Positions 1 through 51,850 of a DNA stretch of 51,850 nucleotides are shown piece by piece. The translations under genes were made by a program, and so were the position numbers. The stretch is from positions 13,556 through 65,405 of the forward strand of contig CAZTIH010000001.1 in the NCBI GenBank assembly GCA_964613675.1. Direction: 5' to 3'. Under the pieces are notes generated by a model. It searched no databases and was not told the DNA's origin. It saw only the letters and a list, made by a program, of their open reading frames with translations. Each line of letters opens with the position of its first letter. Position 1 is the first letter of the stretch. Origin of the DNA: an uncultured Candidatus Competibacteraceae bacterium. GTDB taxonomy: Bacteria > Pseudomonadota > Gammaproteobacteria > Competibacterales > Competibacteraceae.

Positions 1-84
1 TCGTTACCCCTGCCATTGGTGCCTGAATAAGGGGCAGATCCAGCTTAAATGGGTCACAAAATGACGCCCGTTGTGAACGAAACT

Positions 85-1068
85 TCACTGCCACGGCAAT
101 TCACTGCGTTGTCGCCAATAGGTCGTCGGTGGCTGTGCCAAGGCTTTTAGCGCATTAGCTGCCGTTTCGTCCCAAGCTACCGTCAAAGCGCTGCGGTGAA
201 GTTCCCATTCCGCCAGCGTGACCGCGTTGCTCAACACCAGCGGGCGACTGGGATGATGTAGCGCAGCCGCCAGTGCCAATGCCGTGGGGGAGGTCTGCAA
301 ACGGGTGGCTTGGGCGTCGAGAACCGCCAATGCCGACTCATCGAGTGCTGCATATTCGGGAACTAACCGATTGTTTGCTAAGGGTTCTTGGAGGATGACC
401 GTGAACCCCGTTTCAAAAGCCTTAATCAATACGGCGTCACAAGAGGGGTCGAGGAGATTCCAGGTCGCCATTACGGCATCAAACAGCGGGGTATCTTGAT
501 TTACGCGCAGTCGCATTGCCAGCGCCAAAGTTTCCGCGCTCCGTGGCCCCATCGCCCGCACCCCCAACCGCAACCCTTGTTGTTTCAAGCGCCACAGCTC
601 CCGCAACACCTCGCTGTCGTGTAATACCCCGCTTTCTGGGGTCACGCCTTGAATGCAATACAAATCAATCGGTTCGCGAAGGTAGGCCCGACTTTCCTGC
701 CACTGACGCCGTAACGCGGTCAAGCTGAAGTCGGCGACTTCATGTAACGGAAATTGGCGTTGATATTCCGCAAGATAGGTATAACCCCACTGGCTAATAA
801 CAAATGGACGCTGTTCTTTAGACAGGGCACGTCCCCAACGGCTCACCAACGCTTCTGCGCGCCCGTAAGCCCTAGAGACGCAGACATGTCGTAACCCTGT
901 GCCCGAGAGGTTTTCCAAAAACTGTTCAGTGTGCGCATCGAGGTGGTTTTGATCTTCACAGTGCGCGAGGGTGGTTCCGTGACCCAAGTCAATATGCGCC
1001 AAGCGACCTAAACCCGCGAAATCAAGGCCAAGACAAGGCGGCGTAATGAAAAAACGACGAGATTCCAA
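85..1068 (-). CDS. putative aldo/keto reductase-family oxidoreductase
   Basis: 327-aa ORF. It has AKR-like blocks recalled from the family pattern (SRAYGRAEALV ~ DTAxxYGxSE, IDLYCIQG ~ IDLYxxH, LKQQGLRLGVRAMG, ILQEPLANNRL). No close named homologue recognised. Confidence 0.5.
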   Translation of the reverse strand: MESRRFFITPPCLGLDFAGLGRLAHIDLGHGTTLAHCEDQNHLDAHTEQFLENLSGTGLRHVCVSRAYGRAEALVSRWGRALSKEQRPFVISQWGYTYLAEYQRQFPLHEVADFSLTALRRQWQESRAYLREPIDLYCIQGVTPESGVLHDSEVLRELWRLKQQGLRLGVRAMGPRSAETLALAMRLRVNQDTPLFDAVMATWNLLDPSCDAVLIKAFETGFTVILQEPLANNRLVPEYAALDESALAVLDAQATRLQTSPTALALAAALHHPSRPLVLSNAVTLAEWELHRSALTVAWDETAANALKALAQPPTTYWRQRSELPWQ

Positions 1069-1137
1069 GGCGGTTAACTCCGATTTTGGGCCGAAACATC
1101 GGGAGAATGCGGTCGGGAAAGCCTCAACCGCAACCGG

Positions 1138-2496
1138 CTAAATCGCCTGTGCATGACGGGCCTGACTCTTGGGCAAGTAGTTGTCAAACACCGCCGCCAG
1201 ATTGCGCACGAGCAGTCGTCCCATGGGCCGTAGCTGGAGCTGCTGTGACGAGACCTCAATGAGACCATCCGCCACGAACGGTTCAAGCGCCTTTTCGTAA
1301 TCCGCAAACTGAAGATTTGGCCAACGCGGGTCCGCCCAGTCGAGCTGGTCGTAGCACATGAGATGCGTAATGAAATGCCGACGTTCTATGTCGTCGTCGG
1401 TAAGTTCAAGCCCTTGAAATAGCGGAAGTTTTCCTGCTTGCAGGGCGGCATTGTAATCGGTCACTTCCCGATGATTTTGGGCGTAACACCGTCCCACCGA
1501 CCCAATCGCACTCGCCCCCAAACCGATCAAATCGCAATGGGCATGAGTACTGTACCCCTGAAAATTGCGGGACAAATTACCCGCTTGCTGGGCGCGAAAG
1601 AGTTCATCATCGGGCTTTGCAAAGTGATCCATACCCACAAACCGATAACCCGCAGCGATTAACGGTTCTCGAATGGCTTGCCAAAGATCCCATTTCGCCA
1701 AGGCATCTGGGAGACTGTGAGGATCAAAACGCCGTTGCAATTTGAAGCGTTCGGGCAGGTGCGCGTAACTAAATACGGATAACCGATCGACATCGTATTG
1801 AATTAAAGACTGCACCGTTTGCGTAACGCTTTTGAGGGTTTGGTAGGGAAGCCCGTAAAGAATATCCACACTAACCGATTGAAATTGCTCATTTTTTGCC
1901 GTCTTAATGGTCTGTTCGACGAGGGGGGCGGGCTGTATGCGATTGATGGCCAGTTGCACGGTGGGATCTAAATCTTGGATGCCAAAACTCACCCGATTAA
2001 ACCCTATTTGGCGCAGTTCCCGTAAAAAATGCCCTTCCAAACGACGGGGATCCAGCTCGATGCTGTATTCACCAGGGCGCTGCATATCGAGGTTAAAGTG
2101 CTTTTGTAACTCGTTAAGCGTTCGCGCCAGATTGTCAAGCCCGATAAAACTCGGGGTTCCGCCGCCAAAATGCAGTTGGGTAACGGGGCGTTGACGATCA
2201 AACAAAGCCCCTTGCAACGCAATTTCGCGAAATAGCGCCACGATATACTCATCGCTGTGACGGCGATTGTTGGTAATAATTTTGTTACAACCACAGTAAA
2301 AACAGGCGGTGTCACAAAACGGAATATGGAGGTAAAGGGAAATGGGCTGGTCAGCCGTCCCCAACGCGGCGTGGCGGGCATAATCGTTGGCGGTAAAGCG
2401 CGGGTGAAAATGGGGGGCGGTGGGGTAGGAAGTGTAGCGCGGCACGGGGTAATTATATTTTTCGAGCAACGCAACAGAAATCTGGAGGGCGGCCAT
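1138..2496 (-). CDS. hemN: oxygen-independent coproporphyrinogen III oxidase (radical SAM)
   Basis: 452 aa. It has the N-terminal YPVPRYTSYPTAPHF signature, the radical-SAM box HIPFCDTACFYCGCN and a GGGTPS motif. Confidence 0.9.
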   Translation of the reverse strand: MAALQISVALLEKYNYPVPRYTSYPTAPHFHPRFTANDYARHAALGTADQPISLYLHIPFCDTACFYCGCNKIITNNRRHSDEYIVALFREIALQGALFDRQRPVTQLHFGGGTPSFIGLDNLARTLNELQKHFNLDMQRPGEYSIELDPRRLEGHFLRELRQIGFNRVSFGIQDLDPTVQLAINRIQPAPLVEQTIKTAKNEQFQSVSVDILYGLPYQTLKSVTQTVQSLIQYDVDRLSVFSYAHLPERFKLQRRFDPHSLPDALAKWDLWQAIREPLIAAGYRFVGMDHFAKPDDELFRAQQAGNLSRNFQGYSTHAHCDLIGLGASAIGSVGRCYAQNHREVTDYNAALQAGKLPLFQGLELTDDDIERRHFITHLMCYDQLDWADPRWPNLQFADYEKALEPFVADGLIEVSSQQLQLRPMGRLLVRNLAAVFDNYLPKSQARHAQAI

Positions 2497-2599
2497 TGCG
2501 GTTTTCTCCGAGGTGACGAGAACGAGGGTCGCAATTTAGCGTGTTTTTTCTGCGAGATTTTGTTTTACATCAGATTTTTAGTTGCTTAGGAAAACCGTA

Positions 2600-3472
2600 A
2601 TGCCCATCTCTTCTCTAGCTACCCTAACTGCGCTCGCATTATTGGCGTTCGCGGGGAATTCTCTACTCTGTAGATTGGCGCTTCAGAACACTGATATTGA
2701 TGCCGCCAGTTTTACGACGATTCGCTTACTGTCTGGTGCCGTGGTTCTGTGGCTTATCGTGAAACGATTTCGTCAATCCCAACACGGACGCGGAAACTGG
2801 GGATCGGCGGTTGCTTTATTTATTTACGCAGCGGGTTTTTCGTTTGCTTACTTGAGTTTAACGGCGGCGACCGGGGCATTACTACTCTTTGGTGCCGTAT
2901 AAATCACGATGATGACCTACGGGCTATGGCGAGGAGAACGGTTTAATCAACAGCAGTTAATGGGATTTTGCCTAGCATTTGGCGGATTAATTGGTCTGTT
3001 GCTTCCTGGACTTTCTGCCCCTCCATTATTCGGGGCGCTTCTGATGATGGTCGCAGGCGGGGCGTGGGGAGCTTACACCTTACGCGGCAAGGGGGCGGGC
3101 GATCCTACCTGTGTGACGGCGGGGAATTTTTTGCGGGCCAGTCTCTTAACGCTGGGGCTCAGCTTCGTTGCCACCCTATTTGCAGACATCCATTTAGACC
3201 CCTTCGGAATTCTGTACGCCATTGCATCGGGGGCCATCGCTTTCGGACTGGGGTACGCCATTTGGTACACCGCGCTCCCCCACCTCAAAGCCACTCACGC
3301 GGCAACATTACAATTAAGCGTCCCCGTTATCACCGCAGCAGGTGGAATAATTTTCTTAAATGAATCATTGACTTGGCGTTTTGGACTGACCTCAATAGCA
3401 ATTTTGGGTGGAATTGCACTGGTTATTTGGCAACCGTTACGCATCCCTTCAACCAATACGCGCTCCCCCTAA
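2600..3472 (+). pseudogene. DMT/EamA-family transporter interrupted by a single in-frame TAA at 2900..2902
   Basis: Track ORFs 2582..2902 and 2909..3472 are in the same frame (both start coordinates are 2 mod 3). The read-through peptide is ...GALLLFGAV*ITMMTYGLWRGER..., a continuous hydrophobic EamA helix in which family members, as I recall, carry Q (CAA) at this position. The likely start is ATG 2600, preceded by AGGAAA. Confidence 0.65.
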
Positions 3473-3957
3473 ACTCCCCACAATAATACGGTTGCCATCG
3501 CAGCAATTCCCTCAGAACGCCCTAAAGCCCCCAACTTCTCTGTAGTTGTTGCTTTAATATTGATCGTTTCAGCTGTTAAACCGAGGTCTTGCGCGATGGT
3601 TGCCCGCATTGCCAGACGATAGGGCATAACTTTGGGCGCTTGACAGATAATGGTCAGATCAACATTCAGAATCTGCCAACGGTATTCTGAGATTTTACTA
3701 GCCACCATCCGTAGCAGTTGGCGACTGTCGATACCTTTGAACGCTTCGTTTGTATCGGGAAAATGCAACCCAATATCGCCAAGCGCGGCTGCCCCAAGGA
3801 GGGCATCACACAGGGCATGTAGCGCTACATCTCCGTCTGAATGCGCGATAAGTCCTTGATGATGAGGGATTTTTACCCCTCCCAAAACGACTTCGGTACC
3901 TGGGCCAAACGCATGGACATCGAATCCCTGTCCAACGCGCATTTTAGGAAGTGCCAT
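3469..3957 (-). CDS. ispF: 2-C-methyl-D-erythritol 2,4-cyclodiphosphate synthase
   Basis: 162 aa. It has [11 protein letters not shown] and [11 protein letters not shown] motifs. It sits immediately downstream of ispD, overlapping it by 14 bp. Confidence 0.95.
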
Positions 3958-4656
3958 CGAGATGCTGCTCCATCATCAGAATTTGCGTGGCCAAGGCCAA
4001 ATCCTCGGCGTACGTCATTTTTATATTTAACCAACTTCCATTGACCAAACGGGGTTGCAAACCCAATGCAGCCACGGCCTCTGACTCATCAGCGACGATT
4101 TGTCGTGCTGTTTTTGCCACCTGCAAAGCCTGTAACAAAACGGAAACTGCAAAAAGTTGAGGCGTTTGGGCGTGCCATAGCGAGGCGCGTTCAATATGCC
4201 CAGTAACGCGATGACTAACGCTCTTTTTTAGTGCATCTCTGACAGGAACCGCCAACAATCCCCCGGCGGGATCGGGTAACGCCAAGTCGATGAGCTGTTG
4301 CAAATTATTCTTTTGAATCAATGGTCTGGCCGCATCGTGAACTAACACATGGGTCGCTCCAAGTTTTTCCGCAGCAAATAGCACACCGTCGCGCACCGAA
4401 TCCATGCGTTCTGCGCCCTGAGTGACCACCCAATGCACAGGTTTAATGCGGTTCCAAGCGTGCTTGTCCCACCAATGATCGGGGTCACTACGCACGATGA
4501 CGGCCCCTTGCACGGCGCTCGGTTGCAAAATTCGCTCGACGCTGTGATCCAAGACCGTTTTGTCCCCAAGCATTTGATATTGCTTAGGAATTTCGCCGCC
4601 AAATCGCTGACCTCGCCCTGCCGCCGGAATCACCGCCCAGAGTGCCGTTTCAGCAT

Positions 4657-4660
<4 letters not shown>
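3944..4660 (-). CDS. ispD: 2-C-methyl-D-erythritol 4-phosphate cytidylyltransferase
   Basis: 238 aa. It has the [13 protein letters not shown] nucleotide-binding motif and sits in the conserved ftsB-ispD-ispF order. Confidence 0.9.
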
Positions 4661-6347
<1,687 letters not shown>

Positions 6348-6365
6348 TTATAGGAGAAACGGCGC

Positions 6366-9388
<3,023 letters not shown>

Positions 9389-9414
9389 AAAATGCTAATC
9401 TAAATGCTTAATTG

Positions 9415-10377
9415 TTAGGGAGTTGCCGTTTCAAAAATCCCGTAACTCAGCAGCCTATTTTGTCGTTCACTCAAGAGGGTTTCGAGGGATAATGCTCTGA
9501 GGGTAGCAAGATGTTTTAGCAAAGCGATTTTGAGCCGTTCAGCCATCTGATCGGGATGACGATGGGCACCGCCAAGAGGTTCGGTCACGATTTCGTCAAT
9601 CAACTTGAGTTTTTCCAAGCGATCGGCGGTTATCCCCATGGCTTCGGCAGCATCAGCGGCTTTATTGGCACTTTTCCACAAGATAGAAGCACAGCCTTCC
9701 GGTGAAATAACGGAATAAGTGCTGTAAGTCAGCATCAAAACGCGGTCGCCAACGCCAATCGCCAACGCTCCGCCTGAGCCGCCTTCGCCAATCACTGTGC
9801 AGATGATCGGGATTTTCAACTGCGACATCATCAATAAATTACGCGCAATTGCCTCGCTTTGGCCGCGCTCCTCGGCACCGATGCCCGGATAAGCGCCTGG
9901 AGTGTCGATAAAGGTGAATAAAGGCAAATTGAACCTTTCGGCTAACTGCATGATGCGTAAAGCTTTACGGTAGCCTTCGGGACGTGGCATCCCAAAATTA
10001 CGGATCAATTTTTCCTTAGTGTCGCGCCCTTTCTGATGGCCAATAACCGCAACGGGTTGATCGTCTAATCTGGCCAATCCCCCAACGATAGCCGCGTCGT
10101 CGCTGTAGGCGCGGTCGCCGTGCAACTCGGTAAAATCGGTGAAAATCATCGATAGATAATCGAGGGTGTAGGGGCGCTGAGGATGGCGAGCCATTTGCGC
10201 GGTTTGCCAGGGCGTTAAATCAGAAAAAATACTGGTGGTGAGCGCTTGACTTTTGGCTTCCAAATTAGCCATTTCTTCGGCGATGTTAATATCTTCGTCG
10301 TCACAAAATTTGCGTAATTCGCTTAATTTAGCCTCTAATTCGGCGATGGGCTTTTCAAAATCTAAATATTTTTGCAT
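9415..10377 (-). CDS. accA: acetyl-CoA carboxylase carboxyltransferase subunit alpha
   Basis: 320 aa. It has the [15 protein letters not shown]-terminus and [10 protein letters not shown] motif typical of AccA. Confidence 0.95.
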
Positions 10378-10398
10378 AACTGAATCTCAGGAAGAACC

Positions 10399-10587
10399 AT
10401 GCGCTTTATTTTATGGTTAATTATATTCACGGGCGCGATAATTTTTATTCCCCCGTTAAGGCAAATGTTAAGGCTGTTGATCGGCGAAGCGCGCCTAGAG
10501 TTTTTGCGCATAGCGTTTTGGGTCGCCATCGCACTGTACTTCGCCTTTGCTTTGTGGATCACGCCGTGGGAACGATTTTTTGGATAG
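10399..10587 (+). CDS. possible small two-TM membrane protein (hypothetical)
   Basis: 62-aa ORF, strongly hydrophobic (ILWLIIFTGAIIFIPP, IAFWVAIALYFAFALWI). AGGAAG lies 4 nt upstream of the ATG. It sits in an otherwise empty accA-tRNA spacer. No family recognised. Confidence 0.3.
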   Translation: MRFILWLIIFTGAIIFIPPLRQMLRLLIGEARLEFLRIAFWVAIALYFAFALWITPWERFFG

Positions 10588-10624
10588 TTCTGCTTCGCGG
10601 TTTGAGCAGATTTTTTGAAGTTCA

Positions 10625-10698
10625 CGCGCCCGGCGGGACTCGAACCCACGACCTTCAGCTTCGGAGGCTGACACTCTATCCAACTGAGCTACGGGCGC
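10625..10698 (-). tRNA. tRNA-Arg (anticodon CCG)
   Basis: The reverse complement reads GCGCCCGTAGCTCAGTTGGATAGAGTGTCAGCCTCCGAAGCTGAAGGTCGTGGGTTCGAGTCCCGCCGGGCGCG. It folds by hand into a 7/4/5/5 cloverleaf with a CT-CCG-AA anticodon loop and GGTTCGAGTCC T-arm. CCA is not encoded. Confidence 0.9.
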
Positions 10699-10766
10699 AA
10701 TTTTTTTGAGCCGCTCACGATACAAACTCGCTCAGCGGTTGTCCAGTCAATCTAAGCGCTATTTGG

Positions 10767-11273
10767 TTATTTCGACAACTTTACGGTGTACCCCGGTTGA
10801 TTGTTCGGATGAGACTGATTGACGAAAACCGAACGATCATTTTTTAAGGCGATGACTTCAAAAAAGGGCGCAAAACGACTTTCTGAAACCCCGAATTGTT
10901 GCATAAAGTGGTTGAAAAGCTGCTGTTCGGCAGGATCGGCCTTTCCATCAGATAGCAAAGAATCGAGCAAATTGGTCAGAATGCACATCTTCTGCGCATC
11001 TGTTAAAAAATTTCCGCTAATCTCTTTTAAGAACTGATCGGGCGCATGAGAACGCACATATCGAATCGCCCTATCGAGTAATTTCTTGTTATTCGCACCC
11101 ACTCCAATTGTGCCTCCCTGAGATTCGCCTCCCAGAACGGAGAGCAGATGCCCAACTTCCTCGTTATCAATCTGCCCATCGGCCCCCATCATGTAGATGA
11201 GAGAGATTGCAAATGCCAAGTGCGGTGTCATTTCTTCTTCAGAATCACCGCGAAACATATCGAATAAACCCAT
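10767..11273 (-). CDS. TerB-like (tellurite-resistance TerB family) protein
   Basis: 168 aa. It has two helical repeats with DGxxDxxE-type motifs (MMGADGQIDNEEVGHLL, LLSDGKADPAEQQLF) typical of TerB-fold proteins. Confidence 0.5.
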   Translation of the reverse strand: MGLFDMFRGDSEEEMTPHLAFAISLIYMMGADGQIDNEEVGHLLSVLGGESQGGTIGVGANNKKLLDRAIRYVRSHAPDQFLKEISGNFLTDAQKMCILTNLLDSLLSDGKADPAEQQLFNHFMQQFGVSESRFAPFFEVIALKNDRSVFVNQSHPNNQPGYTVKLSK

Positions 11274-11275
11274 TT

Positions 11276-12646
11276 TTAACTCTCTGATTGTGTTGAAGAA
11301 ATTAAAATTCGACCTATACCACTGTACTCAAATCCTTCTGTCTTCATCTGTCGCGGACTGTACTGATTGCGGCCATCGAAAATAATGGCGTGCTTTAAGA
11401 GTTTTTTCATGGCCTTAAAATCCGGATGACGAAATTGCTTCCATTCCGTGACTAAAATCAGCGCATCTGCATTCTGTAACGCATCGTATTGATGATCTGC
11501 AAAACGAATCTGACCGTTCTGCTGCCAACTTTGGGGGAAGTGCTGGGTTGCCCCCTCCATTGCAATCGGATCATAAGCACAGACCGAAGCTCCTGCCTTA
11601 ACCAATTGATTAATCAGAACAATTGAAGAGGCTTCACGTAAATCATCTGTTCCGGGCTTGAAAGCCAGGCCCCAAACGGCGAAGTGGTACCCCTGTAAGT
11701 TGGGGCCAAATCTTTCCGTTACCTTTTCAAATAATCGCTGCTTTTGGGCTGCGTTGCGCGTTTCGACAGCCTCTAAGACTGTAGGCGAAAGTTGGTGAGA
11801 ATGTGCCATGTAAATCAAGGCCTTAACATCTTTTGGAAAGCATGAGCCTCCATAGCCACAGCCAGGATAAATAAATGAATAGCCGATACGTGAATCCGAG
11901 CCAATTCCAATACGCACATTCTCAACATCAACGCCCATCGCCTCGCAAAGACAAGCGATTTCATTCATAAATGAAATTTTTGTGGCCAACATGGCATTCG
12001 CCGCGTATTTGGTCAGTTCTGCGTCCTTGACCCCCATAAAAATCACTCGCTGATGGCTACGATTAAAGGGCGCATACAGCTCTTGCATCAAATCCCGCGC
12101 CCACTCCGCATCAGCACCGACGACAACGCGATCTGGCCGCATAAAATCTTCAATGGCCGCCCCTTCTTTTAAGAACTCTGGGTTACTGACCACCGCAATC
12201 TCAACTTCTGCTTGACGACGCTGCAATTCATCCAAAACCACCCGCTTGACCTGCGCCGCTGTTCCGACAGGGACCGTGGACTTGTTGACGATGAGGGCGC
12301 GTGACTGACGTAAGTACCTGCCTATTTCCTTAGCAACGGCCAACACATACTGCAAATCCGCCCTGCCATTCTCGCCGGGTGGCGTACCTACCGCGATGAA
12401 ATAACCATCTATATCGCCCAGTTCGAGAACCTGTTGCAGACTTGTCGAGAAAGACAATCGACCCGCACGAGCATTGGAATTTACCATCTGCTCCAGACCA
12501 GGTTCATAAATTGGCATAATGCCTTTCTCTAACTGGGTAATTTTATTCTGATCGTGATCTATACAAATCACTTGATTTCCCATTTCGGCAAAACACGCTC
12601 CCGTGACCAACCCAACGTAACCGGTGCCGACGATTGCTAATTTCAT
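11276..12646 (-). CDS. ugd: UDP-glucose 6-dehydrogenase
   Basis: 456 aa. It has the N-terminal Rossmann motif [16 protein letters not shown] and the catalytic [10 protein letters not shown] motif. Confidence 0.9.
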
Positions 12647-13269
12647 TCACTTTCTCCGTGGGGTGCTTCGCCCCAACGCGGTAATAGATGGTGGTTGACT
12701 TGCAGATGGTCGAGAATTCGCGCAACGACGAAATCGACTACCTCCGCAATTGATTGGGGACGATGATAAAATCCGGGACTGGCCGGTAAAATAACGACGC
12801 CCAAACGCGCTAATTTGAGCATATTTTCGAGATGAATCGGCGAAAAAGGAGCTTCTCTTGGAACGATAATCAAGGGACTGTGTTCTTTAATCGCTACATC
12901 TGCCGCCCGTTCTATCAGATTATCGCTTAATCCATGTGCGATTGCCGCCAAAGTCCCCATACTACAGGGGCAAACCACCATCGCCCGACCTCTTGCAGAT
13001 CCACTTGCTGGCGGTGCCGTCCATTGTTCTGCGCCATAAACAGTCAACTGTCCTGAATCTCCCCCGCAGTGATCGCTCAGAATTTTAGTGGTCTGTTTTG
13101 GATTGGCCGATAGTTTCAAATCGGTCTCCTCACTCAACACCAATAAGCCCGCCTTAGAAATAATGACTTCTACAGATTCATTGGCCTGTAAGAGACATTG
13201 CAGAAGCCGCAACCCATATTGCGCGCCGGAGGCCCCTGTGAAGGCTAAAATGACGGGCGCTTTTTTCAT
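12643..13269 (-). CDS. ubiX: flavin prenyltransferase UbiX
   Basis: 208 aa. It has [32 protein letters not shown] and PGFYHRPQS motifs, as in UbiX. Confidence 0.9.
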
Positions 13270-14615
13270 GTAGTCTCAAGGGCTGTTAGGAGTTGTTCAT
13301 AGATACCGCCAAATCCCCCATTGCTCATGATCAGAATAGCGTCATGTGGCGTCGCGAATTGGCAAATACGGGAGATAAGTTCGCTAATGGAGTGGCTAAT
13401 TTCACCGTTGATATGAGGCGTTTCTAAAATGCTATCGAGTGCCCAAGGTAGATCACTCACTTGGTATAAAAAAACATAATCTGCACCGCTTAATGCAGGG
13501 CCTAATTCATGGCGAAAATGCCCCATTTTCATGGTATTAGAACGAGGCTCTAAAACCGCAATTAAACGCCCTTTGACCCTGGGTTTTAAGGCGCTAATCG
13601 TCGCGCTAATGGCAGTGGGATGGTGGGCAAAATCATCATACACAGCAATTTCATTTTTTATCCCTAAAAGTTCTAACCGTCGCTTAACATTGCGAAAATG
13701 TTTAAGTGCCTCACAAGCAATTGATGGCTTAACCCCAATGGCATGAGCTGCGGCTATCGCCCCTAAAGCATTGTTTACATTGTGATTTCCAAGCAATGAC
13801 CAATGAACTTCCCCCACCTGCTTGTTCTGATAATGAACTGAAAACCGTTGCCCATCTTGTTTGGTATTGATTGCTTGCCAGTCTGCCCCAACCGTTTCGG
13901 TAGGGGTCCAACAGCCCATTTTAAGGGTATTAATAAGGGCATCGTCATTCACAGGATAAATAATTCGACCTTTTGCAGGGACAGTGCGAATTACATGGTG
14001 AAATTGAGTTTGAATTGCGTTTAAATCGGGATAAATATCACCATGATCAAATTCTAAATTATTTAATAATAAAACGCGCGGTCGATAATGAATAAACTTG
14101 GCGCGTTTATCGAAAAACGCACTGTCGTATTCATCTGCCTCTAAAACAAAATAATGACTGTTTCCCAAACGCGCTGAAACGCCAAAATTCTCTGGGATTC
14201 CACCGATCAGAAAACCAGGTGCTAACTCGGCATAGTCCAGAATATAGGTCAGCAAACTCGAAGTCGTCGTTTTACCGTGGGTTCCTGCCACCGCCAGTAC
14301 GGTTTTTTTGGGTAACACAAAGTCTGCAAGCCATTGAGGCCCCGATAGATAAGGTAAACCGTCGTTCAGAAGTCGCTCTATGACGGGCAATCCGCGCCGC
14401 ATAGCATTGCCGACAATGAAACAATCGGCGTTGAACGTATCGAGTTGGGTTGCATCGTAACCCTCGTGTAGCTCAATTCCCGCCGCAGCTAATTGGGTAC
14501 TCATCGGTGGGTAAATCGCTTGATCGCAACCGCTAATCTGATGTCCTTGTTCACGGGCTAGAAGCGCCAGCCCCGCCATAAATGTTCCGCCAATACCGAG
14601 AATGTGAAAATGCAC
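13266..14615 (-). CDS. mpl: UDP-N-acetylmuramate:L-alanyl-gamma-D-glutamyl-meso-diaminopimelate ligase
   Basis: 449 aa. It has the Mur-ligase N-terminus [17 protein letters not shown] and P-loop AGTHGKTTT. Confidence 0.9.
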
Positions 14616-14618
14616 GTG

Positions 14619-15464
14619 CTAATCCTGTTCAGAATCTGAAGTGTGGAATAACTGCAAAATTGCAGTGCGATCAAATACATAGTCAAAGCCACAGAACTCA
14701 CAAGTTATGGAAACTTGCCCTCGTTCATCAAGTAATGTCTGTAACTCTGCTTGTCCTAGGCTCAAAATCATATTTTGCGTTCGCTCTAAAGAACAATTGC
14801 AGTGAAAATGCAGTGGCTGAGGTTCAAATATCCGCAAGTCATCTTGAGGAAATAGTTGACTTAACAAAAAGTTAGGGTGATCAAAAAGTTGATCGGGTAA
14901 TGCCGCTAGAACTGCTGCTGCATAAGTTTCCCAAGAAACCAACGCTTCACTCGGCAATTTTTGTAACAAAATACCCACGACATCCTCTTGCGTACTGTGC
15001 AGTTTCAAAACAGTCGGTAATTGTTCTGAATGGGCAAAATAATCTGCGACAGCCATCCCCAAATTTGGCGATTTTATCTCAACTAAACCTTGGTACTGCT
15101 CAAAATTCCTACCTAAATCAATGGTGATCACTAGCCTTGCTGCTTCTCCCGCTAAACAGCGCAAATCCTCTGTTTGGGGAATGCTATTTCGCCAACGAGC
15201 GAGACCGCGTAAGCCTTTGTTTGCTTGATTTTGTGCAATTAATAAAGGGACAGCACCTTCTCCCTGAAGCTGTAAACTCAAGGTTCCTTCAAACTTAATC
15301 GTCGATCCCAACAACGCGACCGCCCCTAGAGATTCTCCCAATAGATGCGCTACTTCAGGGGGGTAATGTCGTCGTTTCAGAACCTCTTGCCACGTATCTT
15401 GCAGTCGCACCACTGCACCTCGTATGGGCAGATGTTCAAATAAAAAGGGCAATAACTGATTCAC
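14619..15464 (-). CDS. hslO: redox-regulated chaperone Hsp33
   Basis: 281 aa. It has the C-terminal zinc centre CNCS...CEFCG. Confidence 0.9.
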   Translation of the reverse strand: MNQLLPFLFEHLPIRGAVVRLQDTWQEVLKRRHYPPEVAHLLGESLGAVALLGSTIKFEGTLSLQLQGEGAVPLLIAQNQANKGLRGLARWRNSIPQTEDLRCLAGEAARLVITIDLGRNFEQYQGLVEIKSPNLGMAVADYFAHSEQLPTVLKLHSTQEDVVGILLQKLPSEALVSWETYAAAVLAALPDQLFDHPNFLLSQLFPQDDLRIFEPQPLHFHCNCSLERTQNMILSLGQAELQTLLDERGQVSITCEFCGFDYVFDRTAILQLFHTSDSEQD

Positions 15465-15480
15465 AGTTTTTCCTTAAAAT

Positions 15481-15708
15481 TTAATTTTTTTCAATTAAAA
15501 ACAATAACTTATTATCATTTTTTTCAAGTGATAGCAGCGTGAACTTTCCAGCTTCTGAATAAGCCGAGAAATCTTTTTCGGCCCCCGGATCTGTCGCTGT
15601 AACTAACAATTTTTGCCCACTTTCCAGTGCAGCGAGCGCCCGCTTGAGTCGTAATAAAGGTAGGGGGCAAATTAACCCCGAAGTATCGAGTTCCAACCAA
15701 TCGCTCAC
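15481..15708 (-). CDS. tusA: TusA-family sulfurtransferase
   Basis: 75 aa. It has the LDTSGLICPLPLLRLKRAL active-site Cys motif. Confidence 0.8.
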   Translation of the reverse strand: MSDWLELDTSGLICPLPLLRLKRALAALESGQKLLVTATDPGAEKDFSAYSEAGKFTLLSLEKNDNKLLFLIEKN

Positions 15709-15768
15709 GATGAATTAACCTATGCAGTGTTAGCCTGCCTTAAATGCTAACTCAGAGAGGGGCAAAAA

Positions 15769-17193
15769 ATGTATGCCATATTGTTTTGGCCATGTCTTTG
15801 GATTGGCTTAATCCCATCGGCCTTAGCCAATCCGTTCAATGCGTTACCTCGCATCGGGGACGATACCCGCATTTATCTGACTGAAAGCATGGAGCAACAG
15901 ATTGCACGACAAATGATTCGTCATTTTTCTGAAAAACAACTAATCGTCGATGACCCGCTTCTAAATCACTATATACAATCCCTCGGTCAACGCCTCGTCG
16001 CTGCCTCAGAACCTGTTGAATTTGAATATCATTTTTTTTGGCTTAACCATAATGAAATCAATGCTTTTGCCGCACCGGCAGCCCATATTAGTCTTCACAC
16101 CGGATTGCTTCTATTCACCGAATCAGAATCTGAATTAGCGGCGGTTATCGCTCACGAAATCGCTCATGTATCACGGCGTCACATCGGTCGTTTATTTGCT
16201 GACAGTCAACGTATGGCCATTCCCACGATGGCCGCCATGATCGCAGGTGCCGCCCTGGCTGCCGCTAGTGGCAGCGATGCCGGAGTAGCCGCAATGGCAG
16301 GTGTAGCAGGCGCAAGTGCTCAACGGCGATTGACCTACAGTCGCGCTTTTGAACAAGAGGCTGACCGTTTGGGACGGCAGATTTTACAACGTGCGGGCTT
16401 TGAAATTGCGGGACTCAGACAGTTTCTCGAACGTTTACAACGGCAATCGCGTTCTGAAAATCGAGTTCCAGAATACTTACTAACGCACCCTCACTTAGAA
16501 AATCGCATCGGGGATACCCAAGATTTCTCTGCACCGCACACAACGCGCATAACACGATCTTCTCTTGAATACGATTTGATGAAGATGCGAGCGCGTGTTT
16601 TAGTAACAAATAATCGACAGGCATTATTGCAGAATCTGCAACAACGCGCTTCATCTCCTGCGAACCGATATGGATTGGCCTTACTACTCATCCAAAATGG
16701 GGATTTTCATCATGCAAAACAACAAGTTAACTTATTAAGACAACAGTCACCCGAACAGTTAATTTATCTATTGTTAGCTGCCGAACTCGCCCAAGCTCAA
16801 GGTGATTTTTCACTGGCACAAGAAATTTACGAACAAGCGCGTCGATTACACGGTAACGACCAACGTCTGTTGGCTTATTACGGGCACATGCTGGTTACAC
16901 AACAACGGGGACGAGAAGCGCTTGACCTCTTAAATGCCCTTCTACAACAGCAACCTGACCGAAATGTGTGGCGGCTAGTTGCTCAAGCGGCGGAAGGCGT
17001 GGGGGATGTGGGACGTCTGAACGAAGCCCTGGCCGAGTTCCACTATCTCTCTGGTGACTTGAAAGCGGCGATTGCCCAACTAGAGAATGGCTTACGCCAT
17101 AAAGACACGCACTTCTTTTACCAAGCCCGATTAAAGACACGACTGCTCGATTTACAGAACCAACAAAAAGATGAGCGTCGTGATCTACGCTAG
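15769..17193 (+). CDS. bepA: periplasmic M48 metalloprotease with TPR domain (BepA/YfgC-like)
   Basis: 474 aa. It has a signal-like N-terminus, an HEIAHV zinc motif, THPHLENRI, and a C-terminal TPR-like helical region. Confidence 0.8.
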   Translation: MYAILFWPCLWIGLIPSALANPFNALPRIGDDTRIYLTESMEQQIARQMIRHFSEKQLIVDDPLLNHYIQSLGQRLVAASEPVEFEYHFFWLNHNEINAFAAPAAHISLHTGLLLFTESESELAAVIAHEIAHVSRRHIGRLFADSQRMAIPTMAAMIAGAALAAASGSDAGVAAMAGVAGASAQRRLTYSRAFEQEADRLGRQILQRAGFEIAGLRQFLERLQRQSRSENRVPEYLLTHPHLENRIGDTQDFSAPHTTRITRSSLEYDLMKMRARVLVTNNRQALLQNLQQRASSPANRYGLALLLIQNGDFHHAKQQVNLLRQQSPEQLIYLLLAAELAQAQGDFSLAQEIYEQARRLHGNDQRLLAYYGHMLVTQQRGREALDLLNALLQQQPDRNVWRLVAQAAEGVGDVGRLNEALAEFHYLSGDLKAAIAQLENGLRHKDTHFFYQARLKTRLLDLQNQQKDERRDLR

Positions 17194-17194
17194 T

Positions 17195-17743
17195 TTACGG
17201 CTTTTTCTTATCGTCGCTTTTATCGCCTTCTTTTTCTTTGGGAGACGATTTATTTCGATGAGAGGGATACAAAGTTTCTGCTAAAGACCGCCAAACAGAT
17301 AGGTTCTGCTCCGCAATCTCAGACATGACCGCTAGAGGATTTTTACCCACAAAATCACGGACTTGCTCTCGCATGAGATGTTGCTGATCGACAAAAGCTT
17401 GTAGGCTTTTTTCGAGGTAGCTGCCCATCACTCCCTGCAAGGTATCACCGTAAAATCGGATGATATGGGCGAGCACTTCTGTCGTGAAAATGGGGGTTCC
17501 CTGTTCTTCTTGCTCACTAATAATCTGCAACAAAATCCCGCGCGTGATCTCTTCGCCGGAGCGAGCGTCAATCACGCGGAAAGTTACCCGCTCCAAAACC
17601 AGTTGCTTTACATCTTCTAAGGTAATGTAACTGCTAATGGCGGTGTCATAGAGCCGTCGATTGGGGTACTTCTTGATAATGCGAGGTTCGCTCACAACAC
17701 CGCCCTCGGTGGCGTTAGCATGATTGTTGCGCGTATCCGCCAC
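17195..17743 (-). CDS. phaR: polyhydroxyalkanoate synthesis repressor PhaR
   Basis: 182 aa. It has the IKKYPNRRLYDT..SSYITLEDV N-terminal signature and sits adjacent to phaB. Confidence 0.85.
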   Translation of the reverse strand: MADTRNNHANATEGGVVSEPRIIKKYPNRRLYDTAISSYITLEDVKQLVLERVTFRVIDARSGEEITRGILLQIISEQEEQGTPIFTTEVLAHIIRFYGDTLQGVMGSYLEKSLQAFVDQQHLMREQVRDFVGKNPLAVMSEIAEQNLSVWRSLAETLYPSHRNKSSPKEKEGDKSDDKKKP

Positions 17744-17757
17744 CCGATTGACCTGTC

Positions 17758-18498
17758 CTAATGAATAAATTGACCGCCGTTAACATCGATATTAGCTCCC
17801 GTAATGAAGCCCCCCTCATCGTCCGTCAGAAAGGCAACCGTTCGCGCAATTTCTGAAGGTTTGCCCAAACGACCGACGGGAATACCCGCAATAATCTTGT
17901 TGCGAACTTCTTCAGCAATCGCCATTACCATATCGGTACCGATATAACCCGGCGAAATCGTGTTGACCGTCACGCCTTTCTTCGCGCCTTCTTGGGCTAA
18001 TGACATCGTCAAACCATGCACCCCTGCTTTGGCTGCCGCGTAATTCGCCTGACCAAATTGCCCTTTGCGCCCGTTGATCGAGGAGATGTTGACGATCCGT
18101 CCGAAACCCGCAGAACACATCTTATCAAACACTTGATGACTCATATTGAACAGGCTGTTCAAGTTGGTGCTGATTACCGCATTCCACTGATCCGGCGTCA
18201 TTTTTTTGAAAACCGAATCGCGAGTAATTCCCGCGTTGTTCACCAGAATGGCGACCGACCCTAAGTCCGCCTCGACCTTCTCGATCAAAGCTTTACAAGA
18301 GTCGTAATTTGAGACATCTACAGGATAGACATGAATCTCAAAGCCGTTTTCTTTCTGATCTGCTTGCCATGCCTTCGCTTTCTCCTCTTCCGCCGGGTAA
18401 TAAGCTGCGACGACTGTACGCCCTTGCTGAATTAACGCTTGGCACATGGCCGCGCCCAAACCGCCATTACCACCGGTCACTATTGCGACTTTCGACAT
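17758..18498 (-). CDS. phaB: acetoacetyl-CoA reductase (SDR)
   Basis: 246 aa. It has TGGNGGLG, NNAGIT and YAAAKAG motifs, is PhaB-like throughout, and is next to phaR. Confidence 0.85.
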   Translation of the reverse strand: MSKVAIVTGGNGGLGAAMCQALIQQGRTVVAAYYPAEEEKAKAWQADQKENGFEIHVYPVDVSNYDSCKALIEKVEADLGSVAILVNNAGITRDSVFKKMTPDQWNAVISTNLNSLFNMSHQVFDKMCSAGFGRIVNISSINGRKGQFGQANYAAAKAGVHGLTMSLAQEGAKKGVTVNTISPGYIGTDMVMAIAEEVRNKIIAGIPVGRLGKPSEIARTVAFLTDDEGGFITGANIDVNGGQFIH

Positions 18499-18663
18499 TT
18501 AGGGTTCTCCTCGAGAGATGGAAACGAAAACAAAATTTCGCGCAATTCAAATAAGTAGATTCTTGAAAAACGGCATTGCGTTCTAAAAAACAGATACTGC
18601 TCACTGAATTTGGGCTTGTCAATCTCAGTGTTATGTTCTTACTTATGGTGGTATTTCCCGCAT

Positions 18664-20883
18664 TTACTCTGCAAATACCCCCTGAATTGCTTTTTTTGCC
18701 GCAAATAATTTACCTTTTCGCCCCCGTCCGCCGACCAGTCGTTGCCATTCTTTTGGCGTCAGTATTACGGTATCGGTTGCCATCTCAATTCTCAGATTTT
18801 GTTCGGGTTGTAGAATGATCAATGCAGCCAATTCATCTGTCGCATCCAAATCAATGATTTTATTACCTTTTCCCTTAGTTAAATTAGGAAGCTCACTTAA
18901 CGGAAATTGCAGCAGATACCCTCTTTGAGTGGCCGCTAATACCGTTAATGACATCCTTAATGACTCAGCGAATAGAATAGGCCGTAAAGGGCACGCATCG
19001 TTTGGCAAAGTCAATATGCTTTTGCCGGCTCGGTAACGACTGATTAACTCGTTGAATTGACAGGTAAATCCGTAACCTCCACTCGACGCAATCAACACGG
19101 ATTCGTTACCTTCCCCCAACAGAACGCCCAAAAATTGTGCCCCTATTGGCGGGTTAAAGCGCCGTGTTAAAGGTTCACCATCTCCTCGAATAGACGGCAA
19201 AGTACTCGTCGGCGTCGCGTAAAAACGGCCCGTTGAATCGAAAAATACCGCAATCTGATGACTACGGCCCTGGACGCTGCTTAGAAAACCATCGCCTACT
19301 CGGTAACTTAAGGTAGCGGGATCTAATTCTTTCTTGGCAACCCGTACCCACCCCATGCGCGACAATACGACGGTAATGGGATCGCTAGAGATCGTTTCTT
19401 TTTCTTCAAAAGGTTGCGCGACGGGTTTTTCAACTAACACCGATCTGCGCTCGTCGCCATATTTTTCACTATCGGCGAGTAATTCGCGTTTTAAGCGATT
19501 TTTAAATCGTTTTTCAGATGCTAATAATTGCGCTAATTCAGTCTGTTCTTTGATGAGTTTTTGTTGTTCTGTTTGTAGCTTTAACTCTTCTAACTTCGCC
19601 AGTTGACGTAATTTGGTTTCTAAAATGTATTCGGCCTGTATGTCACTCAGTGATAACTCGTTGATTAAAATTGCTTTCGGATCATCGCTTTCCCGAATGA
19701 TTTCAATGACGCGATCGAGATTAAGTAGCGCAATTAATAATCCCGCGAGTAAGTGCAACCGCGCTTCTACTTGCGATAATCTGAACTGTAACCGTCGTCT
19801 CAATGTGTCACTGCGGAACTGTAGCCATTCGCTTAACAGGGACTTCAGATTCTTAACCTGGGGACGTTGGTCTAATCCAATAATATTTAGATTAACGCGA
19901 AAGCTCTTTTCAAGATCGGTCGTCGCAAACAGGTGATTCATCAGCTTGTCCCCATCGAACCGCGCAGACCGAAGTTGAATGACCAGGCGAATCGGACTTT
20001 CGTGATCTGATTCATCCCGTAAGTCTTCGATCATCGGCAATTTTTTATTCTGCATCTGTTCAGCGATTTTTTTCAGAATTTCTGCCCCCGATACCTGATA
20101 GGGTAATTGCGTAATGATCAGACAATCCTCCTGTCTTTCGTAACTCGCCCTCACCCGCACACTTCCATTTCCCGTCGTGTATATCCGCCCTAAATCCGCT
20201 TTACTGCTCACAATTTCTGCTCCTCCCGGATAATCTGGAGCCGGCAATAATGTCTGCAAATCTTCTGAAGTCGCATCAGGGTGGTCGATTAGATAGGCGG
20301 TTGCAGCGACCACTTCTTTCAAATTGTGAGGGGGAATATCCGTCGCCATGCCAACTGCAATGCCCATCGTTCCATTCAACAAAATTTGCGGTAAACGCGC
20401 CGGTAGCAAGGTCGGTTCTCGCAAAGTCCCATCGAAATTCGGTTGAAAATCCACCGTTCCCTGTCCTAATTCGCTTAATAGAAGTTCTGCATAACGCGTC
20501 AAACGGGCTTCTGTATAGCGCATTGCAGCAAAAGATTTAGGATCATCAGACGATCCCCAATTCCCTTGGCCATCCACTAAGGGATACCGATACGAGAAGG
20601 GTTGCGCCATCAACACCATCGCTTCGTAACACGCCGAATCGCCATGAGGATGGTACTTGCCCAAAACATCGCCCACCGTCCGCGCCGCTTTCTTAAACTT
20701 CGCCGTCGCATTGAGATTCAGTTCGCTCATGGCGTAGATGATGCGACGCTGCACGGGCTTCAGACCATCGGCAAGATGAGGCAACGCACGATCCAGAATG
20801 ACATACATGGCGTAGTCTAAATACGCCTTCTCCGCAAACTGGCTAAGCGACTGTTGTTCTGAAAAATCAAGGGGTTCTGACAT
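18664..20883 (-). CDS. parC: DNA topoisomerase IV subunit A
   Basis: It has [25 protein letters not shown] and AAMRYTE (catalytic Tyr) motifs. It is called ParC rather than GyrA on length and lack of a GyrA box, as judged by eye. The start is moved to ATG 20883 (MSEPLDF...). Confidence 0.85.
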
Positions 20884-20993
20884 AAAAATAGGCGTGCTTT
20901 TGTCAATAAAATTAGGGAGAATTATCCACGGTTCAGGCAATTTAGTTTTGCCCGTTACCCGACTAAAACTACATTAATTTCAAGGAGTGTGCT

Positions 20994-23183
20994 GTGCTCT
21001 CTCTTGTTCCCCTGGTTTTTCTATTTGTTTCTGCAACGGTTTACGGCCTTGATATAGAAGCCCGCCGCGTAGATTTTCAAATGCTTCAAGCCCAACCCAT
21101 AGGCGCAAACATTCAATTAAGACACCTCTCTCTTGATCCCCGTTTTCCCGTCGTCGATCTAGAACTTGAACGATTTTCTGTCTTTGCTGAGGACGCCAAA
21201 ATCACTGTTCACGGCGACCAGGGATCGACTGAAGTCCGTTCTCCTCCCAACATCGCAACCTATCGCGGAAAAATTCGGGGGAACGATGCTTCACATGCTT
21301 TCATCATCACGGACGAAAAAGGCGATTGGCGCGGGATCATTGGGCGTGCCGACGGGGTTTATGTGTTGGAGAAGTCAGCTACCCGTCCCAATGCACAGCC
21401 CTTAGCACGTCGAACCCAATCCCGAGATTTTGAAGGCCGTAACTTCCAATGCGGGTTGGATGAACTCAACGCTTTACAGGGAGTTGATGCTCCTCACGAT
21501 CATGACCACGCCCCTGACTTTAAGATGGGATTTGCAGATCTTTATAAATCTATTCCCGAGTTGGGCGCGGTTACAGGGAATGGGGTCACTTATAAGGTGC
21601 GCGTTGCCATCGAGACCGATCATGAGTTTTTTCAGCTCTTCAATAACACCACCGCAGCGACAAATTACATTGCAAGTCTGATGGGCTATCTCTCGACGAT
21701 CTATCAGAACCAGGTAAATACCGTTCTTGAAGTTGGCGATGTGTCTTTGTGGCAGACAGCGAATGATCCGTGGAATCAAACGGGTTCTACAAACTGTGCA
21801 CTGTATGAATTTGGTCTGTATTGGAACACTAATCGTCAGAATGTGAATCGCACTCTCGTACATTTTCTAAGCGGTAAAGCGCTCGGGGGCGGAGTCGCTT
21901 GGTTAGAAGGGCTATGCGCAAGGCCTCAAATCTTCAACATTTCAAATTGCCCTGGTTTGCCCGCTCAAGGTCTGTTTTATGGCGATTACGGCTTAAGTGC
22001 AGATATAACTGGCGCCTTTAGTCCGAATAATCCGCAAGTCATTTGGGATACTTCGGTCGTAGCCCATGAAATTGGTCACAATTTTAACTCGCCCCATACG
22101 CATTGTTACGCGGGCATAGGGGGCAATTCGCTTCCCGTCGACGGTTGCTATAACCGTGAATCGGATTGCTATTCGGGTTCTGAAAGTTTTCCCGGACCAG
22201 GGAGCTTAACGGGGGGAAGTCCTGGAGGTGGGACAGGCTCGATTATGAGTTACTGCCACTTGCTCGAGGGAGGAAATAGCAATATCACGCTGTCTTTTGG
22301 ACACAACTTCAACTTTGGCGTAGCTCCCGAACGGGTTCCGCAACGAATGCGCGCTTTTGTCGAGCAAACGGCGGCCCAGTATCCTAGCTGCATTGTACCC
22401 GCCACCACGACACCGCCCCCTCCCCCACCTGCCCAAACCGGGGTAGCGTTAGTTGAGATTTATCAAGTCGGTAGCTCGGGAAAAATTTCGGCTATTTCGA
22501 CAAGAGGGATTGTGCAGACGGGTAACGATGTGTTGATTGGCGGGTTTATTCTCGAACAAACAACCACCGTTGCCGTGCGTGCAAAAGGGCCAAGCATGAC
22601 GGCGGTGACGGGGCGTTTGGCTGATCCGACTTTAGAGCTGGTTTATATGGCTTCTGATCAACGGGTTTTTAATGACGATTGGAACAGCGATTCCCAAGCT
22701 AACGCCCTATCTGCAGCAAACCTTGCGCCCACAAGTAATCCGGAGGCAGCGCTATTCAGAACCTTAGCGCCGGGGGGGTACACGGGCATCGTGCGGGGAT
22801 TTCAAAACGCTACCGGGATTGGTCTAGTAGAAGTTTACGAATCTGGAAATAGCGGTAAAATTTCTGCGATCTCTACGCGCGCCTTAGTTGAAACAGGCGA
22901 CCGTGTCATGATTGGCGGCTTTGTGCTTGCGGAAACGACGACGGTTGCCATCCGTGCGGCAGGCCCCTCGTTACCCGATAGTATTGCGAACCGTTTAGCC
23001 GATCCCCAGCTCGAATTAGTGTATGCCGCCACCAGTCAACGGGAAACCAATGATAATTGGCGTACTGATTCTCGTGCAGCGGAACTTGCCAACGCAAATC
23101 AGGCGCCGAGCAACGATCTCGAAGCCGCACTGCTACGCACTTTACCGCCCGGGGCTTATACCGTGATCGTAAGCGGTAAATAA
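20994..23183 (+). CDS. secreted zinc metalloprotease (reprolysin/metzincin-like) with duplicated C-terminal domain
   Basis: 729 aa. It has a signal peptide (MLSLVPLVFLFVSATVYG), an HEIGHNFNSPH zinc motif, a TTTPPPPPPAQT linker, then two ~123-aa homologous domains. Confidence 0.7.
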   Translation: MLSLVPLVFLFVSATVYGLDIEARRVDFQMLQAQPIGANIQLRHLSLDPRFPVVDLELERFSVFAEDAKITVHGDQGSTEVRSPPNIATYRGKIRGNDASHAFIITDEKGDWRGIIGRADGVYVLEKSATRPNAQPLARRTQSRDFEGRNFQCGLDELNALQGVDAPHDHDHAPDFKMGFADLYKSIPELGAVTGNGVTYKVRVAIETDHEFFQLFNNTTAATNYIASLMGYLSTIYQNQVNTVLEVGDVSLWQTANDPWNQTGSTNCALYEFGLYWNTNRQNVNRTLVHFLSGKALGGGVAWLEGLCARPQIFNISNCPGLPAQGLFYGDYGLSADITGAFSPNNPQVIWDTSVVAHEIGHNFNSPHTHCYAGIGGNSLPVDGCYNRESDCYSGSESFPGPGSLTGGSPGGGTGSIMSYCHLLEGGNSNITLSFGHNFNFGVAPERVPQRMRAFVEQTAAQYPSCIVPATTTPPPPPPAQTGVALVEIYQVGSSGKISAISTRGIVQTGNDVLIGGFILEQTTTVAVRAKGPSMTAVTGRLADPTLELVYMASDQRVFNDDWNSDSQANALSAANLAPTSNPEAALFRTLAPGGYTGIVRGFQNATGIGLVEVYESGNSGKISAISTRALVETGDRVMIGGFVLAETTTVAIRAAGPSLPDSIANRLADPQLELVYAATSQRETNDNWRTDSRAAELANANQAPSNDLEAALLRTLPPGAYTVIVSGK
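22440..23180 (+). repeat. intragenic tandem duplication: two ~123-aa domains (22440..22814 and 22815..23180)
   Basis: The two copies align by eye: G.(A/G)LVE(I/V)Y..G.SGKISAISTR..V.TG..V.IGGF.L..TTTVA.RA.GPS......RLADP.LELVY......ND.W..DS.A..L...N.AP....EAAL.RTL.PG.YT.IV.G. Confidence 0.85.
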
Positions 23184-23222
23184 CCCGAAAATCATTGCGG
23201 TCGTAATGTCTGAAGCAACGAT

Positions 23223-23249
23223 AAAGCCCGTTAACTGGGCTTTTTCTTT
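23223..23249 (+). terminator. rho-independent terminator after the protease gene
   Basis: AAAGCCC-gttaact-GGGCTTT stem-loop running into a TTTTTCTTT tract. Confidence 0.6.
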
Positions 23250-23283
23250 ATGCTGACGGTTCCCTTTAAGCGGAGCACGACCC

Positions 23284-24732
23284 ATGAGTAACCGACTGAT
23301 TATTTTAAGCATTATCGGTGCAGTCATCGGCATCCCTCTATTACTACAGGGGCTTTTGTGGTGGCGCGTGAGCAGTGGGGTTGAAAACGCGTTCAATCAA
23401 CTGCGCCAAATGACAGGTAATTTCATCATCATTAGCCACAGTGGCACTTATGCTTGGATTTGGGGAACGGCAGGCATCAATCGACTCATTATCGTACCGG
23501 CCATTCCAGGGTTTTTTCCTAATCTGCAAATCGAGCAATTAGAAGTTAATTTTGATAACCCACTGAATTTGCTGTCGCTTGCGCGTATTGGCCCCGATCA
23601 ACCGCCCCCTCGACAATTAGATATGCGTTGGCGAAATTTGCGGCTCGATAGTACAGAACTTCTGAATTTGGGTTCTGATGTGAGCAGCTTGTTTTTGGAT
23701 TTCGCGCCAGGGTGCGCGGGACATCAGTCTGTAAGTGGCAGTGATCTAATCAATATGGGGTTTGATGCGTTGCAATACGACGGTCGCGTGCGATTCAATC
23801 TGAACTATCGTCGCGGTCTGTTAGAGCTAGCCGTCAATCAAACCTTGCGCAATGCACAACAAATCGACCTGAAAACTGTTCTCTCTACAGACGATTTAGG
23901 CGGCCCCGTTGAAGTGATGGCGAGTAAGGATTGGCGACTTGCCGAATTAAGTTTGAGAATTGACGATGTGGGCTATGGCGAACGTAAGCAGACTTTCTGC
24001 CTCGAACGTGAGGATATGACTGAGGACGCATTTCTCGCAGATCAGCGACAACGTTCAGAACTTGGTTTGCGCAGAGCGGGCCTCAGTCTCAGCACGAATT
24101 TAAAGACTGCGCTTTTAGCTGAAATTCCTGGATTTAATTTACAAATCAATGCGTTACCGACGGCTCCGATTCCACTAAGCAATTTATTGATTAACAGTCG
24201 TAGTGGGTTAGCGAATACGCTCAATGCAGAAGTTTTTGTAAATGAGGAACGTATTCAGAATGCTAACTTCGGCTTTGATCCGATATTAGCGATGCAGGCT
24301 TCCCAACAACTTGAAGCCCAACGGATTGCTGCTGCACAAGCCGCCCGAGAAGCGGCCCGCCGTCCTATGGAAAGGCTTGAACCCGAAGAAACGCCTTCAG
24401 AAGTGGCCGATGAGACTACTCCATCTTCAAGTTCCCCGACTTTTAGACGAGGGCCATCCATAGAAGATATGCAGTTAAGTGCCGAAGAACGTCGTCAACA
24501 AGCAGTTTTGGCGGCGGGATTTCAGGTAGTACCGACTTCTGAACTACATCGATATGCAGGTCGCCAGATTCGTTTGCGATTGGTGAACAATAATCGTTAT
24601 GACGGAGTAATTGAGGAAGTACAGGGCAATACGCTACGTCTTCAGATACGTAGTGGCGGTCAGGCGAACATTCCGATTCCCTTAGCACGGATTAGTGAAG
24701 CGTTAGTCAATCTGCGTGTTGATGCGCAATAA
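23284..24732 (+). CDS. hypothetical membrane-anchored protein
   Basis: 482-aa ORF. It has one N-terminal TM helix (LIILSIIGAVIGIPLLLQGLLWW), an Ala/Gln/Arg-rich and acidic linker, and a C-terminal segment RLRLVNNNRYDGVIEEVQGNTLRLQIR that looks like a small beta-barrel. No family recognised. Confidence 0.5.
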   Translation: MSNRLIILSIIGAVIGIPLLLQGLLWWRVSSGVENAFNQLRQMTGNFIIISHSGTYAWIWGTAGINRLIIVPAIPGFFPNLQIEQLEVNFDNPLNLLSLARIGPDQPPPRQLDMRWRNLRLDSTELLNLGSDVSSLFLDFAPGCAGHQSVSGSDLINMGFDALQYDGRVRFNLNYRRGLLELAVNQTLRNAQQIDLKTVLSTDDLGGPVEVMASKDWRLAELSLRIDDVGYGERKQTFCLEREDMTEDAFLADQRQRSELGLRRAGLSLSTNLKTALLAEIPGFNLQINALPTAPIPLSNLLINSRSGLANTLNAEVFVNEERIQNANFGFDPILAMQASQQLEAQRIAAAQAAREAARRPMERLEPEETPSEVADETTPSSSSPTFRRGPSIEDMQLSAEERRQQAVLAAGFQVVPTSELHRYAGRQIRLRLVNNNRYDGVIEEVQGNTLRLQIRSGGQANIPIPLARISEALVNLRVDAQ

Positions 24733-24789
24733 CTCGATTTTGATCTTTCAGAAGTTTTTCCTTTTCTCTCACCACTCAAAGTCATCGCT

Positions 24790-27072
24790 ATGTCAAATGA
24801 AGAACTAAAACAAAGCGCGTTGGAATATCACCGCGCCTATCCACCAGGCAAACTCGCTATTCAAGCGACCAAGCCGCTTGCCACACAACGGGATTTAGCG
24901 CTTGCCTATTCGCCGGGGGTCGCGGCTGCCTGTGAGGCCATTGTTGAAGATCCAAGTCAAGTTTCAGAATTAACTAGTCGCGGCAACTTAGTGGCTGTCA
25001 TCACCAATGGAACTGCCGTCCTTGGGTTAGGCAATATCGGTCCGCTGGCTTCTAAACCGGTCATGGAGGGAAAAGCTGTTCTATTCAAGCAGTTTGCGGG
25101 AATAGATGTGTTCGATTTAGAGGTGAATGAACCCGACCCCGAGAAATTTGTAGAAACCGTTGCCCGTCTGGAACCGAGTTTTGGGGCGATTAATTTGGAA
25201 GATATTCGGGCCCCTGAATGTTTCTACATCGAGGAACAGCTTCGTAGTCGAATGGGAATTCCCGTGTTTCACGATGACCAACATGGCACGGCGATTATCG
25301 TGGGGGCCGCCATTCGGAATGGCTTAAAGATTTTAGGAAAAGATCTGAAGTCAGTGAAACTTGTGACGGCAGGGGCGGGCGCCGCGGCGTTGGCATGCCT
25401 AAATCTGCTCGTTCGAATGGGATTACCTCGGGAAAATATCTTTGTGACGGACTTGGCGGGAGTGGTGTATGAAGGGCGTAATGAGTTGATGGACGAGTGG
25501 AAGGCGCCCTTTGCTCAAACGACGTCGGCCCGAACACTCGCTGAAGTTATTGAAGGCGCTGATATTTTTCTGGGCCTCTCAGCCCCTCGGGTTTTGAATC
25601 CCGATTGGTTGCCCAAAATGGCCGATAAGCCTTTGATTTTGGCGTTGGCAAACCCCACCCCTGAAATTCTTCCCGAACAGGTAAAAGCGATTCGTCCAGA
25701 TGCGATTATTGCGACTGGACGTTCTGATTATCCGAATCAGGTCAACAATGTCTTGTGTTTTCCGTTCATCTTTCGCGGGGCACTAGATGTAGGCGCGACG
25801 ACGATCAATCACGAAATGGAGTTAGCTTGTGTAGATGCGGTGGCGCAGCTCGCCCAAGCGGAGGTAAGTGATGAAGCGACCCGCGCTTATGGCGGAAAGA
25901 CGCTGCGATTTGGTCCAGAATATCTGATACCGCGCCCATTTGATCCCCGACTGATTCTACATATTGCGCCCGCAGTAGCACAGGCAGCGATGGATAGTGG
26001 CGTTGCGACACGTCCTATAGCCAATTTGCAGAGTTATCGAGAAAAACTTTCTCACTTTGTTTATCGGTCGGGTTTAGCGATGAAACCGCTATTCACGCGT
26101 GCGCGTGCCCAACTTAAGCGGTTGATTTATGCGGAAGGCGAAAGCAAACGTGTCTTGCAGGCGGTGCAACAGGTCGTCGACGAAGGGTTAGCGAGACCTA
26201 TTCTGGTAGGACGTCCGTCTGTTATTGAGAAACGGATAGAAGAGCTGGGACTACGTCTCGATCCCAATCGCGATATTGATCTGATCAATATTCTGAAAGA
26301 CCATCGCTATAACGACTATTGTCAAACCTATCATGCGCTTACTGGCAGACGAGGCATTAGTCCAGAAGCCTCACAGAACGCGTTGCGGACCGATGGAACG
26401 GTGGTGAGTGCAGTCGCATTGGTGCGGGGAGAAGCAGATGCGATGTTATGTGGCACGGTGGGGCGATTTGCCCATCATTTGCGAATTATCAGAACAACGA
26501 TAGGCCTACGTAGAGGGGTTAGAGAGCTCTCGACAGTGAGCGCACTTATCTTGCCGTCTGGCCCTCTGTTCATCGCAGACACGCATGTTAATCAGCATCC
26601 TAGTGCGGAAGATATTGCGGAAATGGTTCTGATGGCAGCGGAAGAAGTCCGCGCTTTTGGGATTGTTCCTAAAGTGGCATTGCTATCCCGCTCTAACTTC
26701 GGCACGCACGATGATTTGCCTTCAGCGTTCCTAATGCGCACAGCTTTGGGCCTGATTCACGGCCGTGACCCTGATTTAGAAGTTGATGGTGAGATGCACG
26801 CAGATGCAGCGTTGTCATCGGAAATTCGGGCGCGTGCTTATCCCGAATCGCGTTTACAGGGGATGGCGAATCTTCTGGTGATGCCGAATCTCGAAGCGGG
26901 CAACATCGCGTTTAATCTCTTAAAGCAGTTGGGCGGAGGGTACTACATTGGCCCGATTCTGCTGGGAGCACGTCAACCCGCCCACGTAGTGAGCCAATCC
27001 ATCACGGTTCGGGGTTTAGTGAACATGAGTGCGCTCGCTGTTGCTCAGCTAAATGTGAATATCAACGACTAG
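24790..27072 (+). CDS. maeB: NADP-dependent malic enzyme (malic enzyme + phosphotransacetylase-like domain)
   Basis: 760 aa. The N-terminal malic-enzyme domain ([25 protein letters not shown]) is followed by a PTA-like C-terminal half. Confidence 0.9.
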
Positions 27073-27094
27073 TTTTTAACAAAAAATAGACTGA

Positions 27095-27121
27095 AAGCCG
27101 ATACTAAATCGGCTTTTTTTG
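27095..27121 (+). terminator. rho-independent terminator of maeB
   Basis: AAGCCGAT-actaa-ATCGGCTT 8-bp stem followed by a T7 run. Confidence 0.7.
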
Positions 27122-27405
27122 TGCCCTGAAATCATCGTTTTCAATTAAAAAACTGGGTGGTACGAAATAACCACATCATTTTTTTTATTTTATGACAGTA
27201 GCATGTACGATTATTGCATAAAAAAATTTTTTAATTCACATTTTATTTTGAAATTCAAGAATGCTTGTAAAACAAATATTTCAAATAAAAAGTTGTCCAT
27301 AATAAAATAGTAACGGAATTGTTATTTTTTAATAAGCTATTGATTTAAAACAAATATTTAAGTGTGTAATTTTTAATTTAACAAATGTATTAAACAAACA
27401 ACATA
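27121..27405. other. extremely AT-rich tract (candidate DNA-unwinding region)
   Basis: About 285 bp that is AT-dominated by eye. It contains an exact 14-nt direct repeat, TAAAACAAATATTT, at 27268..27281 and 27346..27359. It has no credible ORF and lies between two gene 3' ends. Confidence 0.5.
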
Positions 27406-27947
27406 TGTTGGCTTTGCGCCCGCGTTACAAAATAAAAGTGCCTGCACTGGTTATTTTTCGATAGGGGGTATTTTTTCCGAATAACGAGAATTTTATTGCA
27501 TAAAGTTTAGAAATACCCCTTTGAGGTTGGCTTTGCGCCCACCAAGGTTGGCTCGACGCCCACCAGTGTTGGCTTTGCGCCCACCGCAAAAGTTTGGGGA
27601 AAAACTTAACTTATTGATTTTACGTGTTTTGAAAAAGTCAAGGTTGGCTTTGCGCCCACCCTAAAATGGTCATATTTCTTTACAAAGCTTGCTAAGTTAT
27701 TGATTTATTTTTCACATGTTGCAGTAAATACCCCCTCATGTAAAGCATTTGTAACGCGATAAAAACCCCCCTTAGTTTGAAAAAAATGCCTAAATCAAAA
27801 TGATACAAGGGGGGCAAATTAGTGGCCGCTAAGCCAACCCTATTATTAAATGACATAAAATTTCGTGAAATCTCGTCTATATTTGGTGGGCGCAAAGCCA
27901 ACCTTTCAAAAAAAATTTCTTAAAAAACTATATAAATCAATGAATTA
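27334..27947. promoter_or_regulatory. four IHF-consensus (WATCAANNNNTTR) sites sharing a (T/C)TATTGATTT core
   Basis: The copies are 27334..27346 aagctattgattt, 27608..27620 aacttattgattt, 27694..27706 aagttattgattt (these three match IHF on the minus strand: AATCAA-N4-TTA) and 27934..27947 AAATCAATGAATTA (plus strand). Confidence 0.4.
27406..27660 (+). repeat. iteron-like 19-bp repeats, forward set (5 copies)
   Basis: Consensus GGTTGGCTTTGCGCCCACC. Copies start at 27406 (16/19), 27525 (19/19), 27546 (16/19, centre TCGAC), 27567 (18/19) and 27642 (19/19). The three middle copies are exactly 21 bp apart. Confidence 0.85.
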
Positions 27948-27970
27948 TAGCGGTGTGCGCAAAGCCAACC
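27821..27970 (-). repeat. iteron-like 19-bp repeats, inverted set (3 copies)
   Basis: The plus strand reads GGTGGGCGCAAAGCCAACC. Copies start at 27821 (16/19), 27885 (19/19) and 27952 (18/19). The hexamer GTTGGC is invariant in all 8 copies. Confidence 0.8.
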
Positions 27971-28026
27971 TTGACAGTAAAAATTTTTACTGAAACATCT
28001 TGACTAAATTTTTTTTTTAATATACC

Positions 28027-28060
28027 AACTAAAATAGTCGGTTTTATATTTATAACCGAC
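28027..28060 (-). terminator. possible terminator of mnmE
   Basis: GTCGGTT-N10-AACCGAC inverted repeat (28037..28060). On the minus strand it is followed by TATTTTAGTT. It lies about 45 nt past the mnmE stop. Confidence 0.4.
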
Positions 28061-28102
28061 CTAAAAACCCTAAAATGTAATTTTTTAATAAAATCAATTT
28101 TT

Positions 28103-29473
28103 TCACTTTCCAATGCAAAATGTCGAAAAGATTCGCCCTAACAGCTCGTCACTCGTTAGTTTTCCGGTAATTTCGCCTAATGCGTCGTGGGAAAGACGTA
28201 ATTCTTCCGCCAATAATTCAGGACAATTCACTTGCCCATTTTCAATGGCTGCTAGCAAATGAATTTCAGCCTGATTTAGCGCATTCAAATGACGTTGTCG
28301 GGCGATAAATGCACCTTCGTGGGGTTCGTAATGGAGTACCTGCTTAATTTGGGTGTACAACAAATCCATGCCATTCCCCGTTTTGGCAGAAAGCCAAATC
28401 ACGACTCGCTCACCGTCCGTTTCACATCTAGGCGACTGCTCGATTAAATCGACCTTGTTTTGGACGATTAACACGGGAATTGGCCTTGTAAGTTCCGCAA
28501 GTAACGATGCCTCAAACTCCCCTATACCCGTTCGGGCATCACAAACCACGATGAGTAAGTCCGCCCGCTCGATCTCTTGGTAGGCGCGTCGCATCCCTTC
28601 TTGTTCGATCTCATCTTCACTGTGTCGTAGCCCCGCGGTATCGCACAAATGGACAGGCATCCCCTCTACTTGGATGTCCGCTCGCAAAATATCTCGTGTC
28701 GTACCTGGGATCGCGCTAACAATAGCCGTGTCTTGTCCAGTTAATTCATTGATTAAACTGGATTTTCCTACATTTGGCTGACCGATGATCGCTAGGTTAA
28801 ATCCATCGCGTAGCAACTGCCCCTGCCGTGTTTGCTGTTTTAACGCCACAAATTCGTTGGCAAGTTCTCGTAATTTCTCGTGAATCGCTGCCTCATTTAA
28901 GAAGTCGATTTCTTCTTCAGCAAAATCCAAAGCTGCTTCAACATACATCCTTAGATAAATAATTTTTTCAGATAAATTATTGATTTTTTTAGAAAACATA
29001 CCTTGTAATGAATTAGTTGCTGCATGTGCAGCCTGTTCCGTGCGACTGGCAATCAAATCTGCAATGGCTTCTGCTTGCGTTAAATCTAGCTTCCCATTAA
29101 GGAACGCTCGTTCGGAAAATTCGCCGGGTCTCGCTAAACGTGCGCCTAATTCGATTGCCCGATGAAGTAATAGATTGAGTGCAATAGGACTGCCATGGAT
29201 TTGTAATTCTAAAACCGCTTCTCCGGTAAATGAATTAGGGGCGGGAAAATACAAAACTAATCCAGTGTCAATCAGCTGCTTTTGCCGATCGTAAAAGCGT
29301 TTATAAGTCGCCATTCTGGGCGTCGGAATAACACCAATTAACTGCGTCGCGATCTGTTCTACTGTCGGCCCAGATAGCCGCAAAATGCCGACTCCACCTC
29401 GTCCTGGTGGAGTCGCAATTGCAATAATAGTGTCAGTTTTAGAAGAAAGAGAATCAATATGAATTGAGGTCAC
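28103..29473 (-). CDS. mnmE: tRNA modification GTPase MnmE
   Basis: 456 aa. It has the IATPPGRGGVGILRLSG N-terminus, the G-domain GQPNVGKSSL / DTAGLR, and the C-terminal FCIGK. Confidence 0.95.
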   Translation of the reverse strand: MTSIHIDSLSSKTDTIIAIATPPGRGGVGILRLSGPTVEQIATQLIGVIPTPRMATYKRFYDRQKQLIDTGLVLYFPAPNSFTGEAVLELQIHGSPIALNLLLHRAIELGARLARPGEFSERAFLNGKLDLTQAEAIADLIASRTEQAAHAATNSLQGMFSKKINNLSEKIIYLRMYVEAALDFAEEEIDFLNEAAIHEKLRELANEFVALKQQTRQGQLLRDGFNLAIIGQPNVGKSSLINELTGQDTAIVSAIPGTTRDILRADIQVEGMPVHLCDTAGLRHSEDEIEQEGMRRAYQEIERADLLIVVCDARTGIGEFEASLLAELTRPIPVLIVQNKVDLIEQSPRCETDGERVVIWLSAKTGNGMDLLYTQIKQVLHYEPHEGAFIARQRHLNALNQAEIHLLAAIENGQVNCPELLAEELRLSHDALGEITGKLTSDELLGRIFSTFCIGK

Positions 29474-29474
29474 G

Positions 29475-31148
29475 TTACGGGGATTTAGTGGCTTTTATTA
29501 GCCCTTTATTATCCTCCGCTTCGACTCGTTTCGTAATCACATATTGCTGGGCGATAGATACACAGTTATTAACTGCCCAATAAAGCACTAATCCCGCAGG
29601 AAACCACAAGAAAAAGACCGTAAACATCACGGGTAAAAACATCATGACCTTGGCTTGTATCGGATCGGGCGGCGGTGGACTCAACCACTGCTGTACAAAC
29701 ATCGATCCCCCCATAATCAACGGCAAAATGTACAGGGGATCTTTAATCGACAAGTCTTCAATCCAACCAATCCACGGCGCTTGACGCAGTTCTACGCTTT
29801 CCACGAGCACCCAATACAGCGCGATAAATACGGGAATTTGCACCAAAATCGGCAAACATCCCCCTAATGGATTGATTTTTTCCTTGCGATACATCGCCAT
29901 TAGTTCTTGGTTCATCTTCTGAGGATCACTCCCGTACCGCTCCTTCAACTGCTGCATCAACGGCGCGACCTTACGCATCTTCGCCATAGATCGATAACTC
30001 GTTTCAGATAATTTGTAGAACGCTAACTTGATGAGTAGCGTCAAAATAATGATCGCCCATCCCCAATTTCCCACATAACTATAAATCCAATTGAGCGCCC
30101 AAAATAACGGCTGCGAAATGAACGATAACCACCCATAATCCACAGTTAAATCGAGATGTGGCGCGATTTTGGCCAAGTCCGCTTGGATTTTCGGGCCGGC
30201 GTACAGGATTGACCGCACCTGTATCGTTTCCTCGGGGGCCGCCTGCATAGATGGGCTCACCATCCCCAAAACAAAGCGATCATTCCCCACATTTCGGCTG
30301 TAAAAGTGATTGATCTGCGCCTGATGGTCGGGCACGAGCGCCGCTAAAAAGTAGTGCTGAATCATCGCCAACCAGCCCCCACTCACCTCGCGTTCCAGAT
30401 TGCGGGACACCATGTCATCAAAGGAAATTTTCTCATACACCCGTTCAGGCGTTGAAATTACGCCCCCGGTATAGGTGTAAACGGCAAATGCGGAGAGGTT
30501 ATTCGTCGCTCGACTACGCTGGATTTGTCGATAGAAAGTCCCTGCCCAAGGAGTGGGCGATTGATTGCGTAATTGCTGAACTAATTCAATATCAAATCGC
30601 CCGCGATGAAATACATAAGTTTTAATGACTTCAATACCGCTTTCATCCCGCCAAACCAGTGGGACTTCTAAAGTGTTTTCTCCATCTTTCAACACATACT
30701 CGGTCTGGGCACTCGAATAAACTTGATAATGGTCAGGGGCGGGGTGATGAGTTGACAATAAACCGCTTTGTACGACAAATAACTCGCGATCATCGTGCAG
30801 TAATGCAAAAGGCGTCGGGTCTTGTAACGAATTAGGATGGGTTCGCAAACCTAAGCGCCGTAGATCTCCCCCAAGGGTGTCGATTTCTGCAACAAAAATA
30901 TCGGTTTTAACCATAATTCGGTCACTGCGTTCGAGCACCCCACGATTGACCTCTGGAAGCGATAAATTCGGCGAACGCTCACTTTCAGGGGTTGCGCGTT
31001 CCGGTAATGAGGGCAATGAAGGCCGCAAATCGCTTTCCGTCTGCGAAACCAAGGCCCTCAGTTGGGTTTGATCTTGTACCCAAGCCTGCCAAATCAATAG
31101 CAACACCATTGATAATGCAATGATGAAGAAAATGCGTTGGTTTTCCAT
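29475..31148 (-). CDS. yidC: membrane protein insertase YidC
   Basis: 557 aa. It has an N-terminal TM helix, a large periplasmic domain and the conserved C-terminal 5-TM core (PLGGCLPILVQIPVFIALY). Confidence 0.95.
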   Translation of the reverse strand: MENQRIFFIIALSMVLLLIWQAWVQDQTQLRALVSQTESDLRPSLPSLPERATPESERSPNLSLPEVNRGVLERSDRIMVKTDIFVAEIDTLGGDLRRLGLRTHPNSLQDPTPFALLHDDRELFVVQSGLLSTHHPAPDHYQVYSSAQTEYVLKDGENTLEVPLVWRDESGIEVIKTYVFHRGRFDIELVQQLRNQSPTPWAGTFYRQIQRSRATNNLSAFAVYTYTGGVISTPERVYEKISFDDMVSRNLEREVSGGWLAMIQHYFLAALVPDHQAQINHFYSRNVGNDRFVLGMVSPSMQAAPEETIQVRSILYAGPKIQADLAKIAPHLDLTVDYGWLSFISQPLFWALNWIYSYVGNWGWAIIILTLLIKLAFYKLSETSYRSMAKMRKVAPLMQQLKERYGSDPQKMNQELMAMYRKEKINPLGGCLPILVQIPVFIALYWVLVESVELRQAPWIGWIEDLSIKDPLYILPLIMGGSMFVQQWLSPPPPDPIQAKVMMFLPVMFTVFFLWFPAGLVLYWAVNNCVSIAQQYVITKRVEAEDNKGLIKATKSP

Positions 31149-31194
31149 TAAAACCTCAGATGGATTGAAAAAGCGGCGCAGTATAAAACTGGGG

Positions 31195-31557
31195 TTATTT
31201 TTCGGGGGTTACGGGCGGTAATGATGGCTTAAGCTGCGCCCAATGCTGCGCTAGTGCAGCGGTCAACTCGGCATTTGTCCGCGCAATGGCAGCGGGCCGA
31301 CTCATGACGACAATATCCCATCCGTTAATTTTTGCTTGATGAGCACGAAAACTCTCGCGAATCAATCGTTTAAGTCGATTGCGAACGACTGCCGATTTGG
31401 AGACTTTCCGCGAAATGGCTAGCCCAAGCCGACTCATCGTTAGGTCGTTGCGGCGGGCTAGCACACTGAAATGGGAATCCTGAAAACGGAGCGGTTTATC
31501 AAAAACAAATTGAAATTCAGCGGCCTTTAACAGGCGCGACGAACGCGGAAACTTCAA
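31195..31557 (-). CDS. rnpA: ribonuclease P protein component
   Basis: 120 aa. It has the RNR motif (AVVRNRLKRLIRE) and lies between rpmH and yidC. Confidence 0.9.
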   Translation of the reverse strand: MKFPRSSRLLKAAEFQFVFDKPLRFQDSHFSVLARRNDLTMSRLGLAISRKVSKSAVVRNRLKRLIRESFRAHQAKINGWDIVVMSRPAAIARTNAELTAALAQHWAQLKPSLPPVTPEK

Positions 31558-31576
31558 TCAATTCAACAATTTTGAT

Positions 31577-31711
31577 TTAGACAGCTAACCGCTTACGACC
31601 CCGCTTACGACGGGCATTAAGAACGAGACGCCCCCCCCGAGTGGACATGCGGGCGCGGAAGCCGTGGGTGCGTTTACGACTGAGAATGCTGGGTTGGAAA
31701 GTACGTTTCAT
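31577..31711 (-). CDS. rpmH: 50S ribosomal protein L34
   Basis: Not in the ORF track because it is under 60 aa. Hand translation of the minus strand gives [44 protein letters not shown] (44 aa), the canonical L34 sequence. Confidence 0.95.
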
Positions 31712-31851
31712 GGATCGCCTACAAAATTACGAAAAAAGGCCATGAAATTAACGAGACGCATGAATTTCTGTCAAGTTTGCGGTGGTCAATGGCAAGTGCG
31801 CTCCGTAATATCGGCCGCTTTTTTTCACTCAAACTGTCAGAGGTGACTCTA

Positions 31852-33174
31852 ATGGATTCCCCCGTGTGGCGGCGTTGTCTTCCGCAATTGGAACGCCTTG
31901 TTTCCCCTCAAGATTTTCAAACTTGGATACGACCTCTGCAATGCAAGGAAACGCCAAAGAAGCTCAGCTTATTAGCCCCTAACCGCTTTATTTTTGTTGA
32001 GGTACAGCAACGATTTCTCGAAATAATTCAAAAGGTTGCCAACGAAATTAGCCCTCAGCACACACTTAATCTCGATCTCAGCGGTCAGCGCAATTCTATT
32101 GAAGCGGGTCACAACAATCCGAACCTCACTTTGCCCCTTGAGGAAGGTCAACGCAGCAGCAATCTCAATAAAAATTACACTTTCGATTCGTTTGTGGAAG
32201 GCAAATCCAATCAACTTGCGCTAGCTGCTTGCCATCAGGTCGCCCGCAATCCAGGTAAAGCCTACAACCCGCTTTTCATTTATGGAGGCACGGGGCTTGG
32301 CAAAACTCACTTAATGCACGCCGTCGGAAACATATTACGCCAGCGCAAAAGTCAAGCCCGAGTGGTTTATCAGCATTCCGAACACTTTGTGAGTGACATG
32401 GTGCTTGCCCTTCAGCACAACGCGATTGGGGATTTCAAACGTTATTACCGCAGCCTCGACGCGCTGCTCATCGACGATATTCAGTTTTTGTCTGGCAAAG
32501 AACATTCTCAGGAAGAATTTTTCCATACTTTCAATAACTTACTTGAGGGACAGCAACAGGTTATTTTGACATGTGACCGTGTTCCCAAGGAAGTCGTGGG
32601 ACTGGAAGATCGTTTGAAATCGCGCTTTGGTTCTGGGCTGACCGTCGCCATCGAACCTCCAGACTTAGAAACGCGGGTGGCGATCCTCAAAGCCAAAGCC
32701 GCTCAAGCTGATCTAGCGCTTACCGACGAGATCGGCTTTTTTATCGCGAAACGGGTGCGTTCCAATGTGCGCGAACTTGAGGGGGCCCTACGCCGTGTGT
32801 ACGCCCAAATCCAATTCACTCAGCAGCCACTCACCCTCTCGCTAGTCCGCGAAGCCTTGAGCGATTTAATGCCCACTAGCGATCAGCAAGTGACGATTGA
32901 GACCATTCAAAAATCCGTTGCGAATTACTACCGAATTAGCGTTAACGACTTAATGGCGGATAGCCGTGTGCGATTAATTGCCCGCCGCCGTCAATTAGCT
33001 ATGGCATTAGCTAAAGAATTAACAGATCACAGTTTGCCAGAAATCGCGGAGGCTTTTGGAAAGCGTGATCACACCACGGTTTTGCACGCATGTCGTCAAA
33101 TAGACAAATTACGCAAGTTGGATTTGGAGTTAAATGACGACTACATCACTTTATTGACTTCAATAACCTTATAA
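31852..33174 (+). CDS. dnaA: chromosomal replication initiator protein DnaA
   Basis: It has the AAA+ motif GGTGLGKTHL, the domain IV KRDHTTVLHA, and other DnaA features. The start is placed at ATG 31852 (MDSPVWRRCL...), with GAGGTG 8 nt upstream. The track start at 31777 adds 25 non-conserved residues. Confidence 0.95.
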   Translation: MDSPVWRRCLPQLERLVSPQDFQTWIRPLQCKETPKKLSLLAPNRFIFVEVQQRFLEIIQKVANEISPQHTLNLDLSGQRNSIEAGHNNPNLTLPLEEGQRSSNLNKNYTFDSFVEGKSNQLALAACHQVARNPGKAYNPLFIYGGTGLGKTHLMHAVGNILRQRKSQARVVYQHSEHFVSDMVLALQHNAIGDFKRYYRSLDALLIDDIQFLSGKEHSQEEFFHTFNNLLEGQQQVILTCDRVPKEVVGLEDRLKSRFGSGLTVAIEPPDLETRVAILKAKAAQADLALTDEIGFFIAKRVRSNVRELEGALRRVYAQIQFTQQPLTLSLVREALSDLMPTSDQQVTIETIQKSVANYYRISVNDLMADSRVRLIARRRQLAMALAKELTDHSLPEIAEAFGKRDHTTVLHACRQIDKLRKLDLELNDDYITLLTSITL

Positions 33175-33283
33175 ACCGTATCAGTTTCAAAATAACCTGA
33201 CACCCACCATTAACTTGTTGTTACAAACAACTTACTGATTTAATTGAAATTTCATATCGTGAAATGCGTTTCATTCATTTTCC

Positions 33284-33383
33284 TGTGGATAAGTGCCTGT
33301 AATCCTGTGGATAAGTCTGTGGATAACTCCTGTGGATAAGTCTGTGGATAAGTACAGGCAAAAGGGCAAATTTCTGTGGATAA
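33284..33383 (-). promoter_or_regulatory. oriC DnaA-box array A: six perfect boxes, plus strand reads TGTGGATAA
   Basis: There are exact 9-mers at 33284, 33306, 33318, 33331, 33343 and 33375 (start coordinates). Confidence 0.9.
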
Positions 33384-33412
33384 CTCCAAAAGTTACGATT
33401 TGCCCAGAAAAG

Positions 33413-33543
33413 TTATCCACAACGTTATCCACAGAAATTCCCGACTTATCCACAGAAAAGGCCAATTCTATCCACAGGCATTTTTCGACCTAACTTATTG
33501 TTTTAACTGACAATGACATCGACTTATCCACAGGTTATCCACA
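33413..33543 (+). promoter_or_regulatory. oriC DnaA-box array B: six boxes, plus strand reads TTATCCACA
   Basis: There are exact 9-mers at 33413, 33425, 33446, 33524 and 33535, plus CTATCCACA at 33468. Confidence 0.9.
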
Positions 33544-33555
33544 GAATTCGGCCCC

Positions 33556-33598
33556 TTAATAACTATAATCTTTTTTAAAAATTCTTTTTTGTTAAAAA
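33556..33598. other. AT-rich tract next to the last DnaA-box pair (candidate oriC DUE)
   Basis: ttaataactataatcttttttaaaaattcttttttgttaaaaa lies immediately after gaattc-GGCCCC, which follows the box pair at 33524/33535. Confidence 0.5.
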
Positions 33599-33620
33599 CC
33601 GCGTGTGAGGTCCAAACCCG

Positions 33621-34727
33621 ATGAAGATCCAAACAACCCGTGAGCTATTACTCACTCCGTTGCAAGTTGTAGTTGGCGTTGTCGAGAAAAGACAAACCAT
33701 GCCCATCCTCAGTCATGTCCTCCTTACCCCTACCAAGAAAGGGGTCACCTTCACGACCAGTGATCTGGAAGTCGAACTCTGTGTGCTAACCGATCTGCCA
33801 CCGATCCAATCTCCCCTCGCGCTTCCCGCCCGCAAATTGCTCGACATCCTCAAAGCACTGAGTGCAGATAACGCGGCGGTTTCTCTCATGGTGGAGGCCG
33901 ATCGAGTGACCGTGCGGAGCGGAAAAAGCCGATTTACCTTGACGACGCTTGCCGCTGAGGACTTTCCCCATGCCCAAATCCCTGAAAAATGGGATGCTCA
34001 AATCACCTTGTCGCAACAGGGATTACGCCAGTTAATCGAACGAAGTCAGTTTGCGATGGCTCAACAGGATGTCCGTTATTATCTCAATGGACTGCTTTTA
34101 GAACTGTCTTCAGAAGCTATTCGGGCTGTCGCAACCGATGGCCACCGTTTGGCGTGTACCCAGTTACAAGAATCCGCACCCCTCGAAACCCCTCAGCAAG
34201 TCATCGTGCCGCGCAAGGGAGTGTTGGAACTTCTGCGGTTGCTCAAAGATGACGAAGCATCGGTCACGCTCTGTTTGGGACGAAATCAATTGCAAGCCCA
34301 ACTCGAAAATTTGCAATTCACCACAAAGCTAGTGGATGGCAAGTTTCCAGACTATCAACGGGTCATTCCGCAAGATCCGCCGTTGAGCGTGATCGTGGAT
34401 CGCAGACTGCTAAAAGAAACGCTCAATCGGGTGGCGGTCGTGTCCAGCGATAAGCAACATCGTGGGGTTAAGCTGTCGTTTAACGCCCATTCGATGCGTA
34501 TTCAGGCGCAGGGAAGCGAACACGACGAGGCTGAAGACGAAATCGAAATCGACTACAGCGGGGAGACATTGGAGATGGCGTTCAATGTAAGTTTTCTGAT
34601 CGAAGCCTTGAGCGCGTTGAGTGGCGATCAGATTCGTATTGGGTTGACAGATGTGCATAGCAGCGCGTTGTTGCGGGAGCTTGAGAACGACGATTGTCGA
34701 TTTGTCGTCATGCCCATGAGATTATAA
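33621..34727 (+). CDS. dnaN: DNA polymerase III subunit beta (sliding clamp)
   Basis: 368 aa. It has the typical N-terminus (LLTPLQVVVGVVEKRQTMPILSHVLL) and C-terminus (VVMPMRL). Confidence 0.95.
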   Translation: MKIQTTRELLLTPLQVVVGVVEKRQTMPILSHVLLTPTKKGVTFTTSDLEVELCVLTDLPPIQSPLALPARKLLDILKALSADNAAVSLMVEADRVTVRSGKSRFTLTTLAAEDFPHAQIPEKWDAQITLSQQGLRQLIERSQFAMAQQDVRYYLNGLLLELSSEAIRAVATDGHRLACTQLQESAPLETPQQVIVPRKGVLELLRLLKDDEASVTLCLGRNQLQAQLENLQFTTKLVDGKFPDYQRVIPQDPPLSVIVDRRLLKETLNRVAVVSSDKQHRGVKLSFNAHSMRIQAQGSEHDEAEDEIEIDYSGETLEMAFNVSFLIEALSALSGDQIRIGLTDVHSSALLRELENDDCRFVVMPMRL

Positions 34728-34751
34728 CCATCTGTTTTTAAGAGATATTTT

Positions 34752-35825
34752 GTGCTGACAGCGCTCTCCATTGAAAATTTTCGCAACTTGCAGAGCGTCA
34801 CATTCACGCCAGGCGAGGGCCTCAATCTGATTTGCGGACCCAATGCGGCGGGTAAAACCAGCCTGTTAGAAGCGATTTATCTTCTTGGACGAGCGCGGTC
34901 GTTCAGAACAAACCGTTGGAATCATTTGGTAGAACGGGAAAAAACAGCTTTTCAGCTCGTCGCGACCCTTGCCTACCCTCGCACTATTACCCTAGGTATG
35001 AAACGCGCTCACAGCGGCTGGGAGGTGCGTTACGATGGCAATCCCGTGACGACCCTCACCGATTTAGCTCATTGTTTTCCGGTTCTCTTACTCAATCCCG
35101 ACAGTCATCGGCTAATCGAGGGCAGTCCTTCTATTCGTCGCAGATTTCTGGATTGGGGGCTGTTTTACTTCGATAAAGAGTTCTTAAACGCTTGGCGAAG
35201 GTGGTCTCTGGCATTGCGACAGCGGAATGAGATGCTGCGAGCGGGGGGATCGGATCGACAGTTAGCGGTTTGGGAAAAAACGCTCGTTGTCACTGCCCTC
35301 GACCTAGATAAGCGGCGACAAACCTTCGCAGACCGCCTGAGCGCAGTTCTAAGCAATTGGATTGGGTTGACCCTAGGTGAGCTAGAGGTCTCGATGGAAT
35401 ATCGCCGTGGATGGCCTTTAGAGGCCGATCTGGGGGAATTATTGGCGGCGAGTCGCGGGCAAGATCGGCGTTTCGGTTACACCCGTTCGGGGCCGCAACG
35501 GGCTGATTTAGGGCTACGAATCGGCGGTCGGAATGCTTCGGAAGTTCTATCCAGAGGACAGCAAAAGTTGTTTGCAGCAGCGTTAGTTCTGGCCCAAGCG
35601 GCATTGTGCGAGCGTCACAGCGGATTGCCCTGTGTGATCTTAGTCGATGATTTGCCCGCAGAGCTTGATTCAGACAGTCGTAGAGATCTGTTGAGTGCGT
35701 TGAGTCGTTTAGGGGGGCAGCGTTTCATCACGGCAGTTGATCCTGATGCGCTAGACCTTGTTGCAGAGGGCAGTTTGATGACGAAATTTCGATTAAAAGC
35801 AGGTGAATTATCGCCAGTGTTATAA
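34752..35825 (+). CDS. recF: DNA replication and repair protein RecF
   Basis: 357 aa with a GTG start. It has the Walker A GPNAAGKTSLLEAIY and the signature LSRGQQKL. Confidence 0.9.
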   Translation: MLTALSIENFRNLQSVTFTPGEGLNLICGPNAAGKTSLLEAIYLLGRARSFRTNRWNHLVEREKTAFQLVATLAYPRTITLGMKRAHSGWEVRYDGNPVTTLTDLAHCFPVLLLNPDSHRLIEGSPSIRRRFLDWGLFYFDKEFLNAWRRWSLALRQRNEMLRAGGSDRQLAVWEKTLVVTALDLDKRRQTFADRLSAVLSNWIGLTLGELEVSMEYRRGWPLEADLGELLAASRGQDRRFGYTRSGPQRADLGLRIGGRNASEVLSRGQQKLFAAALVLAQAALCERHSGLPCVILVDDLPAELDSDSRRDLLSALSRLGGQRFITAVDPDALDLVAEGSLMTKFRLKAGELSPVL

Positions 35826-35850
35826 TTCCGAACTTCTACAAATTGCCTGA

Positions 35851-38268
<2,418 letters not shown>

Positions 38269-38449
38269 TGGAGCGATTCTCCTTGGGCCTGCGCGAGCGG
38301 GCTTCGCGGTTTGGGCAACAAGCAGATAACAAAGGAAGTGATTCAGCCATGAGAGATGGCTCAGATGCTTGAAGCTCCTACCCAAGTTCAGTAAACGCGA
38401 AATTTCCGTATATCTGCTATAGTTCCTAAGCAATCTCAAATAGCGTTAT

Positions 38450-38477
38450 TAAAGTCGTCGAACTTTCCCGTCGATAA
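38450..38477 (+). promoter_or_regulatory. sigma-28 (FliA)-like promoter upstream of flgM
   Basis: The element reads TAAA-N16-GTCGATAA, against the consensus TAAA-N15-GCCGATAA. The -10 element ends 40 nt before the ATG at 38518. Confidence 0.4.
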
Positions 38478-38517
38478 GGTTTACTTAGCGTTAAATACGG
38501 TTTCGGAGCCTCATGCC

Positions 38518-38787
38518 ATGACCATTCGCATTCCTGAGGGTGGGCCGCCACCCCGTCCCATCTTCACCGCTTCAGCGGCGCGGACCAGCACAATTACGGC
38601 ACCCGCTACCGTCCAGCTCAGTAGTGATGTCCGCCATTTGCAACAAGTTCAGCAACAACTTGTGCAGGAGGAGAGTGTGAATAACCGTCGCATAGCAGAA
38701 CTTCAACGAGCAATAGATAATGGTACCTATCGGGTTGATAGTCGCCAACTTGCTGAAAAACTTGCAAACTTTGAGAACAATCTTTAG
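38518..38787 (+). CDS. flgM: anti-sigma-28 factor FlgM-like protein
   Basis: 89 aa. It has a disordered N-terminal half. The C-terminal RIAELQRAIDNGTYRVDSRQLAEKL matches the FlgM signature (K/R.. L.. AI..G.Y.VD...IA.KL). Confidence 0.7.
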   Translation: MTIRIPEGGPPPRPIFTASAARTSTITAPATVQLSSDVRHLQQVQQQLVQEESVNNRRIAELQRAIDNGTYRVDSRQLAEKLANFENNL

Positions 38788-39767
38788 CGCGTGCCAGCGA
38801 GTTTGGGGACGGTAAGTTCCACGAGCAGCTCGTCGGTCTTATCCATTTTCCAGCAATTCAGAACACCTACAGTTTGCAACTCATCAAGTGCCCCTTTGAG
38901 CGTTCTGCGCCATTCTTTGGGCTGTGCCGATGAACCACAGAGTTGTTGTAGTGCGAGAACCGAAACGCAGTGAGTGCCATCGCTTTGGCTTGCAAAATAG
39001 CCATGTAACCAACGGGAAACATCTTTTTTAAGTTGTCGTCGTGTTTCCCAATCGATGGGGATACTTCCGTCTGCAAACAACTTTATTAACTTGGGATTTA
39101 ATGTTAAGGCATAACGCTCTAGTGCGCGATCGCGGTAAAAATCCAGTAAATTTCCAATGTAATCAAAGCGATCTGTCGAAATGTGCAGGGCACAGGCGAC
39201 CATTCGCGTTAGAGATTCGTTAAGTCGTTGATGATGATCTTTTCCCTTTGGACTTCGGCCTATCGCTTGCAAAAAACCGTAAGCACTGAACTCCGCTTTT
39301 ACGCCCAATCCACCATTTTGTTTTGCAATATCAATGGCTTGTAGCCAAATATCGAGATCAAATTGATCAAGTTGTGTCCCTGTAAAAGTAAGCGTAAACC
39401 CCGGCAAAGCGGCAATCGGATGCTGTTGAAATTGGCGTCGTTGCCCACGGGGCATGATTCCAAACAGTGCTGAACGTAACAGACATGCAGGCGCTAATCG
39501 CTGTACACCTGGCGTCCAAAGTTGTGGAAAGGCCAATTCTGGAGAGGTGGGAGGGGGTTCTAAACCCGTTAATAAATCACCCCGCAGAGGCTCTGATGGG
39601 GGCCGCGATTTAGGGAGTTGAGGGGCGTCAAAAACAAGCGGTATCTGGGGCGGATGAGAAATCTGTTGACGACGCAGTTGGTCGCGCCGTCGCATCTGCT
39701 CCAAAAGTTCTGCTGGAGTCGTAATCGACCTTTTAGGGGGAGGTGGCATGAGAACGCTTGTGCTCAA
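38784..39767 (-). CDS. TrfA-family plasmid-type replication initiator protein
   Basis: 327 aa. It is collinear with TrfA blocks as recalled from RK2: LRSALF, FTGTQLDQFDLDIWLQA, FSAYGFLQAIGRS, SLTRM, DFYRD, LTLNPKLIKLF, IDWETRRQL, WLHGYF, LQQLCGS, LKGALDELQTVG. The track start is a TTG at 39767, and the alternative ATG at 39749 would give MPPPPKRS... Confidence 0.8.
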   Translation of the reverse strand: MSTSVLMPPPPKRSITTPAELLEQMRRRDQLRRQQISHPPQIPLVFDAPQLPKSRPPSEPLRGDLLTGLEPPPTSPELAFPQLWTPGVQRLAPACLLRSALFGIMPRGQRRQFQQHPIAALPGFTLTFTGTQLDQFDLDIWLQAIDIAKQNGGLGVKAEFSAYGFLQAIGRSPKGKDHHQRLNESLTRMVACALHISTDRFDYIGNLLDFYRDRALERYALTLNPKLIKLFADGSIPIDWETRRQLKKDVSRWLHGYFASQSDGTHCVSVLALQQLCGSSAQPKEWRRTLKGALDELQTVGVLNCWKMDKTDELLVELTVPKLAGTR

Positions 39768-39774
39768 AAGAGGT

Positions 39775-42513
39775 TTAACGATTCTGTAGATCGTGGCGTT
39801 GTAGAAAAGTCTGTTGACCTGGGATTTCGACGGTTCCGACCGTAGCGAGACAACTTTCGATCTCCGTGGGGCTCACTGCCCGCACAAAAACCCGTTTACC
39901 CTTAATAATACCCGTAAATTCAAGCTGGATAGCCGCTAATTCTCGATCTCCTTGAGTGAGTTCACCCGTCAACGCTTGTGGAGAAGCTGTGTAGAAAAGA
40001 TTAAAGATACCATCCCTTGGAACCCCTAACTCTTCCCATTTCCCATATTCTCCCCCTTGCCGAATCATGGGTTCAAACTTTCGCAATTTCAGATATCCGA
40101 CGAAGAATTGGAAAGGTGCTTCACATTCAGTCTTGGAATAATTGACGATTTTAATCGGTTCGCCAGGGCAAAGTCGCAGTAACCCTAATGCAACTCCCGT
40201 TTTAGCAGTGGGTTTGTAGAAATTTTCTTTGTCAATCTGAAGCGGTAAATGCACCTCAAATCCCATAGGGAAATCATCTAAAAGCTGTTCTAGAAACGCG
40301 TTAATGCGTTCTTCTAAGGTTTCTCGTCGCAAATCTTCAGTGTTTTTAACCACGGGCTTGATGGGTGAGGATTTCTTGCCGAAAATTTCTGTAATGAAGG
40401 GGGAACGACTGCCGTTTCCTGCTAACAGAACATGAACTTTTCGCGGACGATAAGGGGTCGCTAAAAAAGCCGTCTTCAGGCTCGTGTAAAAATTTCGTAC
40501 CCCCATCTCTAGTCGGGTTTCTAAGTAGTGACGGATTCGGGCGCGAGGGAGAATCAGTTCACAATTTTTCCGCAACCCCTCTCGACTTAAGAGTTCTATA
40601 GCGATCGGGCCTTCATCAGAGAGTTCTGCACCTTCCCAAAATTTTCTTAGCCGACTCACTAACATCACCATATTCGTGATCGCTGCTTGGGTTTTTTCTA
40701 GGAAAAGTTCACTCCCCGGAAAATCTTCGGCATCGATTGGCTTTTGAAAAGAAATCTGATGACGACGACAAATTTCGAGATTTCGAGGTTCCTTAAAAAC
40801 CAGATAAGCCATGTTTTCCAAGATATTTTCGCCCCCTAAAAATTTATCCCCTGAGGCTCCAAAATGTTCGATAACCGCTTCATAGCCTTCCTCTGCCTCT
40901 TCTTCGTCTGCTAAACGATAAATTCCAAAATCAAAATCTGTTGTCCCTCCCCCAAAATCAAAGACTCCATAGGCCTGCCCTTCTTCTGTAGGGGTGATTT
41001 TTAAAGTATCTAAAGCAGCGATAGCATAAGCAGCGGGTTCCGATGCGCGCTCTTCCACGGAGAATCGCTTGAGAACTTCGGTATTGGTTGTTATGGATTG
41101 GGGCAAGCTGCGTTGCAATCCGCGATGGAAAGAAGCCAAAATTTTTTCTTTCACGGTTTGCGGATAGGCAACGGGGAAAGTCATGTAATAACGGGTAAAA
41201 ATCCCCCTTTGACGCCAATTGATCACCATTCCCAAGTAGTAAGCATAGACTTCTACAGGATCGAATAGATCGTTCTGAGAGACGATTATTGGTGTACCTT
41301 TTGACGGTGGCCTCAAAGTTAAAGGGTCAATGCGATATTCGTAACCTTTTGATTGATCTGTAAAACTTACCTGCAGATCTTGCTCGCTTCTCAGCGCCCA
41401 TTGCTTTAACCGAAGCAGAACACTGCCAACAATACGAACATCTCCTTGATTATCCCGCAGATGATTTAACGCTTCGTGAGAGGCTTTGACATCTGTCCAT
41501 TGCGTTAACGGACGATAGGCCATCGACTGCCAAGGGAGCAAAAATCTTTGAAAATCAATAAATTCTAAAACCGTTGGATTTTCATAATGTTTTGCTTCTG
41601 CCGGCGCCCAATAATCGTGAACGCCGATACGTAGCAGTCGATCTTGGCCATTTTCCCGATAAGCAACCACGGTGCTACTGGTACCGAAGTCAATTGTGAC
41701 AAACCCCTTTTGCACATCGAGATTCGGATCGCGGCCTCTTAACAACTCATCTATTTCTAAAGAAATTCGCTCTTTTTCCGAAAATCCATCGCCATGAAGC
41801 TCCCATAAACCTTTTGCAGGATCAGTGATTTGCGAAGGTTCGAGCTCGGGTAACTTCACGCTTTGCGAATCAATTTTTTTAAACGCCTGCTTCAAAAACG
41901 AAGCGGTCAAGCACTTCTGATTGCCACTTAAGAAAGACTTAGCCCGTTGGTAATCACCCCGTAGCTGTTGCATCAGATCCGCTGTTAGATGCTTTCCAGT
42001 ATGCGATCTCAATGACCATCCCCGTTGCAGACATTCGTCAATGACGGCTTTCGCATTGTTTTGTGTTGGAAAAGGGCGGGTTACAAGCACACATCCTGGC
42101 CATTCTTTATGGCCTTTCAGATCGTCTAAGTTGAGTCCCCCCGCCGTAGTGAGAAAACATTCTTGTACATTTCTGATGCGGTAGTTAGGGCCTTCTCTTA
42201 GAGGAAATTGATTCTGAACGACATTTACTAAGTAGCTCGCTTCGGGAAGTTGCCAACTATCTAAGCCACTGATTTTTATCTGAGAAATCGGGGATTTACT
42301 TTGCTGAAGCGAACAGGCGGTATTGGCAAAGTCTTTCTGCCATAGCCAAAAGCAGTCCCGATCCAAAATCATTGATTCTTCCTTCCCGTCAAACACCCAC
42401 CACCAGCGGTTGGGCGCATTATTAAAGGTTTCCAATACCATCCTTAGAATGTCATCAGCCCGATGTTTAACAATCCCCATCAGAAGTGATCGAGAGGAGG
42501 TGATTTTTGCCAT
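39775..42513 (-). CDS. divergent Hsp70/actin-fold ATPase with ~270-aa N-terminal and ~170-aa C-terminal unassigned regions
   Basis: 912 aa. It has Hsp70 NBD motifs in the canonical order: VTIDFGTSSTVVAY (phosphate-1), SEPAAYAIAA, GVFDFGGGTTDFDFGI (phosphate-2), LGGENILENM, VHVLLAGNGSRSPFI (adenosine). No canonical DnaK substrate-binding domain or EEVD tail is recognisable. Confidence 0.75.
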   Translation of the reverse strand: MAKITSSRSLLMGIVKHRADDILRMVLETFNNAPNRWWWVFDGKEESMILDRDCFWLWQKDFANTACSLQQSKSPISQIKISGLDSWQLPEASYLVNVVQNQFPLREGPNYRIRNVQECFLTTAGGLNLDDLKGHKEWPGCVLVTRPFPTQNNAKAVIDECLQRGWSLRSHTGKHLTADLMQQLRGDYQRAKSFLSGNQKCLTASFLKQAFKKIDSQSVKLPELEPSQITDPAKGLWELHGDGFSEKERISLEIDELLRGRDPNLDVQKGFVTIDFGTSSTVVAYRENGQDRLLRIGVHDYWAPAEAKHYENPTVLEFIDFQRFLLPWQSMAYRPLTQWTDVKASHEALNHLRDNQGDVRIVGSVLLRLKQWALRSEQDLQVSFTDQSKGYEYRIDPLTLRPPSKGTPIIVSQNDLFDPVEVYAYYLGMVINWRQRGIFTRYYMTFPVAYPQTVKEKILASFHRGLQRSLPQSITTNTEVLKRFSVEERASEPAAYAIAALDTLKITPTEEGQAYGVFDFGGGTTDFDFGIYRLADEEEAEEGYEAVIEHFGASGDKFLGGENILENMAYLVFKEPRNLEICRRHQISFQKPIDAEDFPGSELFLEKTQAAITNMVMLVSRLRKFWEGAELSDEGPIAIELLSREGLRKNCELILPRARIRHYLETRLEMGVRNFYTSLKTAFLATPYRPRKVHVLLAGNGSRSPFITEIFGKKSSPIKPVVKNTEDLRRETLEERINAFLEQLLDDFPMGFEVHLPLQIDKENFYKPTAKTGVALGLLRLCPGEPIKIVNYSKTECEAPFQFFVGYLKLRKFEPMIRQGGEYGKWEELGVPRDGIFNLFYTASPQALTGELTQGDRELAAIQLEFTGIIKGKRVFVRAVSPTEIESCLATVGTVEIPGQQTFLQRHDLQNR

Positions 42514-42533
42514 CAGAATTTCTTAATCGTCGA

Positions 42534-43199
42534 TTAGCGGATTTTAACAAGCGGTTTCTGCACAACTTCTCCATTCGCATCTTTCAGACCAGATAGCAAC
42601 ATCATTTCAACAGTTTCGCCCGCATCCTCAGAATAACGACCTGTCTGGTGTATTTCGTGGTCGAAAGGAGTATTCGGAAAAACAATAATTTCTTCTGCTT
42701 GTAAGTCTTGCAGTGAATAATTATGAAGCTTAAGACAGCCCTTTAAGACCTGATTTTGTTCTACAGAAATGGGTTTTTCATGTTCTTTACAGTGATTTGC
42801 CATCTCGCGCCATAACATCGCAATAGACTTCCACTGGGTCGCACGCGATAGAAATCGTTGTAGTAACTCACCTTCGTCAGAGACTTCTGTATCGCCTAAG
42901 AGAATTCGTTTCAACAAATTATCTGTTCGCGTAGTCGCTAACCATTGCAGCGGATTTCTGAGTTGTACTCTCAGGGGGTCTGTCAAGCTGCTTTTAGCCG
43001 CAATAGGGGGCACTTCTGTCGGTAGAATCTTTGATTTTGACTGACTTTCAGAAATACTTGCCGCCCCCTCAAAATCCTGAGGATTCCGAACTGCATCGGC
43101 GATTAGTTTGGCAAATGCCGTGCGAAATTCCTTGTCTTCCTGAATTAAATTAAGCAACTGTTGTTTGTCGATTTGTATGGGGAGTAGCATCTGAAACAT
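42534..43199 (-). CDS. GrpE-like putative nucleotide-exchange factor (tentative)
   Basis: 221 aa. It has a good RBS (AGGAAA 8 nt upstream). The C-terminus FPNTPFDHEIHQTGRYSEDAGETVEMMLLSGLKDANGEVVQKPLVKI resembles the GrpE beta-domain pattern G..FDP..H.A......G.V..V...GY.....V.RPA.V.V. The N-terminal part is not obviously GrpE-like. Confidence 0.4.
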   Translation of the reverse strand: MFQMLLPIQIDKQQLLNLIQEDKEFRTAFAKLIADAVRNPQDFEGAASISESQSKSKILPTEVPPIAAKSSLTDPLRVQLRNPLQWLATTRTDNLLKRILLGDTEVSDEGELLQRFLSRATQWKSIAMLWREMANHCKEHEKPISVEQNQVLKGCLKLHNYSLQDLQAEEIIVFPNTPFDHEIHQTGRYSEDAGETVEMMLLSGLKDANGEVVQKPLVKIR

Positions 43200-43290
43200 C
43201 GTATTGATTTCCTGGGATCGGGCTTAGAAAGCCTATTTGATTTGCCACAAAATTTCGCGACTGAACGAGGGGTAGAAAACCATAAAATTT

Positions 43291-43320
43291 GCGGGAAAGT
43301 CGATCATTCTACTTTCCCGC
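43291..43320 (-). terminator. perfect 10-bp inverted repeat, probable terminator of the transglutaminase operon
   Basis: GCGGGAAAGT-N10-ACTTTCCCGC lies 40 nt past the stop at 43360. On the minus strand it is followed by AAATTTTATGGTTTT. Confidence 0.45.
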
Positions 43321-43359
43321 AAGTCGTTCATCTGAGTTCAGAATCTCTTAGACAGTGTT

Positions 43360-46300
43360 TTATTCGCGCAATCGACGCAAATCGAGCGTACGGGGGTAAT
43401 CAGCGTTACGCTCTTTTGGAGGAATGGGATACGGTCCATCGGGGACTCCGTGGGGATAGAAAGAACGAAGCTTCAGATACTCAGGAGGGGGAGGAACCGT
43501 CCCAGGTGTATGATTCATAGGGAAAAAGCGCTCCCCTCGCCGCGATTCTGCCGTATTCGCATTGACGGGAAATTGCTCATGGGCACGCCCCCCCGGATGC
43601 GCGACATGATAAGTGCATCCCGAAATCGCTCGACCTGTCCACTGATCGACAATATCAAACACCAATGGCACATCGACGGGGATCGTTGGGTGTAATGCCG
43701 AGGGAGGTTGCCAGGCGCGAAAACGCACTCCCGCAACAAATTCCCCTTTAACCCCAGTGGAGTGGAGCGGAACACGTCGTCCATTACAGGCCAAAACATG
43801 GCGATTTTCCGTCATGTTGGTGATTTTTACTTCCAAACGCTCAACCGAAGAATCGACATAACGTGCAGTACCCGTTCCCGTTGCTTCCTCGCCCAAGACA
43901 TGCCACGGTTCAATCGCCAGTCGCAACGTCAGCTCGATTTCATCGACTTGCAGACGTCCAGCTACGGGGAAGCGGAATTCAAAGAAAGGATCGAGCCATT
44001 CCATCAGAAAGGGATAGCCGGCATCTTTCAGATCATTCAGAACCGATTGCATATCCCGACGAACAAAATGGGGCAACATGAATTGGTCGTGTAATGAAGT
44101 ACCCCAGCGAACCAGTTTATGTCTGTAAGGTTTCTTCCAGAACATCGCGACCAGTGAACGGATGAGTAATATTTGAACAAGGCTCATTTGTGGATGAGGG
44201 GGCATCTCAAAACCCCGCATTTCCAGGACGCCTAAACGACCCGCAGGGCCATCAGGGGAATAGAGCTTGTCTATACAGAACTCAGCACGGTGGGTATTCC
44301 CCGTTAAATCAACTAACAGATTTCTGAAAAGTCGGTCGACAATCCACAAAGGGACATCGCCTTTGGGCAGTCTTTGCAACGCAATCTCGAGTTCGTAAAG
44401 CAATTCGTCCCGAGCTTCATCGACTCGTGGCGCTTGGCTGGTTGGCCCAAGAAAAAGTCCAGAAAATAAATAAGACAATGCGGGATGGTGCTGCCAATAG
44501 GTTAATAAACTCGCTAACAGATCGGGGCGTCGCAATAGCGGTGAATCTGCTGGCGTTTTTCCCCCCAAGGTGACGTGATTCCCGCCTCCCGTACCCGTAT
44601 GCCGCCCGTCTAGCATGAACTTTTCGGTTCCTAAACGGGATAATCGCGCCTGTTCGTACAAAACTGAAGTGTTCTGAACAAGCTCTGACCAGCTCTTCGC
44701 AGGGTGAATATTGACCTCGATGACGCCGGGGTCTGGCGTAATATGGATGCGTTCCAGACGTTCATCACGGGGCGGATCGTAGCCTTCCAGATAAATAGGC
44801 ATCTGAAGCTCACTCGCGGTGAGTTCAATGGCTGCCACGAGTTCTGCATAATCATCGGCATTATTCAATGGCGGTAAGAAAATATGTAGATTCCCCTTCC
44901 GAATTTCAAAGCAGAGCGCGGTTTTAATGACATCCGACCATTGAGTTTTGCTTGAATCAGTCTCTTTAATGGGCTTCTGAAGCGTTCGCGTTTGTAGCTC
45001 GACAGATTCTGTAAAGCTGCTCAACCGCTGTCCCACCACCGCGTGAGCGTCTGCAAGGGCAGGTTTTTCGGCGAATGGATCGATCTCGGTTGCTGTTTCG
45101 TGTTGAACAGCTTCTTGAGTCATCCAGGGAAGGGCATTGAGGGGTAATCTGAAGCCCATCGGAGAATCGCCAGGAATCAGATACAAACGCTCTCTGCGCA
45201 ACGGCCAAGAGCTTGTCTGCCATGTCGCACCCCAAGGATGGCGACGCAGAGGTAATACAAAACCGACAGGGGTACTTACGCCTTGGCTTACAACGCGAAT
45301 AAACCGTCTCCGTTCCTCATCATCATCCAAATTTAGGGTGGCAAAATCGAGGTTGACGGGTAAGTCGGCCTCCGTTTTCAGAATTGCTAATGGATCTTCA
45401 AAAGCGCTGATAATGGCTTTGGCATCTAATCCCAGTGCAAGAGTTAATCGTTCTGCAAATCGTTGTGCATCCTGACGAGAAAATTTTTGAGGTTTTGTCG
45501 GTACTGCTAACCATTTTGGGTTATGCCACAATGGTTTACCATCAGTTCGCCAAAATAAACCGAACGCCCAACGCGGTAAAGGCTCGCCCGGATACCATTT
45601 TCCTTGTCCGTAATGAACAGTGCCTTGTTTACCAAAAATCTCGCGCAGACGGCCTAATAAGTCGCTTGCAAGCTGTAATTTGTGTTCGCCCAACGCTGCT
45701 GTATTCCATTGAGCACTGTCCATGTCATCTATTGAGACAAAAGTGGGTTCTCCGCCCATCGTAAGCCGAACATCCATCGCCTCTAAATCTTGATCGACCT
45801 TCTGGCCCAATGCGTTCGCCATCGACCACTGCAATTCCGTGTAGGGCTTGGTGACCCGAGGATCTTCGTGGATACGCATAACTCGGTTGTGGAAATAGAA
45901 CTCGGTTTCGCACTCATCGACGGCACCCGTAATGGCAGCAGCACTGCTGGGATCAGGTGTGCAGGCCAGGGGAATATGTCCCTCTCCCGCAAACAAACCC
46001 GAGGTTGGATCAAGCCCCACCCAACCTGCCCCCGGCAAGTAAACTTCAGTCCAAGCATGGAGGTCGGTAAAATCGGCTTCTGGCCCTGAAGGACCATCAA
46101 GCGCCTTGACATCAGCAGTGAGTTGTACGAGATACCCCGACACAAAACGAGATGCAAAGCCAAGATGGCGAAGTATTTGCGCTAATAACCAAGCCGAGTC
46201 TCGACAAGACCCCGTGCCTTTTTTGAGCGTTTCCTCACTGCTCTGTACGCCAGGCTCCATGCGGATGGTGTAACCCACATCTTTCGCAATCTGTGCGTTC

Positions 46301-46743
46301 AGATCGACGAGAAAATCAATATTTGCACGCTTACGACGGTCAACTTTCTGCAACCACTTCATCAGAAGTGGCCCGCGCTCCTTCACGATTACATAGGGCG
46401 CGAGTTCTAGCTTGTTCTGATCATCGTACTCAAAGGGAAAATTGAAAGCTGAATCTTCTATAAAAAAATCAAAGGGGTTGATGGTCACCATATCGGCGAC
46501 GAGATCGACACGCACGCTGAGTTCTGTTGCGCGTTCATTAAACACTAAACGGGCTAAATAGTTACCAAAAGCATCCTGTTGCCAGTTAATAAAATGTTCT
46601 TTTGGCTCAACATTCAAAGAATAAGAGACAATCGGTGTTCGACAATGTGGCGCGGGTCTCAGACGTACGATGTGAGGGGATAATGTGACTCTTCGGTCGT
46701 AGCGATAGATGGTGGTATGGTCAATGGCAATGCGAATGGTCAT
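43360..46743 (-). CDS. large transglutaminase-family protein (N-terminal Bact_transglu_N + transglutaminase core, C-terminal DUF2126-type region)
   Basis: 1127 aa. It has the N-terminus [24 protein letters not shown] and a Cys-His-Asp core ([39 protein letters not shown]). Confidence 0.85.
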   Translation of the reverse strand: [1127 protein letters not shown]

Positions 46744-46767
46744 GAAATAAGGTTCCTAATCAAGGGG

Positions 46768-47784
46768 TTAACTAAGTACAGTCGTATCTATACGGCTACT
46801 TAGATAGGCTTGGTCGATGGCGTTGTGAAGTTCACCTAATCCAATCTGCAACTCATCGATAAACTCGTGTAAACCGCTATGTGCTAGGGCGCGGACATCG
46901 GCAGTTTGGATTTGGCGTTGCAATCGGGCCAGGCGACGAAGCGGGGTTTCGTTGTGCGGAAGCCGATTTAGACTATGGGCCAGCGCGTTGAGACAAAAAC
47001 GATACCCTCTTGGGAAAGTCTCGTTCTGCAACAAAAAAACAAGCACATCAGCGCCTTGTACGCGGACTTTTATCTGTCGTCGATACATCTGATAAGCAGA
47101 TAAAGACTTCAGAACTCCCATCCAGAGAATATTCTCATAAGGGTTTAATTCTACTTGGTTTGCAGACGGGGGATTGCCACTGGTTTGGGTTTGGTGTTGT
47201 GAATCTTCTTTTGGCGGATTCACAGGCGCTAGTAAATTAGCGGCGCGGACATCAAGAGTGCGCGTGGTCATATCTGCACGTTCTAAATGACGCCCAAGTT
47301 CTAGAAAATCGTAAGCTAAATCACGGGTCATCGCCCCTAACAGAAAGCCGTTAAACCGTTCGATTCCTCCAATAATTTGGTTGAAGAATGCATGGCGAGT
47401 CCGTTTGGGCAATCCAGCACTGATGTAGTCCTGGGTCGCTATGTACAGGTTATTGATGATTTCCCAGGCTGCTGAAGGCATCATGTCGCGTGTGGTACGC
47501 AAATTTTCCCGCACCATTTGCAGACTCGATAAAACACACCCCGGATTACGTTCATCGGCAATCAAGAAATGAACCACAATGATTTCATTTGGTTCTTCGT
47601 TATGTTGGTAAAACACCTCGCCGCTCCCCGTAATCGCTAATAGGGGCGACCAACTCTGCTGGATCCCTTTTTGAGGTAAATCCATCAGCGTATTGCCATG
47701 TGTGCTGATGATCCGAAGCGTATTTTCTGTGCGCTCCAGATAACGCGCCAACCAGTAGATGTTGAGAGCTACTCTTGAAAGCAT
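46768..47784 (-). CDS. alpha-E domain protein (DUF403 family)
   Basis: 338 aa. It has the N-terminus MLSRVALNIYWLARYLERTENTLRI, typical of alpha-E proteins, and lies between the ATP-grasp and transglutaminase genes. Confidence 0.8.
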   Translation of the reverse strand: MLSRVALNIYWLARYLERTENTLRIISTHGNTLMDLPQKGIQQSWSPLLAITGSGEVFYQHNEEPNEIIVVHFLIADERNPGCVLSSLQMVRENLRTTRDMMPSAAWEIINNLYIATQDYISAGLPKRTRHAFFNQIIGGIERFNGFLLGAMTRDLAYDFLELGRHLERADMTTRTLDVRAANLLAPVNPPKEDSQHQTQTSGNPPSANQVELNPYENILWMGVLKSLSAYQMYRRQIKVRVQGADVLVFLLQNETFPRGYRFCLNALAHSLNRLPHNETPLRRLARLQRQIQTADVRALAHSGLHEFIDELQIGLGELHNAIDQAYLSSRIDTTVLS

Positions 47785-47841
47785 TTTTTAAGTCTCACAG
47801 AAAGAATGATTTTTGCGAAAAAGCGTGAATGAGGAAGTCAT

Positions 47842-49290
47842 TTAATGGCTGCTATCCACAATCCAGGTGTCTTTACTGCCCCCGCCTTGTGACGAGTTAA
47901 CGACTAGCGACCCCGCTTTCAAGGCAACTCGCGTAAGGCCGCCCGTCGTAATGTTAGTGACCGCGCCTTGCAGAATAAAAGGCCGTAGATCTACATGGCG
48001 CGGCACAATCTGTTCGTCACACAGAGTGGGAGTGGTTGAGAGTTTGAGAGTCGGTTGTGCAATGTAATTACGGGGATCCTTCTGAATCAGTTCTGCAAAC
48101 TGCTCACGTTCTTTTTCAGATGAATACGGCCCAATCAACATGCCATATCCCCCCGACTCATTCGCAGGTTTTACAACTAATTCGTGTAAATTCCGCAAAA
48201 CATATTCCTTTTGCTTATCGTCGAGACAAAGGTGAGTGGGAACATTGGGAATGATGGCATCTTGATCTAGGTAGTAGCGAATGATTTCCGGAACAAAGGC
48301 GTATACGGCTTTATCATCGGCCACCCCCGCGCCCGGCGCATTCGCCAAGGCAACATTGCCCTTCTTCCAGGCCCTCATCAGCCCCTTAACGCCCAATGCA
48401 GAGTCGGCGTAAAAAACTTCGGGGTCTAGGAACCAATCGTCGATACGCCGATAAATCACATCGACGCGCTTTGGTCCTTCGATATGCTTCAGGTACACGC
48501 AGTCATCAGATCCAACGACCAAGTCTGCGCCTTCTGCCAATTCTGCTCCCATCTGTTGTGCAAGATAGGCGTGTTCAAAATAAGCAGAATTAAAAATTCC
48601 CGGTGTCAGAACGACGACTTGCGGAAAATCCATTGGCCGAGGAGAAATAGAGGCCAGCATATCGAATAGCTGAGCGGGGTAATCATCGACCGGCAAAATG
48701 TTTTGTGTTTCAAAGAGTTCTGGAAATACGCGCTTCATAACCGAGCGATTTTCCAATAGATACGATACCCCAGATGGCACACGCAAATTGTCTTCCAGAA
48801 CATAAAGCGTACCATCTTTATCGCGGACCAGATCAGAGCCGCAGATATGAGCCCATATCTTGAGCGGGGGAGAAATTCCAACGCACTGGGGCCGAAAATT
48901 CTTGGAATTGGCTAGCAACTCGGCTGGAAAAACCCCGTCTTTAACAATTTTTTGCTCGTTGTAGAGATCATCTATAAACAAGTTTAGGGCTTGCAGACGT
49001 TGTTTCAAACCTAATTCGGTGCGTTGCCATTCGGATTTGTCGATAATGCGCGGAATAATGTCAAACGGCCAAGCTCGGTCGATATTTTGGCCTTCGGTGT
49101 ACACCGTGAAGGTAATCCCCATAACTCTGATTGCGAGTTCTGAAGCCCGTTTGCGTTCTAATAGCTCTTCTTTTTTCAACGCTGTCAGATAACGACAGAG
49201 TTCTGATGCGGCCAATCGCGGTTCTTGACGCTCATTAATGAGTTCGTCGTAAAACGCGTGAGCGGGGTAATTTTGCCAATTGATGTGCAT
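47842..49290 (-). CDS. circularly permuted type-2 ATP-grasp protein
   Basis: 482 aa. The family pattern is recalled (YDE...R.. Y..L...L, LEDNLRVPSGVSY, GGYGMLIGP). It is the first gene of the ATP-grasp/alpha-E/transglutaminase triad. Confidence 0.8.
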   Translation of the reverse strand: MHINWQNYPAHAFYDELINERQEPRLAASELCRYLTALKKEELLERKRASELAIRVMGITFTVYTEGQNIDRAWPFDIIPRIIDKSEWQRTELGLKQRLQALNLFIDDLYNEQKIVKDGVFPAELLANSKNFRPQCVGISPPLKIWAHICGSDLVRDKDGTLYVLEDNLRVPSGVSYLLENRSVMKRVFPELFETQNILPVDDYPAQLFDMLASISPRPMDFPQVVVLTPGIFNSAYFEHAYLAQQMGAELAEGADLVVGSDDCVYLKHIEGPKRVDVIYRRIDDWFLDPEVFYADSALGVKGLMRAWKKGNVALANAPGAGVADDKAVYAFVPEIIRYYLDQDAIIPNVPTHLCLDDKQKEYVLRNLHELVVKPANESGGYGMLIGPYSSEKEREQFAELIQKDPRNYIAQPTLKLSTTPTLCDEQIVPRHVDLRPFILQGAVTNITTGGLTRVALKAGSLVVNSSQGGGSKDTWIVDSSH

Positions 49291-49418
49291 GTGTGCGGAC
49301 CTTTGTTTTTTACAGCGCGGCGCATCGAAAATTAGTCCTATACATTAAACTGCTGCAACTGCAAAACACCTAATCTAACTTTGCTAGGATGCAGCAAAAT
49401 TAGAGCGTAATTTATTAA

Positions 49419-50435
49419 ATGATAGAGTCAGACCGCCTACTTACTCCTGTAAAACAGCCCGATGATTACGACCGTGCTTTGCGACCTAAACGGTTAGCGG
49501 ATTATGTCGGACAGCCTCAACTGTGTGAACAGATGGCGATTTTCATCGACGCCGCACGGCAGCGTGGTGAGGCTTTGGATCATGTTTTGTTGTTTGGCCC
49601 CCCGGGGTTGGGGAAAACTACTCTTGCCCACATCTTGGCGAATGAATTGGGGGTTAATTTGCGGCAAACTAGCGGGCCGGTCCTCGAAAGACCTGGCGAT
49701 CTTGCCGCACTGCTGACTAATTTAGAGCCGCGTGATGTGCTTTTCATCGACGAAATTCATCGGTTAAGCCCTATCGTTGAAGAAATTTTGTACCCCGCTC
49801 TAGAGGATTTTCAACTCGACATCATTATTGGTGAAGGCCCCGCCGCAAGGTCAATCAAGCTCGATTTGGCCCCTTTCACACTGGTAGGTGCCACGACGCG
49901 AGCAGGTTCCTTGACAGCACCTTTGAGAGATCGGTTTGGAATTCTGCAACGCCTGCAATTTTATTCTCCGGAAGAACTGACAGAAATTCTGCAATGTGCC
50001 GCACAAAAGCTCAATTTGCCCCTAACGAGTGAAGGTGCTTATGAAATCGGACGACGGGCACGCGGAACACCTCGCATTGCACACAGATTGTTGCGGCGCG
50101 TAAGGGATTTTGCCCAAGTGCGTCGGGTATCGCCGATCAACATAGAGGTAGCTCACCTTGCCCTTGAGCTTCTGAAAGTCGATGAGGGAGGGTTAGACGA
50201 GCAAGACCGCCGTCTGTTGTGGATTATGATTCATCAGTTCAGAGGGGGGCCTGTAGGTTTAGATCACCTGGCGGCCATTTTAGGAGAAGAACGGACTACC
50301 CTTGAAGATGTCGTCGAACCCTATCTGATTCAGCAAGGTTACTTGATGCGTACCCCGCGAGGGCGCGTCATCGCTCCTTTAGCCTATCGCCATTTTAATC
50401 TGCAACCACTAGAAAATGACGAGGAAAATTCATGA
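49419..50435 (+). CDS. ruvB: Holliday junction branch migration helicase RuvB
   Basis: 338 aa. It has [12 protein letters not shown], the Walker [12 protein letters not shown], the Walker B FIDEIHRL, and GTPRIA. Confidence 0.95.
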
Positions 50436-50836
50436 AGGAGGGAGCGCAACTTTATGAACCAGAACAATTTTCCTTTCCGATTCGTATCTATTACGAAGAT
50501 ACAGATGCAGGGGGCATTGTCTATTACGCCAACTATCTCAAATTTTTTGAACGGGCACGTACAGAGTGGTTAAGACATCTAGGAATAGAGCAGGATCGCT
50601 TAGCATCTGAGCAGCAGATAATTTTTGTGGTACGGCGTGCAGATTTGAATTTACGTCACCCCGCTCGCTTCAATGATCTGTTACAAACCAAATTACAGCT
50701 AAGAGAACGTAAGAAAGTTCGTGTAATTCTGGATCAGAGTCTTTGGCGAGACGACCTGTGTTTATGCACAAGCGCTGTTGAAGTCGCGGCAGTTCATCGC
50801 GATACCTTTAAGCCTTTGATTTTTCCAGCCCTTTAG
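50432..50836 (+). CDS. ybgC: tol-pal-associated acyl-CoA thioesterase
   Basis: 134 aa. It has the hotdog-fold signature [27 protein letters not shown] and sits directly upstream of tolQ. Confidence 0.8.
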
Positions 50837-50849
50837 GAGGCGTTTCTCG

Positions 50850-51545
50850 GTGAACTCGGAGTTATCCATCTTGCAACTCGTCCTCGGTGCAACGCCCGTA
50901 GGAAAAGTGGTGCTCTTATTGCTTGCATCGCTCTCTATTTTTTCATGGATGGTCATCATCAGAAAACGACTGATTCTGACCGCACTGAGACGCGGCGCCG
51001 ATCAGTTTGAGAATCGTTTCTGGTCGGGAATTGCATTGCCACAGTTATTTGCTGACATAGACGAAAAACGCCATCGGCAATATGGGTTAGCGGCATTATT
51101 TCATTCGGGATTTCAAGAGTTTATGAAAGCACGCCAAACCATTAGCGATCCCGTAATTCTCGTTGCAGGGGTACAACGGGCCATGCGCGTAGCGTTGTCA
51201 CGGGAGGAGAGCGAAATGGAATCTGGACTGAGTTTTCTAGCCAGTGTCGCTTCGAGCAGCCCTTATATTGGGTTATTCGGTACGGTTTGGGGAACGATGG
51301 TGGCGTTAATCGCGTTACGAGGGGTGGAACAGGTGACCATCGCTCAAATTGCGCCCGGGATCGCGGAAGCACTGATTACAACTGCGGTGGGTATTGCGGC
51401 AGCGATTCCGGCCGTGGTGGCCTTCAACCGTTTTAATAGTGAGCTTGACCGTCTGTTAAATCGTTATGACAGCTTTATTGAAGAGTTCAGCAATATTCTG
51501 CAACGGCAACTCGTCGCCAGCCAGTCTGCACAGTCATATCGTTGA
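50850..51545 (+). CDS. tolQ: Tol-Pal system protein TolQ
   Basis: 231 aa with a GTG start. It has 3 TM helices and the MotA/TolQ/ExbB motif (PYIGLFGTVWG, IAEALITTAVGI). Confidence 0.9.
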   Translation: MNSELSILQLVLGATPVGKVVLLLLASLSIFSWMVIIRKRLILTALRRGADQFENRFWSGIALPQLFADIDEKRHRQYGLAALFHSGFQEFMKARQTISDPVILVAGVQRAMRVALSREESEMESGLSFLASVASSSPYIGLFGTVWGTMVALIALRGVEQVTIAQIAPGIAEALITTAVGIAAAIPAVVAFNRFNSELDRLLNRYDSFIEEFSNILQRQLVASQSAQSYR

Positions 51546-51564
51546 TTTAACAGGAAAAATATAA

Positions 51565-51850
51565 ATGAGCCGTCGTCGAAATCGCAAACATCGAGTGGTT
51601 GCAGAAATCAATGTCGTACCATACATCGATGTGATGTTGGTTCTGGTGGTGGTGTTTATGGTGACGGCGCCGATGATTAATCGAGGGATCGAAATCGACT
51701 TACCGCAAGCCCCCGCAGAACCACTGGAAACGCCTAAACCTCAAGAGATGCTGATCGTTCAGATCGACGAATTTGGTCGATTTTATCTGAATATAGGAGA
51801 TGATCCGCGCAAGCCGCTGACCGAAGATGAGTTAGTGGCTGCCGCTAAGG
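51565..51850 (+). CDS. tolR: Tol-Pal system protein TolR (3' end truncated by the window edge)
   Basis: Hand translation from ATG 51565 gives MSRRRNRKHRVVAEINVVPYIDVMLVLVVVFMVTAPMINRGIEIDLPQAP..., the ExbD/TolR signature. The ORF runs off the window. Confidence 0.85.
   Translation, partial: MSRRRNRKHRVVAEINVVPYIDVMLVLVVVFMVTAPMINRGIEIDLPQAPAEPLETPKPQEMLIVQIDEFGRFYLNIGDDPRKPLTEDELVAAAK

Follow-up and report, generated by a model that had tools for sequence, protein, structure and literature searches.

The locus

Two convergent genes, maeB and mnmE, are separated by a non-coding gap of 1030 bp (27073-28102) in the window, by which we mean the whole 51,850-bp stretch of DNA that was analysed. 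The context of the locus is chromosomal, with dnaA, dnaN, gyrB and rpmH on the same molecule. The two genes and the features between them, apart from the repeat array listed below, are as follows.

24790-27072, + strand: maeB, NADP malic enzyme (NF009501, E = 0)
27094-27116, + strand: intrinsic terminator hairpin of maeB (AAAGCCGAT...ATCGGCTTT, then a T run), the left boundary of the element
27125-27405: left AT-rich tract, a candidate DNA-unwinding element (15-20% GC, an exact 14-mer twice)
27333-27346, + strand: IHF-consensus site and 14-mer TAAGCTATTGATTT
27461-27524: GGGGGTATTT and AAATACCCC as an inverted pair, resembling a stem-loop (z = -3.3), immediately ahead of the tandem trio of repeats
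27607-27620, + strand: IHF-consensus site and 14-mer TAACTTATTGATTT, between repeat copies 4 and 5
27661-27820: central region of 160 bp, with the forward copies pointing into it from one side and the inverted copies from the other
27693-27706, + strand: IHF-consensus site and 14-mer TAAGTTATTGATTT, in the central region
27934-27947, - strand: IHF-consensus site AATCAATGAATTA, between repeat copies 7 and 8
27976-28101: right AT-rich tract, about 20% GC, containing the mnmE terminator-like hairpin
about 28033-28062: mnmE terminator-like hairpin, read from the sequence, which bounds the element on the right
28103-29473, - strand: mnmE

In the detection the maeB terminator hairpin was assigned to the - strand; its T run comes after it when the + strand is read. 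A hidden small gene was rejected: the gap has 14 ORFs of 20-69 aa, but not one is credible, and several merely read across the repeats. A known RNA was also rejected: an Rfam scan of the gap gave nothing above threshold, the E-value scan gave sub-threshold noise around the maeB terminator only, and the gathering scan of the whole window returned a single tRNA, at 10.6 kb.

The gap is marked by DNA of low stability. GC content is 15-20% across 27180-27400, and the exact 14-mer TAAAACAAATATTT is present twice in the left tract (27268-27281 and 27346-27359). The least stable 60-bp duplex of the 51.8-kb window lies at 27322-27381, next to repeat copy 1, with a dG of -61 against a window mean of -84 (sd 5.4), and 6 of the 10 least stable 60-bp duplexes of the window fall inside the gap. 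To judge from sequence and duplex stability, the AT-rich element of the unwinding type that lies with short repeats beside the array of an iteron oriV appears to be present.

Searching with the IHF consensus WATCAANNNNTTR gave four matches in the 1-kb gap, versus about 0.4 per kb in the remaining window. Three of the four have a 14-mer in common, and this 14-mer family occurs twice more in oriC. Another repeat family, AAATACCCC, has three copies in the gap, at 27465 (-), 27511 (+) and 27726 (+). Besides one IHF-like site, the central region contains AAATACCCCC (27726) and a CCCCCC...GGGGGG inverted pair (27766-27814), whose hairpin has a z of -2.3 against shuffles.

The 19-bp repeat array

A search of the window for the 19-mer GGTTGGCTTTGCGCCCACC, with up to 3 mismatches allowed, found exactly eight sites, all of them in the gap; the rest of the 51,850 bp is free of it. 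No further site in the window was gained by relaxing the search to 5 mismatches, and 100 shuffles yielded no chance match. The copies are the following.

27406-27424, + strand: copy 1 (TGTTGGCTTTGCGCCCGCG), 3 mismatches
27525-27543, + strand: copy 2, perfect, first of the tandem trio
27546-27564, + strand: copy 3, arms intact, centre TCGAC
27567-27585, + strand: copy 4, 1 mismatch, last of the tandem trio
27642-27660, + strand: copy 5, perfect, 75 bp past copy 4
27821-27839, - strand: copy 6, 3 mismatches
27885-27903, - strand: copy 7, perfect
27952-27970, - strand: copy 8, 1 mismatch

Five forward copies are therefore followed by three inverted ones (+++++ ---); three of the eight are perfect, two carry a single change and three have 3 mismatches. 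Copies 2-4 are arranged head-to-tail, starting every 21 bp with 2-bp spacers, and the spacings along the array are 119, 21, 21 and 75 bp in the forward set, then 64 and 67 bp in the inverted set. Copy 5 (75 bp on) and copies 6-7 (64 bp apart) are roughly in helical phase. The array thus has the multiple 17-22-bp repeats, some in tandem at about two helical turns, that are looked for in an iteron oriV.

The unit is a 7-5-7 near-palindrome whose arms form an inverted pair of the half-site GGTKGGC, and the copy at 27546 departs from it in the 5-bp centre only. Positions 2-8 (GTTGGCT) are identical in all eight copies; given 11 substitutions elsewhere, the probability that this particular block stays unchanged is (12/19)^11 = 0.006.

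Most of this layout had been described in an earlier note on this DNA, and the description stands. A gene-free, AT-rich gap of about 1 kb measures 1030 bp, with 15-20% GC and the exact 14-mer direct repeat (27268 and 27346) in its left part. The 3-mismatch search recovers the eight copies, five forward and three inverted, at the positions that the note gave, and with them the three perfect copies, the exact 21-bp spacing of the trio and the near-palindromic unit, with the TCGAC centre and retained arms of the copy at 27546. GTTGGC, which the note reported as invariant in 8/8 copies, is part of the slightly longer block at positions 2-8. The 19-mer search that the note had proposed, run here across the 51,850-bp window, returned the array locus only.

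The chromosomal origin

The context of the array includes one further element, outside the gap.

33284-33543: probable chromosomal oriC, in the dnaA-dnaN spacer

This spacer holds a cluster of 12 DnaA boxes (TTATCCACA), 11 perfect and one near-perfect, with six on the - strand followed by six on the + strand. In 27073-28102 there is no DnaA box with at most 1 mismatch, as the earlier note had said of the gap, and matches with 2 mismatches occur at background density. With zero boxes in the gap versus 12 at 33.28-33.54 kb, the gap was rejected as a DnaA-dependent oriC; judged by its boxes, that origin is clearly the dnaA-dnaN spacer, 5.7 kb from the array. GC skew, which the earlier note had put forward for locating the origin, was computed on the 52-kb window, where it tracks gene strand and leaves 27.7 kb and 33.4 kb inseparable.

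A TrfA-family initiator gene

On the far side of oriC lies a pair of genes.

38518-38787, + strand: FlgM-like small gene, overlapping trfA by 4 nt in a tail-to-tail arrangement
38784-39767, - strand: TrfA-family replication initiator gene (called gene 38784-39749, 321 aa)

The protein matches PF07042 with E = 9e-14 and 51.6 bits, versus a cut-off of 22, over profile positions 44-272 of 282. It has plasmid homologues in 445 records, mostly annotated trfA, and is 33-42% identical to annotated plasmid TrfA proteins. In its AF2 model the core has a pLDDT of about 80-95, and Foldseek matched the model to RctB domains 2-3, RepE54-iteron, Rep-DUE and TrfA-dsDNA structures (E = 1e-3 to 8e-9). RctB domains 2-3 were the best structural match, and the RepE dimer-operator structure 2z9o was among the fold matches. 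By profile and model, the protein is a member of the PF07042 family with a predicted WH1-WH2 Rep fold.

Against a 76%-identical homologue, from a genome whose MnmE is just 57% identical (dN 0.37), trfA has a dN of 0.19-0.21. Because dN/dS in this comparison is about 0.08, we conclude that trfA, which is intact, is kept under purifying selection. The flgM-trfA pair is also kept as a unit in a second genome, amid different neighbours, and trfA appears to have been maintained for a long time. It lies 11 kb from the array, across oriC, with eight housekeeping genes between, and no 19-mer is found near it. Upstream of trfA, orf912 and orf221 were considered as plasmid genes and rejected; orf912 encodes a widespread chromosomal hypothetical protein of Gammaproteobacteria, with an orthologue in the related genome away from trfA.

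The array and trfA are placed almost as mirror images. Measured from 33.41 kb, where the DnaA-box cluster has its centre, the middle of the array (27.69 kb) lies 5.73 kb to one side and the middle of trfA (39.28 kb) 5.86 kb to the other. This placement would fit a single origin-centred inversion that split a contiguous trfA-oriV unit.

Comparison with the iterons of TrfA plasmids

Iterons were read directly from nine plasmids with a homologous TrfA, the TrfA plasmids examined coming from Aeromonas, Azotobacter, Pantoea, Nitrosococcus, Janthinobacterium, Arsenophonus and Methylocaldum. These iterons are 20-22-bp units on GGTGGGYGC-TATCCCC or the related CCTACC form, and the core GGTGGGCGC/GCGCCCACC is common to them and to the 19-mer. 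The reverse complement of the window unit opens with GGTGGGCGC, as do the Aeromonas and Azotobacter iterons; in a hand alignment with these, 12/18 positions are alike and the second half differs. A 9-mer in common with the plasmid iterons was reached by 49 of 5000 composition-preserving shuffles and by 0.9% of real window 19-mers, so that the link between repeat and iterons stands at about p = 0.01, and is weaker with whole arrays as the target. The arm that is invariant in the array, GTTGGCT, differs from the arm that the unit has in common with plasmid iterons.

The array shares with RK2/IncP oriV and the TrfA plasmids repeats of about 20 bp in helical phase (for the RK2 layout, see PMC4980987), easily melted AT-rich DNA with short repeats adjoining the array, and a TrfA-family initiator of WH1-WH2 type encoded in the same genome. 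It differs from them in phasing (21 bp vs 22 bp) and in the number of tandem copies (3 vs 5-10); moreover, its near-palindromic unit has a second half other than TATCCCC, and its initiator gene is 11 kb off across oriC, rather than within 0-600 bp. The window array also sits on a chromosome and without DnaA boxes, whereas the related TrfA plasmids have DnaA boxes beside the unwinding element, as does RK2 oriV (PMC4980987). The Methylocaldum plasmid, the closest plasmid homologue, has dispersed direct and inverted copies and no tandem block.

Rep monomers normally read asymmetric iterons, and dimers read inverted repeats (PMC4980987). The inverted half-iterons of the window unit resemble the inverted repeats of Rep dimers (repE operator, PDB 2z9o), but unlike Rep dimer operators the array has no adjacent promoter that it could obviously control.

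The repeat in other sequences

The exact 19-mer had four single matches, in unrelated taxa, in a genome collection of 596 Gb, about what we would expect by chance on our own estimate, and four single matches in a metagenome collection; a 17-mer of the repeat had 13 single matches in a viral collection. No genome, metagenome or viral match had a second copy (up to 4 mismatches). BLASTN against plasmids found nothing for the gap, and for the repeat block alone only E = 1 matches, in AT-rich spacer. The 19-mer was not found in about 13.5 kb of near-identical second assembly contigs, which duplicate window sequence, nor was the array found in about 19 kb of a related lineage. The contigs of MAG GCA_036734045.1, 99.97-100% identical, break off within mnmE and dnaA, leaving the gap outside their reach, and exact-protein look-ups of mnmE, maeB, ruvB and hemN for further assemblies of the same locus returned nothing. 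In the related lineage GCA_036846405.1, an unrelated convergent gene follows mnmE after 8 bp, with no comparable gap. A 19-mer-like site (GGTGGCTTTGCCGCCCAC) near the related trfA lies inside a cmr gene (shuffle p about 0.005), and a second, weak one lies about 50 bp upstream of that trfA; neither was accepted as evidence, since with 4 errors allowed 67% of shuffles match too.

Discussion

Taken together, the sequence evidence tips us towards the view that the gap is a plasmid-derived iteron module cognate to TrfA, the cis-acting half of a TrfA-type replicon that would now lie in the chromosome. The 19-bp repeats would be the binding sites of the TrfA-family winged-helix initiator encoded at 38.8-39.8 kb. 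Their unit, an inverted GGTKGGC pair with the GGTGGGCGC core in one arm, could bind TrfA-like dimers, in the operator mode, or monomers. The 21-bp phasing would set three bound proteins on one helix face, IHF-type bends might bring the dispersed and inverted sites together, and the flanking tracts of 15-20% GC would be the DNA most prone to melting. Both a replication function of the array and the binding of a TrfA-like protein to the repeats are what we infer from the sequence.

In our judgement the array is most likely a site where the initiator binds, pairs or is titrated, or else a latent origin, and less likely the origin from which this chromosome is normally replicated. That role belongs to the DnaA-box cluster of the dnaA-dnaN spacer. 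The earlier note had read the gap as a plasmid-type origin or a handcuffing/incompatibility locus. This reading is borne out in part, by a TrfA-family gene in the window, a core common with plasmid iterons, the AT-rich DNA, the IHF-consensus sites and a repeat that is not dispersed in the sequences searched. Against it, and in particular against a canonical oriV, are the lack of DnaA boxes, the mere three of eight copies in tandem, the operator-like near-palindrome, an initiator gene that is 11 kb away rather than adjacent, and a related genome without a gap after mnmE. For the irregular layout in two orientations, a locus of the handcuffing or incompatibility type is at least as good a fit as an active origin. 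Copy-control iteron arrays, among them P1 incA, F incC and the extra 3+1 iterons of RK2, have irregular spacing and both orientations and lie outside the minimal origin, and the window array is alike in this. They adjoin the plasmid rep gene or origin, however, whereas the window array is chromosomal and apart from trfA.

Two known situations are close to a plasmid-derived module of this kind. Vibrio cholerae RctB (Chr2 iterons, 39-mers, and crtS on Chr1) is likewise a plasmid-type winged-helix initiator beside a main chromosome run by DnaA and oriC, and it has binding sites on that chromosome (PMC8565311, PMC4846446), as is predicted here for the window TrfA. RctB drives a separate replicon, whereas the window trfA and its putative sites share one molecule, each less than 6 kb from its oriC; the 19-mer has no sequence similarity to RctB sites, and there is no sign of a second replicon in the window case. 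Plasmid replicons are also found embedded in chromosomes that keep oriC, in integrative suppression by F or R1 and in naturally fused V. cholerae chromosomes with ori1 and ori2 (PMC4287441, PMC5603330). The window resembles these in having a candidate plasmid-type replicon in a chromosome with its own oriC. Those replicons are complete and unbroken, arrived recently and lie at a distance from oriC, whereas the window retains only trfA (with flgM) and a gene-free array, symmetric about oriC.

Several other explanations deserve to be weighed. An unrelated dimeric protein could be what binds the array, for instance a transcription factor, a protein of the nucleoid-associated or centromere type, or one that forms a replication-fork or transcription barrier between the convergent genes; the TrfA gene would then be there by coincidence. 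We regard this as rather unlikely. A 7-5-7 near-palindrome that keeps its arms while the centre varies is typical of dimeric HTH or RHH sites, two opposed repeat sets converge on a centre, chromosomal centromeres are origin-proximal clusters of palindromic sites, and the link to TrfA iterons is just about p = 0.01. Yet no candidate for the binding protein is adjacent, the neighbours being maeB and mnmE, and the gap has no parS-like site; a ParB/parS centromere was rejected, the 16-bp palindrome TGTTNCACGTGAAACA having no match in the gap at up to 3 mismatches. Nor is the gap datA- or DARS-like, given its lack of DnaA boxes. Finally, chromosomal TrfA genes and iteron-like arrays are both rare, and coincidence would leave to be explained why one of each lies here within 11 kb, mirror-symmetric about oriC.

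Selfish palindromes of the REP/BIME or MITE type, piled up in a permissive convergent intergenic region, are an improbable source of the array. The resemblance is real: the copies lie between convergent genes, they are imperfect palindromes with a conserved asymmetric mismatch, and they occur in both orientations with IHF-consensus sites between them, much as E. coli BIMEs (BIME-1/RIP) combine inverted REPs with an IHF site. However, the other 50.8 kb of the window, with more than 30 intergenic regions, holds zero copies, and there are none in the second assembly (about 13.5 kb, duplicating the window) or in the related lineage (about 19 kb), and no multi-copy matches in public collections. 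Dispersal as a REP-like element, one of the outcomes that the earlier note named as refuting an origin, was not seen in the window, the related contigs or the public collections. Nor does the unit form a stable REP-type stem-loop. Its hairpin reaches -2.9 and -3.9 kcal/mol (z = -0.75 and -1.6), no better than shuffles, and in copies 6 and 8 the stem is disrupted by substitutions that nothing compensates. BIMEs alternate in orientation, whereas here five forward copies, with a head-to-tail trio on 2-bp spacers, precede three reverse ones.

That the array is an inert relic, the functionless and decaying debris of an old plasmid or mobile-element insertion, is about as improbable: the irregular layout, the three copies with 3 mismatches, the missing DnaA boxes and the lack of conservation in the related genome would suit decay, but three copies remain perfect, two more differ by one change each, a run of seven positions is unaltered in 8/8 copies despite 11 substitutions elsewhere (0.006 for that block), and the presumptive partner gene trfA is under purifying selection. 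A CRISPR array was rejected on its 19-bp unit (at least 23 bp is needed), uneven spacings and two orientations.

The accepted view is that replication of a bacterial chromosome begins at one DnaA-dependent origin; laboratory integrative suppression and rare fused Vibrio chromosomes are the known exceptions. A bolder form of the plasmid-derived reading, which we think unlikely, is that in this deep-branching gammaproteobacterium two initiator systems share the chromosome, with DnaA acting at the dnaA-dnaN spacer and a domesticated TrfA-type protein on the 19-bp array. The array may then serve, without DnaA boxes, as a second or backup origin, or TrfA may act through it to regulate the firing of oriC, and the mirror placement of gene and array about oriC would be functional, not the scar of an inversion.

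If the gap is indeed a TrfA-cognate module, it would show in nature a plasmid-type initiator that is under purifying selection and has its probable binding array beside oriC, and would be a tractable example of plasmid replication modules that were captured, split and possibly reused by a chromosome. The predicted near-palindromic variant of TrfA-type sites is new, and could help to tell recognition by monomers from recognition by dimers. Even if the array is merely an integration scar, it would still mark traffic from plasmid to chromosome in this uncultured lineage.

A repeat array in a gene-free gap

The repeats lie in chromosomal DNA of ~48% GC from an uncultured gammaproteobacterium whose MnmE has a best public identity of <=57%. 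They occupy a 1030-bp non-coding gap between two convergent genes, in which no credible ORF was seen and no Rfam family matched. The surrounding gene order is listed below, with rnpA and rpmH assigned by conserved gene order and sequence.

Gene order around the gap
parC, - strand
20994-23183, + strand, 729-aa ORF with a reprolysin/M12B-type metallopeptidase domain, uncommon in bacteria
23284-24732, + strand, 482-aa ORF without a family match, between the M12B-type ORF and maeB and just upstream of the latter
maeB, + strand, ending at 27072
mnmE (ending at 28103), yidC, rnpA and rpmH, all - strand
dnaA, dnaN, recF and gyrB, all + strand
FlgM-like gene, + strand
38784-39767, - strand, TrfA-like gene
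39775-42513, - strand, orf912
42534-43199, - strand, orf221, upstream of orf912, with zero hits
43360-49290, all - strand, conserved cluster of DUF2126/transglutaminase-like (1127 aa), alpha-E domain and circularly permuted ATP-grasp proteins

Pfam and PHROG gave no match for the orf912 product, yet ~1000 homologues (42-51% identity), some named 'molecular chaperone DnaK' in UniRef, are spread across Gammaproteobacteria, which makes it an uncharacterised chromosomal protein of wide distribution.

All eight copies of the 19-mer GGTTGGCTTTGCGCCCACC that the earlier note had reported were found at their positions (<=3 mismatches), and the starts of the tandem trio at 27525, 27546 and 27567 are indeed 21 bp apart. 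At the same threshold the 19-mer occurs nowhere else in the 51,850 bp, relaxing to 5 mismatches added no site in the window, and 100 shuffles gave 0 matches. Five copies point rightward (27406-27660) and three leftward (27821-27970), so that the two groups face each other across a 160-bp central stretch that contains a CCCCCC/GGGGGG inverted pair. GTTGGCT (positions 2-8) is invariant among the copies, all 11 substitutions falling at other positions. The sequence flanking each unit is not conserved, which sets the true unit length at about 19-21 bp. The second half of the unit is an inverted copy of the first (GGTTGGC versus GGTGGGC).

The chromosomal origin and the composition of the gap

The dnaA-dnaN spacer (33284-33543) is the probable oriC. 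Of its 12 TTATCCACA boxes, 11 are perfect and one is nearly so; they form a mirror layout, the first six on the - strand and the last six on the +, with AT-rich tracts on either side. No DnaA boxes occur in the short rpmH-dnaA spacer. The gap can be ruled out as a DnaA origin, since it contains no DnaA box (<=1 mismatch) and the box cluster sits in the dnaA-dnaN spacer. Within the 52-kb window, GC skew follows the strand of the genes and is unable to discriminate between the gap and the spacer.

The IHF consensus WATCAANNNNTTR is matched exactly at four sites in the gap, versus 19 across the other 50.8 kb, and three of these four share the 14-mer TAAsyTATTGATTT. The corresponding family, TAACTTATTGATTT (<=2 mismatches), contains the IHF consensus and occurs 11 times in the window against 0.44 expected (15498, 27333, 27607, 27693, 27934, 28973, 33228, 33491 and others), with four members in the gap and two inside oriC; it may be the site for IHF or an architectural protein in this organism. 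Three of the window's four occurrences of AAATACCCC are also in the gap. The array has AT-rich tracts on either side. When the window's 60-bp duplexes are ranked by stability, the gap accounts for six of the bottom ten, and 27322-27381, adjoining copy 1, ranks lowest of all (dG -61; window mean -84, sd 5.4).

The TrfA-like initiator and its FlgM-like partner

The ORF at 38784-39767 scores 51.6 bits against Pfam TrfA PF07042 (cut-off 22), and homologues in 445 plasmid records are 33-42% identical to it. In its AlphaFold model, residues ~90-315 form a confidently predicted core, preceded by a disordered N-terminal extension of ~85 residues that is rich in proline. Given the structural matches to RctB domains 2-3, RepE54-iteron, Rep-DUE single-stranded DNA and TrfA-DNA, the protein is a bona fide two-winged-helix iteron-type initiator.

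The gene is unchanged in a second assembly of the same population. It lies tail-to-tail, with a 4-nt overlap, with the FlgM-like gene (PF04316, E = 9e-16; pair at 38518-39767), and the same arrangement recurs in a different genome, GCA_036846405.1 (59-62% GC), where TrfA and the FlgM-like protein are 76% and 72% identical in amino acids and the pair lies beside type III cmr genes rather than gyrB. In records L023 and L024 the pair spans 568-1892 and 262-1586. TrfA dN between the two genomes is ~0.19-0.21, with dN/dS of ~0.08, compared with a dN of 0.37 for MnmE (57% identity) and 51% identity for the orf912 orthologue, which indicates that the flgM-trfA pair is kept by selection. Either the pair is unusually conserved or it was exchanged later than the hosts diverged; its conservation above MnmE and orf912 suggests a small mobile or exchanged two-gene cassette.

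A 19-mer-like GGTGGCTTTGCCGCCCAC (one substitution and one insertion) was seen in L023 at 3533-3550, 1.6 kb from the related pair and within cmr/RAMP coding DNA (shuffle p ~0.005, many tests having been made).

Comparison with the iterons of TrfA plasmids

We read the origins of nine plasmids encoding homologous TrfA, eight of which carry 5-10 tandem units of 20-22 bp adjoining trfA.

Iteron units of TrfA plasmids, written in one common orientation
Aeromonas: GGTGGG(C/T)GCTATCCCCTG
Azotobacter: GGTGGGCGCTATCCCGTG
Arsenophonus: GGTGGGTGATATGCCGTAG
Janthinobacterium: GGCGTGGGTCGGATGCCGTG
Methylocaldum: GCGTAGGTGCTATACCCCTA
Pantoea: GCCTACCCGCTATCCCGTG
Nitrosococcus: GCCTACCTCGAACTACGTG

CCTACC-type units, as in Pantoea and Nitrosococcus, are also present in a Plautia symbiont plasmid and a second Arsenophonus plasmid. 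In all of the plasmids the DNA on the GGTGGG side is AT-rich and contains short repeats of the GATTA type, and a DnaA box is often present there as well.

The reverse complement of the window unit, GGTGGGCGCAAAGCCAACC, opens with the same nine bases as the iterons of Aeromonas and Azotobacter; overall, 12 of 18 positions match, the second half being different. Such a shared 9-mer arose in 49 of 5000 composition-preserving shuffles and in 0.9% of real 19-mers of the window; with whole plasmid arrays, spacers included, as the target the signal was weaker, the gap holding 4 of the window's 25 shared 11-mers. A link between the window repeats and TrfA iterons is thus suggestive, at a chance level of ~1%, and not proof. 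In the Methylocaldum plasmid, which has the closest TrfA, four copies lie upstream of trfA at spacings of 62-135 bp, three of them direct and one inverted, so dispersed arrays in two orientations do exist within the TrfA subfamily.

Within one subfamily, the outer iteron half can run either way with respect to the GCTATCCC half, as GGTGGGY or as GCCTACC (plasmid records L029, L027 and L036 versus L030, L034, L035 and L026). Half-site orientation may therefore be flexible, which bears on the near-palindromic window unit. Directly after the iteron block, the Pantoea, Plautia symbiont and Arsenophonus plasmids have 4-6 perfect hexamers, (ATTGCC)n or (TAGGTG)n (L030 1900-1929; L034 1848-1873; L035 1837-1871), in what looks like a conserved feature of this oriV type.

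Discussion

On balance, we lean towards the 19-mer sites belonging to the TrfA-like protein, which would bind them. Each unit combines, in inverted orientation, two copies of a half-site that occurs once per iteron in related plasmids, and paired half-sites would allow dimer binding, like that of Rep dimers on inverted-repeat operators. By that analogy TrfA-like dimers are a possible binding mode; Rep dimers bind DNA, while the replication-active form is monomeric (PMC4980987). Structure 2z9o is among the fold matches of the TrfA-like model. Phased sites and IHF bends would then build a compact nucleoprotein complex beside a very unstable duplex. In principle the proposal can survive the absence of DnaA boxes, given the N-terminal extension of the window protein and the precedent of RK2, whose long-form TrfA itself loads the Pseudomonas helicase (PMC4980987). 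We doubt that the locus fires as an origin, one of the two readings that the earlier note had proposed; pairing, titration or a latent-origin role takes the remaining probability within the TrfA reading.

Origin-symmetric inversions are common in bacteria. Measured from the centre of the DnaA-box cluster (33.41 kb; 33414), the midpoint of the array (27.69 kb; 27688) is 5.73 kb away and that of trfA (39.28 kb; 39276) is 5.86 kb away. One origin-centred inversion could have split a contiguous trfA-oriV unit; we spotted the symmetry after the fact, and coincidence is the alternative. The conserved flgM-trfA junction means that no breakpoint can be at the trfA 3' end.

Binding by an unrelated dimeric protein is allowed by the palindromic units, but no candidate gene adjoins the array, parS is absent from the gap, and the nearby TrfA gene would be left unexplained. 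It is possible that the array is an inert relic, although three of its copies are still perfect, a 7-bp block is invariant and the partner gene is under selection, all of which points to present use. REP/BIME-like palindromes would fit the IHF-like sites and a position between convergent genes, but they are made less likely by the lack of a further copy in the window, sister-assembly contigs or ~19 kb of a related lineage, by the absence of a multi-copy locus from every collection searched, by a unit hairpin not better than shuffles, by copy variants that disrupt the stem without compensation, and by orientations that do not alternate.

Integrated plasmid replicons are known from integrative suppression (PMC4287441) and fused Vibrio chromosomes (PMC5603330), and a plasmid-type initiator acting on chromosomes is known from RctB/crtS (PMC4846446, PMC8565311). 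What is unusual here is a gene-free array that is split from its putative initiator gene with oriC in between, that is built of near-palindromic units without DnaA boxes, and whose initiator is apparently conserved along with a FlgM-like partner.

Follow-up and report, generated by a model that had tools for sequence, protein, structure and literature searches.

The sequence analysed here, referred to as the window, is a 51,850-nt stretch (positions 13,556-65,405 of contig CAZTIH010000001.1, assembly GCA_964613675.1) from an uncultured Candidatus Competibacteraceae bacterium, in which the identities of mnmE, yidC, rnpA, rpmH, dnaA, dnaN, recF and gyrB were checked and confirmed. As the original prediction had stated, a cluster of 19-bp repeats (iterons) and a TrfA-family gene lie on either side of these core genes, with 10.8 kb (about 11 kb) between the last iteron and the gene, and a separate canonical oriC is found between them. 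This oriC occupies the dnaA/dnaN interval and is 5.3 kb away from the iterons. The window encodes housekeeping functions throughout and has no genes for integration, partition or transfer, and the two loci therefore do not represent a simple contiguous plasmid insertion, in agreement with the earlier assessment. The main landmarks outside the iteron locus are the following:

31577-31711, minus strand: rpmH
33284..33543, between dnaA and dnaN: cluster of DnaA boxes (TTATCCACA), 11 perfect and one with one mismatch
38518..38787, plus strand: flgM, convergent with the trfA-like gene with a 4-bp overlap, a pairing kept in a relative
38784-39767, minus strand: TrfA-family initiator gene, 327 codons from a TTG start; a probable ATG at 39749 would give 321 aa

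Chromosomal TrfA-like genes have been seen before and were set aside as possible artefacts (PMC8034659). The open reading frame at 38784-39767 on the minus strand is, by profile, alignment and structural model, a true member of the TrfA family with a Rep-like predicted fold. Against the Pfam TrfA profile (PF07042), for which the cut-off is 22 bits, it scores 51.6 bits over profile positions 44-272 of 282, and a search of the NCBIfam library gave no match for the protein. The sequence is 34-42% identical to TrfAs annotated as plasmid replication initiators, and in an alignment of 13 sequences with plasmid TrfAs its core retains all invariant residues. An AlphaFold2 model (mean pLDDT 70.6, 80-90 in the core) presents the tandem winged-helix WH1-WH2 arrangement of Rep proteins, and its Foldseek matches include RctB domains 2-3 (the best, E 6e-9), RepE54 on iteron DNA (E about 2e-6), Rep on DUE ssDNA and TrfA on dsDNA. 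Residues 1 to about 85 are proline-rich and predicted to be disordered, and profile positions 1-43 are unmatched; an extended N-terminal DNA-binding domain and the QLSLF beta-clamp motif are features of the RK2 TrfA (Wegrzyn et al. 2021, PMC8034659). At the position of the QLPLW/LPLW motif of plasmid homologues the protein has FPQLW, a motif that is also variable among bona fide plasmid TrfAs. Instead of being plasmid-borne beside replicon functions, as expected for the family, the gene is located among chromosomal housekeeping genes, and it is the sole TrfA-family gene in the window. Two genes upstream of it, p912 and p221, are peculiar to this genome and resemble accessory genes.

Only one relative carries trfA-flgM, and the comparison with it covers roughly 40 kb of its sequence. 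TrfA identity between the two genomes is 74% overall and 81% in the core, and in the relative, too, the gene converges on flgM with an overlap of 4 bp. The TrfA identity falls near the median of 12 protein comparisons between both genomes, which range from 50 to 92%, the dN value is 0.20 with dS saturated, and GC3 of the two gene copies is 0.41 vs 0.72, each matching its own host. By these measures the trfA-like gene is intact, a long-standing chromosomal resident and under purifying selection in two lineages. In the relative, trfA-flgM is next to Cmr genes and not gyrB, which makes the bracketing of oriC a peculiarity of this genome; that the two loci flank oriC is probably a side effect of rearrangement and not a design feature.

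The iteron array is found in the gap between the convergent genes maeB (plus strand, ending at 27072) and mnmE (minus strand, ending at 28103). No other intergenic region of the window is as large or as AT-rich as this gap (27073-28102; 1,030 bp, 31% GC), which contains no credible ORF, no Rfam family, no TrfA pseudogene and no other plasmid gene remnant. Since the array is placed between two 3' gene ends, it cannot serve as a promoter or operator for its neighbours. A search of the window for the 19-mer GGTTGGCTTTGCGCCCACC with at most three mismatches identified eight matches within 27406-27970, five on the plus and three on the minus strand; the same search on 100 shuffles returned no match in any of them. 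The locus comprises the following elements:

27190..27400: left AT-rich block, 15-20% GC, with AAACAAATATTT twice; candidate DNA-unwinding element on composition only
27333..27947: span with four IHF-consensus sites (WATCAANNNNTTR), which start at 27333 (minus), 27607 (minus), 27693 (minus) and 27935 (plus)
27406..27424, plus strand: iteron copy 1, TGTTGGCTTTGCGCCCGCG, three mismatches; a lone copy at the right-hand end of the left AT-rich block
27525..27585, plus strand: iterons 2-4, head-to-tail, starting at 27525, 27546 and 27567 with exact 21-bp spacing; zero, three and one mismatches
27642..27660, plus strand: iteron copy 5, exact
27821..27839, minus strand: iteron copy 6, inverted, three mismatches
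27885..27903, minus strand: iteron copy 7, inverted, exact
27952..27970, minus strand: iteron copy 8, inverted, one mismatch
27970..28100: right AT-rich block, about 20% GC

In a weight-matrix scan of the window the eight iterons score 24.7-31.5 bits. Because the next best site reaches just 12.5 bits, the 19-mer can be regarded as absent from the rest of the window, including the surroundings of the trfA-like gene, where no operator-like copy is present; the earlier observation that the repeat is missing near this gene thus holds.

Judged by its layout, the repeat locus is built with the anatomy of an iteron origin. Such origins are recognized by at least three direct 17-22-bp sites spaced at about two helical turns, and here three copies at 21 bp are accompanied by five more; an AT-rich unwinding element with repeated AT-rich motifs is likewise present on composition. 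The four IHF-consensus sites compare with 0.17 expected (0/500 shuffles), all four have a longer motif, TAAGTTATTGATTT, in common, and their orientation is split between left and right as in the iterons. A DnaA box beside the iterons, which is a further hallmark, is lacking: none is found in 27073-28102 at up to one mismatch and two-mismatch matches are at chance level, and in six of eight related plasmid origins a box (at most one mismatch) lies near the iterons, three of these being perfect. The 19-mer is an imperfect palindrome in which a 5-nt centre separates the arms GGTTGGC and GGTGGGC. The left end GTTGGC is present in 8/8 copies, the symmetric GCCAAC is found on the right in 0/8, and the right ends read GCCCAC in six copies and GGCCAC and GCACAC in the other two. 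This fixed asymmetry would suit a Rep monomer better than a symmetric dimer.

The 19-mers share with REP/BIME elements their nature as GC-rich imperfect palindromes and their location, together with IHF-consensus sites, in a gap between convergent genes, as in the IHF-containing BIMEs of E. coli. They could accordingly be REP/BIME-like extragenic palindromes, or sites of an unrelated dimeric DNA-binding protein. This is an improbable reading, as REP/BIME elements occur in many dispersed intergenic copies and no such dispersal is observed in the window or in about 40 kb of the relative: 0/9 other window intergenic regions of at least 100 bp contain a copy even at five mismatches, and the loci of the relative have no iteron-like site, the two 5-mismatch matches being both inside genes. 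Head-to-tail direct repeats phased at 21 bp and a left/right asymmetry fixed in 8/8 copies are also unlike BIMEs, and the stem would be just 7 bp long with one mismatch.

The 19-mer can further be compared with the iterons of four plasmids of the TrfA type: Azotobacter chroococcum HR1 unnamed4, Aeromonas hydrophila Ah2111 unnamed3, A. salmonicida pO23AP3 and Janthinobacterium pA12BJ1. Their TrfAs are 34-42% identical to the protein described here, and GCGCCCACC or ..CCCAC is located at the same unit end. The Azotobacter iteron CACGGGATAGCGCCCACC and the Aeromonas iteron AGGGGATAGCGCCCACC are 22 bp long, come from plasmids with TrfAs 36-42% identical, and have GCGCCCACC, the exact 9-mer forming the 3' half of the 19-mer, in common with it at that end; a shared 9-mer was reached by 33/2000 composition-matched shuffles (p about 0.02). 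The best ungapped match between the 19-mer and a plasmid iteron is 13/19 (138/2000 shuffles, p about 0.07). GGC..TTTG..CCCAC is common to the 19-mer and the Janthinobacterium iteron CACGGCATTTGACCCAC. The resemblance to the iterons of related plasmids thus appears modest, and the GCGCCCACC half-site points to a TrfA-family protein as the putative binder of the 19-mer. Copy numbers are comparable, with arrays of 4 to 10 copies in the plasmids and eight here. In contrast, the plasmid iterons are 20-23 bp long, have a single orientation and lie 0-1.7 kb from trfA, whereas here the 5' half-unit differs from theirs (GGTTGGCTTT vs CACGGGATA) and the array is chromosomal and 10.8 kb from the gene. 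In related plasmids, iterons either abut trfA, are 1.7 kb away (A. salmonicida), or are not found within 3 kb, and a separation of initiator gene and iterons is normal in the TrfA family. Searches elsewhere gave single chance matches only for the iteron 17-mer in metagenome and viral contigs, nothing for the array by blastn against plasmids, and nothing for the array in 80 dnaN loci of other Gammaproteobacteria.

The original prediction had made its proposed pairing dependent on gene and iteron gap occurring together in relatives. This expectation was not borne out, since in the only relative with the gene maeB is followed by a spacer of 134 bp and mnmE by one of 9 bp, so that neither flank has an iteron gap. 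Moreover, the 3' end of maeB is the exact point at which synteny with the relative is lost. Both observations are in favour of unlinked leftovers, in which the gap would be debris of an event of its own, possibly a later one, either the integration of a plasmid or recombination at a rearrangement junction, and the TrfA-like protein would have another role or other sites; the moderate similarity between the 19-mer and related plasmid iterons and the accessory character of p912 and p221 fit the same picture. Such an origin of the two loci is nevertheless considered unlikely. Five of the eight GC-rich 19-mers are at most one mismatch from the consensus despite non-coding surroundings of 31% GC, neither the gap nor the window contains the plasmid remnants or mobility and maintenance genes sought, and one gene of the family to which the GCGCCCACC half-site points is present in the window.

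The original prediction is supported in part, and the two loci are most likely a split, chromosomally fixed TrfA/iteron module. More specifically, we assign a probability of roughly 0.35 to the reading that they derive, as two halves now apart, from a TrfA-type iteron replicon that the chromosome captured long ago and kept, and that they would now form an accessory TrfA-dependent origin-like element. In this model, the TrfA-like protein made from 38.8-39.8 kb would act in trans on the maeB/mnmE gap, where a monomer with two winged-helix domains would bind the eight asymmetric 19-bp iterons. Bending of the IHF type, together with flanks of 15-20% GC, would then let the TrfA complex open the duplex, making the gap an accessory origin-like element 5.3 kb from DnaA/oriC. 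The odds lean slightly towards binding of these repeats by the TrfA-like protein; that the iteron locus fires as an origin is doubtful.

A cognate pair could also work without an origin function. The gap might be a site for titration, handcuffing or timing, might confer incompatibility against incoming TrfA-type plasmids, or might control a separate replicon present elsewhere in the cell. Analogues for titration and control sites are incA of P1, incC of F, datA for DnaA and crtS for RctB, and the control arrays of P1 and F contain mixed direct and inverted copies, which the mixture of orientations seen here resembles. The gap without a DnaA box, unlike most related plasmid origins, also speaks for this possibility, as does the trfA-like gene, which is conserved like an ordinary functional gene and for which some function is therefore to be expected. 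A precedent exists in RctB, an iteron-type initiator that also has a non-origin chromosomal site (PMC8565311, PMC4846446). Conversely, the triple of copies phased at 21 bp, the long AT-rich flanks and the IHF sites are features of origins rather than of pure titration sites, and no second replicon is known for the host organism, for which the data consist of this window. A pair of this kind is somewhat unlikely.

Returning to the split TrfA/iteron module, RK2/RP4 (IncP-1) is one of the closest known systems and has the same initiator family by Pfam. In RK2, trfA and the iteron cluster are kilobases apart and TrfA acts in trans; gene and array are kilobases apart here as well. RK2/RP4 has short iterons in phased clusters with an adjoining AT-rich unwinding element (PMC4980987), and short phased iterons beside an AT-rich block are also found in the maeB/mnmE gap. 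The locus differs from RK2 in being chromosomal and vertically inherited, in having 19-bp iterons phased at 21 bp with inverted copies in place of 17-bp iterons, and in that no DnaA boxes were detected in the gap, whereas RK2 oriV has them.

To our knowledge, the accepted view is that a bacterial chromosome starts replication at one DnaA-dependent origin, with laboratory integrative suppression and recent Vibrio chromosome fusions as the known exceptions. It had been proposed that two initiator/origin systems are present within 12 kb of this chromosome; a TrfA-family protein and the anatomy of an iteron origin were indeed found, but the gap has no DnaA box. That these are two natural initiator/origin systems on one chromosome, with a domesticated TrfA/iteron origin 5 kb from oriC as a backup or conditional system whose location is tolerated or selected for balanced replication arms, is unlikely. 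An intact, host-matched chromosomal TrfA gene with well-preserved orphan iterons beside oriC would represent natural retention of plasmid-replication machinery. An active pair would offer a system for studying two initiators that coexist a few kilobases apart, and an inactive one would be an ordinary integrated-plasmid remnant at a rearrangement junction. In integrative suppression, F, R1 or R100 integrated in E. coli dnaA mutants can drive chromosome replication. That situation involves laboratory selection and whole plasmids, in contrast to an initiator gene and orphan iterons among core genes, and here dnaA and oriC are intact. In the Vibrio cholerae strains NSCV1 and NSCV2, ori1 and ori2/RctB are carried on one chromosome and both are active in one strain (PMC6284228). 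These strains likewise combine DnaA/oriC with a plasmid-type iteron locus that has its own initiator gene, although their origin activity was shown by marker-frequency analysis, whereas the locus described here is known from sequence and is a candidate with respect to firing. Furthermore, ori2 adjoins rctB and is far from ori1, and the NSCV fusions are recent, unlike the trfA-like gene, which has been resident long enough to match host composition. RctB, which with its domains 2-3 gives the best structural match to the TrfA-like model, belongs to a different initiator family.

The open reading frame at 38784-39767, on the minus strand, matches the Pfam TrfA family (51.6 bits, cut-off 22), in agreement with the original prediction of a TrfA-family gene, and is the sole gene of this family in the window. 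A tblastn search of PLSDB with the TrfA-like protein retrieved a homologue in 445 plasmids; the best of these share 34-42% identity across 67-79% of the query and mostly carry the annotation plasmid replication initiator TrfA. In an alignment of 13 sequences, 20 columns are invariant, falling in LRSALFG and FTGxQLDQxDLDxW blocks, which the TrfA-like protein matches by necessity as it was aligned together with the plasmid proteins. Its AlphaFold2 model (mean pLDDT 70.6, core 80-90, about 85 disordered residues at the N-terminus) finds its best matches among solved structures exclusively in iteron-type initiators, namely RctB domains 2-3, RepE54 on its iteron, a Rep-DUE ssDNA complex and TrfA on dsDNA. 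Searched exhaustively with HMMER, 1.84 billion cluster representatives yielded 1,995 TrfA-family members, with a best identity of 44% beyond the query's own cluster, and the chromosomal TrfA-like clade is therefore isolated within a large family. Chromosomal TrfA-like annotations have been noted earlier; that they are artefacts or products of recombination was left as a possibility (PMC8034659).

The candidate binding sites of this protein lie in a gene-free gap between maeB and mnmE. The features of the two loci and of the region between them are as follows.

Ending at 27072: maeB (malic enzyme plus PTA domains), convergent with mnmE
27190-27400: left AT-rich block, 15-20% GC, containing AAACAAATATTT twice
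Starts 27406, 27525, 27546, 27567 and 27642, plus strand: five iterons
Starts 27821, 27885 and 27952, minus strand: three iterons
27970-28100: right AT-rich block, about 20% GC
Ending at 28103: mnmE, convergent with maeB
33284-33543: oriC in the dnaA/dnaN interval, 11 perfect TTATCCACA boxes and one single-mismatch box
38518-38787, plus strand: flgM
38784-39767, minus strand: TrfA-like gene
39775-43199, minus strand: p912 (912 aa) and p221 (221 aa), directly upstream of the TrfA-like gene, without family assignment

At up to three mismatches, the 19-mer GGTTGGCTTTGCGCCCACC has eight matches in the window, all inside 27073-28102, and none in dinucleotide-preserving shuffles (0/100). With a weight matrix derived from all eight, the iterons score 24.7-31.5 bits and the runner-up in the window 12.5 bits; both scans bear out the earlier remark that no copies of the repeat accompany the TrfA-like gene. 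RK2 has its oriV at a distance from trfA, whose product works on it in trans, and this pair is the closest mechanistic model for the TrfA-like gene and the iterons. The anatomy of RK2-type origins has been reviewed (PMC4980987). The central three iterons are spaced exactly 21 bp, and the 19-mer is an imperfect palindrome with a fixed asymmetry: the left arm reads GTTGGC in 8/8 copies, while the right arm reads GCCCAC in six and GGCCAC or GCACAC in the remaining two, and the symmetric GCCAAC occurs in none. Such asymmetry suits a two-domain monomer that reads the site in one direction better than it suits a symmetric dimer.

No other intergenic region of the window is as large or as AT-rich as the gap itself (1,030 bp, 31% GC), and the GC-rich iterons are well preserved although they are embedded in AT-rich non-coding DNA. 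Because maeB and mnmE converge on it, the gap cannot be the promoter or operator region of either. The IHF consensus WATCAANNNNTTR has four matches in the gap against 0.17 expected (0/500 shuffles). All four contain the longer motif TAAGTTATTGATTT, and their orientation, three on the left pointing one way and one on the right the other, mirrors that of the iterons. A hidden gene (just short low-complexity ORFs, none credible), a TrfA pseudogene (no TrfA fragment by tblastn) and an RNA (no Rfam family) were each rejected as contents of the gap. The gap as a whole was also rejected as a small integrated element flanked by direct repeats, the 17/19 repeat at 27317 and 28073 not being significant (13/200 shuffles). 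GATC is absent from the gap (27073-28102) and from the dnaA-dnaN region (33175-33620), at a window mean of 4.4 per kb; this absence is uninformative, since AT-richness leaves an estimated expectation of just about 3 (gap) and 1.5 (oriC), and GATC does not cluster in either. Six runs of four to six G (or C) lie within 27464-27814, where roughly one is estimated by chance. Three of them carry GGGG(G)TATTT (27464 on the plus strand, 27516 and 27731 on the minus strand), a third repeat family that resembles TATCCCC in Aeromonas TrfA iterons.

The 19-mer was compared with iterons located near trfA in plasmids that encode a relative of the window's TrfA-like protein.

Iterons of the plasmid comparison set
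Azotobacter chroococcum: CACGGGATAGCGCCCACCTCGG, 5 copies, abutting trfA
Aeromonas hydrophila: reverse complement AGGGGATAGCGCCCACC, 10 copies
A. salmonicida: CACGGGGGATAGCACCCAC, about 10 copies, 1.7 kb from trfA
Janthinobacterium: CACGGCATTTGACCCAC, 5 + 4 copies in two variant arrays
Pantoea, Plautia, Arsenophonus: CACGGGATAGC followed by GGGTA, GGGTA and AGGTA, respectively, 6-9 copies
Nitrosococcus: a different unit, 6 copies

The exact 9-mer GCGCCCACC is common to the 19-mer and to the Azotobacter and Aeromonas hydrophila iterons, at the same end of the repeat, and the skeleton GG..T.GCGCCCACC is shared with a wider range of plasmid iterons. Among 2000 composition-matched shuffles of the 19-mer, 33 reproduced the shared 9-mer and 138 an ungapped 13/19 match; the likeness to TrfA-family iterons is suggestive, not decisive. 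TrfA-type iterons were not identified in the Methylocaldum and Fukatsuia plasmids, both of which encode close TrfA homologues. The Methylocaldum szegediense plasmid MSZNORminor, whose TrfA homologue is among the closest, also bears a separate repA gene and, at 9914-10648, a long repeat array with periods of 67 to 211 bp (GGTCTTAATCCCTTCTTAATCAGGTCTCGTTTCAAAC...).

We place the probability that the TrfA-like protein binds the iterons at about 0.55, because the half-site is typical of the family, the sites are directional, the anatomy is origin-like, the GC-rich sites are preserved and no other TrfA-family gene is present in the window. That the iteron locus would also fire as an origin is doubtful. 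A role other than firing, such as titration, handcuffing, a crtS-like site or plasmid incompatibility, is nearly as likely, and is favoured by the mixture of direct and inverted copies and by the lack of a DnaA box in the gap, where none was found at up to one mismatch and two-mismatch matches are no more frequent than chance predicts. Of eight related plasmid origins, six have a DnaA box with at most one mismatch close to the iterons, and in three of these the box is perfect. Two origin types on a single chromosome have their closest biological precedent in the V. cholerae NSCV strains, in one of which ori2 is active and in the other silent (PMC6284228). That the repeat is a REP-like element or the site of another protein is improbable, and the REP/BIME reading was rejected for now, the 19-mer occurring in no other intergenic region of the window and in none of the loci of the relative described below.

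A word-based search of 5.8 billion proteins identified a single close TrfA relative, P0002 (74% identity), on two short MAG contigs (GCA_036846405.1, GCA_964530395.1). In both lineages, trfA and flgM are convergent with a 4-bp overlap (38784-38787 in the window; 1608-1611 in L001, the relative's trfA contig). The other neighbours differ: the relative has type III-B Cmr/RAMP genes after flgM, where the window has gyrB, and, in the place of p912, a divergent gene whose product is probably secreted. An iteron-like operator considered upstream of its trfA (GTTGGCGTGCCGCCACAC, L001) scored within the shuffle range. A search with MaeB led to a 34-kb contig (L200) of the same MAG as the relative's MnmE, in which synteny with the window is conserved across the UDP-glucose dehydrogenase gene, mpl, hsp33, phaR, phaB, parC and maeB. 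Twelve proteins of the window genome share 50-92% identity with the relative: Hsp33 50%, a 482-aa protein of unknown function 56%, MnmE 57%, an M48 peptidase 61%, FlgM 63%, ParC 68%, TrfA 74%, Mpl 76%, a flavoprotein 81%, PhaB 86%, PhaR 88% and MaeB 92%. An initial impression of stronger conservation in TrfA than in housekeeping genes came from MnmE alone and was abandoned, because eleven further comparisons put TrfA near the median. Between the two trfA genes, synonymous sites are saturated, dN is 0.20 and GC3 matches each host (0.41 vs 0.72); together these indicate a gene inherited vertically under ordinary purifying selection rather than one recently transferred or in decay.

Synteny stops exactly at the stop codon of maeB (window 27072/27073). 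In the relative, maeB is followed by a 134-bp spacer (L200 12278-12411), CCP_MauG and MbnP genes and a two-component system, with neither the gap nor mnmE, and the relative's mnmE has an unrelated gene 9 bp downstream. Given this break and these different flanks, the gap lies at a rearrangement junction. The proposed bracketing of oriC by the two loci is a real layout in the window, together with the predicted canonical DnaA-box cluster and the intervening core genes (mnmE, yidC, rnpA, rpmH, dnaA, dnaN, recF and gyrB), but it is specific to this genome, as the relative's trfA-flgM, maeB and mnmE flanks differ. Iteron-like sites are absent from roughly 40 kb of the relative's fragmented assemblies, and an array may lie elsewhere in its genome. 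That gene and array are unlinked leftovers is unlikely, though less so than the REP-like reading. Most economically, the chromosome would have acquired an ancestral TrfA-type replicon before the two lineages diverged; the initiator gene of this replicon would then have become fixed beside flgM, and in the window genome an iteron-bearing, origin-like segment would have come to lie at the rearrangement junction, 5.3 kb from oriC.

Wider searches returned the array nowhere else. An exact 17-mer of the repeat had 88 single matches among metagenome contigs and 13 among viral ones, none in an array; a second site was present in just four of the fetched loci (three from the 17-mer scans), at three to four mismatches, consistent with chance. 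Blastn of the array against PLSDB gave AT-rich chance matches only. None of 80 dnaN loci from species representatives had TrfA, p912, p221 or the repeat, a presence/absence test that is uninformative because the species are too distant (DnaN identity up to 51%, closest 47-51%). Same-species MAG contigs end inside mnmE and inside dnaA, short of the gap.

The window contains no integrase, partition or transfer genes, and otherwise carries housekeeping functions throughout. The genes p912 and p221 were rejected as partners of TrfA: the relative's trfA lacks both, the homologue context is of HEPN, dynamin and ATPase genes, and the Hsp70-like similarity of p912 (residues 490-597) is marginal. Both probably belong to a defence-island-like accessory insertion. 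The p912 gene lies just 7 bp from the TrfA-like gene. Its product shares 47% identity with a hypothetical protein of the Acinetobacter piscicola plasmid pYH12207-1, which is encoded beside ATP-binding/ATPase, HEPN, dynamin-family and integrase genes. A further gene, for a reprolysin-like (M12B) metalloprotease of 729 aa (20994-23183, plus strand), lies between parC and the gene for the 482-aa protein; it is missing from the otherwise collinear block of L200 and thus represents a lineage-specific insertion or loss.
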